A model generated the notes under the pieces. That model was not told where the DNA came from. It ran no database searches and saw nothing but the letters and a program-made list of their open reading frames with translations. From contig DASXNK010000159.1 of assembly GCA_036495095.1 (NCBI GenBank), forward strand, positions 10,515-74,514: a stretch of 64,000 nucleotides of DNA. The letters run 5' to 3'. Source of the DNA: Candidatus Dormiibacterota bacterium (GTDB taxonomy: Bacteria; Chloroflexota; Dormibacteria; Aeolococcales; Aeolococcaceae). Within the stretch, counting starts at the first letter, position 1, and each line of letters begins with the position of its first letter. Below, piece after piece: positions 1 to 64,000 of the stretch. The translations under genes were made by a program, and so were the position numbers.

Positions 1-560
1 GTGCGCGGCGCGCTCCACTGGCGGTGGGCGGCGCCCTGCAGGGCGACCACGATGCGGGTGCCCGGGGCCACCGTGATCGTCCGGCCGGAGTCGGCCTCGG
101 TGAGGGTCACCGTGACCACCCCGCCGCTCGAGGGCGGGCGCGCCGGCGAGCCGGACGAGCCCCCGGCGGCGACCGCGGGCGCCGGGGTGGCGGCCGGCGG
201 TGACGCCGGGCCGGGACGGCCCGCGGGCGGCACCGCGATCGCCCGGCCGGGCGGCGGCACCTCGGCGGCCCGGCTGTCGAGGGACCCCGACGAGGGCAGC
301 GGCGTGGGGTGGACGGCGTGGCGGCCCTGGCCCTCGGTGCGCTCCATCGCCGGCCGGCCTCCGGCGAGGGCGACGAAGATGGCCACCGTCGCCACCGCGG
401 CGAGCACCGGTAGCCAGCGCATCGCGAGCTGGGGCCGGCGGGGCTGGAACGGGCTCAGCCACCGGCGCCGGCGCCGCGAGTGCATCCCCCGCAGCGCCGC
501 GGGCGGGTCGGGCCAGATCCGCCGCCCGATGTCGTCGACCTGGTTGCGGAGGTCGCTCAT
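1..560 (-). CDS. putative anti-sigma factor, single-pass membrane protein (C-terminal part runs off the window)
   Basis: Hand translation of the minus strand from ATG 558-560 gives MSDLRNQVDDIGRRIWPDPPAALRGMHSRRRRRWLSPF... with one hydrophobic helix (WLPVLAAVATVAIFVALAG). The frame stays open to nt 1. ATGA start/stop overlap with the ECF sigma gene upstream. Absent from the ORF track because no stop lies in the window. Confidence 0.6.
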   Translation of the reverse strand, partial: MSDLRNQVDDIGRRIWPDPPAALRGMHSRRRRRWLSPFQPRRPQLAMRWLPVLAAVATVAIFVALAGGRPAMERTEGQGRHAVHPTPLPSSGSLDSRAAEVPPPGRAIAVPPAGRPGPASPPAATPAPAVAAGGSSGSPARPPSSGGVVTVTLTEADSGRTITVAPGTRIVVALQGAAHRQWSAPR

Positions 561-1054
561 CTCGACTCCCCGAGCAGCTCGCGGAGCCGGCGGGTGGCGC
601 GCTTGAGGTGGGTCTTCACCGTCTCCGGCGAGATCGAGGCGGCGGCCGCGACCTCGCCGACGGGGCGGCCCTCGACATGGCGGAGGACCACGGCCATGCG
701 CTGCATCGGGCTCAGCCCCTCCAGGCCCCAGCGCACCCAGAGGCGGTCGATGTCGTCGAGGACCGCGGCGCGCATCTCCGCCTCGAGCGGGGTCTCGCGG
801 CGGTGGCGCCGCCAGGCGTCGATCGCCAGCCGGGTGGCCACCCGGGCCACCCAGAGATCGGGCCGGTCGAGGCGGGAGACCCGCCCCCAGCGGGTCAGCG
901 CCCGGGCGTAGGCGTCCTGGACGGCGTCCTCGGCGGCGGCGACGTCGCCGGTGGCGACGGCGACGATGCCCACGATCCGCTGGCAGCTCTCCTCGAAGAA
1001 CGCCTCGAAGGATGCCTCCGAGGACGCCTCCGCCTGCTGCGCCGGAATGTCCAT
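557..1054 (-). CDS. ECF-type RNA polymerase sigma-70 family factor
   Basis: 3' part of ORF 557..1339. Region 2 (DAVQDAYARALTRWGRV, DLWVARVATRLAIDAWRRH) and region 4 HTH (LSPMQRMAVVLRHVEGRPVGEVAAAASISPETVKTHLKRATRRL). Start placed at in-frame ATG 1054 (MDIPAQQ). Confidence 0.85.
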   Translation of the reverse strand: MDIPAQQAEASSEASFEAFFEESCQRIVGIVAVATGDVAAAEDAVQDAYARALTRWGRVSRLDRPDLWVARVATRLAIDAWRRHRRETPLEAEMRAAVLDDIDRLWVRWGLEGLSPMQRMAVVLRHVEGRPVGEVAAAASISPETVKTHLKRATRRLRELLGESR

Positions 1055-1151
1055 CGTCAGGGTCGCGGCGTCCACGTCATGCACACGTTTAACGGCCACC
1101 TCCCGGGGGACATGGCGCGGAGCCACCTGCTTCCCTCGATATGCTTCCGAC

Positions 1152-1490
1152 ATGGCGAAGCCGCTGACCCTCACCGACGGCAATTTCCGGGAGCGCGTGA
1201 TCGAGTCGCCGATCCCCGCGCTCGTCGAGTTCTGGGCCGCATGGAACGCGACCTGCAAGGCCCTGGCCCCGAGCCTGGAGGTGCTGGCCGAGGAGTATGC
1301 GGGACGGGTGGTGGTCGCGAAGCTGGACGTCGACGCCAACCCCCAGACCGCCGCCCTCTTCGCGGTGATGACGGTGCCGACCCTCCTGCTCTTCCACCGC
1401 GGCCAGGCGCTGGAGCGGATCGACGGCTACCGCCCCATCCAGGTGTTCCGCGACGAGCTCGAGCAGGTCCTCGTCGGCGTGTGGAGCTGA
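1152..1490 (+). CDS. thioredoxin-fold protein with degenerate active site (WNATC instead of WCGPC)
   Basis: 3' part of ORF 951..1490 from ATG 1152: MAKPLTLTDGNFRERVIESPIPALVEFWAAWNATCKALAP...VPTLLLFHRGQ. Typical thioredoxin length and motifs, but the first active-site Cys is Asn (checked in DNA: tgg aac gcg acc tgc). Confidence 0.8.
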   Translation: MAKPLTLTDGNFRERVIESPIPALVEFWAAWNATCKALAPSLEVLAEEYAGRVVVAKLDVDANPQTAALFAVMTVPTLLLFHRGQALERIDGYRPIQVFRDELEQVLVGVWS

Positions 1491-1497
1491 CCCCGGC

Positions 1498-2220
1498 CTG
1501 AGCGATGAGCCCCTCGCCGTCCTCGCCGCCACGCCGCCGCCGCCGGAGACGCTGCTGCTGCTGATCCGCCACGCCGAGCAGGCGACGATGCAGCGCCGCG
1601 ACGCCCCGCTCAGCGACCGCGGCGAGCGGCAGGCGGAGCGGCTCGCCGAGCGGCTCGCCGCCCTGCCGCTCACCGCGGTGGTCTCCAGCCACCTTCGGCG
1701 CGCCCGGCGCACCGCCGAGGTCGTGGCCGGGCGGGCCGGGCTCGAGGCCGAGGTGGAGGAGGGGCTGGAGGAGGTCCGCCTCGGCGAGGAGGCGCGCTGG
1801 CGCCGCTACCGCGGGCTGCTGGAGCCCGATCCGGACGACTACGTCACCGCCGCGCTCAACGCGGTGCGGGTGCTGTCCCGCGCCCGCTGGACCGGCGAGG
1901 ACGGCGAGGAGTCCCTGGAGTCGCTGCTGGAGCGCGGGCTCGCCGCCATCGACCGGGTGACCGAGCGCCACCAAGGCGGGGTGATCGCCTGCGTCTCCCA
2001 CGGCGGGTTCATCAACGCCGTGCTCGGCTCGTGGACCGGGGCGCAGCGCCACATGTGGTTCGTGCCCTGGCACACCGGCATCTCGTCGGTGCTGATCCGG
2101 GGCGACGAGCGGGTGCTGCTCGGGCTCAACGACGCCACCCACCTGGGCCGCGACCAGGACATGCTCCACATCCTCGCCGCCGACGTGGTCAGCCGGCGCA
2201 GCGAGGGTCGAGGCCGATGA
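1498..2220 (+). CDS. histidine phosphatase family protein (phosphoglycerate-mutase-like)
   Basis: ORF 1588..2220 has the SHGGFINA and DATHL motifs. The catalytic RH motif (LLLLIRHAEQ) is encoded in the same frame upstream of the first ATG/GTG/TTG. The start is therefore tentatively placed at CTG 1498 and remains uncertain. Confidence 0.7.
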   Translation: MSDEPLAVLAATPPPPETLLLLIRHAEQATMQRRDAPLSDRGERQAERLAERLAALPLTAVVSSHLRRARRTAEVVAGRAGLEAEVEEGLEEVRLGEEARWRRYRGLLEPDPDDYVTAALNAVRVLSRARWTGEDGEESLESLLERGLAAIDRVTERHQGGVIACVSHGGFINAVLGSWTGAQRHMWFVPWHTGISSVLIRGDERVLLGLNDATHLGRDQDMLHILAADVVSRRSEGRGR

Positions 2221-4762
2221 GCACCACCCCGTCGGTGTCGCCGAGGTAGAGGCCGGAGCTGTCGCCGGTGAGCTCGTGGGGGCGGGCGACGCCGGCGGTG
2301 GCGCGGACCGCCCCGCTGTGGGGGTCGGCGCAGCTCAGCGTGGCCCGCTGCGCGTCGGCGAGCCAGAGCAGTCCGTCGACCACGAAGGCGCGCAGGGTGT
2401 TGCCGCTGGGCAGGCCGCCGGAGGTCACCGCCAGTGGCGCGGCGAGGGCGCGGAGGTCGGCGGCGCGGCGGTGGCTGAGCTCCGAGGACAGGCCGGTGGG
2501 ATGGGTGATCCACACCCCGTCGCTGTCGGCGGCGAGCCGGGCGCCGGCGGTGCTGTGCTCGGTGGCCGACGCCCGCCCGGCGCCGCTCGCGGGGTCGTGG
2601 ACGCTGACCAGGGCGTCGCCGGAGGGCAGCCGCGTGCTCACGTACAGGTGCGCCCGGGCGGGGTCGAGGGCGACGTCGTCGATGCCGCCGCCCCCGTCCT
2701 GGGGGAGGGAGCGCAGCAGGGTGCCGGCGGTGGGGTCGACACCGAGCAGGTCGTGGCCCCAGCCCAGCCAGAGCAGCCCGTCGGTTCCCGCCAGCCGTGC
2801 CGAGAACTGCTCGAGATCGGCGGGGGGCTGCAGCGCCACCTCGTGCTCCACCTGCAGGCTCGCCGGGTCGAGTCCGTAGAGCGCCTGGCGCCCGGGGTTG
2901 GAGACTCCCGGGTGCACCCCCGCGCCCACCCAGAGCAGGCCGCCGGCGAGGGCGAGGCTGTCGGCGGCGGGAAAGGGCCCGGCCATCGTCACCCGGCCGG
3001 TGGCGCGGTCGAGGCGCGCCACCATCGCCCGGTCCGGGTCCCACACCCCCAGGGTGAGGCGCTCGACGACGGCGTAGACGGCGTCGCCGTCCACGGCCAC
3101 GGCATCGACACTGCCCAGCGGCAGCACGCCGCGCACCCACGGCGACGGCGGGGTCGCGGCGGTGGCGATCTCCGCCGGGGGAAGCGAGCCGCCCCGGCGC
3201 AGCCAGCCCCGCCCGGACCACGTCCAGCTGTCGTCGTAGACGCTCCCGGAGCGGCCGCCGACGATGCAGCAGCCGCCGAAGAGGAGCGCCTGGCCGCGCC
3301 GCGCGTCGTAGGCGACCGCCGCCCCGAATCGCGCCCCCGGCCCCTCGGGGTCGGGTCCGGCGTCGTACCAGTCGCCGTCCTGCCAGGACCAGGTGTCGTA
3401 GCCGGGGACGACGACGCCGCCGGGGGAGCCGCTCAGCTGGCCGTCGACGACCCGCTTGGCAGCGAGCTCGGTGCCGGGGTGGCGCTCGGTCCAGCCGTCG
3501 CCGTCCCAGCTCCACACCGCCGCGGTGGCGGCGACGCCGCCGCAGGCCGAGGCGGTGGGCAGGGCGGTGACCAGCACCAGGCCGCGGGCGGCGGGGTCGT
3601 AGGCGAGCCGGCCGCTGAGCGCCGCTCGCGGCGCGGTGGCGGGAGCCAGCTCCGCCCAGCCGGCTCCGGTCCAGCGCCAGGTTGCGAGGGTGCAGGGCGA
3701 GCCCCGCCGGCCGCCGTCGCTCACCAGCAGCACCCGGCCGGCGGCCTCGTCGGTGGCCAGCGCCGCGGTGCCCGTTCCCAGCCGGCCGGGCGGGGAGAGG
3801 GTGGTCTGCAGCCGGCTCCAGCCGCTCCCGTCCCAGGCCCAGGTGTCCCGCAGCGACGCCTCGGGCATGCCCGGGGCGGTCGACCCCTCACCGCCGAAGA
3901 GCAGGAGGCGGCGGCTCGACGGGTCCCACGCCAGCGCCGCGGCCTTCCGCGGCGAGGGCGACCGGGCCGGGTGGCGGCGATGCCAGGCGGCGCCGTCCCA
4001 GGTCCAGGTGTCGCCGAGCAGCCGGTTCTCGCCGGCGCGCCCGCCGAAGAGCACGACCTCGCCGCGGACGGGGTCGTAGCCGGCGGCGGCGAAGGCGCGG
4101 GCCGGCGGTCCCGCCGGTGCCGCGGCCGCCACCCCGGTGACCCGGCCGCCGGGGCGGGCATGGGGTTGCTGGCCGAGCGCACCGGCGGACGCCCCCACCC
4201 CTCCGACCAGGGCGGCGGCGACCGCGGCGACCGCCAGCCGGGGTCCCGGCCCCCCGGCGAGCAGCCGCCGGGGGTGGAGGCGCTCGCGCCGGCGCCGCGC
4301 CGCCAGCGCCCGCCGCACCCGCTCGTCGAGCCCGGCGGGGGTGGCGATCTCGCCGGACGGGGGATCGCGCAGCCGGCCCAGGGCGCGGCGCCGGGCCCGG
4401 ATCACCGCCGCCTCGCCGACGTCGAGGAGCTCGGCGACGGCGGCGGTGCCGAGGCCGGCGCCGAGCTCGAGGGCGAGCACCGAGCGCTCCCGCCCGCGCA
4501 GCCCGGCGAGCCGGTCGGGGATGCCGCCGCGGGCGGGACGGCGCCGGAGCAGCCGGCCGGCGAGGCGCCGCCGCCTCCGCGAGGCGATCGCGGCGCGGGT
4601 CAGCCGCAGGATCCGCACCCGCTCGGCCTCGGGATCGCCGTCGGGCTCCGGGGCCGCGGCGCCAGGGGGCACCGCCGCCAGGGCGGCCGCGGCGGCTGCG
4701 AGCGCGTCGTCGGGGTCGCCGAGCTCGAGCAGGCACAGCCGGTGGACCGCGGCGGCGTCCAT
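2189..4762 (-). CDS. membrane-spanning regulator: sigma-70 region-4-like HTH, one TM helix, Kelch-type and a second beta-propeller domain
   Basis: 857-aa ORF. N-terminus LRGRERSVLALELGAGLGTAAVAELLDVGEAAVIRARRRALGRL (region-4 HTH). TM helix LAVAAVAAALVGGVGASAGAL. Repeated (L)FGG...DTWxWDG..W Kelch motifs, then further propeller-like repeats. Confidence 0.8.
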   Translation of the reverse strand: MDAAAVHRLCLLELGDPDDALAAAAAALAAVPPGAAAPEPDGDPEAERVRILRLTRAAIASRRRRRLAGRLLRRRPARGGIPDRLAGLRGRERSVLALELGAGLGTAAVAELLDVGEAAVIRARRRALGRLRDPPSGEIATPAGLDERVRRALAARRRRERLHPRRLLAGGPGPRLAVAAVAAALVGGVGASAGALGQQPHARPGGRVTGVAAAAPAGPPARAFAAAGYDPVRGEVVLFGGRAGENRLLGDTWTWDGAAWHRRHPARSPSPRKAAALAWDPSSRRLLLFGGEGSTAPGMPEASLRDTWAWDGSGWSRLQTTLSPPGRLGTGTAALATDEAAGRVLLVSDGGRRGSPCTLATWRWTGAGWAELAPATAPRAALSGRLAYDPAARGLVLVTALPTASACGGVAATAAVWSWDGDGWTERHPGTELAAKRVVDGQLSGSPGGVVVPGYDTWSWQDGDWYDAGPDPEGPGARFGAAVAYDARRGQALLFGGCCIVGGRSGSVYDDSWTWSGRGWLRRGGSLPPAEIATAATPPSPWVRGVLPLGSVDAVAVDGDAVYAVVERLTLGVWDPDRAMVARLDRATGRVTMAGPFPAADSLALAGGLLWVGAGVHPGVSNPGRQALYGLDPASLQVEHEVALQPPADLEQFSARLAGTDGLLWLGWGHDLLGVDPTAGTLLRSLPQDGGGGIDDVALDPARAHLYVSTRLPSGDALVSVHDPASGAGRASATEHSTAGARLAADSDGVWITHPTGLSSELSHRRAADLRALAAPLAVTSGGLPSGNTLRAFVVDGLLWLADAQRATLSCADPHSGAVRATAGVARPHELTGDSSGLYLGDTDGVVLIGLDPRCAG

Positions 4763-4806
4763 ACGGGAACGATACGCGGCCCGGCGCCGCGCGGATCTCG
4801 GCGGAT

Positions 4807-5445
4807 CTAGGAGGTGCTGCCCTCGCCCCCGGGCGTGACCACCGCCCCGGCGCCGCGGGTGCCGCGGATGATCTCGTCGATCAGGCCGTAGCTCTTCGCC
4901 TCCCCCGGGTCCATGAAGTAGTCGCGCTCGGTGTCGCGGTGGATGGTGTCGAGGTCCTTCCCGGTGTGCTTGGCGAGGATCTCGTCGAGCCGGTTGCGGA
5001 GGAAGAGGGCCTCGCGGGCGTGGATCTCGATGTCCGTTGCCTGGCCGCGGAAGCCGCCCGACACCTGGTGGATGAGCATCCGCGAGTTGGGCAGGCTGTA
5101 GCGCATCCCCGGGGCGCCGCCGGCGAGGATGAGCGCGCCCATCGACGCCGCCAGGCCGATGCAGATGGTGCTGACCCGCGGACGCACGTACTGCATGGTG
5201 TCGTAGATCGCCAGCCCGGCCGTCACCGAGCCGCCCGGCGAGTTGATGTAGATCGAGATGTCCTTCTCCGCGTCCTCGGCCTCGAGGAACAGGAGCTGGG
5301 CCATGATGACGTTGGCGACGTTGTCGTCGACCGGCGTGCCGAGGAAGATCACCCGGTCGCGCAGCAGGCGCGAGTAGATGTCGAAGGCGCGCTCGCCGCG
5401 GTTGGTGGTCTCCACCACCATGGGGATGACAGCGGTCGGGTTCAC
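4807..5445 (-). CDS. clpP: ATP-dependent Clp protease proteolytic subunit
   Basis: [26 protein letters not shown]...[19 protein letters not shown]...[11 protein letters not shown]...IHQ; clear ClpP. GTG 5445 chosen ([14 protein letters not shown]); ATG 5421 is an alternative. The upstream part of ORF 4807..5595 looks non-coding. Confidence 0.95.
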
Positions 5446-5609
5446 CGCGCGGACCTCCGTGTGCCTGCCGGGCGCCGGGGTGCGCCCCGACGCGGTCTGG
5501 ATACCCGCGCCGGGCTGCATCCTACACGGGGTCTCGTCGCCGGGGAGATCACGGATGCGTAACCACCCTCCGTACCTGCTGTCGAGTGGCGGCAAGGAGG
5601 AGTGTCAGC

Positions 5610-6377
5610 ATGTCCCGGTTCGGATCCCTCGCCGCCGCCGCCGGCCTCGGTCTCGGCCTCGCCGCCGCCGCGACCGCGCCCGCCGGCGCCGCCCCCGCGG
5701 CCGCCGCCACCGCCCGGATCACCGACGGCTGCGGGTCGCTCGCCCACTGCTTCACCCCGGGGACGATCACGGTCGCCGCCGGCACCCGGGTGACCTGGAC
5801 CAGCGCCAGCAGCGCGCCCCACACCGTCACCTGCGACGCCTCCTGCCCGGGCGCGGGTCCGGGCAGCGGCACCCTGACGATGGGGAGCGGCTACGGCTTC
5901 ACCTTCACCACCCCCGGCAGCTACGGCTACCACTGCGACATCCACCCCGACATGACCGGCACGGTGGTGGTGAGCGGCGCCCCCGCCACCCCGGCGCCGA
6001 CCCAGGTGCCCGCCCCGCCGCCGCCGACGGCGCCCCGACCCACCACCGCGCCGCCGCCACCGCCCTCGCCGGCGCACGTCGCCACCGCCGCGCCGGCGCC
6101 CCCGGCCCCGGCGGCGGCGGCCACCCCCCCGCCGGCCCCGGTCGCCACCGCCGCCCCCGCCGCCGAGACCACCGCGGCGCCGGTCGCCCAGGTCCCGGCC
6201 GCCGTCGGGGCCGCCGGGGACGCCCCGACCGGCCCCACCGGCGGCACCGGGCCGGCCGCCCCGGCCCCGGCCTCCGCCCCGACCGGCTCGCCGGTGCCGG
6301 CGCTGGCGGCCGGCCTGGGCCTGCTCGCGGTCGCGGCGGCGGGCGGAGGGATGTGGTGGCGGCGCCGCGCCCGGTGA
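5610..6377 (+). CDS. secreted, membrane-anchored type-1 copper (cupredoxin) protein
   Basis: AAGGAGG 9 nt before ATG 5610. Signal peptide, ligand pattern APHTV...YHCDIHPDM (His, Cys-x2-His-x2-Met), long Pro/Ala linker, C-terminal TM helix plus RRRAR. Confidence 0.8.
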   Translation: MSRFGSLAAAAGLGLGLAAAATAPAGAAPAAAATARITDGCGSLAHCFTPGTITVAAGTRVTWTSASSAPHTVTCDASCPGAGPGSGTLTMGSGYGFTFTTPGSYGYHCDIHPDMTGTVVVSGAPATPAPTQVPAPPPPTAPRPTTAPPPPPSPAHVATAAPAPPAPAAAATPPPAPVATAAPAAETTAAPVAQVPAAVGAAGDAPTGPTGGTGPAAPAPASAPTGSPVPALAAGLGLLAVAAAGGGMWWRRRAR

Positions 6378-6399
6378 GAGGGTGCCCGGCGGCCATACG

Positions 6400-7218
6400 A
6401 TGTGCCCCATGCCCGCCCCGGCCCGGCCTCGCGTGTCGCAGCTGCTCGCCAGCGTGGCGGTGCTCGGGATGCTGCTGCCGCCGGCGACGGGCGGGGCGGC
6501 GTCGACCCATGGGGTGACCATCGGCGGCGCCGGCACCCCCCAGTCGCCGTACGTCTACCAGGGGGTGCCGGCGAGCATCACCGCCGGCGACACCATGACC
6601 TGGCTCAACCCCACCACCGTGAACCACACGGTGACGCCGACGGTGACGCCCGACCCGGGCTTCCGCAGCCACGACCTCAACGGCCAGGGCTCGTACCACG
6701 AGTACCGCTTCACCGTCCCGGGCAGCTACACCTTCCACTGCCAGAACCACCCCGACACGATGCACGCCTCGATCACGGTCAACCCCGCGCCCAGCCCCAC
6801 CGCGACCGCCGCGCCGACCGCGGTGCCGGCTCCCCGCCCCGCGCCCACGGTGGCGGCCACCGCGCGGGCGGCCGCCACGGTTCCGGCCACGGGGTCGGGG
6901 ACGCCCGCGCACAGCGCCAGCCCGGCCCCCACCTCGACCCCGGTCCGGACCACCAGCAGCAGCACCACCACCACCGTGCCGCCGGTGGCGGCGGCCCAGA
7001 CGCCGCTCAGCGACGCCGAGACCGACACCGAGACCGCGACCACCTCGGGGACCGTCCTCCCCACCGCCCCGCAGCCGCCGCTCACCGCCGCCCCCGCCGA
7101 CCACGGCGGCCCCGCACCCGCGGTCGTGCTCGGCCTGCTCGCGCTGCTGCTGGCGCTCGCCGGCGGGGCCCTGGCGCTGCGGCGCCGCGCGGAGGATCAT
7201 CCGAGCCCGCCCCCTTGA
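6400..7218 (+). CDS. secreted, membrane-anchored type-1 copper (cupredoxin) protein, paralogue
   Basis: VNHTV...FHCQNHPDTM copper-ligand pattern, signal peptide, Pro/Thr/Ala linker, C-terminal TM helix plus RRRAE. Start ambiguous (GTG 6382, ATG 6400, ATG 6409). Confidence 0.8.
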   Translation: MCPMPAPARPRVSQLLASVAVLGMLLPPATGGAASTHGVTIGGAGTPQSPYVYQGVPASITAGDTMTWLNPTTVNHTVTPTVTPDPGFRSHDLNGQGSYHEYRFTVPGSYTFHCQNHPDTMHASITVNPAPSPTATAAPTAVPAPRPAPTVAATARAAATVPATGSGTPAHSASPAPTSTPVRTTSSSTTTTVPPVAAAQTPLSDAETDTETATTSGTVLPTAPQPPLTAAPADHGGPAPAVVLGLLALLLALAGGALALRRRAEDHPSPPP

Positions 7219-7258
7219 CGGCCCCGGGGCGCGGGCAACATGATATCGGCACTATCAT
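7215..7258 (+). promoter_or_regulatory. candidate promoter/operator upstream of the yihY-like gene
   Basis: TTGACG (7215-7220), 18-nt spacer, CATGAT (7239-7244). Overlapping inverted repeat ATGATA-N7-TATCAT (7240-7258). AT-richer island 34 nt before the ATG at 7292. Confidence 0.3.
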
Positions 7259-7291
7259 AAGTCGAGCCGTGGGGATGGGAACGAGGCCACC

Positions 7292-8251
7292 ATGAAGCGA
7301 CGTCTGCTCAACTCCTTCCCCGTGCGGGTGATCAAGCGCTACCTCGACGCCCAGGGGACGAACTGGGGAACCCTGATCGCCTGGAACGCGCTCTTCGCGT
7401 TCTTCCCGATCGTCCTGGTGACGATCACCGTGCTCGGCCTGCTCCTCCAGGACCAGGGGCTGAAGGACAGCATCGAGCGCCAGATCGCCGCCGGCTTCCC
7501 CAACTGCCGCAACAGCTCGAACTGCGAGATCATCGTCGCCCTCAACTCCTTCAAGGAGAAGACCGGCGTCTTCGCCATCCTCGGCCTCGCCGGCCTCTTC
7601 TGGAGCGGCTCCGCCCTCTTCGGGGCGATGGACCAGGCGCTCTCCAGCCTCTCCGGATGCAAGGCGCGGGACTTCATCCCGCAGAAGCTGATGTCCTTCG
7701 GCATGATCCTGCTGTTCACGGTGCTGACGGTGCCGCTGATCCTCAGCGGCAGCCTGCTCGGGCTGCTCGAGAAGCTGCCCCTGGTGCCGACCGTCTTCCG
7801 GATCGGACCGGTCTCGCTGCTCCTCCAGCTCGGCCTCGGCATCCTCGACGCCACCCTGCTCTTCACGGCGATCTACTACGTCGTCCCCAACCGCCGCCAG
7901 CGGCTCCGCCAGGTGCTTCCCGGCGCGCTGGTGGCGGCGGCTCTCTTCGAAGGCTTCACCCTGGTCTTCCCCCTGTACTTCCGCCTCAGCGGGGGCTTCG
8001 CCGCCTACGGGCAGACCTTCGCGCTGTTCTTCCTGCTGCTCTTCTACTTCTTCGTCCTCGGCCAGATCGTGATGATCGGCGGCGCCGTGAACGCCGAGCG
8101 CGACCCCGACCTGCGCTCCTGCGACAACGGCGCCGGCGAGCCCGCCGGCGGCCTCACCCCGGCGACGATGGCCGGGCGTGACCGCGTCGAGGAGAGCAAC
8201 GGCTCCCCGCCCGTTCCCGTGGGCAGCGGCATCGCCGAGCGCCGGGCCTAG
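7292..8251 (+). CDS. YihY/BrkB (virulence factor BrkB) family membrane protein
   Basis: 319-aa polytopic membrane ORF with family-typical N-terminus (KRYLDAQGTNWGTLIAWNALFAFFPIVL) and AIYYVVPNRRQRLRQVLPGAL motif. Confidence 0.85.
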   Translation: MKRRLLNSFPVRVIKRYLDAQGTNWGTLIAWNALFAFFPIVLVTITVLGLLLQDQGLKDSIERQIAAGFPNCRNSSNCEIIVALNSFKEKTGVFAILGLAGLFWSGSALFGAMDQALSSLSGCKARDFIPQKLMSFGMILLFTVLTVPLILSGSLLGLLEKLPLVPTVFRIGPVSLLLQLGLGILDATLLFTAIYYVVPNRRQRLRQVLPGALVAAALFEGFTLVFPLYFRLSGGFAAYGQTFALFFLLLFYFFVLGQIVMIGGAVNAERDPDLRSCDNGAGEPAGGLTPATMAGRDRVEESNGSPPVPVGSGIAERRA

Positions 8252-8254
8252 CCT

Positions 8255-9466
8255 CTAGCCGGAGGGTGTCAGCGCGGGCCGGTCGACCGCCGCCGCCAGG
8301 GTGAGCAGGCCGAGCACCGCGTCGCGGGGGCTCCCATCCGGCACCGCGTATCGGACCTCGCCTCGGCCCGCCTCGGTGGGCACCACCAGCTGAGCACGCC
8401 AGAGCTGGCCGAGGTGGTAGACGACCTCGGAGACGGGCAGCCCGGTCTCGCGGGCCAGCTCGGCGCTGCTCCGCTCGCCGGCGAGCAGGTGGCGGAGCAG
8501 GCGCAGCCGGCTGACGTCGGCGACCAGGCGCAGCAGGGTGGCGGCGTGGAGCAGGTCGCCGTCCGCGGCGGGAAGGTCGCCGATGGCCGGGGTGGGCGAT
8601 GCCGGCCCGCGGTGGCGGCGGGCGATGTAGGTGGTGCGCAGCAGGGCCTCGCCGGCGGTGGCGCCGGTGCCGCGGCGGGTGATCACCAGGTAGAAGATGC
8701 CGATCCCGGTGGCGACCACGAGGGCGTCCGCCCAGCCCGCGATCAAACCGGCGCCGACCAGGCGGCGGACCAGGGCCACCACCCCCGAGAGCATGCTGGC
8801 GACGAGGCCCAGGTCGACGGCGAGGGCGAGCACCAGCCGCACCCCGTCGGGCATGCGCACCAGGGCGCCGCGGTCGCCCGCCGGCACCCGCCGGATGGCG
8901 ATGAAGCTGCCCAATCCGATGGCGACGAGGATCGCCCCCTGCACCGCCAGCTTCTGCACCTCGCCGAGGAAGTGCTCGACGGGGATGCCGACCACCGCTC
9001 CGAGCACGACGAAGACGCCCACCCAGGCCACCGTCGGGGGCACCACCCCGAGCAGGAAGGTGCGCCGCTCGACCCCGGCGGCGCCGGCGACCAGCGACGT
9101 GTAGATGCGCAGCCCGGGGATGAGGCGGGAGACGGCGATCGCCCTCGGCCCCGCGGAGCGGATCCGCCCCGACACCCGGGCGAGGTTCTCTGCCTGCCGA
9201 AGGCGCCGGGCGAGGGTGGTGAGGCCGTGCTCGCCGACCAGCCGGGCCCAGCTGTAGCCCACCATCGAGCCCGCCAGCGAGGCGGCGATGGCGAGGGGCA
9301 CGAACACCACCGGGTCGAGGCCGCCGGCGGCGATCAGCAGCCCACCGGCCATGAGCACCAGCTCGCCGGGGGCGAAGGGGATGGGGATCCCCGCCTCCTC
9401 CGCGAACAGCAGGCTGCACAGGAGGACGATGGCGACGACACCGTGGAGCCCCTGCAGGTAGCTCAC
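8255..9466 (-). CDS. DedA (SNARE-associated) - RDD - ArsR-type HTH fusion membrane protein
   Basis: From GTG 9466 (VSYLQGLHGVVAIVLLCSLLFAEEAGIPIPFAPGE = DedA N-terminus). Middle RDD-like segment (VRLVLALAVDLGLV...GTGATAGEALLRT). C-terminal ArsR/SmtB HTH (LRLVADVSRLRLLRHLLAGERSSAELARETGLPVSEVVYHLGQL). Confidence 0.8.
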   Translation of the reverse strand: MSYLQGLHGVVAIVLLCSLLFAEEAGIPIPFAPGELVLMAGGLLIAAGGLDPVVFVPLAIAASLAGSMVGYSWARLVGEHGLTTLARRLRQAENLARVSGRIRSAGPRAIAVSRLIPGLRIYTSLVAGAAGVERRTFLLGVVPPTVAWVGVFVVLGAVVGIPVEHFLGEVQKLAVQGAILVAIGLGSFIAIRRVPAGDRGALVRMPDGVRLVLALAVDLGLVASMLSGVVALVRRLVGAGLIAGWADALVVATGIGIFYLVITRRGTGATAGEALLRTTYIARRHRGPASPTPAIGDLPAADGDLLHAATLLRLVADVSRLRLLRHLLAGERSSAELARETGLPVSEVVYHLGQLWRAQLVVPTEAGRGEVRYAVPDGSPRDAVLGLLTLAAAVDRPALTPSG

Positions 9467-9561
9467 GGAGGGCTGCCCGGTGCGTTCACTGCCACCACCA
9501 TACAGCGAAGCCGGCCGCCTCACAGCCGGGGGGGCGATGGCGAGATGTGTTACTGAGACGC

Positions 9562-9579
9562 TATCATGCTTTCTATCAT
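9562..9579. promoter_or_regulatory. direct repeat TATCAT-N6-TATCAT in the divergent DedA-ArsR / csbD intergenic region
   Basis: gcTATCATgctttcTATCATcaagcat. Also inverted repeat ATGCTT-N9-AAGCAT. The only AT-rich patch of the 170-nt intergenic region. Confidence 0.3.
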
Positions 9580-9638
9580 CAAGCATCAGCTCCTGCGGGA
9601 TGCGCACCGCGCCTCGCAGCCAGAGCGGAGGAGATCCC

Positions 9639-9818
9639 ATGGCCGGAGAGATCGACCAGGCGACCGGAAAGGTCAAGGAGGTCGCCGGGCGCGCGACCGG
9701 CGACCCCGACCTCGAGGCCGAGGGCAAGGCCGAGAACGTCAAGGGCCATGTCAAGGATGCCGCGGAGAGCGTCAAGGACGCCGCCAGGAGCATCAAGGAC
9801 AAGCTGACCGGACACTGA
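9639..9818 (+). CDS. CsbD family general stress protein
   Basis: GGAGGAG 5 nt before ATG 9639. MAGEIDQATGKVKEVAGRATGDPDLEAEGKAENVKGHVKDAAESVKDAA is a textbook CsbD repeat pattern (59 aa). Confidence 0.85.
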   Translation: MAGEIDQATGKVKEVAGRATGDPDLEAEGKAENVKGHVKDAAESVKDAARSIKDKLTGH

Positions 9819-9825
9819 CCTGACC

Positions 9826-9860
9826 CGGCGGCGGGCGGCCGGTCCGGCCGCCCCGCCGCG
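9826..9860. terminator. GC-rich hairpin between convergent csbD and Rieske genes
   Basis: cggcggcgggcggcc ggtcc ggccgccccgccgcg: about 11-bp imperfect stem, no U-tract. Position between two convergent stops suggests a bidirectional terminator. Confidence 0.35.
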
Positions 9861-9877
9861 CGATCCCCTGGCGATGG

Positions 9878-10552
9878 CTAGACGACGTGCACCTCGACCT
9901 GGCCATCGCGGATCCGGACGGGAATGCGCGGCAGCGGCCGCAGCGGCTGGGGCTGCTCGTGGTACAGCACCTCGCCACCGAGCCCGAAGGCGGCGCGGTG
10001 GCAGGGGCAGTCGAGCCGGCCGGCGTTCTGGTCGAGCTGCAGGATGCAGCCCAGGTGGGTGCACACCGCCGAGAGCGCGAGAAGGTCGCCGCCGCCGCGG
10101 TGGACCACCACCCCCTCCACCCGGCCGGTGGAGAAGCGCGCCGCCCGGCCCACGGGCAGGGCGTCGAGGGCCACCACGGCGTGCCAGCGGCCGCCGTCGA
10201 CCGCCAGCTCCTCCGGCTCGCCGGGGCTGCCCGGGGGGTGGTCGACGGCGAGCCGGTCGACCACCACGCCGGTGGCCGCCGCCGCCGCCGCCAGGCCCCC
10301 GGCGCGGAGCAGGCCGCGGCGGCTGAGCCGCCCTCCGGCGGGGACATCGCCGCCGGCGTGCTCGCGCAGCCGGGCCTCCAGCCGCTCGACGAAGCGGGGG
10401 TCGGGCAGCCCCGCCTGGGGGCGCGCGGCCGAGAGCTCGATCGCGGCGGCGAGCGCCTCGAGGTCGTCGGCGTCCTGCCGGCCCCGGGGTGGCCGGCGGT
10501 TGCGGAGCAGCGCGTCGACGTAGGCGGCGACGCGCCGGACCCGGCGGCTCAC
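9878..10552 (-). CDS. Rieske [2Fe-2S] domain protein with twin-arginine signal/anchor and an N-terminal cytoplasmic extension (candidate anti-sigma factor)
   Basis: CTHLGC...CPCH Rieske motifs. SRRGLLRAGGLAAAAAATGVVV Tat-type signal. About 70-aa N-terminal domain. 4-nt overlap with the ECF sigma gene upstream. Confidence 0.85.
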   Translation of the reverse strand: MSRRVRRVAAYVDALLRNRRPPRGRQDADDLEALAAAIELSAARPQAGLPDPRFVERLEARLREHAGGDVPAGGRLSRRGLLRAGGLAAAAAATGVVVDRLAVDHPPGSPGEPEELAVDGGRWHAVVALDALPVGRAARFSTGRVEGVVVHRGGGDLLALSAVCTHLGCILQLDQNAGRLDCPCHRAAFGLGGEVLYHEQPQPLRPLPRIPVRIRDGQVEVHVV

Positions 10553-11106
10553 GGCGCCACCTCGTGTTCGAGCTCGGCGGCGCGCCGCAGCGCGCGGTAC
10601 TGCACCACCTTGGCATTGCCCACGCTGATGCCCATGCGCGCCGCCGCCTCGCGCAGCGAGCAGCCGGAGAGGAAGCGCAGCTCGAGGATGGTGCGATGGT
10701 TGGCGGGAAGGGCGCTCAGCAGCCGGCGCACCCGGCGCACCCGCTCCGTGGCGGTCGCCTCACCGGCGTCGCCGCCCTCTCCGGGGGCGGCGGCGGTCTC
10801 CTCGTCGAGGGTGGTGAGCTCGACCCCCATGCGCCGGCGCCAGTGGTCGGCGAGCACGGTGCGCGCCGTCGCCAGCAGGTAGCGGTGCACCTCGCCGCCC
10901 GAGGCCCCGGGGCGGAGGTGGGGGAGAGCGCCGAGGAACACCTGCGAGGTGAGGTCCTCGGCGTCGGGCTGGTTGCCCACCCTCGAGTACATGAGGCGGT
11001 AGATGCTGACGATGTTGTCGCGGTACACCGCCTCCCAGTCGGGCGGGGCCATGCCGTCGACGATACCGAGGCGCAGCGGCCGAACGTCAGACGGGGTCAC
11101 GCCCAC
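10549..11106 (-). CDS. ECF-type RNA polymerase sigma-70 family factor
   Basis: DAEDLTSQVFLGAL, LLATARTVLADHWRRR (region 2) and LPANHRTILELRFLSGCSLREAAARMGISVGNAKVVQYRALRR (region 4). Confidence 0.9.
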   Translation of the reverse strand: MGVTPSDVRPLRLGIVDGMAPPDWEAVYRDNIVSIYRLMYSRVGNQPDAEDLTSQVFLGALPHLRPGASGGEVHRYLLATARTVLADHWRRRMGVELTTLDEETAAAPGEGGDAGEATATERVRRVRRLLSALPANHRTILELRFLSGCSLREAAARMGISVGNAKVVQYRALRRAAELEHEVAP

Positions 11107-11142
11107 CCATACGCGCCCGGTTACACCCGGTCCACCGGCGGC

Positions 11143-12039
11143 TCAGCCGTTGAGCGCGATGTCGACCGCGGGCACCTTCCCGGCCAGGGTGCCGTCGGCG
11201 GCGGAGGCGAGGTCGGCCACCGTCACCGGGCCCTCGAAGCGGTCGGAGATCACCCCGTCGGCGTTGACGAAGTAGATCCAGGGATCGGTGGCCAGGCCGA
11301 AGGCGGTGAACCCGGGGTTGTCCTTCGCGCCCTCGTCGGGGCCGGCGGGGAAGTGGTCCTCGACGTGCTCGACGAGGACGCGGTCGCCGTACCGCTGGGC
11401 GAACTGCTGGAGGATCTGCACGGTGGGGCCGCAGGTGCGCGACTTGCAGAAGCCGGGCTCACCGAAGTACAGGACCATCGGCCGGTGCTTGGCGAGGCCG
11501 TCGGCGACGGTGGCGTTGTGCCAGCTGTCGGGCGGGTTGCCGCTGTCGACCTGGGCGATGGTGACCCCGGGGTCGCCGAGGATCGGCTGGCGCACCGCCG
11601 GCGCGTGGGCGCCGATGCTCAGGCCCGGGCCCTTGTCGCTCACCCGCACCGAGATGGTGCCGCCACCGGTGCGGCCGCCGGGCAGGATGGCGGAGACCAG
11701 CAGCCGGTAGACCCCGACCTGGGGGAAGTTCGCGGTGCCGGTGTAGACGGGGATGCCGCCGTACTCGGGGCCGATGTCGCGCAGGGGGCGGTGCTCGTCG
11801 ACGCCGCCAATGCCCTGGACCACCATCGAGACCTGGGCGCCGGCGACCGGCTTGCCCGCCTTGTCGAGCAGGGCGAGGCCGATGCGGTCGGTGCCGGTGA
11901 GCAGCTCGGTGATGGTGGGCTGCACCACCAGGCTCACCGGGCCGTCGGTCGCCGGGGTGGCGGGGGGACCGCCGCCCGCGTCCTCGCCGCAGCCGGCCAG
12001 GAGCGCGGCGAGCAGCGCGGTGACCGCCCAGCGCCTCAC
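11143..12039 (-). CDS. lipoprotein with C-terminal thioredoxin-like (TlpA/redoxin-type) domain
   Basis: In-frame GTG 12039 gives VRRWAVTALLAALLAGCGED (lipobox LAGC). C-terminal MVLYFGEPGFCKSRTCGPTVQIL...DPWIYFVNADGVI. GTGA overlap with the upstream gene. Confidence 0.75.
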   Translation of the reverse strand: MRRWAVTALLAALLAGCGEDAGGGPPATPATDGPVSLVVQPTITELLTGTDRIGLALLDKAGKPVAGAQVSMVVQGIGGVDEHRPLRDIGPEYGGIPVYTGTANFPQVGVYRLLVSAILPGGRTGGGTISVRVSDKGPGLSIGAHAPAVRQPILGDPGVTIAQVDSGNPPDSWHNATVADGLAKHRPMVLYFGEPGFCKSRTCGPTVQILQQFAQRYGDRVLVEHVEDHFPAGPDEGAKDNPGFTAFGLATDPWIYFVNADGVISDRFEGPVTVADLASAADGTLAGKVPAVDIALNG

Positions 12040-12908
12040 CGGGCCGCCGCCGAGGGCCGGGTCAGCCCGATCGGGTTGGGGAAGGGCAGCCCGCCGCCCT
12101 CGAGGATGCGATCGCCGAGCCCGGCGATCAGGGTCTCGAAGCGCTCGCAGCCGGCCGCGCCCAGCGCCTCGGCGGGGCCGCCGGCGAGCCGGTCGGTGCT
12201 CTCCTCCACCCGCCGGCGGGCGTCGGCACCCGCCTCGGTGAGGCGGCCGTCCGCGTCCAGCCAGCCGCGCTCTTGCAGCGCCGCCGCCGCCGCCGCCCAC
12301 TCCTCCTCGGACCAGCCCCGGAAGCCGCGCAGCTGCTCGGCGTCGATGACCCCGGTGCCGGCGAGGGTGAGGTTGGCGGCGCAGCCGTCGAGACCCTCGG
12401 AGACGAGGGTGGCGACGTGGCCGTCGAAGCGGTGCTCGCGGAGCAGGGTGCACGCGTGCCAGAGGGCGAGATGGGGCTCCTCGGGCCAGGGCAGCGCGGC
12501 GTGGGCGGCGTACAGCGGCCGCCCGGCGAGAGCGCACCCCTCCACCGCCCGGCGGCCCAGACCGGCCGCCTCGACCACCGCCTCCGAGTCCGCGGCATCG
12601 CCGAGAAGGCGGCGCAGCGCGGAGCCGGCGACGGCGGTGCGGGCCTCCAGCACCCGCTCCGGGGAGGAGAGGCGCCAGGCGTCGGGGATGGCGCGGGCCG
12701 CCATCGCGGGGTGGAACACGTAGAACGTCGCGGTCACCACCTCGGCCGGCACCGGCCCCATCGGTGCCGAGCGCGAGGCGAAGTAGCCCATCCAGCCGCC
12801 GCGGAGCCCCGCCGCGCCGTACTGATCACGCCCCTCGGGCGCGAAGTAGACGACGGCGTGAATGGGCTCGAAGCGCCGCCACAGCGCACGCAGGCCGGCC
12901 GGTTGCAT
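12036..12908 (-). CDS. conserved hypothetical protein (resembles the actinobacterial SCO6745-type family, from memory)
   Basis: 290-aa ORF with genome-typical codon bias. FEPIHAVVYFAPEG...GLRGGWMGYFASRSAPMG N-terminus, as I recall for that family. No search run. Confidence 0.6.
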   Translation of the reverse strand: MQPAGLRALWRRFEPIHAVVYFAPEGRDQYGAAGLRGGWMGYFASRSAPMGPVPAEVVTATFYVFHPAMAARAIPDAWRLSSPERVLEARTAVAGSALRRLLGDAADSEAVVEAAGLGRRAVEGCALAGRPLYAAHAALPWPEEPHLALWHACTLLREHRFDGHVATLVSEGLDGCAANLTLAGTGVIDAEQLRGFRGWSEEEWAAAAAALQERGWLDADGRLTEAGADARRRVEESTDRLAGGPAEALGAAGCERFETLIAGLGDRILEGGGLPFPNPIGLTRPSAAAR

Positions 12909-12953
12909 CCGCGAGATGATACGCGGCGGTTCGCCGCGGACCGCCTCCCCCGA

Positions 12954-13655
12954 TCAGCCGTCCCGGCGGCGCTGCCGCCGTCCCAGCCCGACCAGCGCCG
13001 CTCCGAGGGCGCCGAGGAGCAGGGCCAGTCCCCAGGGCGGCGCCCCGCCGGTGCTGGGGGTCGCCACCTGCGGCCCCGCCGGCGCCGCCACCGCGGGCGC
13101 GGCCGGGGCGGGGACGAGAGCCGGCAGCAGCGGGCTGACGGCGCTCTGGACCGGCGCCACCGCCACCGGCCGGGGGGCGGCCGGAGCCGGGGCGGCGGCG
13201 GCGGCGACCGGCGGGGCGGCCGCCACCGCGCGGCCCGCCGGTGCACCCACCGCGGTCACGGTCACGGTGCCGCTGAGCACGGCGAGGCCGCCGGCCACGA
13301 AGGAGTAGTTGTAGGTGCCCGGTCGCAGGAAGGTCCCGCCGGACTCCGAGCCGGCGCCGAGCGAGGAGCTGGCAGGGCCGGCGTCGGGTCCGGTCCCCGG
13401 GCCCGTCCCCGGGCAGGTGGCCGGGCTGCAGCGGCTGATCACCAGGGGCACGCCGGTCAGGTTGTGCCAGAGCACGGTGGCCCCCGCGGGAACGGTGAGG
13501 GTGCTGGGGCTGATGCAGTAGGCAGCGGCGCCGCACGCGCTCCCCGACCGGATCTCCACCTGGGGGCCGCTCGCAGCCGCCCCGACGGTCGCGGGCAGCG
13601 CCGCGGCCACCATCATCCCCAGTGCTCCCAGCACACGCACGACATCTCGCCGCAT
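12954..13655 (-). CDS. cupredoxin-fold paralogue lacking copper ligands, membrane-anchored
   Basis: Same architecture as 5610..6377 (signal peptide, CSPATCPGTGPGTGP vs CDASCPGAGPGSG, Pro/Ala linker, TM plus RRQRRR). The ligand loop reads YNYSFVAGGLAVLSGTVTV, with no Cys/His/Met. Confidence 0.7.
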   Translation of the reverse strand: MRRDVVRVLGALGMMVAAALPATVGAAASGPQVEIRSGSACGAAAYCISPSTLTVPAGATVLWHNLTGVPLVISRCSPATCPGTGPGTGPDAGPASSSLGAGSESGGTFLRPGTYNYSFVAGGLAVLSGTVTVTAVGAPAGRAVAAAPPVAAAAAPAPAAPRPVAVAPVQSAVSPLLPALVPAPAAPAVAAPAGPQVATPSTGGAPPWGLALLLGALGAALVGLGRRQRRRDG

Positions 13656-13759
13656 GGAGTCTCTCCCTCAGACCCCCCCCTCACGGCGGACCGGTCCGCC
13701 AGTTCATACCACAGTTGGGGGCGTCTGACATCCCCCCATCCGACCGGACGGGCAGCGGG

Positions 13760-14557
13760 TCAGCGCCCCCGCCACACCGGCGGGCGCTTCTCGAGGAAGG
13801 CGCAGATCCCCTCCTGCCCGTCGGCGTCGGTGGCGTTCCGGGACATCACCTCGCGGGTGTGCTCGTAGGCGGCGTCCTGGGTCATCTCGATCTGCTCGTA
13901 GAACGCGTGCTTGCCCAGCCCGACCACGTGGTGGCTGGCGGCGGCGACCTGGGTCGCCAGCGCCGTCGTCTCCTCGCGCAGCCGCTCGGCGGGCACCACC
14001 CGGTTGACCAGGCCGTGGCGCAGCGCCTCCTCGGCACCGACCGGCTCGCCGGTCAGCAGCATCTCCAGCGCCTTCTTGCGGCCCACGGCACGGCTCAGCG
14101 CCACCATCGGCGTCGAGCAGAAGAGGCCGATGCGCACCCCGGGGGTGGCGAAGCGGGCGGTGTCGGCGGCGACCGCCAGGTCGCAGGTGGCCACCAGCTG
14201 GCAGCCGGCCGCGGTGGCGATGCCGTGCACCTCGGCGATGACCGGCTGGGGGATGCCCTGGATCGTCTCCATCAGGGTGGTGCAGACCGCGAAGAGGTGC
14301 CGGAACTCGTCGAGCTCGCGGTCGACCATCTCACCGAGGTCGTGCCCGGCGCAGAAGGCGGGTCCGGCCCCGCGGAGCACCACCGCGCCGATGTCGGAGC
14401 GGCTCCCGATGCCCCGGAGGGCGTCGACGAGCTCCTCCATGTGCGCCACCGAGAGAGCGTTGCGCCGCTCCGGACGGTTCATGGTGACCACGGCGACGGG
14501 GCCGCCGTCCTCGAGCAGCAGGTGCTGGTACCGCCGGCCTGCGGCGACGTCGGTCAT
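13760..14557 (-). CDS. enoyl-CoA hydratase/isomerase family protein
   Basis: VTMNRPERRNAL...FCAGHDL...IAEVHGIATAAGCQLVATCDLAVA; crotonase fold signature. Confidence 0.9.
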   Translation of the reverse strand: MTDVAAGRRYQHLLLEDGGPVAVVTMNRPERRNALSVAHMEELVDALRGIGSRSDIGAVVLRGAGPAFCAGHDLGEMVDRELDEFRHLFAVCTTLMETIQGIPQPVIAEVHGIATAAGCQLVATCDLAVAADTARFATPGVRIGLFCSTPMVALSRAVGRKKALEMLLTGEPVGAEEALRHGLVNRVVPAERLREETTALATQVAAASHHVVGLGKHAFYEQIEMTQDAAYEHTREVMSRNATDADGQEGICAFLEKRPPVWRGR

Positions 14558-14721
14558 GGCCTCGAGCCTCCCATTCAGGGTGATCTCCCCGCTCCCCCCA
14601 TCGTAGGTCTCCGGGATCTATTCTTTCCATCGGGGCGGTGTGAGGCATGTGGCGGCGAGGTCCAGGCATGGGTTTCCGGCTCGGCTTGCGTCAGCGGTCA
14701 CGCGCGGACCGGCCTGACCTC

Positions 14722-14871
14722 ATGGTCACCCGCTACCGCTCCCGGGAGGAGTACGAGCGCGACGTCCGGCGCATGCTCGCCGACGGCTGGCGGATGAGCG
14801 GCTGGCAGCGGCTCGACGCCGCCGCGGGCCCCGACGTCATCATCGCCACCTGGGTCCGCCAGGAGCTCTGA
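14722..14871 (+). CDS. small hypothetical protein (49 aa)
   Basis: MVTRYRSREEYERDVRRMLADGWRMSGWQRL... from ATG 14722 within ORF 14647..14871. Third codon positions almost all G/C, as in real genes here. Confidence 0.5.
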   Translation: MVTRYRSREEYERDVRRMLADGWRMSGWQRLDAAAGPDVIIATWVRQEL

Positions 14872-14994
14872 GGGCTTGGGCGCGGGCTCCGAGCGCCGGT
14901 GGCGCGGGATTGGCCACCGCGCTCAAGGCCACCGTCGGGGGGGCGTCCGTACCATCGGACGGTCGATCGAGCGAGCACTCCTGGAGGGAGAGAC

Positions 14995-15438
14995 ATGGAG
15001 CGCGAGGAGGCGACCGAGATCATCGTCGACGCCCGCCTGCGCCAGGGCAAGACCTGGTCGGAGCTGGCCGACGTGGCGGGACGCAGCAAGGTGTGGACGA
15101 CGTCGGCGCTGCTGGGGCAGCAGGCGATGCCACGGGACGTCGCCGAGAGGGTGGGCGCGGCCCTCGACCTCGACGACGAGGTGGTCAGCGCGCTGCAGCG
15201 CTCGCCCTCCAAGGGGGCGCTCGGCGACGTCATCCCCACCGACCCGCTGCTCTACCGCTTCTACGAGATCGTCCAGGTCTACGGGACGACCCTGAAGGAG
15301 CTGATCCACGAGGACTTCGGCGATGGGATCATGTCGGCGATCGACTTCGAGATGGAGATGGAGCGCCTGCCCGACCCCAAGGGCGACCGGGTCAAGCTGA
15401 CCCTGCACGGCAAGTTCCTGCCCTACCGGATCTGGTAG
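14995..15438 (+). CDS. cynS: cyanase (cyanate hydratase)
   Basis: GGAGGGAG before ATG 14995. ...ALLGQQAMPRDVAERVGAALDLD...IPTDPLLYRFYEIVQVYGTTLKELIHEDFGDGIMSAIDF...KFLPY aligns along its whole length with E. coli CynS as I remember it. Confidence 0.95.
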   Translation: MEREEATEIIVDARLRQGKTWSELADVAGRSKVWTTSALLGQQAMPRDVAERVGAALDLDDEVVSALQRSPSKGALGDVIPTDPLLYRFYEIVQVYGTTLKELIHEDFGDGIMSAIDFEMEMERLPDPKGDRVKLTLHGKFLPYRIW

Positions 15439-15683
15439 CCCTCGGCGGCCGCGGGCAGCGGGGGATCGCCGTCGACCTCGACCAGCTTGGTGCGGGAGCG
15501 GGTACCGGCGCGCAGCCGGACCCGCGCCGGCGGCACCTCGAGCCAGCGCGCCACCGCCAGGACCACGGCGCGGTTGGCCTGTCCCTCGGCGGCAGCGGCG
15601 GTCAGCCAGAGGTGGAGGCGCTCGCCGTCCCATCTCACCCGCTCGCGGGAGGCGCCGGGGTGGGCGCGCACGCTCAGGACCAT
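15423..15683 (-). CDS. DUF167 (YggU) family protein
   Basis: MVLSVRAHPGASRERVRWDGERLHLWLTAAAAEGQANRAVVLAVARWLEVPPARVRLRAGTRSRTKLVEV, the typical YggU pattern. Start at in-frame ATG 15683. Confidence 0.8.
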   Translation of the reverse strand: MVLSVRAHPGASRERVRWDGERLHLWLTAAAAEGQANRAVVLAVARWLEVPPARVRLRAGTRSRTKLVEVDGDPPLPAAAEGYQIR

Positions 15684-15760
15684 CCGGCGACGATAGACCG
15701 GTGCAACCGGGCAGTGCTGGCCGGCTGAGCCCGGTCGCCGGGTGACGGTGACTCGAAGCT

Positions 15761-18013
15761 GTGGTGAGCCGGTCACGGCTCGCGGCGGGCCGGTGGCGGC
15801 GGGTGAGACTGCCGGTCGTGCGCACCTCTCCACCCGGATGGCGCCGCGGCCGCCGCCTGCTCGCGATCGCGACGGTGCTGGCCGCGATGACCTCCCTCCG
15901 CCCCGACCCCGGGCTCGCCGCCACCGCCCCGGTGGCGCCCGTCGCCGCCGTCCACGGAGGCGCGGTGCTCGACGGCTTCGGCGGCCTGCATCCCTTCGGC
16001 GGGCTCGCCCTGAACACCAGCGGGTCCACCTACTGGAACGGCTGGGACATCGCCCGCTCGCTCGCCCTCCGCGCCGACGGCTCCGGCGGCTGGGTGCTCG
16101 ACGGCTTCGGCGGCATCCATCCCTTCGGCGCCGCCGCCCCGGTGAGCGGCGCCCCCTACTGGTCGGGGTGGGACATCGCCCGGGCCGTGGTGGTCACCTC
16201 CACCGACGCCGCCGGCGTCGCCGACGGCCGCCAGGGCTACGTCCTCGACGGCTTCGGCGGCGTGCACCCCTGGGGCGGCGCCCCGGTCATCGGCGCCCCT
16301 CCGTACACCGCCGGGCAGGACCGGGCCCGTGGCCTGGAGATCCACCACGACGCCCTCGGCGTGCCCGACGGCGGCTGGGTGCTCGACGCCGCCGGCACCG
16401 TCCACGCCTTCGGGGCGGCGCCGCCGCCCGCCGCCGCACCCTCGCCCGCGGCGCCGGTGTGGCAGGCGCTCCACGCCAGCGGCGCGGCCCTGTACGCGGT
16501 GCCCCGCTGGGGGGTGGTGAGCACCCTTGGACCCGGCATCTCGCCCTTCTGGGACGGCTACGCCGACTGGGGGTCGTGGGACATCCTCCGCGACCTCGTG
16601 CTGGTCGGCGCCCCCAACCCGCTGACCGTCGCCCAGCCGGTGAGCAGCGCCGCGAGCGCCACCCTGGGCTGGGCGAGCCGGTCCCACGGCGGCGCGACCC
16701 TGGACGGCTACGGCGGCCTGCATCCCTTCGGCGGGCTCCCCCTCGACACCACCGGCGCCCCGTACTGGCGGGGCTGGGACATCGCCCGCTCGCTGGCGCT
16801 GCGCGACGACGGCTCCGGGGGCTGGGTGCTCGACGGCTACGGCGGCGTCCACGCGTTCGGGCGCGCCGGCCCGGTGAGCGCCCCCGCCTACTGGGGCGGG
16901 TGGGACATCGCCCGCGCCCTGGTGGTCACCTCGCGCGGCGCCGACGGCCTCGCCGACGGCCGCCAGGGGTACGTGCTCGACGGCTACGGCGGCCTCCACC
17001 CCTGGGGCGGCGCGCCGAACCTGACCTCGTCCGTCTACTGGAGCGGCTGGGACGTCGCCCGCGGCCTCGAGATCCACCTCGACGCCGGCGGCCGGCCCGA
17101 CGGCGGCTGGGTGCTCGACGCCTTCGGCGGCATCCATCCCTTCGGCGCCGCCCCGGCGCTGGCCTCACCCGCCGACTACCTGTCCGGCCGCGACCTCGCC
17201 CTGAAGCTGCACCTCGCCGGCGGCACCGCCTACGTGGTGCGGCGCTTCGGCGGCATCAGCGCCCCCGCGTCGCTGGCCCCGAGCTGGGGGGGCTACACCG
17301 ACTGGGGGGCGTGGGACATCCTCCGCGACACCGTGCTCATCAACCCCGGAGACCCGCGGCCGGTGCCGCAGCCGGTCAGCCCGGCGGCGGCGGTCGCCTA
17401 CCGCACCCAGGCCGACCGGTACACGATGTGGGTCCCGGCGGTGCAGCAGGCCTACGCCCTCGACTGCGAGGCCGCCGCCCTGACCGCCGCGCTCGCCGCC
17501 CGCGGCGTCACCGTGACCCAGGAGTGGGTGCTCGCCCAGATCGGCGCCGACTCCCGCCAGCCCCAGCTCGACGCCAGCCGCCGCATCCTCCGCTGGGGCA
17601 ACCCGAACCTCACCTTCGTCGGCGACGTCAACGGCTCCGAGCCCCGCGACACCGGCTACGGCGTCTACCAGGCGCCGATCGCCGCCGCCGCCCGCGCCGC
17701 GGGCCGCCCCGCCATCGGGGCCCGCGGCTGGGACCCCTGGGCGCTGCTCGACGAGGTCGCCAGGGGCCACCCGGCGGTGATCTGGGTGGACACCACCTTC
17801 ACCCCGGTGACGATGCACCAGTGGACCGCCTGGGACGGCAGCACCGTCGACTACTCGATCGGCGAGCACGCCGTGACCGTCGTCGGGGTCGACGCCGTGG
17901 CCGGGACCATGACCCTGCTGGATGTTGCGCACGCCCAGCTGCGGACGTTCACCATCGCGCAGTTCGTCGGGTTCTTCGCGAGCTTCGGGAACATGGCGGT
18001 GGTGGTGAGCTGA
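15761..18013 (+). CDS. secreted protein: eight LDG(F/Y)GG(L/I/V)HPFG-type repeats in two duplicated modules plus C-terminal peptidase C39-like domain
   Basis: 750-aa ORF. Signal/anchor RRLLAIATVLAAM. Repeats counted by eye. C-terminus QQAYALDCEAAALTAALAARG...GEHAVTVVG resembles papain-like C39-type peptidase domains. Confidence 0.8.
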   Translation: MVSRSRLAAGRWRRVRLPVVRTSPPGWRRGRRLLAIATVLAAMTSLRPDPGLAATAPVAPVAAVHGGAVLDGFGGLHPFGGLALNTSGSTYWNGWDIARSLALRADGSGGWVLDGFGGIHPFGAAAPVSGAPYWSGWDIARAVVVTSTDAAGVADGRQGYVLDGFGGVHPWGGAPVIGAPPYTAGQDRARGLEIHHDALGVPDGGWVLDAAGTVHAFGAAPPPAAAPSPAAPVWQALHASGAALYAVPRWGVVSTLGPGISPFWDGYADWGSWDILRDLVLVGAPNPLTVAQPVSSAASATLGWASRSHGGATLDGYGGLHPFGGLPLDTTGAPYWRGWDIARSLALRDDGSGGWVLDGYGGVHAFGRAGPVSAPAYWGGWDIARALVVTSRGADGLADGRQGYVLDGYGGLHPWGGAPNLTSSVYWSGWDVARGLEIHLDAGGRPDGGWVLDAFGGIHPFGAAPALASPADYLSGRDLALKLHLAGGTAYVVRRFGGISAPASLAPSWGGYTDWGAWDILRDTVLINPGDPRPVPQPVSPAAAVAYRTQADRYTMWVPAVQQAYALDCEAAALTAALAARGVTVTQEWVLAQIGADSRQPQLDASRRILRWGNPNLTFVGDVNGSEPRDTGYGVYQAPIAAAARAAGRPAIGARGWDPWALLDEVARGHPAVIWVDTTFTPVTMHQWTAWDGSTVDYSIGEHAVTVVGVDAVAGTMTLLDVAHAQLRTFTIAQFVGFFASFGNMAVVVS
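15950..17390 (+). repeat. internal tandem duplication (two modules of about 240 aa) inside the repeat protein
   Basis: Module 1 (aa 64-307) and module 2 (aa 308-543) align colinearly: HGGAVLDGFGGLHPFGGLALNTSGSTYWNGWDIARSLALRADGSGGWVLDGFGG vs HGGATLDGYGGLHPFGGLPLDTTGAPYWRGWDIARSLALRDDGSGGWVLDGYGG, and so on. Confidence 0.75.
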
Positions 18014-18033
18014 CCCCGGCGATGACGCCGCCG

Positions 18034-18570
18034 CTACCGGCGCAGCGCCGCCAGCACCTCGTCGGCCACGGCGACCGCCAGCTCGCGCATCTCGTCGTCG
18101 GTGCGGTCCTGGATGGGATGGGGGACGAAGACCCGGCGGATCGCCGGCTGGCCGAGGTTCCGGGCCTCGGCGTCGGCGACCTCGCGGAAGACGCTGGAGG
18201 CCACCAGCACCGCGGGCCGGCCCAGCCCCTCGAAGGAGACCACGTCGTGCAGACCGCACGACACGCACGAGCCTCAATCGGCGAGGGCTTCGACCAGCGC
18301 GTCGCAGCGCTCGGCGATCTCGCGGCGGAGGTCGGCGGGCGCGGGGCGGGTGAAGGTGGGCTTGGCGGTGCGCTCCACCAGGAAGCCGCGATCGCTCAGC
18401 AGCCGCTCGAGCTCGTCGAGGAAGACGTCGCCGCGCGGCTTGCGGATGTCGAGCAGCGCGATCCGCAGCCCGGGGGCACCGTCGATCGGCGCCGCCAGGG
18501 GACGGTCGCCGCTCTCGCGCTCGGCGGTGGGGTCGAGCAGCTCCAGGCCGCCGCCGGAGGTCAGGTCCAT
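18034..18570 (-). CDS. UGSC-motif selenoprotein (in-frame TGA at 18274-18276 read as selenocysteine)
   Basis: ORFs 18274..18951 (3' part from ATG 18570) and 18034..18264 share one frame and are separated only by TGA. Read-through gives ...CDALVEALAD-U-GSCVSCGLHDVV... (178 aa). A SECIS-like hairpin follows. The ATG overlaps the upstream gene's stop (ATGGACCTGA). Confidence 0.8.
18241..18265 (-). promoter_or_regulatory. SECIS-like stem-loop downstream of the in-frame UGA
   Basis: mRNA CGUGUCGUGC-GGUCU-GCACGACGUG: 10-bp stem (8 Watson-Crick plus 2 G-U) with loop GGUCU. The 7-bp perfect upper stem starts exactly 11 nt after the UGA, as in the E. coli fdhF SECIS, whose apical loop is also GGUC-type. 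Confidence 0.7.
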
Positions 18571-20090
18571 GGCTCCACGCTCCTCGTCACCGGGGTCGAG
18601 CCGATCTCGCCCGACGCCCACATCCCGTACACCATGCTGAAGAGGCCGGCGCTGCCGCCGGCGTGGACCAGTCCGATCCGGTCGGGGCCGGCGAACTTGG
18701 TGATGGGGCCGTCGGGGTTGCCCCCGAAGACGGCGGGGTCGAGGCCCTCGGGCGACCCGCCGGCACCGCGGAGCATGTCGCCGATCCGCGAGGTGGTGCG
18801 GCGCATCAGCTCCTCGCGGGTCCGGGCCCGGTCCCAGCCGGCCTCGCGCAGGATGCGCCCGTGCTCCGGCCCGATCACCAGCAGCGCGTCCCAGATGAAC
18901 AGCTGCTTGGGGTGGGCCACCGATTGCAGCGCGAGGGCGAGGCTGGCGCACAGGCCCTCGGGGTCACGGGCGATCTGGTCGAGGATCAGCCGGGGCGCCT
19001 CGGCGGCGTAGAGGGTCACCGTGGTCTCGCCGGCGTCGAAGCCGCGGTCGGCGGACAGGGGCTCCCAGGGCGAGCCCTCCTGCAGCTCGGCGAAGCAGGC
19101 GCCGACCTTGCCCGGCTGGCCGTGGGCGGAGCGGTCCTCGAGCTGGGGGCGGCCGCCGCCGATGTTGCGCACCACCAGCTGGAGGCTCCTGCCGATGCCG
19201 AGGTTGGCCCGGTTGCCCTGACCCAGGCAGTTGCCCCGGGCGTTCATCCCCACCCGCTCGGTGAGCGGACCGCTGGCCACCACCAGCGGCCCCGCCGGAT
19301 GGGTGGTGGCGAGCAGCCCGTGCATGCTGAAGCGCTCCTCGCAGGCGGCGTCGACGGCGGCGAGGACGAAGGGCAGATGCTCGGGCCGGCAGCCGGCCAT
19401 CACCGCGTTGACCGCCACCTTCTCGACGGTGGCGGTGCCGCCGTAGGGGGGCACCACCCCGACCACGTCCTGGGGGTCGCGACGGGTGCCCTCGAGCATC
19501 GCGACCACCCGCTCGGGGGTGGGCGGCACCACCGGCAGCCCATCGGTGACGCCGCGCTCGAACAGGGCCTCGTGGGGGTCCTCGTGGGCGCCGATGATCA
19601 GCGACCGCGAGCGCAGCCGGCCCTCGGCCCTGGCCGCGCGCACCGCGAGGGCGGCGGCGATCCGCGGGTCGCGGGTGCGGCTGGCGCAGCCGGGGCGATG
19701 GGCGGGGAGGCCGTCGAGGTGGAGCGCGAACCCCGCCTCGGCGGCGAGCCCGGCGATGCGGTCTCGGGCCAGGCCCTCGACCCGCCCGTGCTCCTCGCCG
19801 CCGTCGAGCAGCAGCACCGTGGGCACCGCGTCGGGGTCGAAGCGGGCGCTCAGCTCCAACCCCTCGTCGAGCTCCACGGGGGAGACGAGCCGGAGCCGCT
19901 CCCACAGTGCCGCGGTGTCGCCGCCGTCCGACTGCGAGACGATGCGCAGGGGGGCGCCGTCCGCCGCCGCCGCGTCGAGGGCGGGGAGCAGCTCGACGCA
20001 CACCGGGCAGTCGTGCTTGATGATGGCGACCAGCTCTCGGGCCACCCGAGGATTATGGTCCCGACGCCTAGCGGAGCAGCGTTCCCGCAT
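18561..20090 (-). CDS. thioredoxin-fold (CPVC) domain fused to a large domain of unknown function
   Basis: 509-aa ORF. N-terminus LVAIIKHDCPVCVELLPALD...VPTVLLLDGGEE is thioredoxin-like. The rest (TDGLPVVPPTPERV, VEKVAVNAVMAGCRPEHLP, NARGNCLGQGNRANLGIGRS) I cannot name. GTG 20045 is an alternative start downstream of the SDR stop. Confidence 0.8.
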   Translation of the reverse strand: MRERCSARRRDHNPRVARELVAIIKHDCPVCVELLPALDAAAADGAPLRIVSQSDGGDTAALWERLRLVSPVELDEGLELSARFDPDAVPTVLLLDGGEEHGRVEGLARDRIAGLAAEAGFALHLDGLPAHRPGCASRTRDPRIAAALAVRAARAEGRLRSRSLIIGAHEDPHEALFERGVTDGLPVVPPTPERVVAMLEGTRRDPQDVVGVVPPYGGTATVEKVAVNAVMAGCRPEHLPFVLAAVDAACEERFSMHGLLATTHPAGPLVVASGPLTERVGMNARGNCLGQGNRANLGIGRSLQLVVRNIGGGRPQLEDRSAHGQPGKVGACFAELQEGSPWEPLSADRGFDAGETTVTLYAAEAPRLILDQIARDPEGLCASLALALQSVAHPKQLFIWDALLVIGPEHGRILREAGWDRARTREELMRRTTSRIGDMLRGAGGSPEGLDPAVFGGNPDGPITKFAGPDRIGLVHAGGSAGLFSMVYGMWASGEIGSTPVTRSVEPWT

Positions 20091-20874
20091 CGACGGGCAG
20101 CACCGCGCCGGTGACGTGGCGGGCGGCGTCGGAGCAGAGCCAGACCACCGCGGCGCTGACGTCCTCGGGCTCGACCAGGTCGACGGGGAGGGCGGCGGTC
20201 AGGCTGTGGGCGAGGTGGGGATCGGCCTCCATCACCCCCTGCATCTGCGGATTCGTGCCCATGGGCGTGCGCACGCCGCCGGGGGCGACGCAGTTCACCC
20301 GGATGCGATGGGCCGCCAGCTCGAGGGCCAGCGACCGGGCCAGCCCGATGCAGCCGTGCTTGGCGGCCGCGTAGTGCGCCATCCCGCTCAGCCCCTTGAG
20401 CGCCGCCGTCGAGGTGGCGATCACGATGGCGCCGCCCTCGCCGCCGGCGAGCATCGCCGGCACCGCCGCCCGGCAGGTCCGCCACACCCCGGTGAGGTTG
20501 ACCCCGACCACCTCGTCCCACTGCGCGTCGCTCAGCTCCCAGGCGGCGCCGTAGCTGATCACCCCGGCGTTGGCGACCACGGTGTCGAGCCGGCCGAGGC
20601 GTGCGACGGCGCGCTCGACCAGCTCCGCCAGGGCGGCGCCGTCGCGGACGTCCAGCACCGCGGAGACGCAGCGGCGCCCCTCCGCCTCCACCAGCAGCGC
20701 CGTCCCGGCGAGCTCCTCGGCGGTGCCCAGCGGGTAGGGGACGGTGGCGAGCGGCGCGGCCAGGTCGCACACCGCGACGTCGGCGCCGGCGCGGGCGAGA
20801 GCGACCGCGTGGGAGCGCCCCTGGCCCCGGGCGGCGCCGGTCACCAGAGCGACCCTGCCCTCCAGCATGCTCAC
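20068..20874 (-). CDS. SDR family oxidoreductase, mycofactocin-coupled subtype
   Basis: [26 protein letters not shown], insertion [12 protein letters not shown], catalytic YAAAKHG. This motif set is what I recall for TIGR03971-type mycofactocin-coupled SDRs, and mftABC lie 11 kb away. Confidence 0.9.
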
Positions 20875-20921
20875 TCCTGAGACGATACGTGGGCCGATGC
20901 CACCGAGAGGAGGATTCCCGC

Positions 20922-22562
20922 ATGCCCGCGCCCTCGTATGTCCACGGAGCTCACCCGGTGCCGCTGCTGGGGGAGACGATCGGCGAGAACCTGCGCCGCA
21001 CCGTGCAGCGGTTCGCCGACCGTGAGGCGCTGGTGGTGCGCGAGCAGGGCTACCGGGCCACCTACGGCGAGCTCTGGGAGCAGGTGGGCGAGGCCGCCCG
21101 TGGGCTGATGGCCCGCGGGGTGGGCCGCGGCGACCGGGTCGGCATCTGGTCGCCCAACCGCAGCGAGTGGGTGGTGGTCCAGTACGCCACCGCGCGGATC
21201 GGCGCCATCCTCGTGAACATCAACCCCGCCTACCGCACCGCCGAGCTCGAGTACGCGCTCAACCAGTCCGGGGTGAGCTTCCTGATCCTCGCCCGCGCCT
21301 TCCGCCAGGCCGACTACGCGGGCATGCTCGGCCAGGTCCGCGGCAGCTGCCCGGAGCTGCGCGAGGCGCTGGTGCTCGAGGACGGCTGGGAGGCGCTGCT
21401 CCGCGACTCGGACCGGGTCTCCGAGGCGCGGCTGGCCGAGCGCGAGGCGGGGCTGCAGTTCGACGACCCCATCAACATCCAGTACACGTCGGGCACCACC
21501 GGTTTCCCCAAGGGCGCGACCCTGTCGCACCACAGCATCCTCAACAACGGCTTCTTCATCGGCGAGGCGCTGCGCTACACCGAGGCCGACCGGGTCTGCA
21601 TCCCGGTGCCCTTCTACCACTGCTTCGGCATGGTGCTCGGCAACCTGGCCTGCACCACCCACGGCAGCACCATGGTGATCCCCGGCGAGGCCTACGACCC
21701 GGTGGCGGTGATGGAGACGGTCCAGGCGGAGCGCTGCACCTCGCTCTACGGGGTGCCGACGATGTTCATCGGCGAGCTCGACCACCCCCGCTTCTCCGAG
21801 TTCGACTTCTCCTCGCTGCGCACCGGGATCATGGCCGGCTCGCCCTGCCCCGTCGAGGTGATGAAGCGGGTGCAGTCGACGATGTCCATGACCGAGGTCA
21901 CGATCGCCTACGGGATGACCGAGACCTCGCCGGTCTCCACCCAGAGCGCCACCGACGACCCGCTGGAGAAGCGGGTCTCCACGGTCGGCCGGATCCACCC
22001 CCACGTCGAGATCAAGGTGGTCGACCCCGAGACCGGCGCGGTCGTGCCCCGGGGCGAGCGCGGCGAGCTCTGCACCCGCGGCTACAACGTGATGCTCGGC
22101 TACTGGAACAACGAGGAGGCCACCCGGGCGGCGATCGACGCCGGCCGCTGGATGCACACCGGCGACCTGGCGGTGATGGACGACGACGGCTACCTGAACA
22201 TCGTCGGCCGGATCAAGGACATGATCATCCGGGGCGGCGAGAACATCTATCCGCGGGAGATCGAGGAGTTCCTCTACGGCCATCCCGACGTCGCCGACGT
22301 CCAGGTGATCGGCGTCCCCAGCGAGCGGTACGGCGAGGAGGTGATGGCCTGGGTGAAGCTGCGCGAGGGCGCGGCGATCACCGGCGATCAGCTCACCGAG
22401 CACTGCCGCGGGAAGATCGCCGGCTTCAAGATCCCCCGCTACTGGAAGTTCGTCGACGAGTTCCCGATGACCGTCACCGGCAAGATCCAGAAGTTCCGGA
22501 TGCGCGAGGCCGCGGTCGAGGAGCTGGGGCTGGAGGCGGCGGCGGGGGTGCGCACCGCGTGA
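20922..22562 (+). CDS. AMP-binding acyl-CoA synthetase (fatty-acid--CoA ligase)
   Basis: GAGAGGAGGA before ATG 20922. [53 protein letters not shown] motifs. Confidence 0.9.
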
Positions 22563-24553
22563 CCGCCACCGGCGGGGGCCCCGTGGCGCCGCCGTCGGTC
22601 ACCCCGGACCTCGGCCCGCTCCTCGAGCCGCTGCGCCTCGGTGGCCACACCGCGCCCTCGCGGGTGGCCTTCACCGCGCACACCACCAACCTCGCCGAGG
22701 GCGGGCTGCCCGGGCCGGGCCACGCCGCGTACTACGCGCGCCGGGCCCGGGGCGGCGCCGGGCTGATCGTCGCCGAGGAGGTGTGCGTCCACCCCAGCGA
22801 CCACCCCCTCGATCGCTCGATGCGCGGCCACGACCCGGCGATCGTGCCCGCCTACGCGGCGCTCGCCGCGGTGGTGCGCCCCCACGGGTCGTTGCTCTGC
22901 GTGCAGCTCAACCACAGCGGCATGCAGGGCTCGGGGCATCCGCGACGGCAGGCGGTGTGGGCGCCGTCGGCGGTGCCCAACCCCTCCACGATGGAGATGC
23001 CCAAGGTGATGGAGGCGGAGGACATCGCCGCCCTCGTCGAGGGCTTCGCCGGGTGCGCCCGGCTGGCGATGGCCGGCGGGCTCCACGGGGTGGAGGTCAA
23101 CGCGGGCCAGCACTCGCTGCTCCGCCAGTTCCTCTCGCCCCTCACCAACCAGCGCGGCGATGGCTACGGCGGCGGTCTGGAGGGCAGGGCGCGGCTGCTC
23201 CGCGAGGTGCTCGCGGCGGTGCGCGACGCCGTCGGGCCGGCCGGGCTGGTGGGCCTGCGCCTCTGCGCCGACGAGTTCGCCCCCTGGGCGGGGATCACCC
23301 CCGATCAGGCCCCGGAGATCGCCGCCCACCTGCTCGCCCCCGGCGGCGTCGACTGGGTGAGCGTGGTGGTCGGCTCGATCTACAGCATCCATGCCACCCG
23401 GGCGGCGATGCACACCCCGCCCGGCTACGCCCTCGACGTGGCCCGGGCGGTCCGGGCGGTGGCCGGGGGGGTGCCCGTGCTCGCCACCGGCAGCCTGGTC
23501 GACCCCGCCCCCGCGGCCGCCGCGATCGCCTCCGGGGCGGCCGACGGAGTGGAGATGACCAGGGCGCTGATCGCCGATCCCGACCTCGTCGCCCGGGTCC
23601 GCGAGGGCGGTGCCGGCCGGGTGCGTCCCTGTATCCGCTGCAACCAGGACTGCGTGGTCCGCACCGCCCAGAACGCGGTGGTGAGCTGCATCCACAACCC
23701 CGAGGCGGGCCACGAGGCCGCGTTCCCCGCGCCCGCCCCGGCGGCCCACCCCCGCCGGGTGCTGGTGGTCGGCGGCGGACCCGCCGGGATGGAGGCGGCC
23801 CGGCTGGCGGCGCTCCGCGGCCACCGGGTCACCCTGCTGGAGCGCTCCCCGCGGCTCGGCGGCACCCCCGCCCTGGTCGCCACCGCGCCGCTGCGGGCCC
23901 CGATGGCCGAGGTCGCCGCCTGGCTCGCCGCCCGGCTCGACGAGCTCGGCGTCGAGATGCGGCTCGGGGTCGAGGCCACCGTCGAGGGCGTGCTCGACGC
24001 CGGCGCCGCCGTGGTGGTGCTCGCCACCGGCGGGCGGATGCGCCCCGTCGAGGGCCCCGAGGCGGCCGCCGGCGCCGTGGTGGGGGTGCGCGACGTGCTC
24101 CGTGGCAGGCTCCCGGGCAGCGGCCGGGTGGCGGTCATCGACCGCGAGGGCGGCCAGCCCGCGATCGACGCCGCCGAGGCCGCCGCCGCCGCCGGGCGGC
24201 CCGTGGTGATCGTCAGCGAGGACGCCTTCGTCTCCAGCCGGCTCGGGCTCACCGGCGAGTTCGCCCCCTGGTACCGCCGCGCCGCCGCCCTCGGCATCGA
24301 GCTGATCCCCCAGTCGGTGGTGGTGGCCGCCGCCCCCGGAGAGCTGACCCTGCGGCACCGCTTCGGCGACGGGACCCGCCGGCTGGAGGGCGTCGGCGCG
24401 GTGGTGGTCGCCGACCACGAGCTCGCCGACGACGCCCTCCACCGCGGGCTCAGCGGCCGGGTCGCCGAGCTGCACCGCGCCGGCGACTGCATCGCCCCCC
24501 GCCGCGTCCTCCACGCGGTCCTCGAGGGCAACCGGGTCGGCCGCGCGGTCTGA
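22559..24553 (+). CDS. FadH/OYE-family oxidoreductase (old-yellow-enzyme TIM barrel plus FAD/NAD(P) domain), mycofactocin-system type, copy 1
   Basis: GTG 22559 overlaps the ligase stop (GTGA). [69 protein letters not shown]. Same architecture as 2,4-dienoyl-CoA reductase. Confidence 0.9.
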
Positions 24554-24743
24554 CAGTCGGGGCGGCCCCCTCGCTTGGAATCCCAAGCAGGATGCTGCCC
24601 ACGCTGCATAGGGCAGCTGCACACTCCTTCCGAAGCTGGAGGAGGAGGTCTGCCAGTCCCCTGCCCATGGCTCGGGCAGTCGCCTGCGAAGGCTCGGCCC
24701 AGCGCATGCTGCCCAGGACTGTGGGCGCCCAGCCTGGGGATGA

Positions 24744-24799
24744 GTGGAAAAACCTGTGGAATCAGTGGGTTACTGCAGTCCGGAGTCGTGGATTTCCAC
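24744..24799 (+). repeat. cluster of GTGG(A/G)(A/T)(A/T)-type boxes in the lower-GC spacer upstream of the ParB-like gene
   Basis: GTGGAAAAAC (24744), TGTGGAATC (24755), GTGGGTTAC (24765), GTGGATTTCCAC (24788; arms GTGGA/TCCAC). GTGG starts are 12, 9 and 23 nt apart. Confidence 0.4.
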
Positions 24800-24867
24800 G
24801 ATCCGGGGGGCGATGATGGAAGCGGCGGCGAAGGGCGGTGAAGGGCGTGTGAGGGGGAAGGGTTCCG

Positions 24868-25362
24868 GTGGATGAGCAGAGTCGGTCCACGGAAAGGGTC
24901 GAGGAGCTGGAGGTCGACGCCGTCCACGACCGCCGCTGGCGGCCGGGCGCCGGCGTCGCCGATCCCGGTTATGCGGCGCTGCGGCACAGCATCGCGGAGC
25001 TGGGGCTGATCCGCCCGCTGCTGGTGCGGCCCCGCCCCGAGGGCGGCTACGAGCTGGTCCGGGGCGCGCGGCGGCTGCGGGCGATCCGCGAGCTCGGCGG
25101 CGGCACGGTGATGGCGGTGGTCCGCGAGCTCGGCGACCGCGAGGCGCTGGTCGGCGGCGCCTGGCCGGCGCTGATGCGCTCGGGGTGCAGCGAGGACGAG
25201 GCCGCCGAGCTCCGCGAGCAGCTGGTCGCCGCCGGCAGCTCCGCCTCGGAGGCGGTGGCGCTCACCGCGGTGCTGGGCTTCGACCCCGCCCCCGCGGAGG
25301 CGGCGGCGGTGGTGCTGCAGGGGCGGCCGGCGTGGGCCTGGAGCCCCGCCGCGAGCGCATAG
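24868..25362 (+). CDS. ParB-like N-terminal (ParB/Srx fold) domain protein
   Basis: ELGLIRPLLVRPRPEGGYELVRGARRLRAIRELG is the ParB N-terminal box (GxxRxxA). 164 aa with genome-typical G/C third positions. Confidence 0.7.
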   Translation: MDEQSRSTERVEELEVDAVHDRRWRPGAGVADPGYAALRHSIAELGLIRPLLVRPRPEGGYELVRGARRLRAIRELGGGTVMAVVRELGDREALVGGAWPALMRSGCSEDEAAELREQLVAAGSSASEAVALTAVLGFDPAPAEAAAVVLQGRPAWAWSPAASA

Positions 25363-25414
25363 TCCATAGTCCTCGCCGGCGGCGTCAGCATCAGGGTCAG
25401 GCGGAGGGCGAGGC

Positions 25415-27379
25415 ATCCGGCACCCCCAGTTCCCCTACCTCTTCTCGCCGCTGCGCCTCGGCTCCACGGTGGTGCCCAACCGGATCGTCTTCAGCGCCCA
25501 CCTGACCAACCTCGCCGAGGCCAACCGGGTGGGCCCGCGCCTGATCGCCTACTACGAGGAGCGAGCCGCCGGCGGGGTGGGGCTGATCATCACCGAGGAG
25601 CAGTCGGTGCACCCCACCGACCACCCCTACGAGCGGCTGATCAAGGCGTTCGACGAGCGGGTCGTCGACGGCTACCGGCGGCTGACCGCCGCCGTCCACC
25701 GCCACGGCGTCCCGGTGCTCGCCCAGATCAACCACAACGGTGGCCAGGCGGCCTCGACCTACACCCGGCTGCCCCTCTGGGCGCCGTCCCCGATCGCAGA
25801 CCCGCTCTTCCGCGAGGTGCCGATGGAGATGGGCGGCGCGGAGATCGACGAGGTGGTGCGCAGCTACGCCCGGGTGGCGGTGCACTGCCGGGAGGGCGGC
25901 TTCGATGGGGTCGAGCTCCAGGCCTCGCACAGCTCGATGCTCCGCCAGTTCCTGTCGCCCGCCTCCAACCGCCGCGACGACGCCTACGGGGGCACCACCG
26001 AGCGGCGGGCCCGGCTGGTCCGCGAGATCCTCGAGGCGATCCGCGCCGCGGTGGGCCGTGACTGGACCGTGGGGGTGCGCATCCCCGCCGACGAGTTCGT
26101 CGACGGGGGCATGACCCTGACCCACGCGCTCGCGACCGCCCGGCTGCTCGACGCCGACGGGCTCGTCGACTACTTCAACACCTCGATCGGCACCGCCACC
26201 CACTCCCTCTTCATGGTCGAGGGGTCGATGCACGTGCCCCCCGGCTACCAGCTCTTCGCCTCGGCGGCGCTGCGCGAGGTCACCGACCTGCCCGTGGTCG
26301 GGGTGGGACGGATCAAGGACCCGGTCCAGGCCGAGCAGGCGCTCGCCGCCGGCGCCTGCGACCTGGTGGGGATGGTGCGCCAGCAGATCGCCGACCCCGA
26401 GACCGCGCTGAAGGCCCGCGAGGGACGGGTGGAGGAGATCCGCCTCTGCATCTCGTGCAACCAGGAGTGCATCGGTCGCGAGGGGCTCAACCTCGACCTC
26501 GGCTGCATCGAGAACCCCGCCACCGGCCACGAGCAGACCCTCTCCCCGACCCGGCTCGGCCGGACCGCGCGGCCCCGGCGGGTGCTGGTGGTCGGAGGCG
26601 GGCCGGCGGGGATGGAGTGCGCCGCGGTCGCCGCCCGGCGCGGCCACCGGGTCACCCTCTGCGAGCGCGAGGACGAGCTCGGCGGCCAGGTGCGCCTGGC
26701 GGTGCGGGTGCCCAACCGCTCCGAGTTCGGCGACCTCACCCGGAACCTGGCCACCGCCCTGCGTCACAGCGGCGCCGAGGTGCGCACCGGCACCACCGTC
26801 AGCGTCGAGGAGGTCGCCGCCGGCGGCTGGGACGCGGTGGTGTGCTGCACCGGGTCGGTGCCCGCGCCGCCGCGCTTCGCAGGCGCCGGCGATGCCTCGC
26901 TGCTCAGCGTCCGGGCGGTGATGGAGGGCGCCGAGGTGGGCGAGCGGGTGGCGGTGCTCGACATGGTCGGCTTCCACCAGGCCACCAGCACCGTCGAGCT
27001 GCTCGCCGAGCGCGGCGCCCGGGTCGAGGTGTTCACCACCTCGCTCACCGTGGGCCAGGACCTCGGGCTCACCCTCGACTGGGAGAACTGGCACCGCCGG
27101 GTGCTCGCCCGCGGGGTGACCCTGACCACCAGCGTCGCCCCGCTCGGCATCGAGGGCGGGACGCTGAGCGCGGTCCACGCCTACTCCGGCGAGATGCTCT
27201 CCTTCGGCCCGTTCGACAGCGTGGTGGTCGCCGACCACGGCCGCGCCGACGACGACCTCTACCACGCGCTGCGGGTGGCGGCGGCGGCGCCGGAGGTGCT
27301 CCGCGCCGGTGACTGCGTCGCCCCGCGCCGGGCGGGCAACGCCATCGTCGAGGGCCACCGGGTGGCGCGGGCGCTGTGA
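25415..27379 (+). CDS. FadH/OYE-family oxidoreductase, mycofactocin-system type, copy 2
   Basis: ORF 25469..27379: [46 protein letters not shown]. The conserved N-terminus (FPYLFSPLRLGST) lies in frame upstream of the first canonical start. GGAGGG sits 6 nt before in-frame ATC 25415, so a tentative ATC start is used (minimal call is 25469). Confidence 0.9.
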   Translation: MRHPQFPYLFSPLRLGSTVVPNRIVFSAHLTNLAEANRVGPRLIAYYEERAAGGVGLIITEEQSVHPTDHPYERLIKAFDERVVDGYRRLTAAVHRHGVPVLAQINHNGGQAASTYTRLPLWAPSPIADPLFREVPMEMGGAEIDEVVRSYARVAVHCREGGFDGVELQASHSSMLRQFLSPASNRRDDAYGGTTERRARLVREILEAIRAAVGRDWTVGVRIPADEFVDGGMTLTHALATARLLDADGLVDYFNTSIGTATHSLFMVEGSMHVPPGYQLFASAALREVTDLPVVGVGRIKDPVQAEQALAAGACDLVGMVRQQIADPETALKAREGRVEEIRLCISCNQECIGREGLNLDLGCIENPATGHEQTLSPTRLGRTARPRRVLVVGGGPAGMECAAVAARRGHRVTLCEREDELGGQVRLAVRVPNRSEFGDLTRNLATALRHSGAEVRTGTTVSVEEVAAGGWDAVVCCTGSVPAPPRFAGAGDASLLSVRAVMEGAEVGERVAVLDMVGFHQATSTVELLAERGARVEVFTTSLTVGQDLGLTLDWENWHRRVLARGVTLTTSVAPLGIEGGTLSAVHAYSGEMLSFGPFDSVVVADHGRADDDLYHALRVAAAAPEVLRAGDCVAPRRAGNAIVEGHRVARAL

Positions 27380-28377
27380 CGCGCGGGGGAGACGCCGTCT
27401 GGGTCTGGGCCGAGCACCGCGACGGCGAGCTGAGCGAGGCGACCTGGGAGGTGCTCGCCGAGGGCCGCGAGCTCGCCGCCGCCCTCGGCGGGGCGCTCGT
27501 CATCGCCGGCGCCGGCCTGCCCGAGCCGCTGCCGCTGGCCGCCCTCGGCGGCGCCGGGGTGGCCCGGGTGCACCTCGCCGGGGCGCCGCCGCCCGGCGCC
27601 GAGGCCGGGGCGGGTGCCGCCGTCCTCGCCGCCCTCGCCGCCGCCGAGGGCGCACCGGCGGCGCTGCTGGTGCCGGCGACCGGCTCGGGCTCGGCGCTGG
27701 CGTCGCGGGCGGCGATCCGCCTCGGCGCCGCCTGCCTCGACGACTGCCTCGGCGTGACCGCCGCCGGCGGCGGCCTGCGGGGGCTGCGCTGGGCCTGCGA
27801 CGACCGCCTCCACGAGGAGTGGCTGGTCACCGGGCGGCCGCTGGTGGCGACGCTGCGCCCGCAGACCCGGGGCCGTCCCGACCCCGCCGGCGGGCCCGAG
27901 CCGGAGCTGATTCGCCACCCCGCCGCCGAGCTGCCGCCGCGGGTGCGCCATCTCGGCGAGCTGCCCGGCGACCCCGGCACCGTCCCGCTCGCCGAGGCCG
28001 CCCGGATCGTCGCCGCCGGCCTCGGCGCCGGCGGCCGGGACGCGCTGGCGGCGGTGGAGGAGCTGGCCCGGCTGCTCGGCGCCTCGGTCGGCGCCACCCG
28101 ACCGCTCGCCGACCGCGGCTGGGTGCCCTTCGAGCGGCAGATCGGCACCACCGGGCAGGTGGTGAGCCCCCGCCTCTATCTCGCCCTCGGCATCTCGGGC
28201 GCCCTCCAGCACCTCTCCGGCATCATCGGCGCCGAGACCATGGTGGCGGTGAACATCGACCGCAGCTGCCCGATGATGGCCCGGGCCACCCTCGCCGTCG
28301 CGGGCGACGTGGCCGAGGTCCTCCCCCTGCTGCTCGCCCGGCTGCGCGAGCGCGCCGGCGCCGGGGCGGCCTCGTGA
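27376..28377 (+). CDS. etfA: electron transfer flavoprotein alpha subunit (FixB-like)
   Basis: C-terminal FAD-binding signature GASVGATRPLADRGWVPFERQIGTTGQVVSPRLYLALGISGALQHLSG. GTGA overlap with the preceding gene. Confidence 0.9.
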   Translation: MTRGGDAVWVWAEHRDGELSEATWEVLAEGRELAAALGGALVIAGAGLPEPLPLAALGGAGVARVHLAGAPPPGAEAGAGAAVLAALAAAEGAPAALLVPATGSGSALASRAAIRLGAACLDDCLGVTAAGGGLRGLRWACDDRLHEEWLVTGRPLVATLRPQTRGRPDPAGGPEPELIRHPAAELPPRVRHLGELPGDPGTVPLAEAARIVAAGLGAGGRDALAAVEELARLLGASVGATRPLADRGWVPFERQIGTTGQVVSPRLYLALGISGALQHLSGIIGAETMVAVNIDRSCPMMARATLAVAGDVAEVLPLLLARLRERAGAGAAS

Positions 28378-29687
28378 CCACCGGCTTCGACGCCGTCGTC
28401 GCCGGCGCCGGCCCCGCCGGCAGCGCCGCCGCCCTCGCCCTCGCCCGGGCGGGGCGCAGCGTGCTGCTGCTCGAGCGCGGCGAGTTCCCGGGCAGCAAGA
28501 ACGTCTCCGGCGCCGCGGTCTACAGCCCCGACGTGCTCGAGGCGCTGGTGCCCCGCTTCTGGGAGTCCGCCCCGGTCGAGCGCGTCCTCACCCGCCGGGT
28601 GATCTGCGTCACCTCCGAGGAGTCGTCGGTGGCCCTCGACTTCAGCAGCCGGCGCTTCGCCAGCCCGCCGTACAACGCCTTCAGCGTGCTCCGGCCCCGC
28701 TTCGACCGCTGGCTCGCCGACCAGGCGGTGGCGGCGGGCGCGGTGCTGCTCTGCTCCACCGTCGCCGACGAGGTGCTCCGCGACGGCGCCGGGCGGGTGC
28801 GCGGGGTGCGGGTGCGGCGCGAGGGTGGCGAGATCGCGGCGCCGGTGGTGATCGCCGCCGACGGGGTCAACTCCTTCCTCGCCCGGGGCGCCGGGCTGCA
28901 GCGCGAGCTCACCGGACACGACCTCTCCCTGGGGGTGAAGGAGGTGATCGCCCTCGACCGCCACACCCTCGAGGAGCGCTTCCAGCTGGAGGGCGACCAG
29001 GGCGTCACCTACGAGTTCCTCGGCTCGGTGACCGGCGGCGTGGCGGGGGGGAGCTTCCTCTACACCAACCGCGAGTCGCTCTCGCTGGGGGTGATCGTGG
29101 AGATCGCCTCGCTCGCCGAGCACCGGGTGCGCCCCCACGAGCTGCTGGAGCGGTTCAGGGCCCATCCCACGGTGGCCCCGCTGGTGCGCGGCGGCCGGCT
29201 GGTGGAGTACTCGGCGCACATGGTCCCGGAGGCGGGGCAGCGGATGCTCGCCACCCTCGCCGGCGACGGCATCCTGGTCGCCGGCGACGCCGCCGGGCTC
29301 TGCTTCGCCACCGGCCTGTACCTCGAGGGGATCAACTACGCGATCGCCTCCGGCCGGGCCGCGGGCGAGGCCGCCGCCGATGCGCTCGCCGCCGGCGACA
29401 CCTCCGCGGCCGGGCTGGCCGGCTACCGGCGCCGGCTGGAGGAGCGCGGCGTGCTCCCCGACTTCCGTCGCTTCCGGCTCGCCCCCCGCTTCGTGATGGG
29501 TGAGCGGATCCACGGCCTCTACCCCGGGATCGTCACCGGGATCGCCGAGCGGGTGCTGCGCTCCGAGGGCGGCCGCCCCAAGCAGAAGCTGCTCCCCGCG
29601 GTGACCGGCGAGCTGCGCCGCGCCGGGGTGCCGCTGCGCCGGGTGCTGCGCGACCTCTGGGAGGGGGGACGGGCCTTCGGATGGTGA
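28374..29687 (+). CDS. fixC: FAD-dependent ETF-quinone-type oxidoreductase FixC
   Basis: GTG 28374 overlaps the etfA stop. FDAVVAGAGPAGSAAALALARAG, IAADGVNSFLAR, LVAGDAAG. Whole-length FixC-like (437 aa). Confidence 0.9.
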   Translation: MTTGFDAVVAGAGPAGSAAALALARAGRSVLLLERGEFPGSKNVSGAAVYSPDVLEALVPRFWESAPVERVLTRRVICVTSEESSVALDFSSRRFASPPYNAFSVLRPRFDRWLADQAVAAGAVLLCSTVADEVLRDGAGRVRGVRVRREGGEIAAPVVIAADGVNSFLARGAGLQRELTGHDLSLGVKEVIALDRHTLEERFQLEGDQGVTYEFLGSVTGGVAGGSFLYTNRESLSLGVIVEIASLAEHRVRPHELLERFRAHPTVAPLVRGGRLVEYSAHMVPEAGQRMLATLAGDGILVAGDAAGLCFATGLYLEGINYAIASGRAAGEAAADALAAGDTSAAGLAGYRRRLEERGVLPDFRRFRLAPRFVMGERIHGLYPGIVTGIAERVLRSEGGRPKQKLLPAVTGELRRAGVPLRRVLRDLWEGGRAFGW

Positions 29688-29965
29688 GCACGACGCTGGC
29701 GGAGAGGATGACCACGGTGCGGTTCCGCCCCGACCACGAGCCCCACATCGTCGTCGACGGCGACATCTGCCGCGACTGCTCGCTGCACACCTGCGTCTAC
29801 GTCTGCCCCGCCGACCTCTTCACCCTGCTCAGCGACGGCTCGATCCTCTTCAACCACGAGCAGTGCTTCGAGTGCGGCACCTGCTACATCGCCTGCAACC
29901 GCGAGGGGGCGATCAGCTGGCGGTACCCCGGGGGCGGGCGCGGCGTCACCTTCCGGGACTCCTAG
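29681..29965 (+). CDS. fixX: ferredoxin-like protein FixX
   Basis: 94 aa. CRDCSLHTCVYVCPADLF...EQCFECGTCYIAC. ATGGTGA overlap with fixC. Confidence 0.9.
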   Translation: MVSTTLAERMTTVRFRPDHEPHIVVDGDICRDCSLHTCVYVCPADLFTLLSDGSILFNHEQCFECGTCYIACNREGAISWRYPGGGRGVTFRDS

Positions 29966-29969
29966 GCGG

Positions 29970-30836
29970 ATGCGGGTCGCGGTCGCCGTCGAGCACGGCT
30001 GGGACCCCTCCACGGTCGAGGCCGACCCCCTGACCGGCACCGTCGACGAGACCCGGACGGTCGCCGGCCTCGGCGTCTCCGCCCTGGCCGCGGTGGCGCT
30101 GGCGCTGCGGCTGCGCGGCCCCGGCGGCCGGGTCGAGGTGCTCGTCGCCGCCCCCGCCAGCGCGGAGGGGGAGCTGCGCGGGCTGCTCGCCGCCGGCGTC
30201 GACGCGGTCACCCGGGTGTGGGCCGATGGGCTGGAGGGGGCGGGCACGGAGGCAGCCGCCCGGGCGCTCGCCCCGCCCCTCGCCACCGCCGCCGCCGACC
30301 TGGTGCTCACCGGCGGCCGCAGCCTCGACGGCGGCGCCGGCACCCTCGGGCCGATGCTCGCCGAGCTGCTCGGGCTCGCCGAGGCCACCGCCGTCGAGCA
30401 CCTGGAGGTGACCGATACCGAGGGTTGCGGCGAGGTCGTCGTCCGCCGCCGCCTCGAGCGCGGCGCCCGCGAGCGGGTCTCCCTCGCACTGCCCGCGGTG
30501 GTCTGCGTCGAGCCGGGCATCGCCGGCCTCGACGACGCCTCGCTGCCGGCGCTGCTCGCCGCCCGCGGGGCCCCGGTGGCGGTGCGGGAGGCGGCCCTCG
30601 ACGGCGTCGCCGGGGGCTGCCGCCGGGTCCGCCGGCTGCCCCCGCGGCCGCGGCCCCGCCGGCTCGCCGCCCCCGACCCCTCGCTGCCGGTGGAGGCGCG
30701 GCTCGCCGCCGTGCTCGGCGGCGGCGGACGCCACGACCAGGAGCACGCCCTGGTCGAGGGGCCGCCCGCGCTCCTGGTCGAGCGCATCCTCGGCCTGCTC
30801 GAGGAGCGGGGCTACCTCTCGCCGTCGCCGGGCTGA
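29970..30836 (+). CDS. etfB: electron transfer flavoprotein beta subunit (FixA-like)
   Basis: MRVAVAVEHGWDP..., DLVLTGGRSLDGGAGTLGPMLAELLGLAEATAVEHLEV. EtfB pattern, with a C-terminal extension. Confidence 0.85.
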   Translation: MRVAVAVEHGWDPSTVEADPLTGTVDETRTVAGLGVSALAAVALALRLRGPGGRVEVLVAAPASAEGELRGLLAAGVDAVTRVWADGLEGAGTEAAARALAPPLATAAADLVLTGGRSLDGGAGTLGPMLAELLGLAEATAVEHLEVTDTEGCGEVVVRRRLERGARERVSLALPAVVCVEPGIAGLDDASLPALLAARGAPVAVREAALDGVAGGCRRVRRLPPRPRPRRLAAPDPSLPVEARLAAVLGGGGRHDQEHALVEGPPALLVERILGLLEERGYLSPSPG

Positions 30837-31777
30837 GCCCCCGCCTCGCCGCCGCCGGGCATCGCCAGGGCGGCGTCGTCCGGGGCGGGCTCGGGCACCG
30901 GATTGGCCCGGGCGGTGGGCCGCCCCGGCACCTCGACCCGGCCCTCGCTGCGGCGGCTCCGGGCGGAGGTGGTGGCGGCGCGCCGGGCCTCGAACTCGGC
31001 GCTCCCGACCGCCCCGCGATCGCGCAGCTGGACGAGCTCGTCCAGCCCGCCGGGCAGCGCCGACCGGTGGGCGCGGGCGTGGTGCACCAGCGCCAGCAGC
31101 CGGTCGCGCGAGCCGGCCACGCTGTTGCCCGCGATCGGCAGCTTCTCCCAGCGACCGCTCGGCGTCCCGACGGTGATGGTCTCGTCGCCGTGGAAGACGA
31201 CGTCGCAGATGTCGGCGAGGTAGACGACCAGCTGGGCGCCGGCGTCGCGGCCGCGGCTGTACACCAGCCGCTGGGTGGTGAGGGTGAGGTCGCGGTTGCG
31301 GCTGGCGCGGGTGCTCGACGCCACCAGGAACTCGTCGTCGCGGAGCCGCAGGCCGCCGGGCAGGGGCACCGCCTGGGGATGGATGGGCACCGGGCAGCTG
31401 CTCGCCGCCCGCTGGTAGGCGGCGACGCGGTGGGCCCGGCTCTCGGCCTCACGGCTGGCCTCGAGGATCCGCTGCTGCCGGGACAGCTCCTTGGCGTCGA
31501 CGTCGGGCACGCCCACCTGCTGGAGGCGCTGCTTCAGGGTCGGCCCGGTGCGGCCGCGGCCGCCGAGGTGGTGGCTCGGCGGCAGCGGGGGCGGCCGGTG
31601 AGTCGTGGCCTGCCGCCGCTCCTCGCTGATCCCGACCCGCTTGAGCCGCGCCCCCAGTCCACCTGCCGGTGCGGTCCTGGGAGGGGTCGGTGGCACCTCC
31701 TCGATGGTCGCCTCGGGCCGCTCGCCCTCGACCTCCGGCGGCCAGAAGAGATCCGCCAACCGCTGCTTCACACCCAT
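30812..31777 (-). CDS. hypothetical protein with bacterial PH-like domain and C-terminal SHOCT domain
   Basis: In-frame ATG 31777 ([15 protein letters not shown]), overlapping the mftC stop by 10 nt. LTLTTQRLVYSRGRDAGAQLVVYLADICDVVFHGDETITV (PH-like). LDELVQLRDRGAVGSAEFEARR (SHOCT). Confidence 0.65.
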   Translation of the reverse strand: MGVKQRLADLFWPPEVEGERPEATIEEVPPTPPRTAPAGGLGARLKRVGISEERRQATTHRPPPLPPSHHLGGRGRTGPTLKQRLQQVGVPDVDAKELSRQQRILEASREAESRAHRVAAYQRAASSCPVPIHPQAVPLPGGLRLRDDEFLVASSTRASRNRDLTLTTQRLVYSRGRDAGAQLVVYLADICDVVFHGDETITVGTPSGRWEKLPIAGNSVAGSRDRLLALVHHARAHRSALPGGLDELVQLRDRGAVGSAEFEARRAATTSARSRRSEGRVEVPGRPTARANPVPEPAPDDAALAMPGGGEAGAQPGDGER

Positions 31778-32889
31778 GTCCCACCCTCTGTCGAGCTGCC
31801 GCCGTACCGGGTCGCCACCGCCGACGGGACGCGCACCCGGCGGGGGGCGAGCGCGAGCGGGATCAGGGTCTCGAGCGGGCCGGTCTCCGGGCGCCGGACG
31901 CACTCGGGGTCGGGGTCGTCGAGGGCCAGCCCGGCGAAGTGCTTGACCGCCATGCATCCACCGTGACAGCGGGAGTATGCGCCGCAGCTCTGGCAGCCGC
32001 CGCCCACCTGCTCGCCGCGCAGTCGGTGGAAGAGCGGCGAGTCCCGCCAGATCTCCGCGAAGGACGAGGTGCGGACGTTGCCGGCGCGGAACTCGTCGAC
32101 GAGCACGAAGGGGCACGCGAAGACGTCGCCCCGCGGGTCGACGCAGCAGACGATCCGCCCGGCGCCGCACATGTTCAGGCCGTCGAGCGGCTCGCCGAGC
32201 GCGGAGAGGTGGAAGAAGGAGTCGCCGGTGAGCACGTCGGGGTGGGCGCGCAGCCACTCGTAGAGGTGGCGGTTCTGCGCCTGGGTGAGGCGCAGCTGCT
32301 CCCACACGTGGAGACCGCGCCCCGAGGGCCGCAGCCGGGTGAGGCGCAGCTGGGCGCCGTACCCCACCGCGAGCTCGTGGAGCCGGTCCAGGGCGTCGAC
32401 GCTGCGGCGGGTGACGACGTGGTTGAGCTTGAAGGCGAACCCCTCGGCGGCGAGCAGGTCCATGGCGTTGCGGGCGTTGGCGTACGAGCCGTCGCCGCGG
32501 ATGGCGTCGTTGACCTCGGCGTCGACGCCGTCGAGGCTGATCTGCACGTCGAGGTAGTCGGTGCTCGCCACCCAGCGCGCGGCGGCGGCGTCGATGCGGC
32601 TGCCGTTGGTGCTGAACTTCACCCCCACGCCGCGGCCGATGGCGTGCTCCATCAGCTGGAAGAAGTCGGGGCGCACCATCGGCTCGCCGCCGCCGACGTT
32701 GATGTAGAAGACCCGCATCTCCGCCCAGTCGTCGATCAGCCGGGTGGCCTCGGCGGTGGTCAGCTCGTCGGGCGCGCGCCGCCCCGAGGAGCTGAGGCAG
32801 TGCACGCAGCGCAGGTTGCAGGCGTAGGTGATCTCCCAGGTCAGGCAGATCGGCGCGTTCAGCCCGCGGCTCAGGGCCTCATAGCGCAT
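31768..32889 (-). CDS. mftC: mycofactocin radical SAM maturase
   Basis: [30 protein letters not shown]...[10 protein letters not shown]...[12 protein letters not shown]...GDSFFHLS...LNMCGAGR...CPF...[13 protein letters not shown]. Colinear with M. tuberculosis MftC as I remember it. Confidence 0.95.
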
Positions 32890-33145
32890 CGACGACCCCC
32901 CGCCGGCGCAGCCCCTCGAGGAGGGTGAGCATCCGCGGCACCGCCTCGGCGCTCAGCTCGCCCCCGGCCACCAGGGTGTCGGCGATTTCGCCGACCGCAC
33001 GGCTGCCGTCGGAGCGGAGGAAGGCGTCGAGCGGCGGTTCGACGAAGAAGAGCCGGCGCTCGTCATAGGTGTAGACGAGGGCGCCGAAGGGCTCGTCACG
33101 CAGCGCTGCCCGGGGGGCGAGTCGGACGCGGTCGGTCCGGGTCAA
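32879..33145 (-). CDS. mftB: mycofactocin biosynthesis chaperone
   Basis: 88 aa, TTG start. [21 protein letters not shown]...; position between mftA and mftC. 11-nt overlap with mftC. Confidence 0.9.
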
Positions 33146-33148
33146 CCC

Positions 33149-33307
33149 TCAGTACACGCCGCACATGCCGTCGATGCTGATCTCCCCGAGCAGCATCTCC
33201 TCGAGGTCGGCGTCCTCCTCGGGAGGAGTGTCGAGGGAGGGGGTGGCGGGGTCGAGGATCGCGACCTCATCGGTCGCCGCCGGTGCCGGCTGGTCGCGCT
33301 CGTGCAT
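33149..33307 (-). CDS. mftA: mycofactocin precursor peptide
   Basis: Hand-translated 52-aa ORF absent from the track: MHERDQPAPAATDEVAILDPATPSLDTPPEEDADLEEMLLGEISIDGMCGVY*. It has the canonical C-terminal IDGMCGVY. AGGGGG 7 nt before the ATG. Stop is 3 nt before mftB. Confidence 0.9.
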   Translation of the reverse strand: MHERDQPAPAATDEVAILDPATPSLDTPPEEDADLEEMLLGEISIDGMCGVY

Positions 33308-33349
33308 GCCGTCGCCCCCTGTCGGACCCCTCTTCGTCGCTGCCGGGCC

Positions 33350-33379
33350 AAGCTAGCAGCGGGATCTTCATCCTGTCAA
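33350..33379 (-). promoter_or_regulatory. candidate sigma-70-type promoter for mftA
   Basis: Minus strand, immediately after the upstream stop: TTGACA (33379-33374), 18-nt spacer, TAGCTT (33355-33350), about 40 nt before the mftA ATG. Confidence 0.35.
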
Positions 33380-35290
33380 TCAGGTCACCCCGACAAGATC
33401 CGTCAAGGCTGCGGCCAGCTCCGCCACGCCCTCCACCCGCCGGTACCGGCCGCCGCCGCGGCGGGCCAGCGCGGTGCCGGCGCGCACCGAGTCGTCGAGG
33501 CCGCTGGTACCGAGCACGTGCACCCGGTCGATGCCGGCGAGCGCCGCCAGCGGGTCGCCGCCGGCGGTGGGCAGGCAGTCGCTGAGCAGCACCGCGGCGC
33601 GCTCGTCGGCCGCGGCCCGGGCCAGCTGGCGGGCGGCGGTGCGGAGCGCCAGGGCGAGGTCGGTGCTGCCCCGGGCGCGCACCGAGAGCACGTCCTCGAC
33701 CACCCGGCCCGGCGGCCGCGCGCTCCCCGGGGGGCGCAGCACCAGGGCGTCGCGGTGGAAGGCGACGACGCAGCAGTCGACCCCGTCGCCGGCGGCGAGC
33801 ACCACCGCCGCCGCCGCGGTGGCCGCCATCGCCACCGCCTGGCCGCGCATCGAGCCGCTGTGGTCGAGGAGCAGGCAGAGCGCCCGCCGCGGCCCCGCCC
33901 AGCCGCGCAGCACCAGCTCGTCGGCGCTGCGCGGCAGCCCGCCGCCGGCGCGCTCCAGGGTGCGGTCGAGATCGAGATCGCCGTCCGGCCGGCCGGGGAG
34001 GGGCACGATCCGCCGCATCCCCCGGCGGGCGGGGCGGCCGGCCCGGCCGAGGCGGACGAAGACCCGCGCCGCCAGCCGGCGGGCCTGGCGGCGGAGCTCG
34101 ACGTCGGTGGCGGCGGCGAGGTCGCAGAGCAGCGCCGCGGCGCCGTCGGGGTCGCGGTCGAGCAGCCGCTCGAGCGCCGCCTCGTCGAGCCGGCCCACCC
34201 CGGGCGAGACCTCGGCGAACCCCGCGTGGGCGGTCTCCAGCTCGCGCCGGGCGAGGGTGCGGCGGCCGCTCTCGCGGAGCGCGGCGCGGGCGTCCCGGCC
34301 CTCGAGCACCCGGCCGTGGCTCGGCGCCTGCCCGGCCCCCCTGCCGCGGGGAGGAGGGGCTCCTGAGGGCTCCTCGTCGGCCTCGGCCTCGGCCTCGGCG
34401 GCGAGCAGGCGGTCGAGGATCTCGGTCACCACCTCCTCGGGGGTGCGGTCGACCCCCTCCTCGAGGCGGATCCGTCCGCTGAAGGCGGCGAGGGCGGCGT
34501 CGAGCAGGGTGTCGCGGCCGGCCCGCTCCTCGCCGCGCAGCCCGCAGAGGCCGCGGGCGATGTGGACCATGTCGATGGGCCCGCGCACCGAGGCGCCGGT
34601 GCGCACCTCGGGGTGGTCGCGGGTGGCGCGTCCCAGCGCCACGGCGAGGCGGACGAGCCGGCCGCGGTCGCCGGTGACCCGCTCGGTGATGGTCCGCTCC
34701 CCGGCCTCGTCCTGGTAGCCGATCGCGATCCGGCACATCCGGTCGTAGATCGCCTGGCCGATCCGCGCCGTGCCCACCGCGTCGAAGGGGTTCATGGCGG
34801 CGATCAGCCGGAAGCCGGGGTCGGCGCGCACCCGGCCCAGCCGGCTGACGTGGATCTCGCCCTCGGCGAGCGCGGTGATGAGCACGTTGAGGGTCTCCTC
34901 GGGGACCCGGTTCATCTCCTCGAGGTAGAGGAGCATGCCCTGCCGCATGGCGGTCAGCAGCGGCCCCTCGACGAAGCTCTCCGGCCGGTAGCCGGACTGG
35001 AGCACCGCCGCGGGGTCGTGGTAGCCGACCACCCGGGCGGGGGTGAGCTCGGCGTTGCCCTCGACGAAGACCACGCCCCGGCCGGTCTCCTCGGCGACCA
35101 CCCGGAGCAGGGTGGACTTGCCCGTCCCCGGCGGCCCCTCGAGCACAACGTGGCGCCCCGAGGTGAGCGCCACCGCGAGCACCTCGGCCTGGCGGCGCAG
35201 CCCGACGATGTCGGTCGCGATCCGCTCCAGCAGCCGGGGCGGCCCGGACCCGTCCGGCTCCGGCGCCGGCGCCGGCGCCGGATCGCTCAC
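33380..35290 (-). CDS. MoxR-like AAA+ ATPase fused to a von Willebrand factor A domain
   Basis: In-frame GTG 35290 overlaps the ADH stop (GTGA). HVVLEGPPGTGKSTL (Walker A), LLYLEEMNR (Walker B), C-terminal LLLDHSGSM...GSTDLALAL (VWA MIDAS). Confidence 0.85.
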   Translation of the reverse strand: MSDPAPAPAPEPDGSGPPRLLERIATDIVGLRRQAEVLAVALTSGRHVVLEGPPGTGKSTLLRVVAEETGRGVVFVEGNAELTPARVVGYHDPAAVLQSGYRPESFVEGPLLTAMRQGMLLYLEEMNRVPEETLNVLITALAEGEIHVSRLGRVRADPGFRLIAAMNPFDAVGTARIGQAIYDRMCRIAIGYQDEAGERTITERVTGDRGRLVRLAVALGRATRDHPEVRTGASVRGPIDMVHIARGLCGLRGEERAGRDTLLDAALAAFSGRIRLEEGVDRTPEEVVTEILDRLLAAEAEAEADEEPSGAPPPRGRGAGQAPSHGRVLEGRDARAALRESGRRTLARRELETAHAGFAEVSPGVGRLDEAALERLLDRDPDGAAALLCDLAAATDVELRRQARRLAARVFVRLGRAGRPARRGMRRIVPLPGRPDGDLDLDRTLERAGGGLPRSADELVLRGWAGPRRALCLLLDHSGSMRGQAVAMAATAAAAVVLAAGDGVDCCVVAFHRDALVLRPPGSARPPGRVVEDVLSVRARGSTDLALALRTAARQLARAAADERAAVLLSDCLPTAGGDPLAALAGIDRVHVLGTSGLDDSVRAGTALARRGGGRYRRVEGVAELAAALTDLVGVT

Positions 35291-36405
35291 GAGTCGTAGA
35301 CGATCACGCCGCGGATGTTCTTCCCGTCGCGCAGGTCCTGGTAGCCCTGGTTGATGTCGTCGAGCGAGTAGGTGGCGCTGCAGAGCTCGTCGAGCTTCAC
35401 CTGGCCGACCCGGTAGAGCTCGAGCATCTTCCTGATGTCGTACATCGGGTTGGACGACCCGAACATCGACCCCTGCACCGTCTTCTGGAAGAGGGTGAGC
35501 ATGGTGCCGGAGAGCTGGATGGTCTTCTCCGCGATCGGCCCCAGCCCGACGATGGTCACCGAGCCGCCCTTGCGGATCACGTTGAACGCCTGCTCGACCA
35601 CCACCGCGTCGACGACGCCGACGGTGACGATGGAGCGGTCGGCGAGCACCCCGTTGGTGAGCCGGGTGACCAGCTCCTGCGCCTCCTCGCCGGTGGCCAC
35701 GCTGTGGGTGGCGCCCAGCTCCTCGGCCTTCTCGCGCTTGTTGGGCAGCGGGTCGACGGCGACGATGTTGGCGGCGCCGGCGTGGCGCGCGCCCTGCACC
35801 GCGTTGATGCCGACACCGCCGATGCCGTAGATGACCACGGTGTCGCCGGGGCCGACCCGGGCGGCGTAGACGCTCGAGCCCCACCCGGTGGGCACCCCGC
35901 AGCCGACCAGCACGGCGCGGTCGAGGGGGAGGTCGTCGTCGACCTTCACCACCGAGTACTCGGAGACCACGCTCCGCTCGGAGAAGGTGCCGAGCATGCA
36001 CATCCCGCCGAGGTCCTGGCCCCTGGCGTGGAAGCGGAACTCGCCGCCGGGCAACGAGCCCTGGAGCAGGGTGGCGCCGAGGTCACAGAGGTTGGACTGG
36101 CCGGTCGAGCACCAGCGGCAGGTGCCGCAGACGGGGAGGAAGGAGCAGACGACGTGGTCGCCGGGCCTCACCTTCGTGACCGAGGCCCCGACCTCCTCGA
36201 CGATGCCCGCGCCCTCGTGACCGCCGACCATGGGCAGCCGGGCGGGCAGGTCGCCGGTGGTCAGGTGCTCGTCGGAGTGGCAGAGACCCGAGGCCACCCA
36301 GCGGATCCGCAGCTCGTGCTCGCCGGGCGGGTCGAGCTCGAGCTCCTCGAGCTCCCAGCGGGCGTCGGGCCCGGTCTCCCAGCAGACGGCGGCCTTCGTT
36401 TTCAT
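35287..36405 (-). CDS. zinc-type alcohol dehydrogenase, NDMA-dependent / mycofactocin-associated subtype
   Basis: GLCHSDEH, GHEGAGIVEEVG, CGTCRWCSTGQSNLC, VIYGIGGVGINAVQGA. Resembles the Rxyl_3153-type NDMA-dependent ADH family usually found next to mft genes (from memory). AAAGGAGAGG RBS. Confidence 0.9.
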   Translation of the reverse strand: MKTKAAVCWETGPDARWELEELELDPPGEHELRIRWVASGLCHSDEHLTTGDLPARLPMVGGHEGAGIVEEVGASVTKVRPGDHVVCSFLPVCGTCRWCSTGQSNLCDLGATLLQGSLPGGEFRFHARGQDLGGMCMLGTFSERSVVSEYSVVKVDDDLPLDRAVLVGCGVPTGWGSSVYAARVGPGDTVVIYGIGGVGINAVQGARHAGAANIVAVDPLPNKREKAEELGATHSVATGEEAQELVTRLTNGVLADRSIVTVGVVDAVVVEQAFNVIRKGGSVTIVGLGPIAEKTIQLSGTMLTLFQKTVQGSMFGSSNPMYDIRKMLELYRVGQVKLDELCSATYSLDDINQGYQDLRDGKNIRGVIVYDS

Positions 36406-36477
36406 CGCCTCTCCTTTTTCCTCGCGTTCCGCTCGCTCGACCCGGCTGTCACTCTACCGCCGCCGGTGAACCGCGGC

Positions 36478-36879
36478 TCACTCGTACCGGGTGCTGCCGA
36501 GGTCGATCCAGCCGCCCTCGTGCCGGCCGGTGGCATGGTGCGTGTAGTGGATCACGGGGTGGCCGGGATCGGGCTCGAACTGGCCGTGGAGCACCACCAC
36601 GCTGCCGCGGGCGACCGGCACCCGGGGAGCGAGGCCGAGGTTGTGGTCGATCTCGACGGAGGTGCCGTCGACGGTCATCGCGAAGCGCTGGTGGACGCCG
36701 TCGCCGCGGTCGGGCGAGTCGGCGAGCAGGCCGGTGACGGCCCCCCGGACGGTGACCTCGGCGGGGCGCGCGTCCGCCAGGGCGCTGTCGAAGGCGTGGT
36801 TGTCGACGGCGTCGCCGCCGCAGCCGGCGAGCGCCAGCGCCAGCAGCAATGACGACCGGGTGACAGAGCGTTTGCCCAA
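36478..36879 (-). CDS. DUF3465-like lipoprotein
   Basis: In-frame TTG 36879 gives MGKRSVTRSSLLLALALAGCGG (lipobox). HQRFAMTVDGTSVEIDHNLGLAPRVP...VIHYTHHATGRHEGGWI matches my memory of DUF3465. Confidence 0.7.
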   Translation of the reverse strand: MGKRSVTRSSLLLALALAGCGGDAVDNHAFDSALADARPAEVTVRGAVTGLLADSPDRGDGVHQRFAMTVDGTSVEIDHNLGLAPRVPVARGSVVVLHGQFEPDPGHPVIHYTHHATGRHEGGWIDLGSTRYE

Positions 36880-36966
36880 CCCGGGTCCGTGCCATGATCG
36901 GATCACCGGCGGTGCGGGAGCTCCACGCGACTGCGATCGGCCTGGCCCCGGTGCTGGGGAGCCGTC

Positions 36967-37779
36967 ATGGCCATCCTCATGTGCCGCCCCGACCACTACG
37001 GGGTCGAGTACGAGATCAATCCGTGGATGCACGTCACCACCGAGGTCGACGGCGGCATCGCGCTCGCCCAGTGGGGAGCGCTGCACAATGCCTACCAGCT
37101 GCTCGGCGAGCGGGTCGAGCTGGTCGACCAGCAGCCCGGGCTGCCCGACATGGTCTTCACCGCCAACGCGGCGGTGGTGCGCGGCCGCGACGCCGTGCTG
37201 AGCCGCTTCCGCCACCCCGAGCGCCAGGGCGAGGAGCCGTTCTGGCGGCGCGCCCTCGAGGATCTCGGGATCACCGTCCACCGCGTGCCCGACGAGGTGT
37301 CCTTCGAGGGGGCTGGCGACGCCCTGTTCGTCGGCGAGCGGCTCTTCTGCGGCCACGGCTTCCGCACCGAGATCGCGTCCCACGCGCTGGTGTCCGGGCT
37401 GCTCGACGTCGAGGTGGTGTCGCTGCGCCTCGTCGACCCGCGCTTCTATCACCTCGACACCTGCTTCTGCCCGCTCAACGACCGAACCGTCCTGTTCGCT
37501 CCGGCCGCGTTCGACACCGCCTCGCAGCAGCTGGTGCGCCGGCTGGTGCCCCACGTCATCGAGGTGCCCGTGGAGGTGGCCACCGGCTTCGCCTGCAACG
37601 CCATCAGCATCGGCGACCGGGTGATCTCCTCGCTCGCCGCCGAGCGGCTCGAGGCGCCGCTCCACGACGCCGGGTTCGACACCCTCGCACTGCCAATGTC
37701 GGAGTTCCTGAAGTCGGGCGGCGGGGTCCGCTGCCTCTCGCTTCCCCTGGACCTCACCGGGCTCGACCGGGCGGCCTGA
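36967..37779 (+). CDS. amidinotransferase-fold enzyme (dimethylarginine dimethylaminohydrolase / arginine deiminase-type)
   Basis: MCRPDHYGVEYEINPWM..., FYHLDTCFCPL, catalytic C-terminal KSGGGVRCLSL. Confidence 0.85.
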   Translation: MAILMCRPDHYGVEYEINPWMHVTTEVDGGIALAQWGALHNAYQLLGERVELVDQQPGLPDMVFTANAAVVRGRDAVLSRFRHPERQGEEPFWRRALEDLGITVHRVPDEVSFEGAGDALFVGERLFCGHGFRTEIASHALVSGLLDVEVVSLRLVDPRFYHLDTCFCPLNDRTVLFAPAAFDTASQQLVRRLVPHVIEVPVEVATGFACNAISIGDRVISSLAAERLEAPLHDAGFDTLALPMSEFLKSGGGVRCLSLPLDLTGLDRAA

Positions 37780-37789
37780 TCGGCCGGGT

Positions 37790-38122
37790 TCAGCCGCCGG
37801 GGCGTCGCCGCCGGGGCCGCGCCGCCACCGGCGGCGGCTCGGCCGACTCGGCGTCCGCCGCCGAGCCCATCCGCTGGATCACCTCCGCGGTGGTCACCGT
37901 GGCCTCGCGCATCACCGCCGAGACCATGTCACCGATGGCCCGGAGCTGCCGGCCCACCGCCGCGGTGCGCTCCTGCAGCGCCAGCAGCTGGGCCATCAGC
38001 TCGGGATCGGTCTCCGGCGCATTGCGCCGGCCGGCGCCGTTCTCGGGGCGCGCCTTGGTCCGCGCCGCCTTGGGAGGCTTGCGCGTCGTCGATCCGGCCT
38101 TGGAGGCCTTCTTCTTTCCCAT
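37790..38122 (-). CDS. hypothetical basic protein (110 aa)
   Basis: In-frame ATG 38122 (MGKKKASKAGSTTRKPPKAARTKARPE...), followed by a helical segment. G/C-rich third positions. No family assigned. Confidence 0.5.
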   Translation of the reverse strand: MGKKKASKAGSTTRKPPKAARTKARPENGAGRRNAPETDPELMAQLLALQERTAAVGRQLRAIGDMVSAVMREATVTTAEVIQRMGSAADAESAEPPPVAARPRRRRPGG

Positions 38123-38157
38123 GTCCCGAGACAGTATCCCCTGGGCGGTATTCCCTG

Positions 38158-38949
38158 TCACTCCTGGCGCATCAGCGACGTGATCACGCTCCGGTAGCGG
38201 AGGGTGTCGGAGTAGAGGCCGTGACGCGCGATGCTGGCGTCGCCCTGGTAGTAGGCGGCGAGCGCGGCCTGGGCGTCCCCGCCGTGGATGCCGAGGAGGT
38301 GGCGGAGCAGCATGCAGCCGGCGATCACGTTGTCCTCGGCGACGTTGAGGTCGAGGGGCCGGGGGGAGAGGTAGCGGGAGATCCAGTCGCCGGTGTACGG
38401 CTCCACCTGCATGATCCCGATCGCGCCGGTGGGGGAGACCGCGTTCTGCTGCCAGCCGCTCTCCATCCAGGCCACCGCGCGCACCAGCTTCGGGTCGACG
38501 CCCTGCTGGCCGCCGATCCGGGTGAGGAGCGCGTTCATCCGCCCCAGCCGGCCGGGGATCTTCAGGGTGGTGCCGTAGCGCAGCGGGGCCTGGATGCCCA
38601 CCCCGTTGGTGCGCGCGAGGGTGACGAGGTCGACGCCGTACCGCCGGGCGATGGCGGCGAGGTGGTCGCCCCGCTGGACGGTGTAGGGCTCGACGTCCGG
38701 CGTCCCCGCGGTGTAGCCGGGCAGCCCCGCCGCGGTGTCGGGGATGGACAGCAGCTGCCCGATCCGGATCCGGTCGGGGTCGCTGATGTGGTTGGCGGCG
38801 GCGAGCGCAGAGACCGTGGTGCCGTGCTGGGCGGCGATCGCCGACAGCGTGTCCCCGGGCCGGACGATGTAGCCGGCGGCGGCGACGGTGGGGGCCGCGG
38901 CCGCGGTGGCGCCGAGCGCGGCGGCGGCGAGACGGGAACGCGAACTCAT
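38158..38949 (-). CDS. secreted lytic transglycosylase with two LysM domains
   Basis: Signal peptide. YIVRPGDTLSAIAAQHG and YTVQRGDHLAAIARRYG (LysM x2). AVAWMESGWQQNAVSPTGAIGIMQV (SLT catalytic Glu motif). Confidence 0.85.
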   Translation of the reverse strand: MSSRSRLAAAALGATAAAAPTVAAAGYIVRPGDTLSAIAAQHGTTVSALAAANHISDPDRIRIGQLLSIPDTAAGLPGYTAGTPDVEPYTVQRGDHLAAIARRYGVDLVTLARTNGVGIQAPLRYGTTLKIPGRLGRMNALLTRIGGQQGVDPKLVRAVAWMESGWQQNAVSPTGAIGIMQVEPYTGDWISRYLSPRPLDLNVAEDNVIAGCMLLRHLLGIHGGDAQAALAAYYQGDASIARHGLYSDTLRYRSVITSLMRQE

Positions 38950-39115
38950 GCGGGGCTCCTGGCGTGGGCGTGGGGTGGAACGATGGAACCGCACCGCCGA
39001 ACGGGTGGACTCGCAGGGTAGGGACGCCGCCCGAGCGCGTCAAGGACCGCGGCTGCGGTTGTTGCCAGAACGCGACGGTTCCCCGGCGCCGGGCACCCGA
39101 TGGTACGCTCGCCGG

Positions 39116-39466
39116 GTGACCACCCCGCCCCGGCGTGTCAGCGTCCCGGCCGGCCTCCTCGCGGGGCTCTGCGGGGCCGTCCTCGGGCTGCTGACCTTCG
39201 CCACCGCGGCCGCCCTCTGGCGCGCCGGGCACAGCCAGGCGGCGGCAACCCTCGCCGAGACCATGTTCGTCACCGCGCTCGCCTCGGTGGCCGCGGTCGC
39301 CCTGCTCGCCCAGCCCGCCCGCCAGCGGCGCGCCCGGGTCCCGGTGGGACGTCCCCTGCCGCGCACCTGGTGGCCGCCGGCCGACGACCCCCTGCCCGCG
39401 CTTGCCGTGTGCCTGGGAGCGCCCGTCGCCATGGGCGCGATCGCCGCGGCGCTGCTGTTCCGCTGA
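39116..39466 (+). CDS. hypothetical membrane protein (116 aa)
   Basis: In-frame GTG 39116. Three hydrophobic helices and strong G/C third-position bias. No family assigned. Confidence 0.5.
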   Translation: MTTPPRRVSVPAGLLAGLCGAVLGLLTFATAAALWRAGHSQAAATLAETMFVTALASVAAVALLAQPARQRRARVPVGRPLPRTWWPPADDPLPALAVCLGAPVAMGAIAAALLFR

Positions 39467-39560
39467 GGCCCGGCCGCCGGGCGCACGTTTTCTCCGCGGC
39501 GCGAGTTATCTGCCATACGGGCCAACGCGTTTCCCGCACCGCGCCGACTCCTCGGACATC

Positions 39561-40226
39561 GTGAACAATCGATCCCGCACCCGCTCCACCCCTCCCGTCG
39601 ATGCCGTCATCTGGGACTACGACGGCACGCTCGTCGACACCCGCGGCGCCGACGAGGCGGCGGTCTCCGAGCTGGTCGCCCACGATCCCGGCGCCGCCGC
39701 CGGGGCCGAGCTCTTCTGGGCCGCCGAGGGGCGTCCGATCCTGGAGCGGCTGGAGCTGGCCTGGCCGGGACGGGCCGACGAGGTCCTGCCCCTCTTCGAC
39801 CGGCGGGTCACGCCGGTCACGTTCCGAGGCATCCCCCGGGTGCTCGGCGCCCTGAGCCGGCGCCGGCTCCACCTCGCCGTGGTCTCCTCCCGCCGCCTCG
39901 AGCCGCTGGAGTGGGGGCTTGCGGCCTGCGGGCTGCGCGGTCATTTCGAGACCGTGGTCGGCCTCGACTGCGTCAGCCGCCCCAAGCCCGACCCGGAGGG
40001 GCTGCTGCTCGCCTGCAGCCGGCTCGGGGTGCGCCCCACCCGGGCGGTCTACATCGGCGACCGCGACGTCGACGTCGACGCCGGCCGCCATTGCGGGATG
40101 ACCGTCTGGCGGGCCACCTGGGCGCTGCCCCCGGCCGAGGGCGCCACCTCCCCCAATCCCCGCGAGCTCGCCGCGCCGTCCGAGGTGCTGCACCGTCTCC
40201 ACGGGGGGATGGCGGAGACCGGCTAG
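39561..40226 (+). CDS. HAD-superfamily hydrolase (phosphoglycolate-phosphatase-like)
   Basis: In-frame GTG 39561. VIWDYDGTLVDT (DxDGT), VVSS, KPDPEGLL, YIGDRDVDVDAG. Confidence 0.8.
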   Translation: MNNRSRTRSTPPVDAVIWDYDGTLVDTRGADEAAVSELVAHDPGAAAGAELFWAAEGRPILERLELAWPGRADEVLPLFDRRVTPVTFRGIPRVLGALSRRRLHLAVVSSRRLEPLEWGLAACGLRGHFETVVGLDCVSRPKPDPEGLLLACSRLGVRPTRAVYIGDRDVDVDAGRHCGMTVWRATWALPPAEGATSPNPRELAAPSEVLHRLHGGMAETG

Positions 40227-40990
40227 GCTCTCGGTCCACCGCGGATGAGCCGCCGCACCGCGTCCACGGCGACCTCCACCAGGGCGTCGATGGGGAGGCG
40301 GGTGGGGTCGGGCATGGCGTCGACGGTGGGGGCGGCGTTGACCACGGCGAGGGCGGCGCCGGCGCGGACGCGGCGCACCGCGGCGACGGTGAGGAGGGCG
40401 GCGCACTCCATCTCGGAGGCGAGCACGCCGGCGCGCACCCACGCCTCCCACCGGGCCCGCAGCTCGGCGGCGATCGGCATCCGGTCGGGCTCCATCTCGC
40501 CGTAGAACGAGTCCTTCGACTGCACCGTGCCGGTGTGGTGGCGCACCCCGGCGGCGGTGGCGGCGGCGCGCAGCGCGTCCACGATGTCGAGGTGGGCGAC
40601 CGCCGGCCAGGCCAGCGGGATGTACTGCAGGCTGGTGCCCTCGTCGCGCACCGCCGCCTGGGCGACGATGACGTCGCCGAGGCGCAGCCCCGGCTGCATC
40701 GCGCCGCAGGAGCCGACCCGGATCAGGGTGTGGGCGCCGAGGTTGCACAGCTCCTCGACCGCGATCGCCGTCGAGGGGCCGCCGATCCCGGTCGAGGTGA
40801 CGCTCACCGCCTCCCCCTCGAGGGTGCCGGTCCAGGTGGTGTACTCGCGGTTGGCGGCCACCAGCGCGGCGCCGTCGAGATGGGCGGCGATGCGCTCGCA
40901 GCGGCCCGGGTCGCCGGGGAGGAGCACGTGGCCGCCGACGTCGCCGGGGCCGCAGGCGAGGTGGTACTGGCGGCCGGCGGGGTCGCTCAC
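40223..40990 (-). CDS. nucleoside phosphorylase of the PNP/UDP-1 family (uridine-phosphorylase-like)
   Basis: VLLPGDPGRCERIA, VTSTGIGGPSTAIAVEEL, IRVGSCGA, ASEMECAAL. Confidence 0.85.
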   Translation of the reverse strand: MSDPAGRQYHLACGPGDVGGHVLLPGDPGRCERIAAHLDGAALVAANREYTTWTGTLEGEAVSVTSTGIGGPSTAIAVEELCNLGAHTLIRVGSCGAMQPGLRLGDVIVAQAAVRDEGTSLQYIPLAWPAVAHLDIVDALRAAATAAGVRHHTGTVQSKDSFYGEMEPDRMPIAAELRARWEAWVRAGVLASEMECAALLTVAAVRRVRAGAALAVVNAAPTVDAMPDPTRLPIDALVEVAVDAVRRLIRGGPRA

Positions 40991-41667
40991 CGGGGCGCCT
41001 CGCCGCCGAGCACCAGGGGCACGAGGCGGCGCATGTCGGGGGTGTCGATGATCACGTCGGCGGCCGCGGCGGTCTCCGCGTTCACCGGGCAGAAGGCGAC
41101 GCCGAGGCCGGCGGCGCGGAACATGTCGATGTCGCCGGGGCTGTCGCCCACCGCCACCACCTCGGCGGGGTCGAGGTCCAGCGCCGCCACCGTCTCGGCG
41201 AAGACCGGGGCCTTGCCGCCGGGGGGCACGGTGATCTCCGCCTCGCCGGTGAAGAGCCCGTCGAGGACGTGGATGGTGTTGGCCCGGTGCAGCTCCATGC
41301 TGAGGTCGGCGGCAACCCGCTCGGCGAGGGCGGTGATGCCGGCGGAGACGATCGCCAGCCGCACCCCGGCGGCCCGGAGCGCCTCGCAGGCGGCGGCCAC
41401 CCCGTCGTGGTACTCGACCTCGGCGACCACCTCGTCGAGCAGCGCCGAGGCCTCGCCGCGGAGGTCGGCGACCTGCTCGACCAGGAAGCCCTGGCGGTCG
41501 AGCGCGCCCTCGCGGTAGCGGGCCCAGCGGTCGCGCTGGCGCCGGGCGTGGCCGGGGCCGAGCTTGCGCTGCACCGCCGCCCAGGAGTTGGCCTCGCGGG
41601 TGAGGGTGCCGTCGAGGTCGAAGACCACGGCCCGATAGCCGCCCGGTCGCGGGGTGCGCCGCTCCAC
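40987..41667 (-). CDS. HAD-IB family phosphatase (phosphoserine-phosphatase-like)
   Basis: In-frame GTG 41667. AVVFDLDGTLT, LAIVSAG, AVGDSPGDIDMFRAAGLGVAF. Confidence 0.8.
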   Translation of the reverse strand: MERRTPRPGGYRAVVFDLDGTLTREANSWAAVQRKLGPGHARRQRDRWARYREGALDRQGFLVEQVADLRGEASALLDEVVAEVEYHDGVAAACEALRAAGVRLAIVSAGITALAERVAADLSMELHRANTIHVLDGLFTGEAEITVPPGGKAPVFAETVAALDLDPAEVVAVGDSPGDIDMFRAAGLGVAFCPVNAETAAAADVIIDTPDMRRLVPLVLGGEAPR

Positions 41668-41669
41668 AG

Positions 41670-42496
<827 letters not shown>

Positions 42497-42500
<4 letters not shown>

Positions 42501-43567
42501 CGGTCCTCGAATGCGAAGCGCCGCAGGGTGTCGAAGGCGCGCACCAGGCTGGCGACCTCGACCCGCTCGTCGGCGCGGTGGGCGTGGGCGGTCGAGCCGG
42601 GACCGTAGTTCACCGCCGCGATGCCCTGCTCGGCGAACTCCGCCACCGGCGTCCACGCCTGCTTGGGTTGCACCGCCAGATCACCGGCGTCGCGCAGCCG
42701 GGTGCAGAGCTCGTGGTCGGCGACCACCGGCGCCGGCCCGGAGTTGGAGAGCACCCGCAGCTCGCCGTCGGTCACCAGCTCGCGGATCCGCGCCTCCGCC
42801 TCTGCGGGGGTGCGGTCGGGGGCGTAGCGGAAGTTGATCCGGCAGGTGGCCAGATCCGGGATGACGTTGTCGGCGATGCCCGCGGAGATCCGCACCACCG
42901 ACAGCACCTCGCGGTACTCCAGCCCCTGGATCACCACCGGCCGCGGCTCCAGCGCGGCGACGGCGGCGAGGCCCCGCACCGCGGCGTGCACCGCGTTCAC
43001 CCCGAGCCAGGGCCGGGCGGAGTGGGCGCTGCGTCCCTCGAAGCGGACCTCGGCGGTGAGGTTGCCGAGGCAGCCCACCTGCAGGGTGTTGTCGGTGGGC
43101 TCCATGACCACCGCGAGCTCGGTCTCGCCGAGCACCGGCAGCCGCGCCAGCAGCGGGCGCAGCGCGCTCTGGGCGGAGGGCAGCTCCTCCCGGCCGAAGA
43201 GCAGGAACCCGAGGTCGACGGCCCGCTCCGGGCGGGTGCGGTCGGCCCAGAGGGCGAGCTCGATGATCACCGCGCAGGCGCCCTTCATGTCCGAGGTGCC
43301 GAGGCCGACGACGGCGCCGTCCTCGTGACGCCCGGGGCGGTTGCCCTGGGCCGGGACGGTGTCGAGGTGGCCGGCGAGCACCACCAGCGGGCGCCCGCTG
43401 CGCGGCGGCACCAGCAGCAGCCCGTCGCCGTCGGCGTGCACCTCGCCCTCGACCCCGCCGAGGACGGCGGCGACGTGCTCGAGGATGCGCGCCTCGTCGC
43501 CGCTCTCGGAGGCGATGTCGACCAGCTCCAGGGTGCGCTCGGCGAGCCGCCGGTCGAGACCGTCCAT
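42497..43567 (-). CDS. dapE: succinyl-diaminopimelate desuccinylase
   Basis: In-frame ATG 43567. LAGHLDTVP, GTSDMKG, GREE, ...M20 peptidase pattern. Adjacent to dapD. Confidence 0.9.
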
Positions 43568-43583
43568 GCCGGGATTGTGCCAG

Positions 43584-44669
43584 TCAGACGGCCTGGAGCC
43601 GGGCCACCGCCCAGCTCGCCGCCTCGCGCACCACCGGGTCGGGGTCGGCGTCCGCCGCCCGCCGCAGCGGCGCCAGCGCCCCGGGATCGCCGGCGTTGCC
43701 GAGGGCGATGGCGGCGTTGCGGGCCAGCCCGGCACGCCCGGTGCGCCAGACCGCGGTGCGGCGGAAGCGCCGCCGGAACTCCTCGTCGTCGAGCTCGAGG
43801 CACTCGACGAGATCGGGGTGCGGCACCGGGCCGGTCGCGGTCGAGGGCGCGCCCGCCTCCAGCCCGGCCGGGGCCAGGCGCGCGTTCACCGGGCAGGCCT
43901 CCTGGCAGAGGTCGCAGCCGAACGCCCAGGTGCCGATCAGCGGCCGCAGCTCGACCGGGATCGACCCACGGTGCTCGATGGTCAGGTAGCTGATGCAGCG
44001 CCGGGAGTCGATCACCCCGGGGGCGGTGATCGCCCCGGTGGGGCAGGCGGGCAGGCAGGCGCCGCAGTGCCCGCATCCCCGCCGCGACCGCGGGGTGGGC
44101 GGCAGCGGCAGCGAGAGCAGCACCTCGGCGAGGAGGACGTACGACCCCGCCTCGCGGGTGATGAGGCACGCGTTCTTGCCCGCGAAGCCGATCCCGGCGC
44201 GCTCGGCGACGGCCCGGTCGATGGCCCAGCCATGGTCGACGAAACGGTGGGCGCGCAGCTCGCCGGCGCGCTCGCGCAGCCAGGCGACGAGGCCGTCGCA
44301 GGCGGTGGCGAGATGGTCGTGGTAGTCGACCGCGCCGCCCCCGGGGCCGGTCAGGCAGGCGTAGGCGGCGACCCGGCCGCGGGGACGTCCCGGCGCCGCC
44401 GGTGCGGGTGGCGGCGGGGCGGCGGGGGGGTAGGGCCAGGCGAGGGCGAGCAGCGACCGTGCCCAGGGATGGCGGCGGCCGAGGTCGGTGGAGGCCTCGA
44501 CCCGCTCCGGCGAGTACCAGGTCATCCCCGCCATCCGTCCCTCGTCGATGGCCCGCAGGGCGCGGGCGCGGATCCGGCGGAAGGGGCGCACCGAGGCGAT
44601 CCCGGCGCTGCTGAAGCCCCGTGCCCGCGCCTCGTCGAGGAGCTGGTCACGGAGCGCGTCGCGGTCCAT
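43584..44669 (-). CDS. queG: tRNA epoxyqueuosine(34) reductase
   Basis: CGHCGACLPACPTGAI, CISYLTIE, FGCDLCQEACP, C-terminal HEAT-like repeat. QueG pattern over the full length. Confidence 0.9.
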   Translation of the reverse strand: MDRDALRDQLLDEARARGFSSAGIASVRPFRRIRARALRAIDEGRMAGMTWYSPERVEASTDLGRRHPWARSLLALAWPYPPAAPPPPAPAAPGRPRGRVAAYACLTGPGGGAVDYHDHLATACDGLVAWLRERAGELRAHRFVDHGWAIDRAVAERAGIGFAGKNACLITREAGSYVLLAEVLLSLPLPPTPRSRRGCGHCGACLPACPTGAITAPGVIDSRRCISYLTIEHRGSIPVELRPLIGTWAFGCDLCQEACPVNARLAPAGLEAGAPSTATGPVPHPDLVECLELDDEEFRRRFRRTAVWRTGRAGLARNAAIALGNAGDPGALAPLRRAADADPDPVVREAASWAVARLQAV

Positions 44670-44693
44670 GCGGGGATTGTGCTCGCTCGCCCC

Positions 44694-44769
44694 TTTCCAC
44701 AGCCCCGGCCGCCCAATGTGGAAAACGGGGATGGAGATGTGGAAAACATGTGGTTAAAGTCGTGGATGG
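44694..44769. promoter_or_regulatory. cluster of DnaA-box-like 9-mers in the queG / rpiB intergenic region
   Basis: TGTGGAAAA (44717 and 44738, exact 10-mer TGTGGAAAAC repeated 21 nt apart) and TGTGGTTAA (44749): each 8/9 to TGTGGATAA. Inverted TTTCCACA (44694). GTGGATGG (44762). Confidence 0.4.
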
Positions 44770-45125
44770 GTGATTGACAGACCGGTCGGAAGGCACCATC
44801 CTGGGCCCCGGCGCGCGTCAACATGTGTCAACCCCGTGCGCCGCGGAGCCGACCGCCGGTATTGGGGAGAGCAGCGTGGTGGACCGTGTTCGGCCGAGCG
44901 GGCGCGACGTCTCCTTCTCGTCGTCGCGCCCCGGGTCCGGCTCCACCCGTCCCCCGGTCATCCACGGCACCCTGGTGCTCCCCGCCGGCGCCCGAGCTGC
45001 GCCGGCACCGTGCCCGGAGCCGGGCCCGCGACCCGCGGCACGGTAGATCAGGTCGCCGGCCCTGCGAGCGGGCCGGCGGCCCCCCGGGGCGGGTGGACAC
45101 GAGTGGACGGCGTACCATCCCTGGC

Positions 45126-45638
45126 GTGGCAGAGCAGCAGGAGGCGCCGCGCGCGCGGCGCGTCGTCATCGGCAGCGACATGCGCCACCCGGTGTCGGAG
45201 GAGCTGGCCCTCCACCTCGAGGAGCGCGGTCTGCGGGTGGTGCGCTGCGGCGCCGTCGGCGCGCCCGACACCCCCTGGCCGGAGGTCGCCGAGCAGGTCG
45301 GGCGGCTGGTCGCCCAGGGTGCGGTCGACACCGGGATCGTCTGCTGCTGGACGGGCACGGGGGTGAGCATCGCCGCCAACAAGGTCCCCGGGGTGCGGGC
45401 GGCGCTGTGCGGCGACGCGCAGACCGCGCGCGGGGCGCGGCGCTGGAACGACGCCAACGTCCTTGCGCTCTCGCTGCGCGCCACCAGCGTGGCGGTCGCG
45501 GAGGAGATCGTCGACGCCTGGTTCGAGCCGACCAACCCCGACCCCGACGAGGCTGCCAACATCCGCGCCGTTGGAGAGATCGAGAGGCGGTACCGCGAGC
45601 GCGGGGCGCCATCAGGGAGCATGCATGCCGACCGTTGA
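45126..45638 (+). CDS. rpiB: ribose-5-phosphate isomerase B (RpiB/LacA/LacB family)
   Basis: In-frame GTG 45126. VVIGSDMRHPVSEEL, GIVCCWTGTGVSIAANKVPGVRAAL, RRWNDANVLAL. Confidence 0.85.
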   Translation: MAEQQEAPRARRVVIGSDMRHPVSEELALHLEERGLRVVRCGAVGAPDTPWPEVAEQVGRLVAQGAVDTGIVCCWTGTGVSIAANKVPGVRAALCGDAQTARGARRWNDANVLALSLRATSVAVAEEIVDAWFEPTNPDPDEAANIRAVGEIERRYRERGAPSGSMHADR

Positions 45639-47142
45639 GCTGAGCACACGTCCCCTCGCCGAGGCGGACGTCGACGCCGTGATCGTCACCGCCTTCGAGG
45701 ACGGGCTGTCGCCCGCCGCGGAGGCGGCCGACGCCGCCCTCGACAACCTGCTCGCCGAGATGCGCGAGGCCCGCGAGTTCCGCGGACGCTTCGCCGAGCG
45801 CCCGGTGATCCACACCCTCGGCCGGCTGCCGGCGCGGCGGCTGCTGGTGCTGGGCCTGGGGCGGCGCGACCAGCTCGACTCCTTCCGGCTGCACAACGCC
45901 TTCCAGTTCGCCGGCACCGCGCTCCGCAAGCAGGGGGTGCGCAGCGTCGCCGCCTACACCGACCCGACGGTGGTCGACGCCCTCGGCAACGGCCACGCCG
46001 CCCTGCCCGCCGACGTCGCCCGTGCGGTCGTCACCGGGCTGCTGCTCGGCAACTTCGAGGGCGACCTCAACAAGAGCGAGCGCGAGCCCAGCACCGTCAT
46101 CGACACCATCCACCTCGCCGGTCTCGACGGCGACGCCGATGCCCTCGCTGCCGCGCTCGACGAGGCCCAGGTGCTCGCCGAGGCGTCGAACCGGGTGCGG
46201 ACCTGGGCGGCCGCGCCGAGCAACACCCTCACCCCCCGGCTGCTCGCCGAGCAGGCGTCGGCGCTCTACGAGGGCACCGGCCTCGAGGTCGAGGTGCTGC
46301 AGCGCGCCGACCTCGAGCGCGAGGGCATGGGGGCGCTGCTCGGGGTCGCCCAGGGCAGTGACGAGCCACCGGTGATGATCGTGGTGCGCCACGACGGCGG
46401 CAGCCCCGACGGCCCCCGGCTGGCGCTGGTCGGCAAGGGCATCACCTTCGACACCGGCGGCATCTCGCTGAAGCCCGCCGCCGGGATGGAGATGATGAAG
46501 TGGGACATGGGCGGCGGCGCCGCGGTGCTGGCCGCGATGTGGGCGATCGCCCGCCTCGCCCCGCGCGCCAACGTCATCGGGGTGGTGCCCGCCACCGAGA
46601 ACATGCCCGGGGGCCGCGCCTACAAGCCCGGCGACGTGCTGGTCTCGAAGAGCGGCAAGACCATCGAGGTCACCAACACCGACGCCGAGGGCAGGATCGT
46701 CCTCGCCGACGGACTCGCCAAGGCGCGCGAGCTCGGCGCCACCCACATCGTCGACGTCGCCACCCTGACCGGCGCCTGCGTGGTCGCCCTCGGCCACGTC
46801 TCCAGCGGCCTGATGACCAACCACCGCGACCTCGCGCAGATGGTGAAGGACGCCGCCGTCCGCGCCGGCGACCGCCTCGCCGAGCTTCCCCTGCACCCCG
46901 AGTACGACGTCGCCCTGCGCAGCGAGGTCGCCGACATGAAGAACGCCGCCGGGCGCGAGGCGGGGGCGATCACCGCCGCCGTCTTCCTGCGCGAGTTCGT
47001 CGGCGACATCCCGTGGGTGCACCTCGACATCGCGGGCGCGGTCTGGAACGACCAGGGGGACATGACCCCGATCCCCAAGGGCCCGAGCGGCACGCCGGTG
47101 CGCACCTTCGTCCACCTCGCGCGAGCGTTCGCCGAGCTCTAG
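45625..47142 (+). CDS. pepA: leucyl aminopeptidase (M17)
   Basis: In-frame ATG 45625. VGKGITFDTGGISLKP, NTDAEGRIVLAD, ATLTGA, HLDIAG. Confidence 0.95.
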   Translation: MPTVELSTRPLAEADVDAVIVTAFEDGLSPAAEAADAALDNLLAEMREAREFRGRFAERPVIHTLGRLPARRLLVLGLGRRDQLDSFRLHNAFQFAGTALRKQGVRSVAAYTDPTVVDALGNGHAALPADVARAVVTGLLLGNFEGDLNKSEREPSTVIDTIHLAGLDGDADALAAALDEAQVLAEASNRVRTWAAAPSNTLTPRLLAEQASALYEGTGLEVEVLQRADLEREGMGALLGVAQGSDEPPVMIVVRHDGGSPDGPRLALVGKGITFDTGGISLKPAAGMEMMKWDMGGGAAVLAAMWAIARLAPRANVIGVVPATENMPGGRAYKPGDVLVSKSGKTIEVTNTDAEGRIVLADGLAKARELGATHIVDVATLTGACVVALGHVSSGLMTNHRDLAQMVKDAAVRAGDRLAELPLHPEYDVALRSEVADMKNAAGREAGAITAAVFLREFVGDIPWVHLDIAGAVWNDQGDMTPIPKGPSGTPVRTFVHLARAFAEL

Positions 47143-47255
47143 GCGGGCCGCCGCGGGTACAGCGGGCGGACAATGGAGGCGCGTGCCGGCGGCGGGGCGG
47201 GCAGGCGGGTCGCCGGTCCCCGGCGGCCCTCCATCGTCCGAGACGGAGGCCGGGA

Positions 47256-47423
47256 ATGAATCCCAAGCTGGTGGCGCTGTTCTATCTCCTCGCGCTGATC
47301 TGCTTCGTCGCCTCGGCCGGCGGCTACAGCCTGCAGAAGCGGTTCTCGCTCATCCCCGTCGGGCTCGCCCTGTGGCTGCTCCCGACCTTCTACGCGGCGC
47401 TGCAGGCGGCAGGCTGGATCTAG
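47256..47423 (+). CDS. small membrane protein (55 aa)
   Basis: GACGGAGG before in-frame ATG 47256. MNPKLVALFYLLALICFVASAGGYSLQKRFSLIPVGLALWLLPTFYAALQAAGWI has two hydrophobic helices. Confidence 0.55.
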   Translation: MNPKLVALFYLLALICFVASAGGYSLQKRFSLIPVGLALWLLPTFYAALQAAGWI

Positions 47424-47553
47424 CCGGAGCAGTCCGCGACCGCCGTGGTGTCAACCCGCTCTGTGCGATGCGCAGTCAGCGGCTGCGGGTAGGGTCGCGC
47501 CCGGCAGTCGTCCGCCCCGACCGGGGCGGCGGCCATCCTTCTCTGGCTGTTCA

Positions 47554-47624
47554 GGGGTCCCTGCTCCACCCCCCACATTCCATGGCCGAGGCTCGTCCGT
47601 CGCTTCGTCCGGAGCAGGGACCCC
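47554..47624. repeat. perfect 14-bp inverted repeat with 43-nt loop in a 335-nt non-coding spacer
   Basis: GGGGTCCCTGCTCC (47554-47567) and GGAGCAGGGACCCC (47611-47624) are exact reverse complements. They lie between two convergent genes. Confidence 0.6.
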
Positions 47625-47758
47625 GCCGCCGTGGCCCCGGCGCGGAGAAGCCCCGGCAGCACGGCGCTGCGCGGGGCTCCACCGAGGTGTCCCAGGGATG
47701 TCCTGAAGGGCGAAGGGTTGGTGTCCGTAGAACGCATGTTCGCCCCCGGACTTGCGGC

Positions 47759-49909
47759 TCAGCCGGCCGGCGGCGTGCCCCCGGTGAGCAGGGCGTGGTG
47801 GAGGGCCGGCTGCTCGACGTGGACGCCGAGGCGGCGGTCGCCGGCGAGCAGCAGGAAGTCGCCGCGGCCGGCCGACTCGAGATGGCGGCGCTGGGCGTCG
47901 GTGAGGCCGTATGCACCCTGCATCCGCGCGGTCTCGGCGCCGCGGTGGCCGCCGAGCAGGATGATCGAGGGGTTGGTGGCGACCACCGTGCCCTCCTCGG
48001 TGGCGAGCAGGTCGCCGGCGTTCTGGGTGGCGACCACGAGGGACACGCCGTACTTGCGGCAGCGGCGGGCGAGCTGGGTGAGCAGCCGGCGGAGCGGGGC
48101 GTGGGCGCAGAGCAGCCCGACCTCGTCGAAGAGGAGGTGGCGCTGCACCCGCTGCCGCCGTACCAGCGACCAGAGCCACTCGGCGACCACCAGGGTCGCC
48201 GCCGGCACCAGCTCCTCGCGGAGGTCGCGGAGGGAGACGCCGGCGACGGGCGCGTCGAGGCGCAGTGTGGTGGGGCGGTTGAAGAGCTCGCCGAGGCCAC
48301 CGGTGCAGAAGCGGCCGAGCACGGTGGCGACCCGCGGGCAGGCGGAGCGCAGCGGAGGCAGGCAGTCGCCGAGCAGCGCCGGGCGCCGGCGGCCGCGGGC
48401 GCGGTCGAGCGCGGCGGTGGCGGCGGCGTCGACGTGGGCGCGCTCGACCTCGTCGAGGCTCTCGCCGCAGAGCACGTTGACGAGGTCGACCACCGCCGCC
48501 ACCACCTCGGCGCGGCGGGCGGCCTCGCCGCCGTCGGCGTCGCCGGCCTCGAACACGTTGAGGGCGGCGCCGCATCCCGGGGCGAGGCGCAGATAGTCGC
48601 CGCCGAGGGCGCCGATCAGGGTCTCGTACTCGCCCTCGGGGTCGATCACCACGCTGCCCCGGCCGCGACCCGCCGCAGCCAGCACCAGGGCGCCCAGGGT
48701 GTAGCTCTTGCCCTGCCCCGACGCGGCGAGCACCGCGATGTTGGCGTTGGCGTGGTGGGCGGTGTCGAAGGGGTCGATGCGCACCGGCGCCGCGGTCGCC
48801 GTCGACCGTCCCAGCGGGTAGCCGTCGGGATCGTCGCAGCCCGCCTCCACCCAGGGGACGCAGCTCGCCAGCGCCGCGGAGTCGACCAGCTTGGCGCCAC
48901 CGAGACGGTCGCGGCCCAGCGGCCAGGCGGTCATCGCGGCGTCGAGGTGCTCGAAGTCCGCCGGCTCGCACGACGCCAGGGTGGCGGCGAAGGCGGCACG
49001 GACCGCCTCGCCGGCGGGCTCGAGGTCGGCCGGTCCCGCCGCTCGGGCGACCCCGGTGACGCTGAGGCGCAGCGAGCGGCCCTGGTTGCGGGCCAGCCGC
49101 GCCCGCAGGTCGAGGGCGCCGTCGACCCCGGCGTCGACCCCGGCGTCGCCGAGCGCCTCGCGGTCGGCCTCGACGAGCTGGTCGGCGCGGAGATCGCGCA
49201 GCCGGCGGGAGAGCCGCGACATCGCCTCCGCCACCGGGGTGGGCTCGAGGTGGAGGGCGATGTCGCAGTCGGCGCGGGCGAGCAGGAGCGGCGCCAGCCA
49301 GCCCGGCTCCACGGCGGTGCCGGGGAGCCGGCGCAGCCGGAAGCCGCGCACCCAGACGGCGCCGCTCGACGCCTCCCGGCGGTGCGTCCGCCAGCCGGCG
49401 CCATCGCCGCCCCACGCCTCGCGCAGCCGCGCCGCCAGCGCCTCGCCCTCGAGCACCTCGGCCGCGGCGCCGGCGCCGGCGAGGGCCTCGAGCACCGCCG
49501 CGAGGGCGCGCTCGAGCTCGGCCCCGTCCCCTTCCACCGAGGGCACGAGCAGCAGCGAGCGGCGGAAGGCGGGGTGCCGCCGCAGGCTCTCCCGCCGGTG
49601 CTCCCGCTCGGCGGCGAGCAGGCGGGCGGCGTGCCCGGTCAGGGCTGCCGCCGCGGGCTCCGGGCCCTCCGGCTCGGTCCAGCGGCGCACCTGGACGAGG
49701 ATCTGCAGGTGCGCGTCCAGGGTGCGGCAGAGGCGGGTGAAGGCGCCGGCGACGGCGGCGCGACGGCCCTCGTCGAGCGCGGTGACGTCGAAGTCGGAGG
49801 ACCGCACCACCGCGCACTGGGTGCCGTCCTCACCGAGCACCCGGTATCCCCGGATGCGCACCGTCCCGCCGGCGCCGTCCCGCCAGCCGGCGCGCAGCGG
49901 CGTGATCAC
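47759..49909 (-). CDS. VirB4/TrbE-like secretion ATPase
   Basis: 716 aa. VWVRGFRLRRLPGTAVEPGWLAPLL...DIALHLEP (VirB4 N-domain pattern). Walker A VLAASGQGKSYT, Walker B HLLFDEVG, VVATQNAGDL. GTGA overlap with cpaB. Confidence 0.85.
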   Translation of the reverse strand: MITPLRAGWRDGAGGTVRIRGYRVLGEDGTQCAVVRSSDFDVTALDEGRRAAVAGAFTRLCRTLDAHLQILVQVRRWTEPEGPEPAAAALTGHAARLLAAEREHRRESLRRHPAFRRSLLLVPSVEGDGAELERALAAVLEALAGAGAAAEVLEGEALAARLREAWGGDGAGWRTHRREASSGAVWVRGFRLRRLPGTAVEPGWLAPLLLARADCDIALHLEPTPVAEAMSRLSRRLRDLRADQLVEADREALGDAGVDAGVDGALDLRARLARNQGRSLRLSVTGVARAAGPADLEPAGEAVRAAFAATLASCEPADFEHLDAAMTAWPLGRDRLGGAKLVDSAALASCVPWVEAGCDDPDGYPLGRSTATAAPVRIDPFDTAHHANANIAVLAASGQGKSYTLGALVLAAAGRGRGSVVIDPEGEYETLIGALGGDYLRLAPGCGAALNVFEAGDADGGEAARRAEVVAAVVDLVNVLCGESLDEVERAHVDAAATAALDRARGRRRPALLGDCLPPLRSACPRVATVLGRFCTGGLGELFNRPTTLRLDAPVAGVSLRDLREELVPAATLVVAEWLWSLVRRQRVQRHLLFDEVGLLCAHAPLRRLLTQLARRCRKYGVSLVVATQNAGDLLATEEGTVVATNPSIILLGGHRGAETARMQGAYGLTDAQRRHLESAGRGDFLLLAGDRRLGVHVEQPALHHALLTGGTPPAG

Positions 49910-50583
49910 CCGCCGCCGCCGACGCGCAGCGCGAGGTAGAGCGCACCCGACCCCGCCGCGGCCGCGTACCGCCCCGTCTCCGAGGCGGGAACGGCGAGCA
50001 CCACCGACCCCAGCCGGGCCACCCCGGCGCCGAGGCCGCGGGGCTCGTCGGGGTCGCCCGGCGACATCACCTGGCCCTGGTCGGTGCGCAGCTGGAGGAC
50101 GAGCACGTCGCTGCCCAGCAGCGTCGCCGGTGCCGCGGGGTCGCCGGTGCCGGCGCCGGGGTGGGCCCCCGAGGGGGTGACGAAGACGTCGACCCGGTCG
50201 CCGGGGCTGAGCAGGCCTCCGACGGCGCCGGCGGGCTGCACCGGCAGCGCCACCGCCCGGTCGCCCTCGGGCACGGGGAGGCCGCCCGCCGCGCCGGCGC
50301 CGGAGCGCTCGGCGCGCAGCATCCGGGCCAGCACCGGCTCACCGGAGGCCAGCGGCCAGGCCACGTAGGCGCCGACCGCGGCCGCGCCGGCGGTCAGCGC
50401 GCCGGCGGGGACGCCGTCGCCGTGCATCCGGCGCTCCTCGACGTCGCCGGGACCCACCCGGGTGCCCGCTCGCAGGTCGTGGGTGGCCACCACCACCGCG
50501 ACGGTCTGCTCGGCGCGGAGCGCGAGGGCGGCGGCGGCGAGGGCGAGCACGGCGAAGGCGGCCAGGTACAGGGTGCGTCTCAT
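49906..50583 (-). CDS. cpaB: Flp pilus assembly protein CpaB (SAF domain)
   Basis: N-terminal anchor, VVVATHDLRAGTRVGPGDV (SAF), LSPGDRVDVFVT, VLVLQL. Confidence 0.85.
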   Translation of the reverse strand: MRRTLYLAAFAVLALAAAALALRAEQTVAVVVATHDLRAGTRVGPGDVEERRMHGDGVPAGALTAGAAAVGAYVAWPLASGEPVLARMLRAERSGAGAAGGLPVPEGDRAVALPVQPAGAVGGLLSPGDRVDVFVTPSGAHPGAGTGDPAAPATLLGSDVLVLQLRTDQGQVMSPGDPDEPRGLGAGVARLGSVVLAVPASETGRYAAAAGSGALYLALRVGGGG

Positions 50584-50621
50584 CTACATCTCCCAGCAAT
50601 GCGGAGGGCCGGGGCGCCGGA

Positions 50622-51116
50622 TCACCGGCCGGCCTCGCCGGCGCGGCGCAGATCGGCGCCGGAGACCACGGTCACGGTCACTGTCGCGGGCACCGCGGCG
50701 ATGCGGAGCAGCCCGGTGCTCAGCGGCACCCGGACCCGCGCCTCGATCGAGGGCCGGAGCACCACCGCGCCGGGGGTGAACGGGTCGGCGGCCGGCACCT
50801 CCTCGATCACCGCCACCTCGGCGGCGGCGGCGACGTCGTCGGCGCCGACCCCGCCCAGCTCTCCCGCGAGCGGGCGCAGGGCGACGGCGAGCGCCTCCCG
50901 GAGCAGCGCCGAGGCGCGGCCGTGGTCGACCGCCGCGGCGGCGCCGGCGGAAGCCGCGCCCGACGCCGCGGTGATCGCCGCCTCGTCGACGGCGCTGCGC
51001 ACCCGCTGGCGCTCCAGCTGCAGCGCGCCCGCCTGTACCGCGAGCAGCAGGGCGAGCAGCAGCACCGGGCCGAGCAGGACCGCGGCGAGCACCGCGGAGC
51101 CGTGCTGCCGCCTCAC
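50622..51116 (-). CDS. TadE/TadG-like pseudopilin
   Basis: In-frame GTG 51116 (GTGA overlap). VRRQHGSAVLAAVLLGPVLLLALLLAVQAG N-terminus, typical of actinobacterial TadE-like proteins. Confidence 0.7.
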   Translation of the reverse strand: MRRQHGSAVLAAVLLGPVLLLALLLAVQAGALQLERQRVRSAVDEAAITAASGAASAGAAAAVDHGRASALLREALAVALRPLAGELGGVGADDVAAAAEVAVIEEVPAADPFTPGAVVLRPSIEARVRVPLSTGLLRIAAVPATVTVTVVSGADLRRAGEAGR

Positions 51117-51508
51117 CGATTCACCTCGCCCCGGCCGACGGCGGTGGTGCCGACCTCGACGTCGCGCTCCAGCAGGAAGGGGACGCCGACGTGCTGCGGG
51201 CAGCGCACGGTGACCGCGACCGGCTCGTCGAGGCCGACCGTCGCGGCGGTCGCCGACACCGCGCACGAGCCGGGATCGATGCCGCCGCTGCGCAGCTCGC
51301 GCCGCACCCGGTCGAGCTGGGCCGGGCCGAAGCCGCCGGCGCTCGCCGCCGACCGCGCCCCGGCGGCGGCGGCGGCACGTGCGCCCAGGTCGGTGTGCAC
51401 CATCGCCGCCAGCGAGAGGATCGACACCAGCACCGGGAGCAGCACCAGGGCGACCACGAGGATCGCCTGGAGGGTCTCCTGGCCGCGCTCCCGCGGCCTC
51501 CTCGTCAG
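51113..51508 (-). CDS. TadE-like pseudopilin (start uncertain, possibly CTG)
   Basis: RERGQETLQAILVVALVLLPVLVSILSLAAMV N-terminus. No ATG/GTG/TTG lies between the flp stop and this motif. In-frame CTG 51508 overlaps the flp stop as CTGA. Confidence 0.6.
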   Translation of the reverse strand: MTRRPRERGQETLQAILVVALVLLPVLVSILSLAAMVHTDLGARAAAAAGARSAASAGGFGPAQLDRVRRELRSGGIDPGSCAVSATAATVGLDEPVAVTVRCPQHVGVPFLLERDVEVGTTAVGRGEVNR

Positions 51509-51660
51509 TGCGCCAGCTGCGACACCAGGTCGCCGATCCGGTGCGCCAGGGCGGTGTTCCAGGCGAGCACGGCGGTGGCCAGCGTGCCCAGGATGATGGC
51601 CGCCCCGACCACCCACTCCAGCGTCGACTGTCCCGCCTGCGGCGATGGCATGGGTCGCAT
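51505..51660 (-). CDS. flp: Flp-family type IVb pilin precursor
   Basis: Hand-translated 51-aa ORF absent from the track: MRPMPSPQAGQSTLEWVVGAAIILGTLATAVLAWNTALAHRIGDLVSQLAH*. G/QSTLEW matches the Flp G/xxxxE(Y/W) processing motif. GGAGGA 8 nt before the ATG. Confidence 0.7.
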   Translation of the reverse strand: MRPMPSPQAGQSTLEWVVGAAIILGTLATAVLAWNTALAHRIGDLVSQLAH

Positions 51661-51711
51661 CCCAGGGTCCTCCAGGTGTCGTTGTTGTCGTCATCACTGT
51701 CTCGAACCGGC

Positions 51712-52614
51712 CTATCCGAAGGCGCGCAGGAAGATCCCGTAGAACAACGGGACCATGATCAGCAACATGAACTCCGGCAGGTAGACGAGCACCAGCACAC
51801 CCACCAGGCGGGTGCCCACCCTCGACGCCTCGGCGGCGGCGCGGTTGCGCTGCTGCATCCGCACCACCGTCTGCTGGTCGCGGAGGATCCGCTCCAGCCC
51901 CGCCCCCTGCCGCTTGCCCTGGGCGACGGCGGCGGCGAAGAGCTCGACCTCCACCAGCCCGGTGCGCCGCGCCATCGCCTCCAGGGCGGCGTCGATCGGC
52001 ATCCCCAGCCCGTACTCGCCGAGGGCGGTGCGCAGCTCGGCGGCGAGGAGGGTGGGCGCCGGTCCGGTCGCCTGCTGCGCGCTGATCAGGTGCAGCGCCT
52101 GCTCGAGGGGGATGCCGGCGCCGACGAAGGCGGTGAGCAGCCCGACGAGGTCGGGCAGCTCGCGCAGCAGCCGGCGGCCGCGGGCGGCGCGGCGGCGGGA
52201 GATCACCACGCTCGGGGCGACGAAGCCGGCGAAGATGAGCGCGGGCACGAGCAGCGACGCGGGCGGGAGCAGCAGGGCGAGCAGCACCCCGGCGGCCGCT
52301 CCGGCGGCCGCGCCGAGGAGCTTGAGCGCGACCACCTCGGCCGGCCCCAGCCGTACCGGGTCGATGCCGGCCCGGCGCAGGTCGTCGGCGCCGATCCCCG
52401 CCCACCGGGGCCGCACCCGGGCGGCGAGCGGCGCCGCCAGCGGGGCGAGCAGTCGCTGCCAGAGCGGCCGGCGCGACTGCTCGCGCAGCGCCACCTCGCG
52501 GGGGGAGAGGGTGCTGGCGCGGGCCAGCTCGACCGGCAGCGTGGCGGCCCGGTGGGGGCACAGGGCGGCGCCGAGGCAGCACACCGCGGCGGTGGCGAGG
52601 ACCGCGGTGATCAC
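51712..52614 (-). CDS. tadC: Flp pilus assembly platform protein TadC (T2SS F family)
   Basis: In-frame GTG 52614 (GTGA overlap). ELPDLVGLLTAFVGAGIPLEQAL, polytopic, C-terminal YLPEFMLLIMVP. Confidence 0.85.
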   Translation of the reverse strand: MITAVLATAAVCCLGAALCPHRAATLPVELARASTLSPREVALREQSRRPLWQRLLAPLAAPLAARVRPRWAGIGADDLRRAGIDPVRLGPAEVVALKLLGAAAGAAAGVLLALLLPPASLLVPALIFAGFVAPSVVISRRRAARGRRLLRELPDLVGLLTAFVGAGIPLEQALHLISAQQATGPAPTLLAAELRTALGEYGLGMPIDAALEAMARRTGLVEVELFAAAVAQGKRQGAGLERILRDQQTVVRMQQRNRAAAEASRVGTRLVGVLVLVYLPEFMLLIMVPLFYGIFLRAFG

Positions 52615-53483
52615 GGCTCCACCCTCGACACCCGGAAGCTCAGCACCACCCCGAGCACCTCGAGGCAGACCGCGGCGGGGAGCAGCAGCAGCCGGCCGGT
52701 GAGGGTGTCGTCGAGCACCGCGAAGAAGTCGCGGTCGACCAGCCGGAGGTAGAGGAAGAGCCCGGGGACGATCGCGGCGAGCAGCCAGATCTGCAGCCGC
52801 TGCCCCGAGGTGCGGGCGTGCACCTCCTCCTGGACCTGGACGTTGAACTGCACCGTGGAGGAGACCTCGGTGAGCAGCCCCTGCGCCCGCGCCGCGGGGA
52901 TGTGGTGGGCGATGCAGAGGGCGAGGTTGTCCCAGACCAGGGCGAGGTTGCGCCCCGCGGTGGCGGCGCGCACCTCGGCGATCGACCGCTCCAGCGGGAC
53001 GTCGAGGTGGAACTGGGCGATGAGATGGCCGAGGTCGTCGCGGAGCCAGCGGTCGGTGACGCGCGTCCGCGCCTCGGTGAGCGCCTCCAGGTAGGTCCCC
53101 CCCGCGGCGAGCGCCGCGACCAGCACCTGGAGGAGCCGGGGCGCCTCCGCCTCGGTGCGGCGGCGCTGGGCACGCACCAGGGCGTCGAGGTAGAGGCGGG
53201 GCAGCGCCAGCCCGGCCACACTCGCACCCACCGCCACCACCGGGGAGCCCAGCAGCAGCCCGCCCAGGAGCAGCAGTGGCGGCGAGGCGAGGCAGGCGAG
53301 CGTGAAGGTGCGGGCGTCGACGGGGAGCCGGGCGGCGCGCAGCCGGCGGCGGTGCCGCTCCACGATCACCTCCAGCCACGACCGCCGCACCCCCGGTGCG
53401 GCGGCGGCCACGCCCACCGGGGCGCTCGCCAGCCCGAGCAGCAGCACCGCGGCCGCGGCGCAGAGGGCGATCACGAGATCCAC
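52611..53483 (-). CDS. tadB: Flp pilus assembly platform protein TadB (T2SS F family)
   Basis: 290 aa. EAPRLLQVLVAALAAGGTYLEAL, polytopic membrane protein. Lies between cpaF and tadC. Confidence 0.85.
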   Translation of the reverse strand: MDLVIALCAAAAVLLLGLASAPVGVAAAAPGVRRSWLEVIVERHRRRLRAARLPVDARTFTLACLASPPLLLLGGLLLGSPVVAVGASVAGLALPRLYLDALVRAQRRRTEAEAPRLLQVLVAALAAGGTYLEALTEARTRVTDRWLRDDLGHLIAQFHLDVPLERSIAEVRAATAGRNLALVWDNLALCIAHHIPAARAQGLLTEVSSTVQFNVQVQEEVHARTSGQRLQIWLLAAIVPGLFLYLRLVDRDFFAVLDDTLTGRLLLLPAAVCLEVLGVVLSFRVSRVEP

Positions 53484-54811
53484 CTGATCCCCTCCAGCTC
53501 GAGCTTGCGGGTCAGCCGGGGACCTGGGGCGTACCCGGCGACGGCGCGGAACACCGGCTCCCGGTCACCGCCGCGGTCCTCGGTGTCGGCGCAGAACACC
53601 GGCCGGAGGTCGTAGCCGCCATCGCCGTCGAGCCCGGCGAGCTCGCAGATCTCGAGGACGCAGCGCCGGCCGCCACGGAGCCGGGCGACCACCACCACCA
53701 CGTCGAAGACCCGGGCGATGTAGCCGCGGATCTCGGCGGGGGAGAGCTGTCCGAAGCTCCGGCCCACCAGCAGCTCCAGCCGTCCCAGGGCGTCGGCGGC
53801 GGTGCCCGCGTGGATGGTGGTGGCGCTGCCCTCGTGGCCGGTGCTCAGCGCCTCGAGGGTGTGGTAGGCCTCGCGGCTGTTGCGGATCTCGCCGATGATC
53901 AGCCGGTCGGGACGCATGCGCAGCGCGTTCTGGACGAGATCGGCCACATCGAGCCGGCGGGCGCTGCTGTCCCTCCCCTCGAGCCGGTGCTCGTGGACGC
54001 ACTCGAGCCGCACCCAGTGAGGGTTGGTGAGCTCGAGCTCGGCGGTGTCCTCGATGGTGATCACCCGCTCGTCGTCGGGGAAGCAGTCGACGATCGAGCG
54101 CAGCAGGGTGCTCTTGCCGGAGCCGGTGGCGCCGGCGACGAGCACGGTGGAGCGGGCCAGCGCGGCGATGCTCAGGTAGCGGGCCATGGTCTCGTCCATG
54201 CCCCGGAGGCTCACCCAGTCGAGGCCGCCACCGCTGTGCTCGGGAAGCAGGGTGAGCCGCAGGCGGTTGAACTTGCGGATGCACAGGGTCGGGCCGCCCA
54301 CCGGCGCGCACACCGCGTTGGCCCGGCTGCCATCGACCATGCGCGCGTCGACCAGCGGCTTGTCGACGCTGATCTCGCGCCCCACCAGGGCGACGATCTT
54401 CGCGATCATCTGCTCGAGGTGGGCCTGGTCGCGGAAGCGGGCGCCGGTGCGCTGCAGCCGGCCCGACCGCTCGATGAACACCTCGTCCCAGCGGTTGACC
54501 AGGATGTCGGTGGTGAGCTGGTCGTCCATCAGCGGCTGCAGCGGCCCCAGCCCGGCGAGCTCGTCGAAGAGGTGGTCGACGTCGCCGTCCTCGACCGCGG
54601 CCTCCGGCCGGCTCTCCATCAGCACCCGGACGAGCGCCTCGCGGATCAGCCGCTCACGCCCGGCGACGTCGCTGAAAGGGTCGGCGAGGCCGGGCTCGAG
54701 CTGCAGGGTCAGCCGGCTGCGGACGGTCTGCAGCAGCTCGGCGTCGAGGATGGAGGACCGCGACGCCGCGGGCTGTGCGCGCCGGCGGTCCGGGGGGAGT
54801 CTCCCCGGCAT
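53471..54811 (-). CDS. cpaF: Flp pilus assembly ATPase CpaF/TadA
   Basis: In-frame ATG 54811. VLVAGATGSGKSTLL (Walker A), ITIEDTAEL, RMRPDRLIIGEIR, TGHEGSATTIHA. Confidence 0.95.
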   Translation of the reverse strand: MPGRLPPDRRRAQPAASRSSILDAELLQTVRSRLTLQLEPGLADPFSDVAGRERLIREALVRVLMESRPEAAVEDGDVDHLFDELAGLGPLQPLMDDQLTTDILVNRWDEVFIERSGRLQRTGARFRDQAHLEQMIAKIVALVGREISVDKPLVDARMVDGSRANAVCAPVGGPTLCIRKFNRLRLTLLPEHSGGGLDWVSLRGMDETMARYLSIAALARSTVLVAGATGSGKSTLLRSIVDCFPDDERVITIEDTAELELTNPHWVRLECVHEHRLEGRDSSARRLDVADLVQNALRMRPDRLIIGEIRNSREAYHTLEALSTGHEGSATTIHAGTAADALGRLELLVGRSFGQLSPAEIRGYIARVFDVVVVVARLRGGRRCVLEICELAGLDGDGGYDLRPVFCADTEDRGGDREPVFRAVAGYAPGPRLTRKLELEGIRWIS

Positions 54812-54818
54812 CGGCGTG

Positions 54819-56396
54819 TCAGCCAACCCGGCGCCTCCCGAACAGGCGCAGCCTCCGGCGCGCCGCGGGCCCGGCGAGCGCCGGGTACACCTGGGCGGCG
54901 AGCCCGGCCAGCGCCTCGGCGGCGGGGCCGCCACCGCCGAGCGACGCGATCCGGTGGCCGTTCTCGGCCTCCTCGATGCGCGGGTCGAAGGGGATGGACG
55001 CGGCGATGCGGCCGCCGAGGTCGCCCATCACCTCGTCGAGGTCGACCCCGGGGCGGGCGCGGTTGACCACGTACTTCAGCTTCGCGCCGAGCCCGAGGCG
55101 GCGGAGCGCCTCGGTGGAGCGGTAGGCGTCCTGCACCCCGCTCGCGGTCGGGGTCAGCACCACGTAGATGTCGTGGGCGGCGCTGAGCACCCAGGTGGTC
55201 ACCGCGCCGAGGTCGGCGCCGACGTCGAACACGATGAAGTGGGTGCCGTCGCACTCCAGCCGGTGCACGATCTCGGCGACCCGGGCGGGCTCGACCGCGG
55301 TGCCGCCGCTCAGCGGCTTGGGCGGCCCCAGCAGCGCCCTCGCCCCGGAACCGTGGGTGACCATGTGGCGGTCGAGCGCCCCCGGCCCCTGGTCGCCGCT
55401 GAGCAGGTAGTCCCAGAGCGTGGGCTGGGGGATGCCGAGGCGGACCGCCACGGTGGCGCTGCGCAGGTCGAGGTCGAGGAGGGCGATGCGCAGCGGCCGG
55501 GGGGCGGCGCCGGGAGTGGGGCGGTGACGGCCGCGGGCGGCGAGCAGGCAGGCGAGCTCGGTGGCCAGGGTGGTCCGGCCGGCGCCGCCGTTGAGCGAGA
55601 AGAAGGTGATCCGGCGGGTGGCGCCGACGAACACCGGGGCGAGCGCGTCCGCGGACGGAGCCGACGGCGGCTCCGCGCAGCCCTCGGCCACTCCGAGGTC
55701 GGAGGACGGCCGGCACAGCGGCACGATCGTGGCCGGCTCGGGCTCCTCCTCGTCCTCCTCCCCGGACGGCTCCTCGTCACCGCCGCCGGCGGCGGCCTCG
55801 GGGAGGAGCACGATCGGCGGCCGGCGCACCTCCACGGTGGCGCCGTCGTCGTCGACGCCGGACCGGGTCGCGGCCGGGGCGGGCCGCCGCCGCCGTCGCC
55901 GGGGCGGCGTGGGCGGCGGGGGCGGCGCCTCCTCCGGGGCGGTGACCGGCGCCTCCGCCACCTCGGGCTCCCCGACCCCCTCGCCGGGGGCGGCCTCGCA
56001 CTGACGCCCGGGGGCGGTGTGGCGGAGCCACCTCGCCCAGGCCGGCTCCGGCTCGGCGGTCTCGGACCCGTCCGCCCCGTCGCCGGTCCCGTCGCCGCCG
56101 CTGGCCGCCAGCCACCCCGCTCCGCTCCGCGGGGTCGCGGCGAAGCGTGCGGCCAGCCAGCCCCAGCGCAGCAGCGAGCGCCCCTGGGGCCGCACCCAGC
56201 CCAGCGCCGCCGCCAGCAGGGCGACCAGCGCGGCCGCGGGCAGGCGCACCCCGGCGGGCGCCGGGCTGTGGACGATCGCCGAGGTGAGCAGCCCGCCGCC
56301 GACCACCGCGGAGAGCTCGGCCGCCTCGAGGCCGAGGGCGACGGTGTCCGGTCCGTCGAAGCCGTCGGCGAAATGGACAGCGTTCAGCGAGGCCAT
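54819..56396 (-). CDS. fusion of a PrgI/VirB3-like membrane domain with a CpaE/TadZ-like (ParA/MinD-fold) ATPase domain
   Basis: GGGAGGGA before in-frame ATG 56396. N-terminus MASLNAVHFADGFDGPDTVALGLEAAELSAVVGGGLL, two TM helices, then GRSLLRWGWLAARFAATPR (PrgI-like). Acidic/Pro-rich linker. ITFFSLNGGAGRTTLATELACLLA...LDLDL (ParA-like domain with a deviant, Lys-less P-loop). Confidence 0.8.
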   Translation of the reverse strand: MASLNAVHFADGFDGPDTVALGLEAAELSAVVGGGLLTSAIVHSPAPAGVRLPAAALVALLAAALGWVRPQGRSLLRWGWLAARFAATPRSGAGWLAASGGDGTGDGADGSETAEPEPAWARWLRHTAPGRQCEAAPGEGVGEPEVAEAPVTAPEEAPPPPPTPPRRRRRRPAPAATRSGVDDDGATVEVRRPPIVLLPEAAAGGGDEEPSGEEDEEEPEPATIVPLCRPSSDLGVAEGCAEPPSAPSADALAPVFVGATRRITFFSLNGGAGRTTLATELACLLAARGRHRPTPGAAPRPLRIALLDLDLRSATVAVRLGIPQPTLWDYLLSGDQGPGALDRHMVTHGSGARALLGPPKPLSGGTAVEPARVAEIVHRLECDGTHFIVFDVGADLGAVTTWVLSAAHDIYVVLTPTASGVQDAYRSTEALRRLGLGAKLKYVVNRARPGVDLDEVMGDLGGRIAASIPFDPRIEEAENGHRIASLGGGGPAAEALAGLAAQVYPALAGPAARRRLRLFGRRRVG

Positions 56397-56454
56397 GGGG
56401 CGGCTCCCTCCCGAAGGCGGCGGCGTACACAAACAAAGCTGTGTTTCTTCTGCG

Positions 56455-56483
56455 ACACTAGCATGCGGCCACCCGGGGCGCAA
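56455..56483 (-). promoter_or_regulatory. candidate promoter of the Tad operon
   Basis: Minus strand: TTGCGC (56483-56478), 17-nt spacer, TAGTGT (56460-56455), about 58 nt upstream of ATG 56396. Confidence 0.3.
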
Positions 56484-56628
56484 GCCGCGCCGCTCCGTCC
56501 GCCGCGACCGGTCGCGGCGTGGATCCCCCTCACCTCCCGCGGCGCCTGGAGAGCGGCGGGCATGCGCGTGTGACGTCCGACCCCCGTCGTTCCTTGCGCG
56601 AAACGCCGATCAGCCGCCGCGGCTCGTC

Positions 56629-56658
56629 TTGACGCAGTTATGACGCAGCGCGTATATT
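56629..56658 (+). promoter_or_regulatory. candidate sigma-70-type promoter for the gene at 56762
   Basis: TTGACG (56629-56634), 18-nt spacer containing a second TGACGCAG copy, TATATT (56653-56658). Only AT-rich patch in the intergenic region. Confidence 0.4.
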
Positions 56659-56761
56659 TGGTCCAGCTTCACCCGCGGCGCCACCGCGTCGGGCTGCACC
56701 CGCAGCCCCTCCACCCCCTGGTGGGACCGCAGGGCGCCCTGTATTCGAGGGTCTCTTCGAC

Positions 56762-57295
56762 ATGACCGACACCTCTCCCATCGGCACCGTGACTCGGCTC
56801 TCCGAGCGCGCCCTGGACGCCGCCGTCGGCGGGGCCAGCCTGGCCCTCGACGCGGTCGGCGACCAGGCCGCCGCCCGCCGTCGCGGCAGCCGCATCAACG
56901 CCAGGGTCGCCGACAACGTCGAGTCCACCGCGACCGACGTGGTCACCCTGCCCGAGCGAGTGCTCTTCTCAGGCCTCCGGGCGCTTCGCAGCCGCGCCGG
57001 GCGCTCGGACGTCACCGGGGTGGCGGCGCGCAACCTTCTTCTTCTCGTCCACCGTCCCGCCAGCGCCGGCGCCCGGGTCCTGGGCCGCATCGAGAAGGAG
57101 ACGGCGCCGCCCACGCGCCGCGCCCGCCGTTCCACCACCACCGGTGCGACCGCCGTCCGCCGGACCGCGGCGACGGCCACCCGGCGCGCGACCACCGGCG
57201 TCCGCCGCGCCGCCGCCACCACCCGGAAGGCCGCGACCACCGGCACCACCGGCACCCGCCGGACCGGCGCCGGCCGCGCCCGCCGCACCGCCTAG
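56762..57295 (+). CDS. hypothetical protein with basic Thr/Arg/Ala-rich repetitive tail
   Basis: 177-aa ORF. Third codon positions almost uniformly G/C over the whole length, including the tail (RRATTGVRRAAATTRKAATTGTTGTRR). No family assigned. Confidence 0.55.
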   Translation: MTDTSPIGTVTRLSERALDAAVGGASLALDAVGDQAAARRRGSRINARVADNVESTATDVVTLPERVLFSGLRALRSRAGRSDVTGVAARNLLLLVHRPASAGARVLGRIEKETAPPTRRARRSTTTGATAVRRTAATATRRATTGVRRAAATTRKAATTGTTGTRRTGAGRARRTA

Positions 57296-57823
57296 GACTG
57301 ACACCGCGGGGCGGCCGCCGGGCGCTCGTCGCTCGGTGCCGCCCCCCAGCGGGGCGCGGCGCACCACCGCCCGGGCTGCCGCCAGCTCGGTCAGGTTGGC
57401 GAGCGCCCGATCCAGCTCGGCGACGAGGCCGCGGCCGATCAGCCGGGTGACCACCGACCCCACCGGGGTCAGCAACCGGTCGGTGGCGAGGTCGGCGATC
57501 AGCCGGGTGCGGGTGCCCTCGCCGTGGACGGTGAAGCTCTGGCCCACCGCCATGCGCATGCCTCCGCCCTCCCACACGTAGGTGAGCGAGCGGCCGGCGC
57601 GCGCCGCCACCACGGTGCAGAGCGCGCTGATCACCAGCCCTCCGGGCAGGCGGTAGCGCACCCGGTACACGCTGTCGCGCAGCCGTGGCGCGGGCACCTC
57701 GACCTCGGCGCTGAGGTGCTCGATCCACCAGGCCGGGAGGTTGCGAAGGTCGGCCGCGACCCCGAAGAGGTCGGCGGGGCGGACGCCGGCGTCGGCGCTG
57801 GCTTCGACACGCACCCCGGTCAT
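56969..57823 (-). CDS. SRPBCC (START/polyketide-cyclase-like) family protein; 3' third of the ORF is doubtful
   Basis: In-frame ATG 57823. VEASADAGVRPADLFGVAADLRNLPAWW...VTRLIGRGLVAELDRALANL is a domain of about 150 aa. The frame then runs a further roughly 130 Gly/Ala/Arg-rich codons to 56969 with poor third-position bias, overlapping the convergent gene. Confidence 0.65.
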   Translation of the reverse strand: MTGVRVEASADAGVRPADLFGVAADLRNLPAWWIEHLSAEVEVPAPRLRDSVYRVRYRLPGGLVISALCTVVAARAGRSLTYVWEGGGMRMAVGQSFTVHGEGTRTRLIADLATDRLLTPVGSVVTRLIGRGLVAELDRALANLTELAAARAVVRRAPLGGGTERRAPGGRPAVSVLGGAAGAAGAGPAGAGGAGGRGLPGGGGGAADAGGRAPGGRRRGPADGGRTGGGGTAGAARGRRRLLLDAAQDPGAGAGGTVDEKKKVARRHPGDVRAPGAAAKRPEA

Positions 57824-57866
57824 GCTACAGGGAGGCGGAGGCGCGCCCGCGGCCGGCTCCACTAGC

Positions 57867-59414
57867 ATGGATCGCCGAGGGGCCACCGCCGGTGTCGGAG
57901 GACGCGCGCTGCTCGCCATCGAGGCCTACACCCGGCGCCTGCTGCGTCACGTGCAGCCGGTCATCGTCGCCAACCGCGCGCCCCTCACCCTGCAGCGCGC
58001 CGACGCCTTCCGCGGCACCGAGGAGCGCCTGGTCCGGGGTGCGGGAGGGCTGGTCACCGCGATGGGCTCGCTGGCCACCGCCACCGACGCGGTCTGGGTG
58101 GCCGCGGCCCGCACCGACGAGGACCGCATCCTCGCCGGCCGCGCCGGCAAGGACGGCACCGTGCGCCTCACCACCGAGGACGACACCTCCTACCGCGTCG
58201 CCTTCGTCGACGCCGACCCCGAGGCCTACGACCTCTACTACAGCGTCTTCAGCAACCCGCTGCTCTGGTTCATCCAGCACTACCTCTGGGACCTCAGCCG
58301 CGAGCCCATCGTCGACGCCACCACCGAGCGTGCCTGGCGCGACGGCTACCTGCACGTCAACCGCCTCTTCGCCGACCGGGTGGTGGAGGAGGGACGGCGC
58401 TCCGACGTGCCGCTGCTCGTGCTGGTGCAGGACTACCAGCTCTACTGCGTGCCCCAGATGGTCCGCGCCGGCCTCCCCAAGGTGCGGCTCCAGCAGTTCG
58501 TCCACATCCCCTGGCCGACGCCGCAGTACTGGAAGATCCTGCCCCGGCGGATCCGCGACGGCATCACCCTGGGCATCCTCGGCAACGACATCATCGGCTT
58601 CCAGACCTCGCGCGACGTGCGCAACTTCCTGCTCACCTGCGAGGAGAACCTCGGTCTCGCGGTCGACCACCGCGAGCGCACCGTGTTCCACGAGGGGCGG
58701 GCGATCTGGGTGCGCCACTACCCGATCAGCATCGACGTCGGCGAGTTCGAGGGGCTCCTCGAGCATCCCGCGGTGCTCGCCGAGGAGGACAGGATCGCCG
58801 CCTGGCGGCCCGAGCACCTCATCCTGCGGGTCGACCGCACCGACCTGTCGAAGAACGTGGTGCGCGGCTTCGTCGCCTACGAGCGGATGCTCGAGGCCCA
58901 CCCCGAGCTCCACGAGCGCGTCCAGTTCTGGGCGCTGCTCCAGGAGTCGCGCCAGGACATCGACGACTACCGCGCCTACCTGGGCAGCATCGTCGGGGTC
59001 TGCGCGCGGATCAATCGGCGCTTCGGGCGCCGGGGCTGGATGCCGATCCGGCTGGAGATCGAGAACAACTTCCACAAGGCGGTGGCCGCCTACAAGTCGT
59101 TCGACGTGCTCCTCGTCAACCCGATCTACGACGGCATGAACCTGGTCGCCAAGGAGGGCATCCTCTGCAACCGTCGCAACGGGGTGCTGGTGCTGAGCGA
59201 GAACGCGGGGTCGCACGAGGAGCTCGGCGAGCTGGCCGTCACCGTCAACCCCTTCGACGTCGATGAGACCGCCGAGGCGCTCTACCTCAGCCTGCGCATG
59301 GACGAGTCGGAGCGGGCGGCCCGCGGCGAGCGGATCCGCGAGACGGTGCGGGCGAACGACATCACCCGCTGGATCACGTCCCAGCTGCAGGACCTCCGCG
59401 AGCTCATCGCCTGA
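57867..59414 (+). CDS. otsA: alpha,alpha-trehalose-phosphate synthase (GT20)
   Basis: In-frame ATG 57867. VANRAP, FSNPLLWFIQHYLWD, VQDYQLYCVPQMVR, RVDRTDLSKN, LLVNPIYDGMNLVAKE. Confidence 0.95.
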   Translation: MDRRGATAGVGGRALLAIEAYTRRLLRHVQPVIVANRAPLTLQRADAFRGTEERLVRGAGGLVTAMGSLATATDAVWVAAARTDEDRILAGRAGKDGTVRLTTEDDTSYRVAFVDADPEAYDLYYSVFSNPLLWFIQHYLWDLSREPIVDATTERAWRDGYLHVNRLFADRVVEEGRRSDVPLLVLVQDYQLYCVPQMVRAGLPKVRLQQFVHIPWPTPQYWKILPRRIRDGITLGILGNDIIGFQTSRDVRNFLLTCEENLGLAVDHRERTVFHEGRAIWVRHYPISIDVGEFEGLLEHPAVLAEEDRIAAWRPEHLILRVDRTDLSKNVVRGFVAYERMLEAHPELHERVQFWALLQESRQDIDDYRAYLGSIVGVCARINRRFGRRGWMPIRLEIENNFHKAVAAYKSFDVLLVNPIYDGMNLVAKEGILCNRRNGVLVLSENAGSHEELGELAVTVNPFDVDETAEALYLSLRMDESERAARGERIRETVRANDITRWITSQLQDLRELIA

Positions 59415-59419
59415 CCACC

Positions 59420-60280
59420 ATGGGGCGCGCCCGCATCACCTCCCCCGATCGCCTCGCCGCGGAGCTGGTCCGCGGCGCCGTCGACGCCGGCGGGCTGCTG
59501 GTGTGCACCGACTTCGACGGCTCGCTGGCGCCGATCGTCCAGCGCCCCGAGCAGGCGCGGGCGCTGCCACGGGCGCTGGCGGCGGTGGCCTGGCTCACCC
59601 GCGCGGGGGCCCGCGACGGGGTCGGAGCGCGCTGCCCGGTGGGCCTGGCCGTGGTCACCGGCCGGGACAGCGACGACGCCGCCCACCGCCTCGAGCTCGG
59701 CCCCGAGGGGGTGGCCTCCGGGAACCTGGGGCTCGAGCGCTGGTCCGGGGGGCGGGTCGAGCTGGAGGAGGGGGTCGAGGACTGGCTGCCGGCGCTCGCC
59801 GCCGCCACCGCCGAGCTCGAGGCGGCCCTGGAGGCCGGCCGGCTGCCCGGCGCCCGGCTGGAGCGCAAGCGCTGCTCGGCCGTCATCCACACCCGTGGCC
59901 TGGGGTCGGCCGCAGAGGCCGAGGCGCTCGAGCTGGCGACGGCGGTCGCCGGCACCTGCGGGCTGACCGTGACCACCGGCAAGCGCGCCGCCGAGGTGCG
60001 GGTGCCCGTGGGCCGGGACAAGGGCAGCGCGGTGGCCGACCTCCGGGCCGCGGGGTGGGAGGCGGCGGCACTCTGCGCCGCCGGGGACGACGGCGGCGAC
60101 ATCCCGATGCTCCGGATCGCCTGCGCGGCGGCTCCGCTCGGCACCGCCGTGGCCGTCGCCGACGCGGAGGTTCCGGCCGAGGTGCTCGCCGCGGCCGCCC
60201 ACACCGTGGACGGTCCCTGGGCATGGGCCCAGGCCCTCGAGCTGCTGGTGGAGGGCCTCCGCCGCCGCGAGCCGGCCTGA
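59420..60280 (+). CDS. otsB: trehalose-phosphatase
   Basis: LVCTDFDGSLAPIV (DxDG), VVTGR, KGSAVADL, AGDDGGDIPM. Five nt downstream of otsA. Confidence 0.9.
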   Translation: MGRARITSPDRLAAELVRGAVDAGGLLVCTDFDGSLAPIVQRPEQARALPRALAAVAWLTRAGARDGVGARCPVGLAVVTGRDSDDAAHRLELGPEGVASGNLGLERWSGGRVELEEGVEDWLPALAAATAELEAALEAGRLPGARLERKRCSAVIHTRGLGSAAEAEALELATAVAGTCGLTVTTGKRAAEVRVPVGRDKGSAVADLRAAGWEAAALCAAGDDGGDIPMLRIACAAAPLGTAVAVADAEVPAEVLAAAAHTVDGPWAWAQALELLVEGLRRREPA

Positions 60281-60296
60281 GCCGGGGGGCGGCTCA
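60278..60296. terminator. hairpin between convergent otsB and a small membrane-protein gene
   Basis: TGAGCCG-ggggg-CGGCTCA: 7-bp perfect stem starting at the otsB stop codon. No U-tract. Confidence 0.35.
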
Positions 60297-60309
60297 GGCG
60301 CTCAGCGGC

Positions 60310-60474
60310 TCAGTGCGACAGTCCCGCGAGCCCGGCGATGGCGAGCCACGACACCAGGGCACCGAAACCCAGCCAGAGCGCGACGACACCCCGATCTCCG
60401 AAACGACCGGCGCGGCGACGCTTCAGATAGCGCTCGCGGGTCGCCAGCGAGGCCCGCCCATCGGGCTGGATCAT
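60310..60474 (-). CDS. small membrane protein (54 aa)
   Basis: ACAGGAGGAG 6 nt before in-frame ATG 60474. MIQPDGRASLATRERYLKRRRAGRFGDRGVVALWLGFGALVSWLAIAGLAGLSH. The rest of ORF 60310..61047 is a shadow of the MerR gene. Confidence 0.6.
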   Translation of the reverse strand: MIQPDGRASLATRERYLKRRRAGRFGDRGVVALWLGFGALVSWLAIAGLAGLSH

Positions 60475-60663
60475 TCGCACTCCTCCTGTGAATGTCGCGA
60501 GGACGGGTCTGCGCCTGGACCCCCGGTCGCGAAGCTGCGTCCGTACCTCCGACGAGGCTTCAAACGGCAGCCGCCCGGCCTGGGTTACGGCCCGGGGGCG
60601 CCGGCCCTCGAGCTCCACCCTCCTTCCGAGGGGGTGACTCACAACAGGGGTGGGGCACTGTCT

Positions 60664-60684
60664 CCTGAGACCCGTATACTCACA
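60664..60684 (+). promoter_or_regulatory. HAIR-like inverted repeat (candidate HspR operator) overlapping a TATACT box
   Basis: CCTGAGA-cccgtat-ACTCACA versus the HspR consensus CTTGAGT-N7-ACTCAAG (10/14, correct spacing). TATACT at 60675-60680. 73 nt upstream of GTG 60757. Confidence 0.35.
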
Positions 60685-60756
60685 CCAACCGGTCGCCGGG
60701 CCGGATCGGATGATCGCGGTCGGCACATGCTCGGTGGACCGGCCGGAGGAGGACTC

Positions 60757-61083
60757 GTGAGCGTCGCTCCGGCGCCGGTCGGGCTGGACAAGCCCATCTA
60801 CACGATCAGCGTGGCCTCGGAGATCCTGGAGACCCATCCCCGGACGCTGATGATGTACGAGCACCTGAACCTGATCGTGCCGTACCGGACGAGCACCAAC
60901 CGCCGTCGGTACTCGCAGCGCGACATCCTCGCCCTCCAGGCCATCCAGCGACTCACCCGGCAGCATGGGCTCAACCTCAACGGGGCGCGGTACGTCATCC
61001 AGTGCCTGCGCCTGCTCGACGAGCACGACATCAAGCGGCCACCTCACCTCGACGAGCTCGACGTGAGCGAGGTGCGCCTCTAG
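60757..61083 (+). CDS. MerR-family regulator, HspR-like
   Basis: GGAGGAGGA before in-frame GTG 60757. KPIYTISVASEILETHPRTLMMYEHLNLIVPYRTSTNRRRYSQRDILALQAIQRLTRQHGLNLNGARYV has the same pattern as the heat-shock repressor HspR. Confidence 0.85.
   Translation: MSVAPAPVGLDKPIYTISVASEILETHPRTLMMYEHLNLIVPYRTSTNRRRYSQRDILALQAIQRLTRQHGLNLNGARYVIQCLRLLDEHDIKRPPHLDELDVSEVRL
60784..60864 (+). repeat. 81-nt segment about 94 % identical to 61691..61771
   Basis: ctggacaagcccatctacacgatcagcgtggcctcggagatcctggagacccatccccggacgctgatgatgtacgagcac. Five mismatches to the second copy by hand alignment. Similarity drops sharply afterwards. Confidence 0.8.
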
Positions 61084-61250
61084 GCCTGCGGGGGCGGGCC
61101 CTCGCCAATCGGGCGGAGGATACCGCCTACCACTCCTGTTGGGTTACCCTAGCGGATAACTATACAGTTGTGGTCCCGGGGGACGTGGAGGCTATACTGC
61201 CGCTGCCGTGCGACGGGACTGGGTCCCGCCCGCCATCCGGGGAGGTTCGT

Positions 61251-61631
61251 GTGGACAACGAGGTCATCGACGTCCTGCTCATCGAGGACGATCCGGCGGT
61301 GCTGGAGATGTACCGGATGAAGCTCTCCCTGGACGGCTACCGGGTCAACGTGGCCATCGACGGCGAGGACGGGCTGACCCGCGCCAAGGAGCTCCTCCCC
61401 GACATCATCTTCCTCGACATCCGGCTCCCCAAGAAGGACGGGTTCGAGGTGCTGCAGGCGCTCCGGCAGGATCCGGAGACCGCGGCGATCCCGGTGATCA
61501 TGCTCAGCAACTACGGCGAGAAGGAGCTGGTCGACCGCGGCCTCAAGCTCGGCGCCCACGAGTTCCTGATCAAGGCCCACACCACCCCGAGCTCCCTCTC
61601 CGAGGGGATCGGCGAGTGGCTGAGGGAGTGA
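61251..61631 (+). CDS. single-domain response regulator (CheY-like receiver)
   Basis: GGGGAGG before in-frame GTG 61251. VLLIEDDPAVLEMY, IIFLDIRLPKKDGFEVL, IPVIMLSN, HEFLIKA. No output domain (126 aa). Confidence 0.9.
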   Translation: MDNEVIDVLLIEDDPAVLEMYRMKLSLDGYRVNVAIDGEDGLTRAKELLPDIIFLDIRLPKKDGFEVLQALRQDPETAAIPVIMLSNYGEKELVDRGLKLGAHEFLIKAHTTPSSLSEGIGEWLRE

Positions 61632-61636
61632 GCTCG

Positions 61637-61990
61637 ATGAGTGCCAGAGATGGGTTGCCGGAGCGGGGCCCACGCGAGCTGAACCTCTCGCTGGACAAGC
61701 CGATCTACACGATCAGCGTGGCCTCGGAGATCCTCGAGACCCATCCTCGGACACTGATGATGTACGAGAACATGGGGCTGGTGGTGCCGCAACGGACCTC
61801 CACCAACCGGCGCAGGTTCTCCCAGCGTGACATCCAGAAGTTGCAGACCATCCAGAACCTCACCCGCAACCACGGGGTCAACCTCAACGGCGTCCGCTAC
61901 GTGCTCCAGCTGCTCAAGCTGCTCCATGAGCACGGCGTCCAGCCGCCCGAGGGCCTGCGCGACATCGACGTGTCGCAGCTGAACGTCTAG
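61637..61990 (+). CDS. MerR-family regulator, HspR-like, paralogue
   Basis: GAGGGAG before in-frame ATG 61637. KPIYTISVASEILETHPRTLMMYENMGLVVPQRTSTNRRRFSQRDIQKLQTIQNLTRNHGVNLNGVRYV. Confidence 0.85.
   Translation: MSARDGLPERGPRELNLSLDKPIYTISVASEILETHPRTLMMYENMGLVVPQRTSTNRRRFSQRDIQKLQTIQNLTRNHGVNLNGVRYVLQLLKLLHEHGVQPPEGLRDIDVSQLNV
61691..61771 (+). repeat. second copy of the 81-nt near-identical segment
   Basis: ctggacaagccgatctacacgatcagcgtggcctcggagatcctcgagacccatcctcggacactgatgatgtacgagaac. Confidence 0.8.
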
Positions 61991-61999
61991 GGGAACGGG

Positions 62000-62419
62000 G
62001 TGGCGGCACGCGTCCAGGACGACGAGGATCTCGGCGCGCTCGTCCACCGCATCACCGAGGACACCACCCGTCTGGTCCGGCTCGAGATCGAGCTGGCCAA
62101 GGAGCAGGCGAAGGAGAGCGCCCTCCGCTCCCTGAAGGCCGGCGCCTTCCTCGGCGCCGCGCTCACCCTCGCACTCCTTGGCATGATCTACGCGCTGGGG
62201 GCGGTGCCGGAGGTCATCGGCTCCCTGCTCAACCACGAATGGCTCGGCTGGCTGATCTTCGGCCTCCTCCTCATCCTCGCCGGCGTCCTCTGCGGATACG
62301 TCGGGTACCGGCGGGTGAAGGCCACGGTGCGGAGCACCAAGGAGGCGGTCAGCGCGATCAAGGAGGATCTCGAGTGGGTGAAGGAACTGCCAAAGCGAGG
62401 CGTCGAGAGGTCGAGCTGA
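62000..62419 (+). CDS. membrane protein of the phage-holin-like family (holin-X / DUF1469 type)
   Basis: LVHRITEDTTRLVRLEIELAKEQAKE followed by two TM helices and a charged tail. This is the common actinobacterial stress-cluster protein carrying that annotation. Confidence 0.7.
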   Translation: MAARVQDDEDLGALVHRITEDTTRLVRLEIELAKEQAKESALRSLKAGAFLGAALTLALLGMIYALGAVPEVIGSLLNHEWLGWLIFGLLLILAGVLCGYVGYRRVKATVRSTKEAVSAIKEDLEWVKELPKRGVERSS

Positions 62420-62832
62420 CCCGGCAGGCGCTTGCCGAGGACGTCGAACGCTTCGCCCGCCGGGTCCGCGCCGAGCTCGACTGGAAGTCCCGGCTGCGCC
62501 GCGACGGCCCTCAGATCGTCGCCATCGCCGGCGCCGTCGCCGTGGTGCTCGTGGCCGGCCTGGTGCTGCGTCACCGCCTGCGATCCGGCGGCCAGGACGG
62601 CGACGACCTCCTCGAGGGCGCCACCGTCGACGACGTCGCCCGCGAGCTGCGGGCGCTGCGGGAGGACCTGGAGAAGCGCTTCGGCACCGCCTCGGGCGGC
62701 GGCATCCTCCAGAAGGTGGCGGTGGCCGCCGCCGGCTCGGCGGCGACCGCGGGAGGCAGGGTGGCCGCCGGCCGCCTGCTCGACAGGGTCGAGGCCGAGC
62801 GCCATGACAGCCTGGTCGGGAGCGCGTCCTGA
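62374..62832 (+). CDS. hypothetical membrane protein (DUF3618-like)
   Basis: AAGGAGG 6 nt before in-frame GTG 62374. ELTRQALAEDVERFARRVRAELDWKSRL, then one TM helix. Overlaps the preceding gene by 46 nt. Confidence 0.6.
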   Translation: MGEGTAKARRREVELTRQALAEDVERFARRVRAELDWKSRLRRDGPQIVAIAGAVAVVLVAGLVLRHRLRSGGQDGDDLLEGATVDDVARELRALREDLEKRFGTASGGGILQKVAVAAAGSAATAGGRVAAGRLLDRVEAERHDSLVGSAS

Positions 62833-62918
62833 GCCGGTCGGGTCGCGGGACCGGGGGACGGGGCGGGGAGCGGCGGGTGCGACCGGCGCCGCCGCCGCCG
62901 CGCCGGCGCCGCTCGGGC

Positions 62919-64000
62919 ATGCGCACCGCCCCTCCGCCCGCCGTCGGGGGGCGCGGACCGGGCTGGTGGCGCCGCGTCCCCCCGCGCTGGCGGTTGGGGG
63001 TCCGGATCGCGCTCGCGCTGGTGGCGCTCCAGTGCCTCCTCCTCGGCGGCCTGGTGGCCTACGCCGCGCTGACCACCCCCAACGTCAGCTCGATCGGCCG
63101 GGCCACCGGGACCATCCGCATCTACGACCGCAACCACACGCTGATCAGCGAGGTGGGCCACGACGACATCAGCCGCACCTCGGTGACCCTCGACAGGGTC
63201 GCCCCGATCCTGCAGAAGGCGACGATCGCCGCCGAGGACCGGCAGTTCTACCAGGAGGGCGCCTTCAACTTCGGCCGCATCGCCAAGGCGCTCTTCGTCG
63301 ACGTCATCGCCCGGCACCCGACCCAGGGGGCGAGCACGATCACCCAGCAGCTCGCCAAGCTCGCCTTCTTCGGGTCGAACGCCGACAAGTCCCCGCTGCG
63401 CAAGCTCCGCGAGGCGCTGCTCGCCAACGAGATCGACCGCCGCTACAGCAAGGCGCAGATCCTCGAGAAGTACCTCAACATCATCTACTACGGTCACGGC
63501 GCCTACGGCATCCAGAACGCCGCCCGCACCTTCTTCAACAAGGACGCCTCCGCCCTCGACCTGGGTGAGGCGAGCCTGCTCGCGGGCCTGCCCCAGGCGC
63601 CCTCCTACTACGATCCCTTCCAGAACCCCACCGCCGCCTTCGCGCGCCAGCACTACGTGGTCTCCGCGCTGCTCGCCACCGGCGACATCACCGCGGCGCA
63701 GGCGGAGTCGGTCGATCCTCTTGCCGCCGATCCGGCGGTCGCCGCCCGCAACCAGCAGGCGCTCCGCGCCGACCTGAGCAAGAACCCGCAGAGCCCGGCG
63801 TTCGGCGGGGCGGCGCCGCACTTCGCCCAGTACGTGCGTGACAGCCTCCAGCAGCAGTTCGCCGACGACCCCGGGGTCACCGAGGGCGACCTCGAGGTCG
63901 ACACCACCCTCGACCTGAACATCCAGAAGCAGGCCGACTCGGCGGTCGCGTCGGTGGCGAAACGCATCGCCCACAACGCCAACAACGCGGCGCTGCTGAT
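62919..64000 (+). CDS. class A penicillin-binding protein, N-terminal transglycosylase (GT51) part; continues beyond the window
   Basis: Hand translation from ATG 62919 (alternative GTG 62877): TM anchor IALALVALQCLLLGGLVAY, then ATIAAEDRQFYQEG, GASTITQQLAK, RKLREALLANEIDRRYSKAQILEKYLNIIYYGHGAYG. Absent from the track because no stop lies in the window. Confidence 0.9.
   Translation, partial: MRTAPPPAVGGRGPGWWRRVPPRWRLGVRIALALVALQCLLLGGLVAYAALTTPNVSSIGRATGTIRIYDRNHTLISEVGHDDISRTSVTLDRVAPILQKATIAAEDRQFYQEGAFNFGRIAKALFVDVIARHPTQGASTITQQLAKLAFFGSNADKSPLRKLREALLANEIDRRYSKAQILEKYLNIIYYGHGAYGIQNAARTFFNKDASALDLGEASLLAGLPQAPSYYDPFQNPTAAFARQHYVVSALLATGDITAAQAESVDPLAADPAVAARNQQALRADLSKNPQSPAFGGAAPHFAQYVRDSLQQQFADDPGVTEGDLEVDTTLDLNIQKQADSAVASVAKRIAHNANNAALL

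Follow-up and report, generated by a model that had tools for sequence, protein, structure and literature searches.

A UGSC-family gene interrupted by a conserved in-frame TGA very probably encodes a selenoprotein

The UGSC family was first described from aquatic metagenomes, as the 'UGSC-containing protein' of Zhang and Gladyshev (PMC1976440, 2007; PMC2398784, 2008). The Hyphomonas neptunium protein ABI76733.1 is one example of it. In the Global Ocean Sampling (GOS) data, the form containing selenocysteine (Sec) outnumbers the form containing cysteine by 255 to 21 (PMC2398784). By 2016 the family had been counted in 26 organisms (PMC5029168), and it appears in reviews of 2022 and 2026. A thioredoxin-like (Trx-like) fold was suggested for the protein in 2008, and its fusion to a domain called 'Unknown_1' was reported in the same year (PMC2398784). 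A second described system that bears on the present one is selenoprotein B of glycine reductase and D-proline reductase (GrdB/PrdB), which carries a UxxCxxC motif (PMC13188914).

A gene of the UGSC family lies on the minus strand of the DNA analysed here, a stretch of 64 kb that we refer to as the window. The gene occupies positions 18034..18570, running from an ATG at 18570-18568 to a TAG at 18036-18034. Translation of 18570..18034 gives 179 codons with a single internal stop, the TGA at 18276-18274, located in the peptide ...AERCDALVEALAD*GSCVSCGLHDVVSFEG.... An earlier note on this DNA had read two minus-strand open reading frames, 18274..18951 and 18034..18264, as one common frame split only by this TGA. 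The coordinates are correct, and translation from the ATG at 18570 yields the joined protein of 178 amino acids that the note had proposed. With the TGA read as selenocysteine, Sec would be residue 99, followed by cysteines at positions 102 and 105. The context is EALAD-U-GSCVSC, and the motif reads U-G-S-C-V-S-C. We conclude that the internal TGA is very probably a real selenocysteine codon, and assign a probability of about 0.9 to the reading in which the two called fragments are one UGSC-family selenoprotein gene.

The joined 178-aa protein was compared with family models after replacing the stop with Cys. It matches the NCBIfam model NF041046 ("UGSC family (seleno)protein") with 140.6 bits against a cut-off of 125, over profile positions 2-147 of 147, and the Pfam model PF24696 ('UGSC') with 141.1 bits against a cut-off of 25, over positions 1-170 of 172. 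Since both profiles are covered end to end, the match spans the TGA; the relationship to the NCBIfam UGSC model across this codon, which the earlier note had proposed to check, is found above the curated cut-off. The protein shares the U-G-S-C motif and the full profile length with the described family, and the Sec form predominates among its relatives as it does in the literature. There is no essential difference, the window member being of soil type and of very high G+C (75% in the window). The gene is an ordinary member of an already catalogued selenoprotein family and not a new one; the description as a 'hidden' selenoprotein does not stand as a claim of novelty, because curated models and a literature for the family exist. 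Its closest relatives are found in Solirubrobacterales and in metagenome-assembled genomes (MAGs) labelled as Dormibacterota. A literature search for the use of Sec in Conexibacter or Solirubrobacterales returned nothing relevant.

The gene is split by gene callers, as had been anticipated: the same locus in an independent contig of the same species (L084), which has the identical TGA, is called as fragments of 98 and 76 aa. An exact-protein look-up of the 98-aa fragment gave a contig of 3.9 kb as its sole source. In a search of 5.8 billion proteins, most homologues are fragments of 97-102 aa that all end in ...EALAD and are therefore cut at the TGA. Taken at face value, the two reported fragments would mean that the TGA is a genuine stop, and that the locus is either a pseudogene with a nonsense mutation or a pair of small genes of 98 and 76 aa. 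TGA is also the usual stop codon here, being the commonest ordinary stop in the window and terminating 41 of the 60 predicted genes, a usage that excludes a genome-wide reassignment of TGA. Furthermore, the Sec machinery is not seen within the 64-kb window. Against a genuine stop stand the relatives. A scan of one genome per GTDB species returned at least 595 loci, of which the best 80 were fetched. The homologous codon, in the column of the U of U-G-S-C, is TGA in all 80 of these best loci, and each continues into a conserved open frame; homologues that truly terminate at this position, which the earlier note had named as a refuting case, are not found among them. The 80 loci, which span Actinomycetota and several other phyla, come from Solirubrobacterales, Dormibacterota-labelled MAGs, Acidimicrobiia, Pseudonocardia and Chloroflexota, and further from Alpha- and Gammaproteobacteria, Myxococcota, Acidobacteria and Thermodesulfobacteriota.

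In the 80 sequences that are uncut by a contig end, a set that includes the window and leaves out the cut L003, the frame past the TGA is open for another 78-89 codons. When both strands are scanned, the codon proves to be the sole TGA in the 64 kb with an open frame and coding-type GC1/GC2/GC3 over 180 nt on each side. The pN/pS ratio is 0.60 after the TGA and 0.47 before it, both values being below 1, and the measure is a weak one at 97% GC3. The occurrence of one and the same TGA in 80 independent genomes from several phyla, the constant length of the downstream frame and the curated profiles that span both halves all speak against a genuine stop. So do the constrained synonymous sites of the hairpin described below, which a pseudogene would not maintain. 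We consider this explanation highly unlikely, and a Sec codon within one continuous gene is the reading that we follow.

A few homologues carry another codon at the Sec position. The alignment with Cys-containing forms that the note had suggested places TGT at this position in L081 and TGC in L082. At the DNA level, the full-length entry P0003 has TGT together with an intact hairpin, and the full-length entry P0054 has TGC and a loop that now reads ACGCU, from which the GU is gone. In L082, a true Cys form, the loop GU is lost and six of the seven stem pairs can still form. A real GGA occupies the position in L083 (P0020), where the neighbouring partner gene is also split in two in that assembly; this could be an assembly error or a decaying locus. 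The 'W' listed at the Sec position of L085 (P0022) is a TGA that the source had translated with a different genetic code. Single-base variants in single metagenome contigs, such as the TGT of L081 and the GGA of L083, give some substance to the idea that an assembly or sequencing error produced the TGA of the window from a TGC. The identical TGA in the independent contig L084 and in 80 other genomes reduces the probability of such an error to a practically negligible level.

One further observation concerns the codon context. The Asp directly before the UGA (18277-18279, minus strand; alignment A2, column 9) is encoded by GAT in 60 of 81 sequences, window included, and GAT accounts for only 6% of the Asp codons in the window. 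The GAT directly 5' of the UGA may be a context preference of the Sec codon.

Downstream of the TGA, within the coding sequence, the minus strand contains a candidate SECIS hairpin at 18241..18265, identified by folding, RNAalifold, pair counts and frozen synonymous sites. The RNA from 18265 to 18241 reads CGUGUCGUGC-GGUCU-GCACGACGUG. Its upper stem consists of seven Watson-Crick pairs between 18262-18256 and 18250-18244, and the spacer between the UGA and this stem is exactly 11 nt (18273-18263). The perfect 7-bp stem at this spacing had been described in the earlier note, and all of its coordinates are correct. The loop GGUCU spans 18255-18251 with its GU at 18254-18253, and three weaker lower pairs (C-G, G-U and U-G) lengthen the hairpin to 18265/18241. 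The folding energy of the 25-mer is -12.0 kcal/mol (ViennaRNA). Perfect 7-bp hairpins start at 0.18% of window positions, and 5 of the 952 TGA triplets in the window have such a hairpin 10-12 nt downstream. From the window sequence alone, the site is weakly above chance. Judged by the comparative data described below, it is far beyond chance.

An ungapped alignment of 80 distinct sequences retains the upper helix, at which RNAalifold also arrives independently. The majority of stem pairs never vary; they are fixed by conserved amino acids (S-C...H-D) as well and carry no information either way. The core of the upper stem contains one covarying pair and no broken pair. The covarying pair joins columns 27 and 39, both of which are third-codon positions, and is found as GC in 61 sequences, GU in 10, CG in 8 and AU in 1, with no unpaired combination. 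The swap to CG is confined to one subgroup of Solirubrobacterales and the swap to AU to L047, so double changes occur at one pair only and represent about two independent events. The loop is (A/G)GU(G/C/U)U in all 80 aligned sequences, and UGUAC in L085.

It could be argued that the hairpin has no function in the RNA and exists only because the peptide CxSCG/S-L/V-H-D is conserved. Of the ten proposed pairs, six are either invariant or absent only from non-pairing lineages, most of the stem is still possible in the Cys form L082, and the z-score of the fold is unremarkable: the 71-nt region folds no better than its dinucleotide shuffles (z = +0.53). The choice of synonymous codons argues against this idea, as third-codon positions are invariant inside the helix and the same amino acids have mixed codons outside it. 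Within the stem, all 81 sequences use TGC for Cys, whereas for the Cys outside it, two codons upstream, 63 have TGC and 18 have TGT. Likewise, all 81 use GAC for the Asp within the stem, and for the Asp outside it, just before the TGA, 60 have GAT and 21 have GAC. The codon closing the loop has a final G in all 81 sequences. The loop codon, which supplies the GU, is always GGT or AGT, and GGT represents only 4.2% of the Gly codons in the window genes. Together with the sole variable pair, which always compensates, and the origin of the loop GU from a rare codon, these patterns make a mere by-product of the peptide very unlikely. The codon and pair comparisons show that the hairpin is constrained at the RNA level.

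The best described element with which the hairpin can be compared is the SECIS of E. coli fdhF, in which G23 and U24, which contact SelB, and U17 are important. The fdhF element used here is present under fdhF with a 100% match in 5419 of 5426 E. coli genomes. The likeness of the loop to that of fdhF, pointed out in the earlier note, extends to sequence and register: GGUCUGCAC is found at +19..+27 after the UGA in both elements, the spacer is 11 nt in both, and the G and U of the loop are positions 23 and 24 when counting starts at the U of UGA. The elements differ in the size of the loop, which has 5 nt in the window and 6 nt in fdhF, and in the upper stem. The window hairpin forms a continuous helix of 7 perfect pairs without a bulged U17, whereas the fdhF stem has 5 pairs with a bulge. 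A search of the window with Rfam at the gathering threshold gave neither a SECIS match nor any other credible one, and a search of 17900-18700 at E<=10 likewise gave no SECIS family and no credible hit; the check with covariance models that the note had recommended for the hairpin returned no Rfam SECIS match.

The gene directly upstream of UGSC is conserved with it. This partner gene (18561..20045, minus strand; 494 aa) starts with a GTG at 20045, and an alternative ATG upstream at 20090 would give 509 aa; an exact-protein look-up gave no record of the 509-aa form. In 79 of 80 loci the partner gene immediately precedes UGSC, and no other conserved neighbour of UGSC was found. Its stop codon at 18563-18561 overlaps the start region of UGSC by 10 nt, and because of this overlap UGSC is probably translationally coupled to the partner gene. 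The partner protein is composed of an N-terminal thioredoxin-fold domain with a CPVC motif and a domain of ~380 aa. Source records label it 'thioredoxin family protein', 'TlpA family' or 'hypothetical', and Pfam and NCBIfam searches of the protein gave no match, also at permissive thresholds. Among 78 orthologues, the cysteines at positions 13, 16, 120, 219, 235 and 317 are conserved, as are the motifs DGLPVVPPT, NAVMAGC, GQGNRAN and HGQxGK.

The AlphaFold model of the partner (pLDDT 85.7) matches solved structures only over its first ~110 residues, which are of the ResA/TlpA/StoA type. All top 50 matches of the structure search are to the thioredoxin-fold domain, with no solved relative of the large domain among them, and a sequence search of solved structures found only thioredoxins, at the N-terminus. 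The large domain (18561-19700 in the window, minus strand) is widespread in sequence databases. A search with its ~380 residues alone, covering 1.84 billion cluster representatives, returned 5154 clusters (50% identity) at E<=1e-3 and 1157 at E<=1e-30. The relatives include stand-alone proteins of ~350 aa, others with N-terminal extensions, and proteins of ~715-740 aa in which two or three stretches match the domain. In ten relatives that were scanned, the domain itself has no Pfam match. The extensions among these ten comprise AhpC/Redoxin in two cases and a complete UGSC domain in two cases. The latter are P0355 (PF24696, 138.5 bits) and P0392, which unite UGSC and the partner domain in one polypeptide. 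These fusions suggest that the ~380-aa domain is probably the 'Unknown_1' reported in 2008. Together with the synteny and the overlap of start and stop, they also point to UGSC and the partner domain acting together.

We searched the window for the machinery of Sec insertion. ARAGORN found no tRNA gene in the 64 kb, hence no selC, and SelA, SelB and SelD were not found in the window by Pfam searches of the 30 largest ORFs or by tblastn with the SelA, SelB and SelD of L032. In other genomes the partner-UGSC pair is located next to this machinery. Of the 60 loci scanned, 9 have a tRNA-Sec gene just upstream of the pair. In L032 the gene order (4389-10507) is selD, selA, selB, selC, partner, UGSC. 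The genes selA and selB also adjoin the pair in L026, L040, L047, L054, L065 and L070, and selD does so in L026, L047, L065 and L070. The loci with the pair beside sel genes belong to several Acidimicrobiia and Ilumatobacteraceae MAGs, where the pair immediately follows selA, selB and selC. In these carriers, the Sec machinery may have the pair as a main client.

None of 20 Solirubrobacterales-type loci has sel genes next to the pair. This would fit a scenario in which the sel genes have been lost and the UGA is read through without Sec, for example as Cys or Trp by near-cognate decoding. The hairpins of this clade argue against such decoding, as they keep the GU loop, from the rare GGT codon, and show a clade-specific compensatory swap from TCG/CGC to TCC/CGG; both features indicate ongoing selection for recognition by SelB. 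Moreover, lineages that abandon Sec normally fix TGC or TGT, as L082 did. Read-through of this kind is therefore very unlikely, and decoding as selenocysteine remains the preferred reading. By analogy with known bacterial Sec insertion, SelB would deliver Sec-tRNA(Sec) to the UGA, residue 99 would become selenocysteine, and the ribosome would go on for 79 more codons. The conserved codon and hairpin suggest both that Sec is incorporated at this residue and that the process in the window's genome depends on SelB.

We built an AlphaFold model of UGSC on the Cys-form homologue P0003 (pLDDT 89.6). The model is a parallel sandwich with a five-fold beta-alpha repeat (beta-alpha x5) and resembles flavodoxin. 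The Sec position is located where strand 3 ends and helix 3 starts, with cysteines at +3 and +6. Such a placement is typical of a redox-active selenol/thiol pair, and the model predicts the active site at this position. Among solved structures, the model comes closest to flavodoxins, lumazine synthases and B12-binding domains, at TM-scores of 0.34-0.52 only, and a sequence search of solved structures with UGSC found nothing. No thioredoxin is present among the top 50 solved matches; together with the flavodoxin-like model, this leaves a thioredoxin fold of UGSC unsupported. UGSC shares with the thioredoxin-fold selenoproteins (Trx-, Prx- and SelW-like) a small size, a redox-type character and a U/CxxC motif at the start of a helix. 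The difference is that the thioredoxin fold here belongs to the partner protein and not to UGSC.

The resemblance to GrdB/PrdB is of a different kind. UGSC has the same U-x-x-C-x-x-C spacing, in which a hydrophobic strand is followed by U and then by a helix, and in both systems a partner protein is encoded alongside. The Pfam GRDB model gave no match to UGSC at E<=10. An hhalign comparison with a thin, GrdB-like profile of four GOS sequences lines up the motifs with a probability of 0.06%, which is not significant. Homology to GrdB/PrdB is unsupported by these comparisons, and we regard the resemblance as a lead only.

The motifs, the predicted fold and the synteny suggest a redox role for UGSC. 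UGSC and its partner could form one thiol/selenol redox relay or reductase, in which UGSC would be the selenium-containing component and the CxxC and conserved cysteines of the partner would act with the UGSC selenol. More specifically, and as a tentative idea that we hold with considerable doubt, UGSC might be the selenium-bearing subunit of a widespread two-component redox enzyme, sometimes fused, with the ~350-380-aa domain of the partner as its catalytic part.

The wider surroundings of the pair in the window form a mycofactocin island (20068-20874, minus; 22583-27379, plus; 31768-33307, minus; 35287-36405, minus). It contains mftA (33149-33307), mftB (32879-33148) and mftC (31768-32889), all on the minus strand, as well as two FadH/OYE-type mycofactocin-system oxidoreductases and an NDMA-dependent alcohol dehydrogenase. 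A mycofactocin-coupled SDR lies 23 nt upstream of the partner gene. Its position next to the UGSC pair is specific to the window's species, and the adjacency is not conserved in other genomes. Genes for ETF alpha, an ETF-QO-like flavoprotein, a FixX-like ferredoxin and ETF beta follow in a row at 27376-30836 (plus strand), and an acyl-CoA ligase (20958-22562) adjoins this row. On the other side of UGSC, a plus-strand gene at 15965-18013 is convergent with it and ends 21 nt from its stop. The product is a protein of 680-750 aa with about eight GWVLDG(F/Y)GG(L/I/V)HPFG repeats and a C-terminal C39-like peptidase domain, for which NCBIfam gave no match. Further away, at 51712-55835 (minus strand), are Tad/Flp-type pilus assembly genes, which encode a T2SSF-like membrane protein, a T2SSE ATPase and a CpaE/ParA-like protein.

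For annotation, our results mean that the locus should be recorded as one CDS for a 178-aa selenoprotein with a translation exception for Sec, not as two hypothetical fragments. Most database copies of the UGSC family are truncated fragments of the same kind. In aquatic metagenomes, UGSC ranks among the most abundant selenoprotein families, and the present scan finds it in at least 595 species genomes; its cultured carriers include two Pseudonocardia strains, P. yuanmonensis JCM 18055 (L048) and Pseudonocardia sp. RS010 (L051), and Hyphomonas neptunium. Towards the family's function, the analysis contributes a partner gene that is almost always present and sometimes fused to UGSC, the sel-operon neighbourhood of the pair in some lineages, and a predicted fold at odds with the earlier 'Trx-like' suggestion. 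Of the by-products of the work, the most interesting is the partner domain, for which no family model exists. If the two-component enzyme exists, the combination of UxxCxxC and a flavodoxin-like fold would suggest a substrate reductase comparable to GrdB/PrdB and not a generic thioredoxin-like antioxidant. In that case, the pair, which in some Acidimicrobiia is located within the selD-selA-selB-selC cluster, may be the main reason why these aerobic bacteria retain the Sec machinery.
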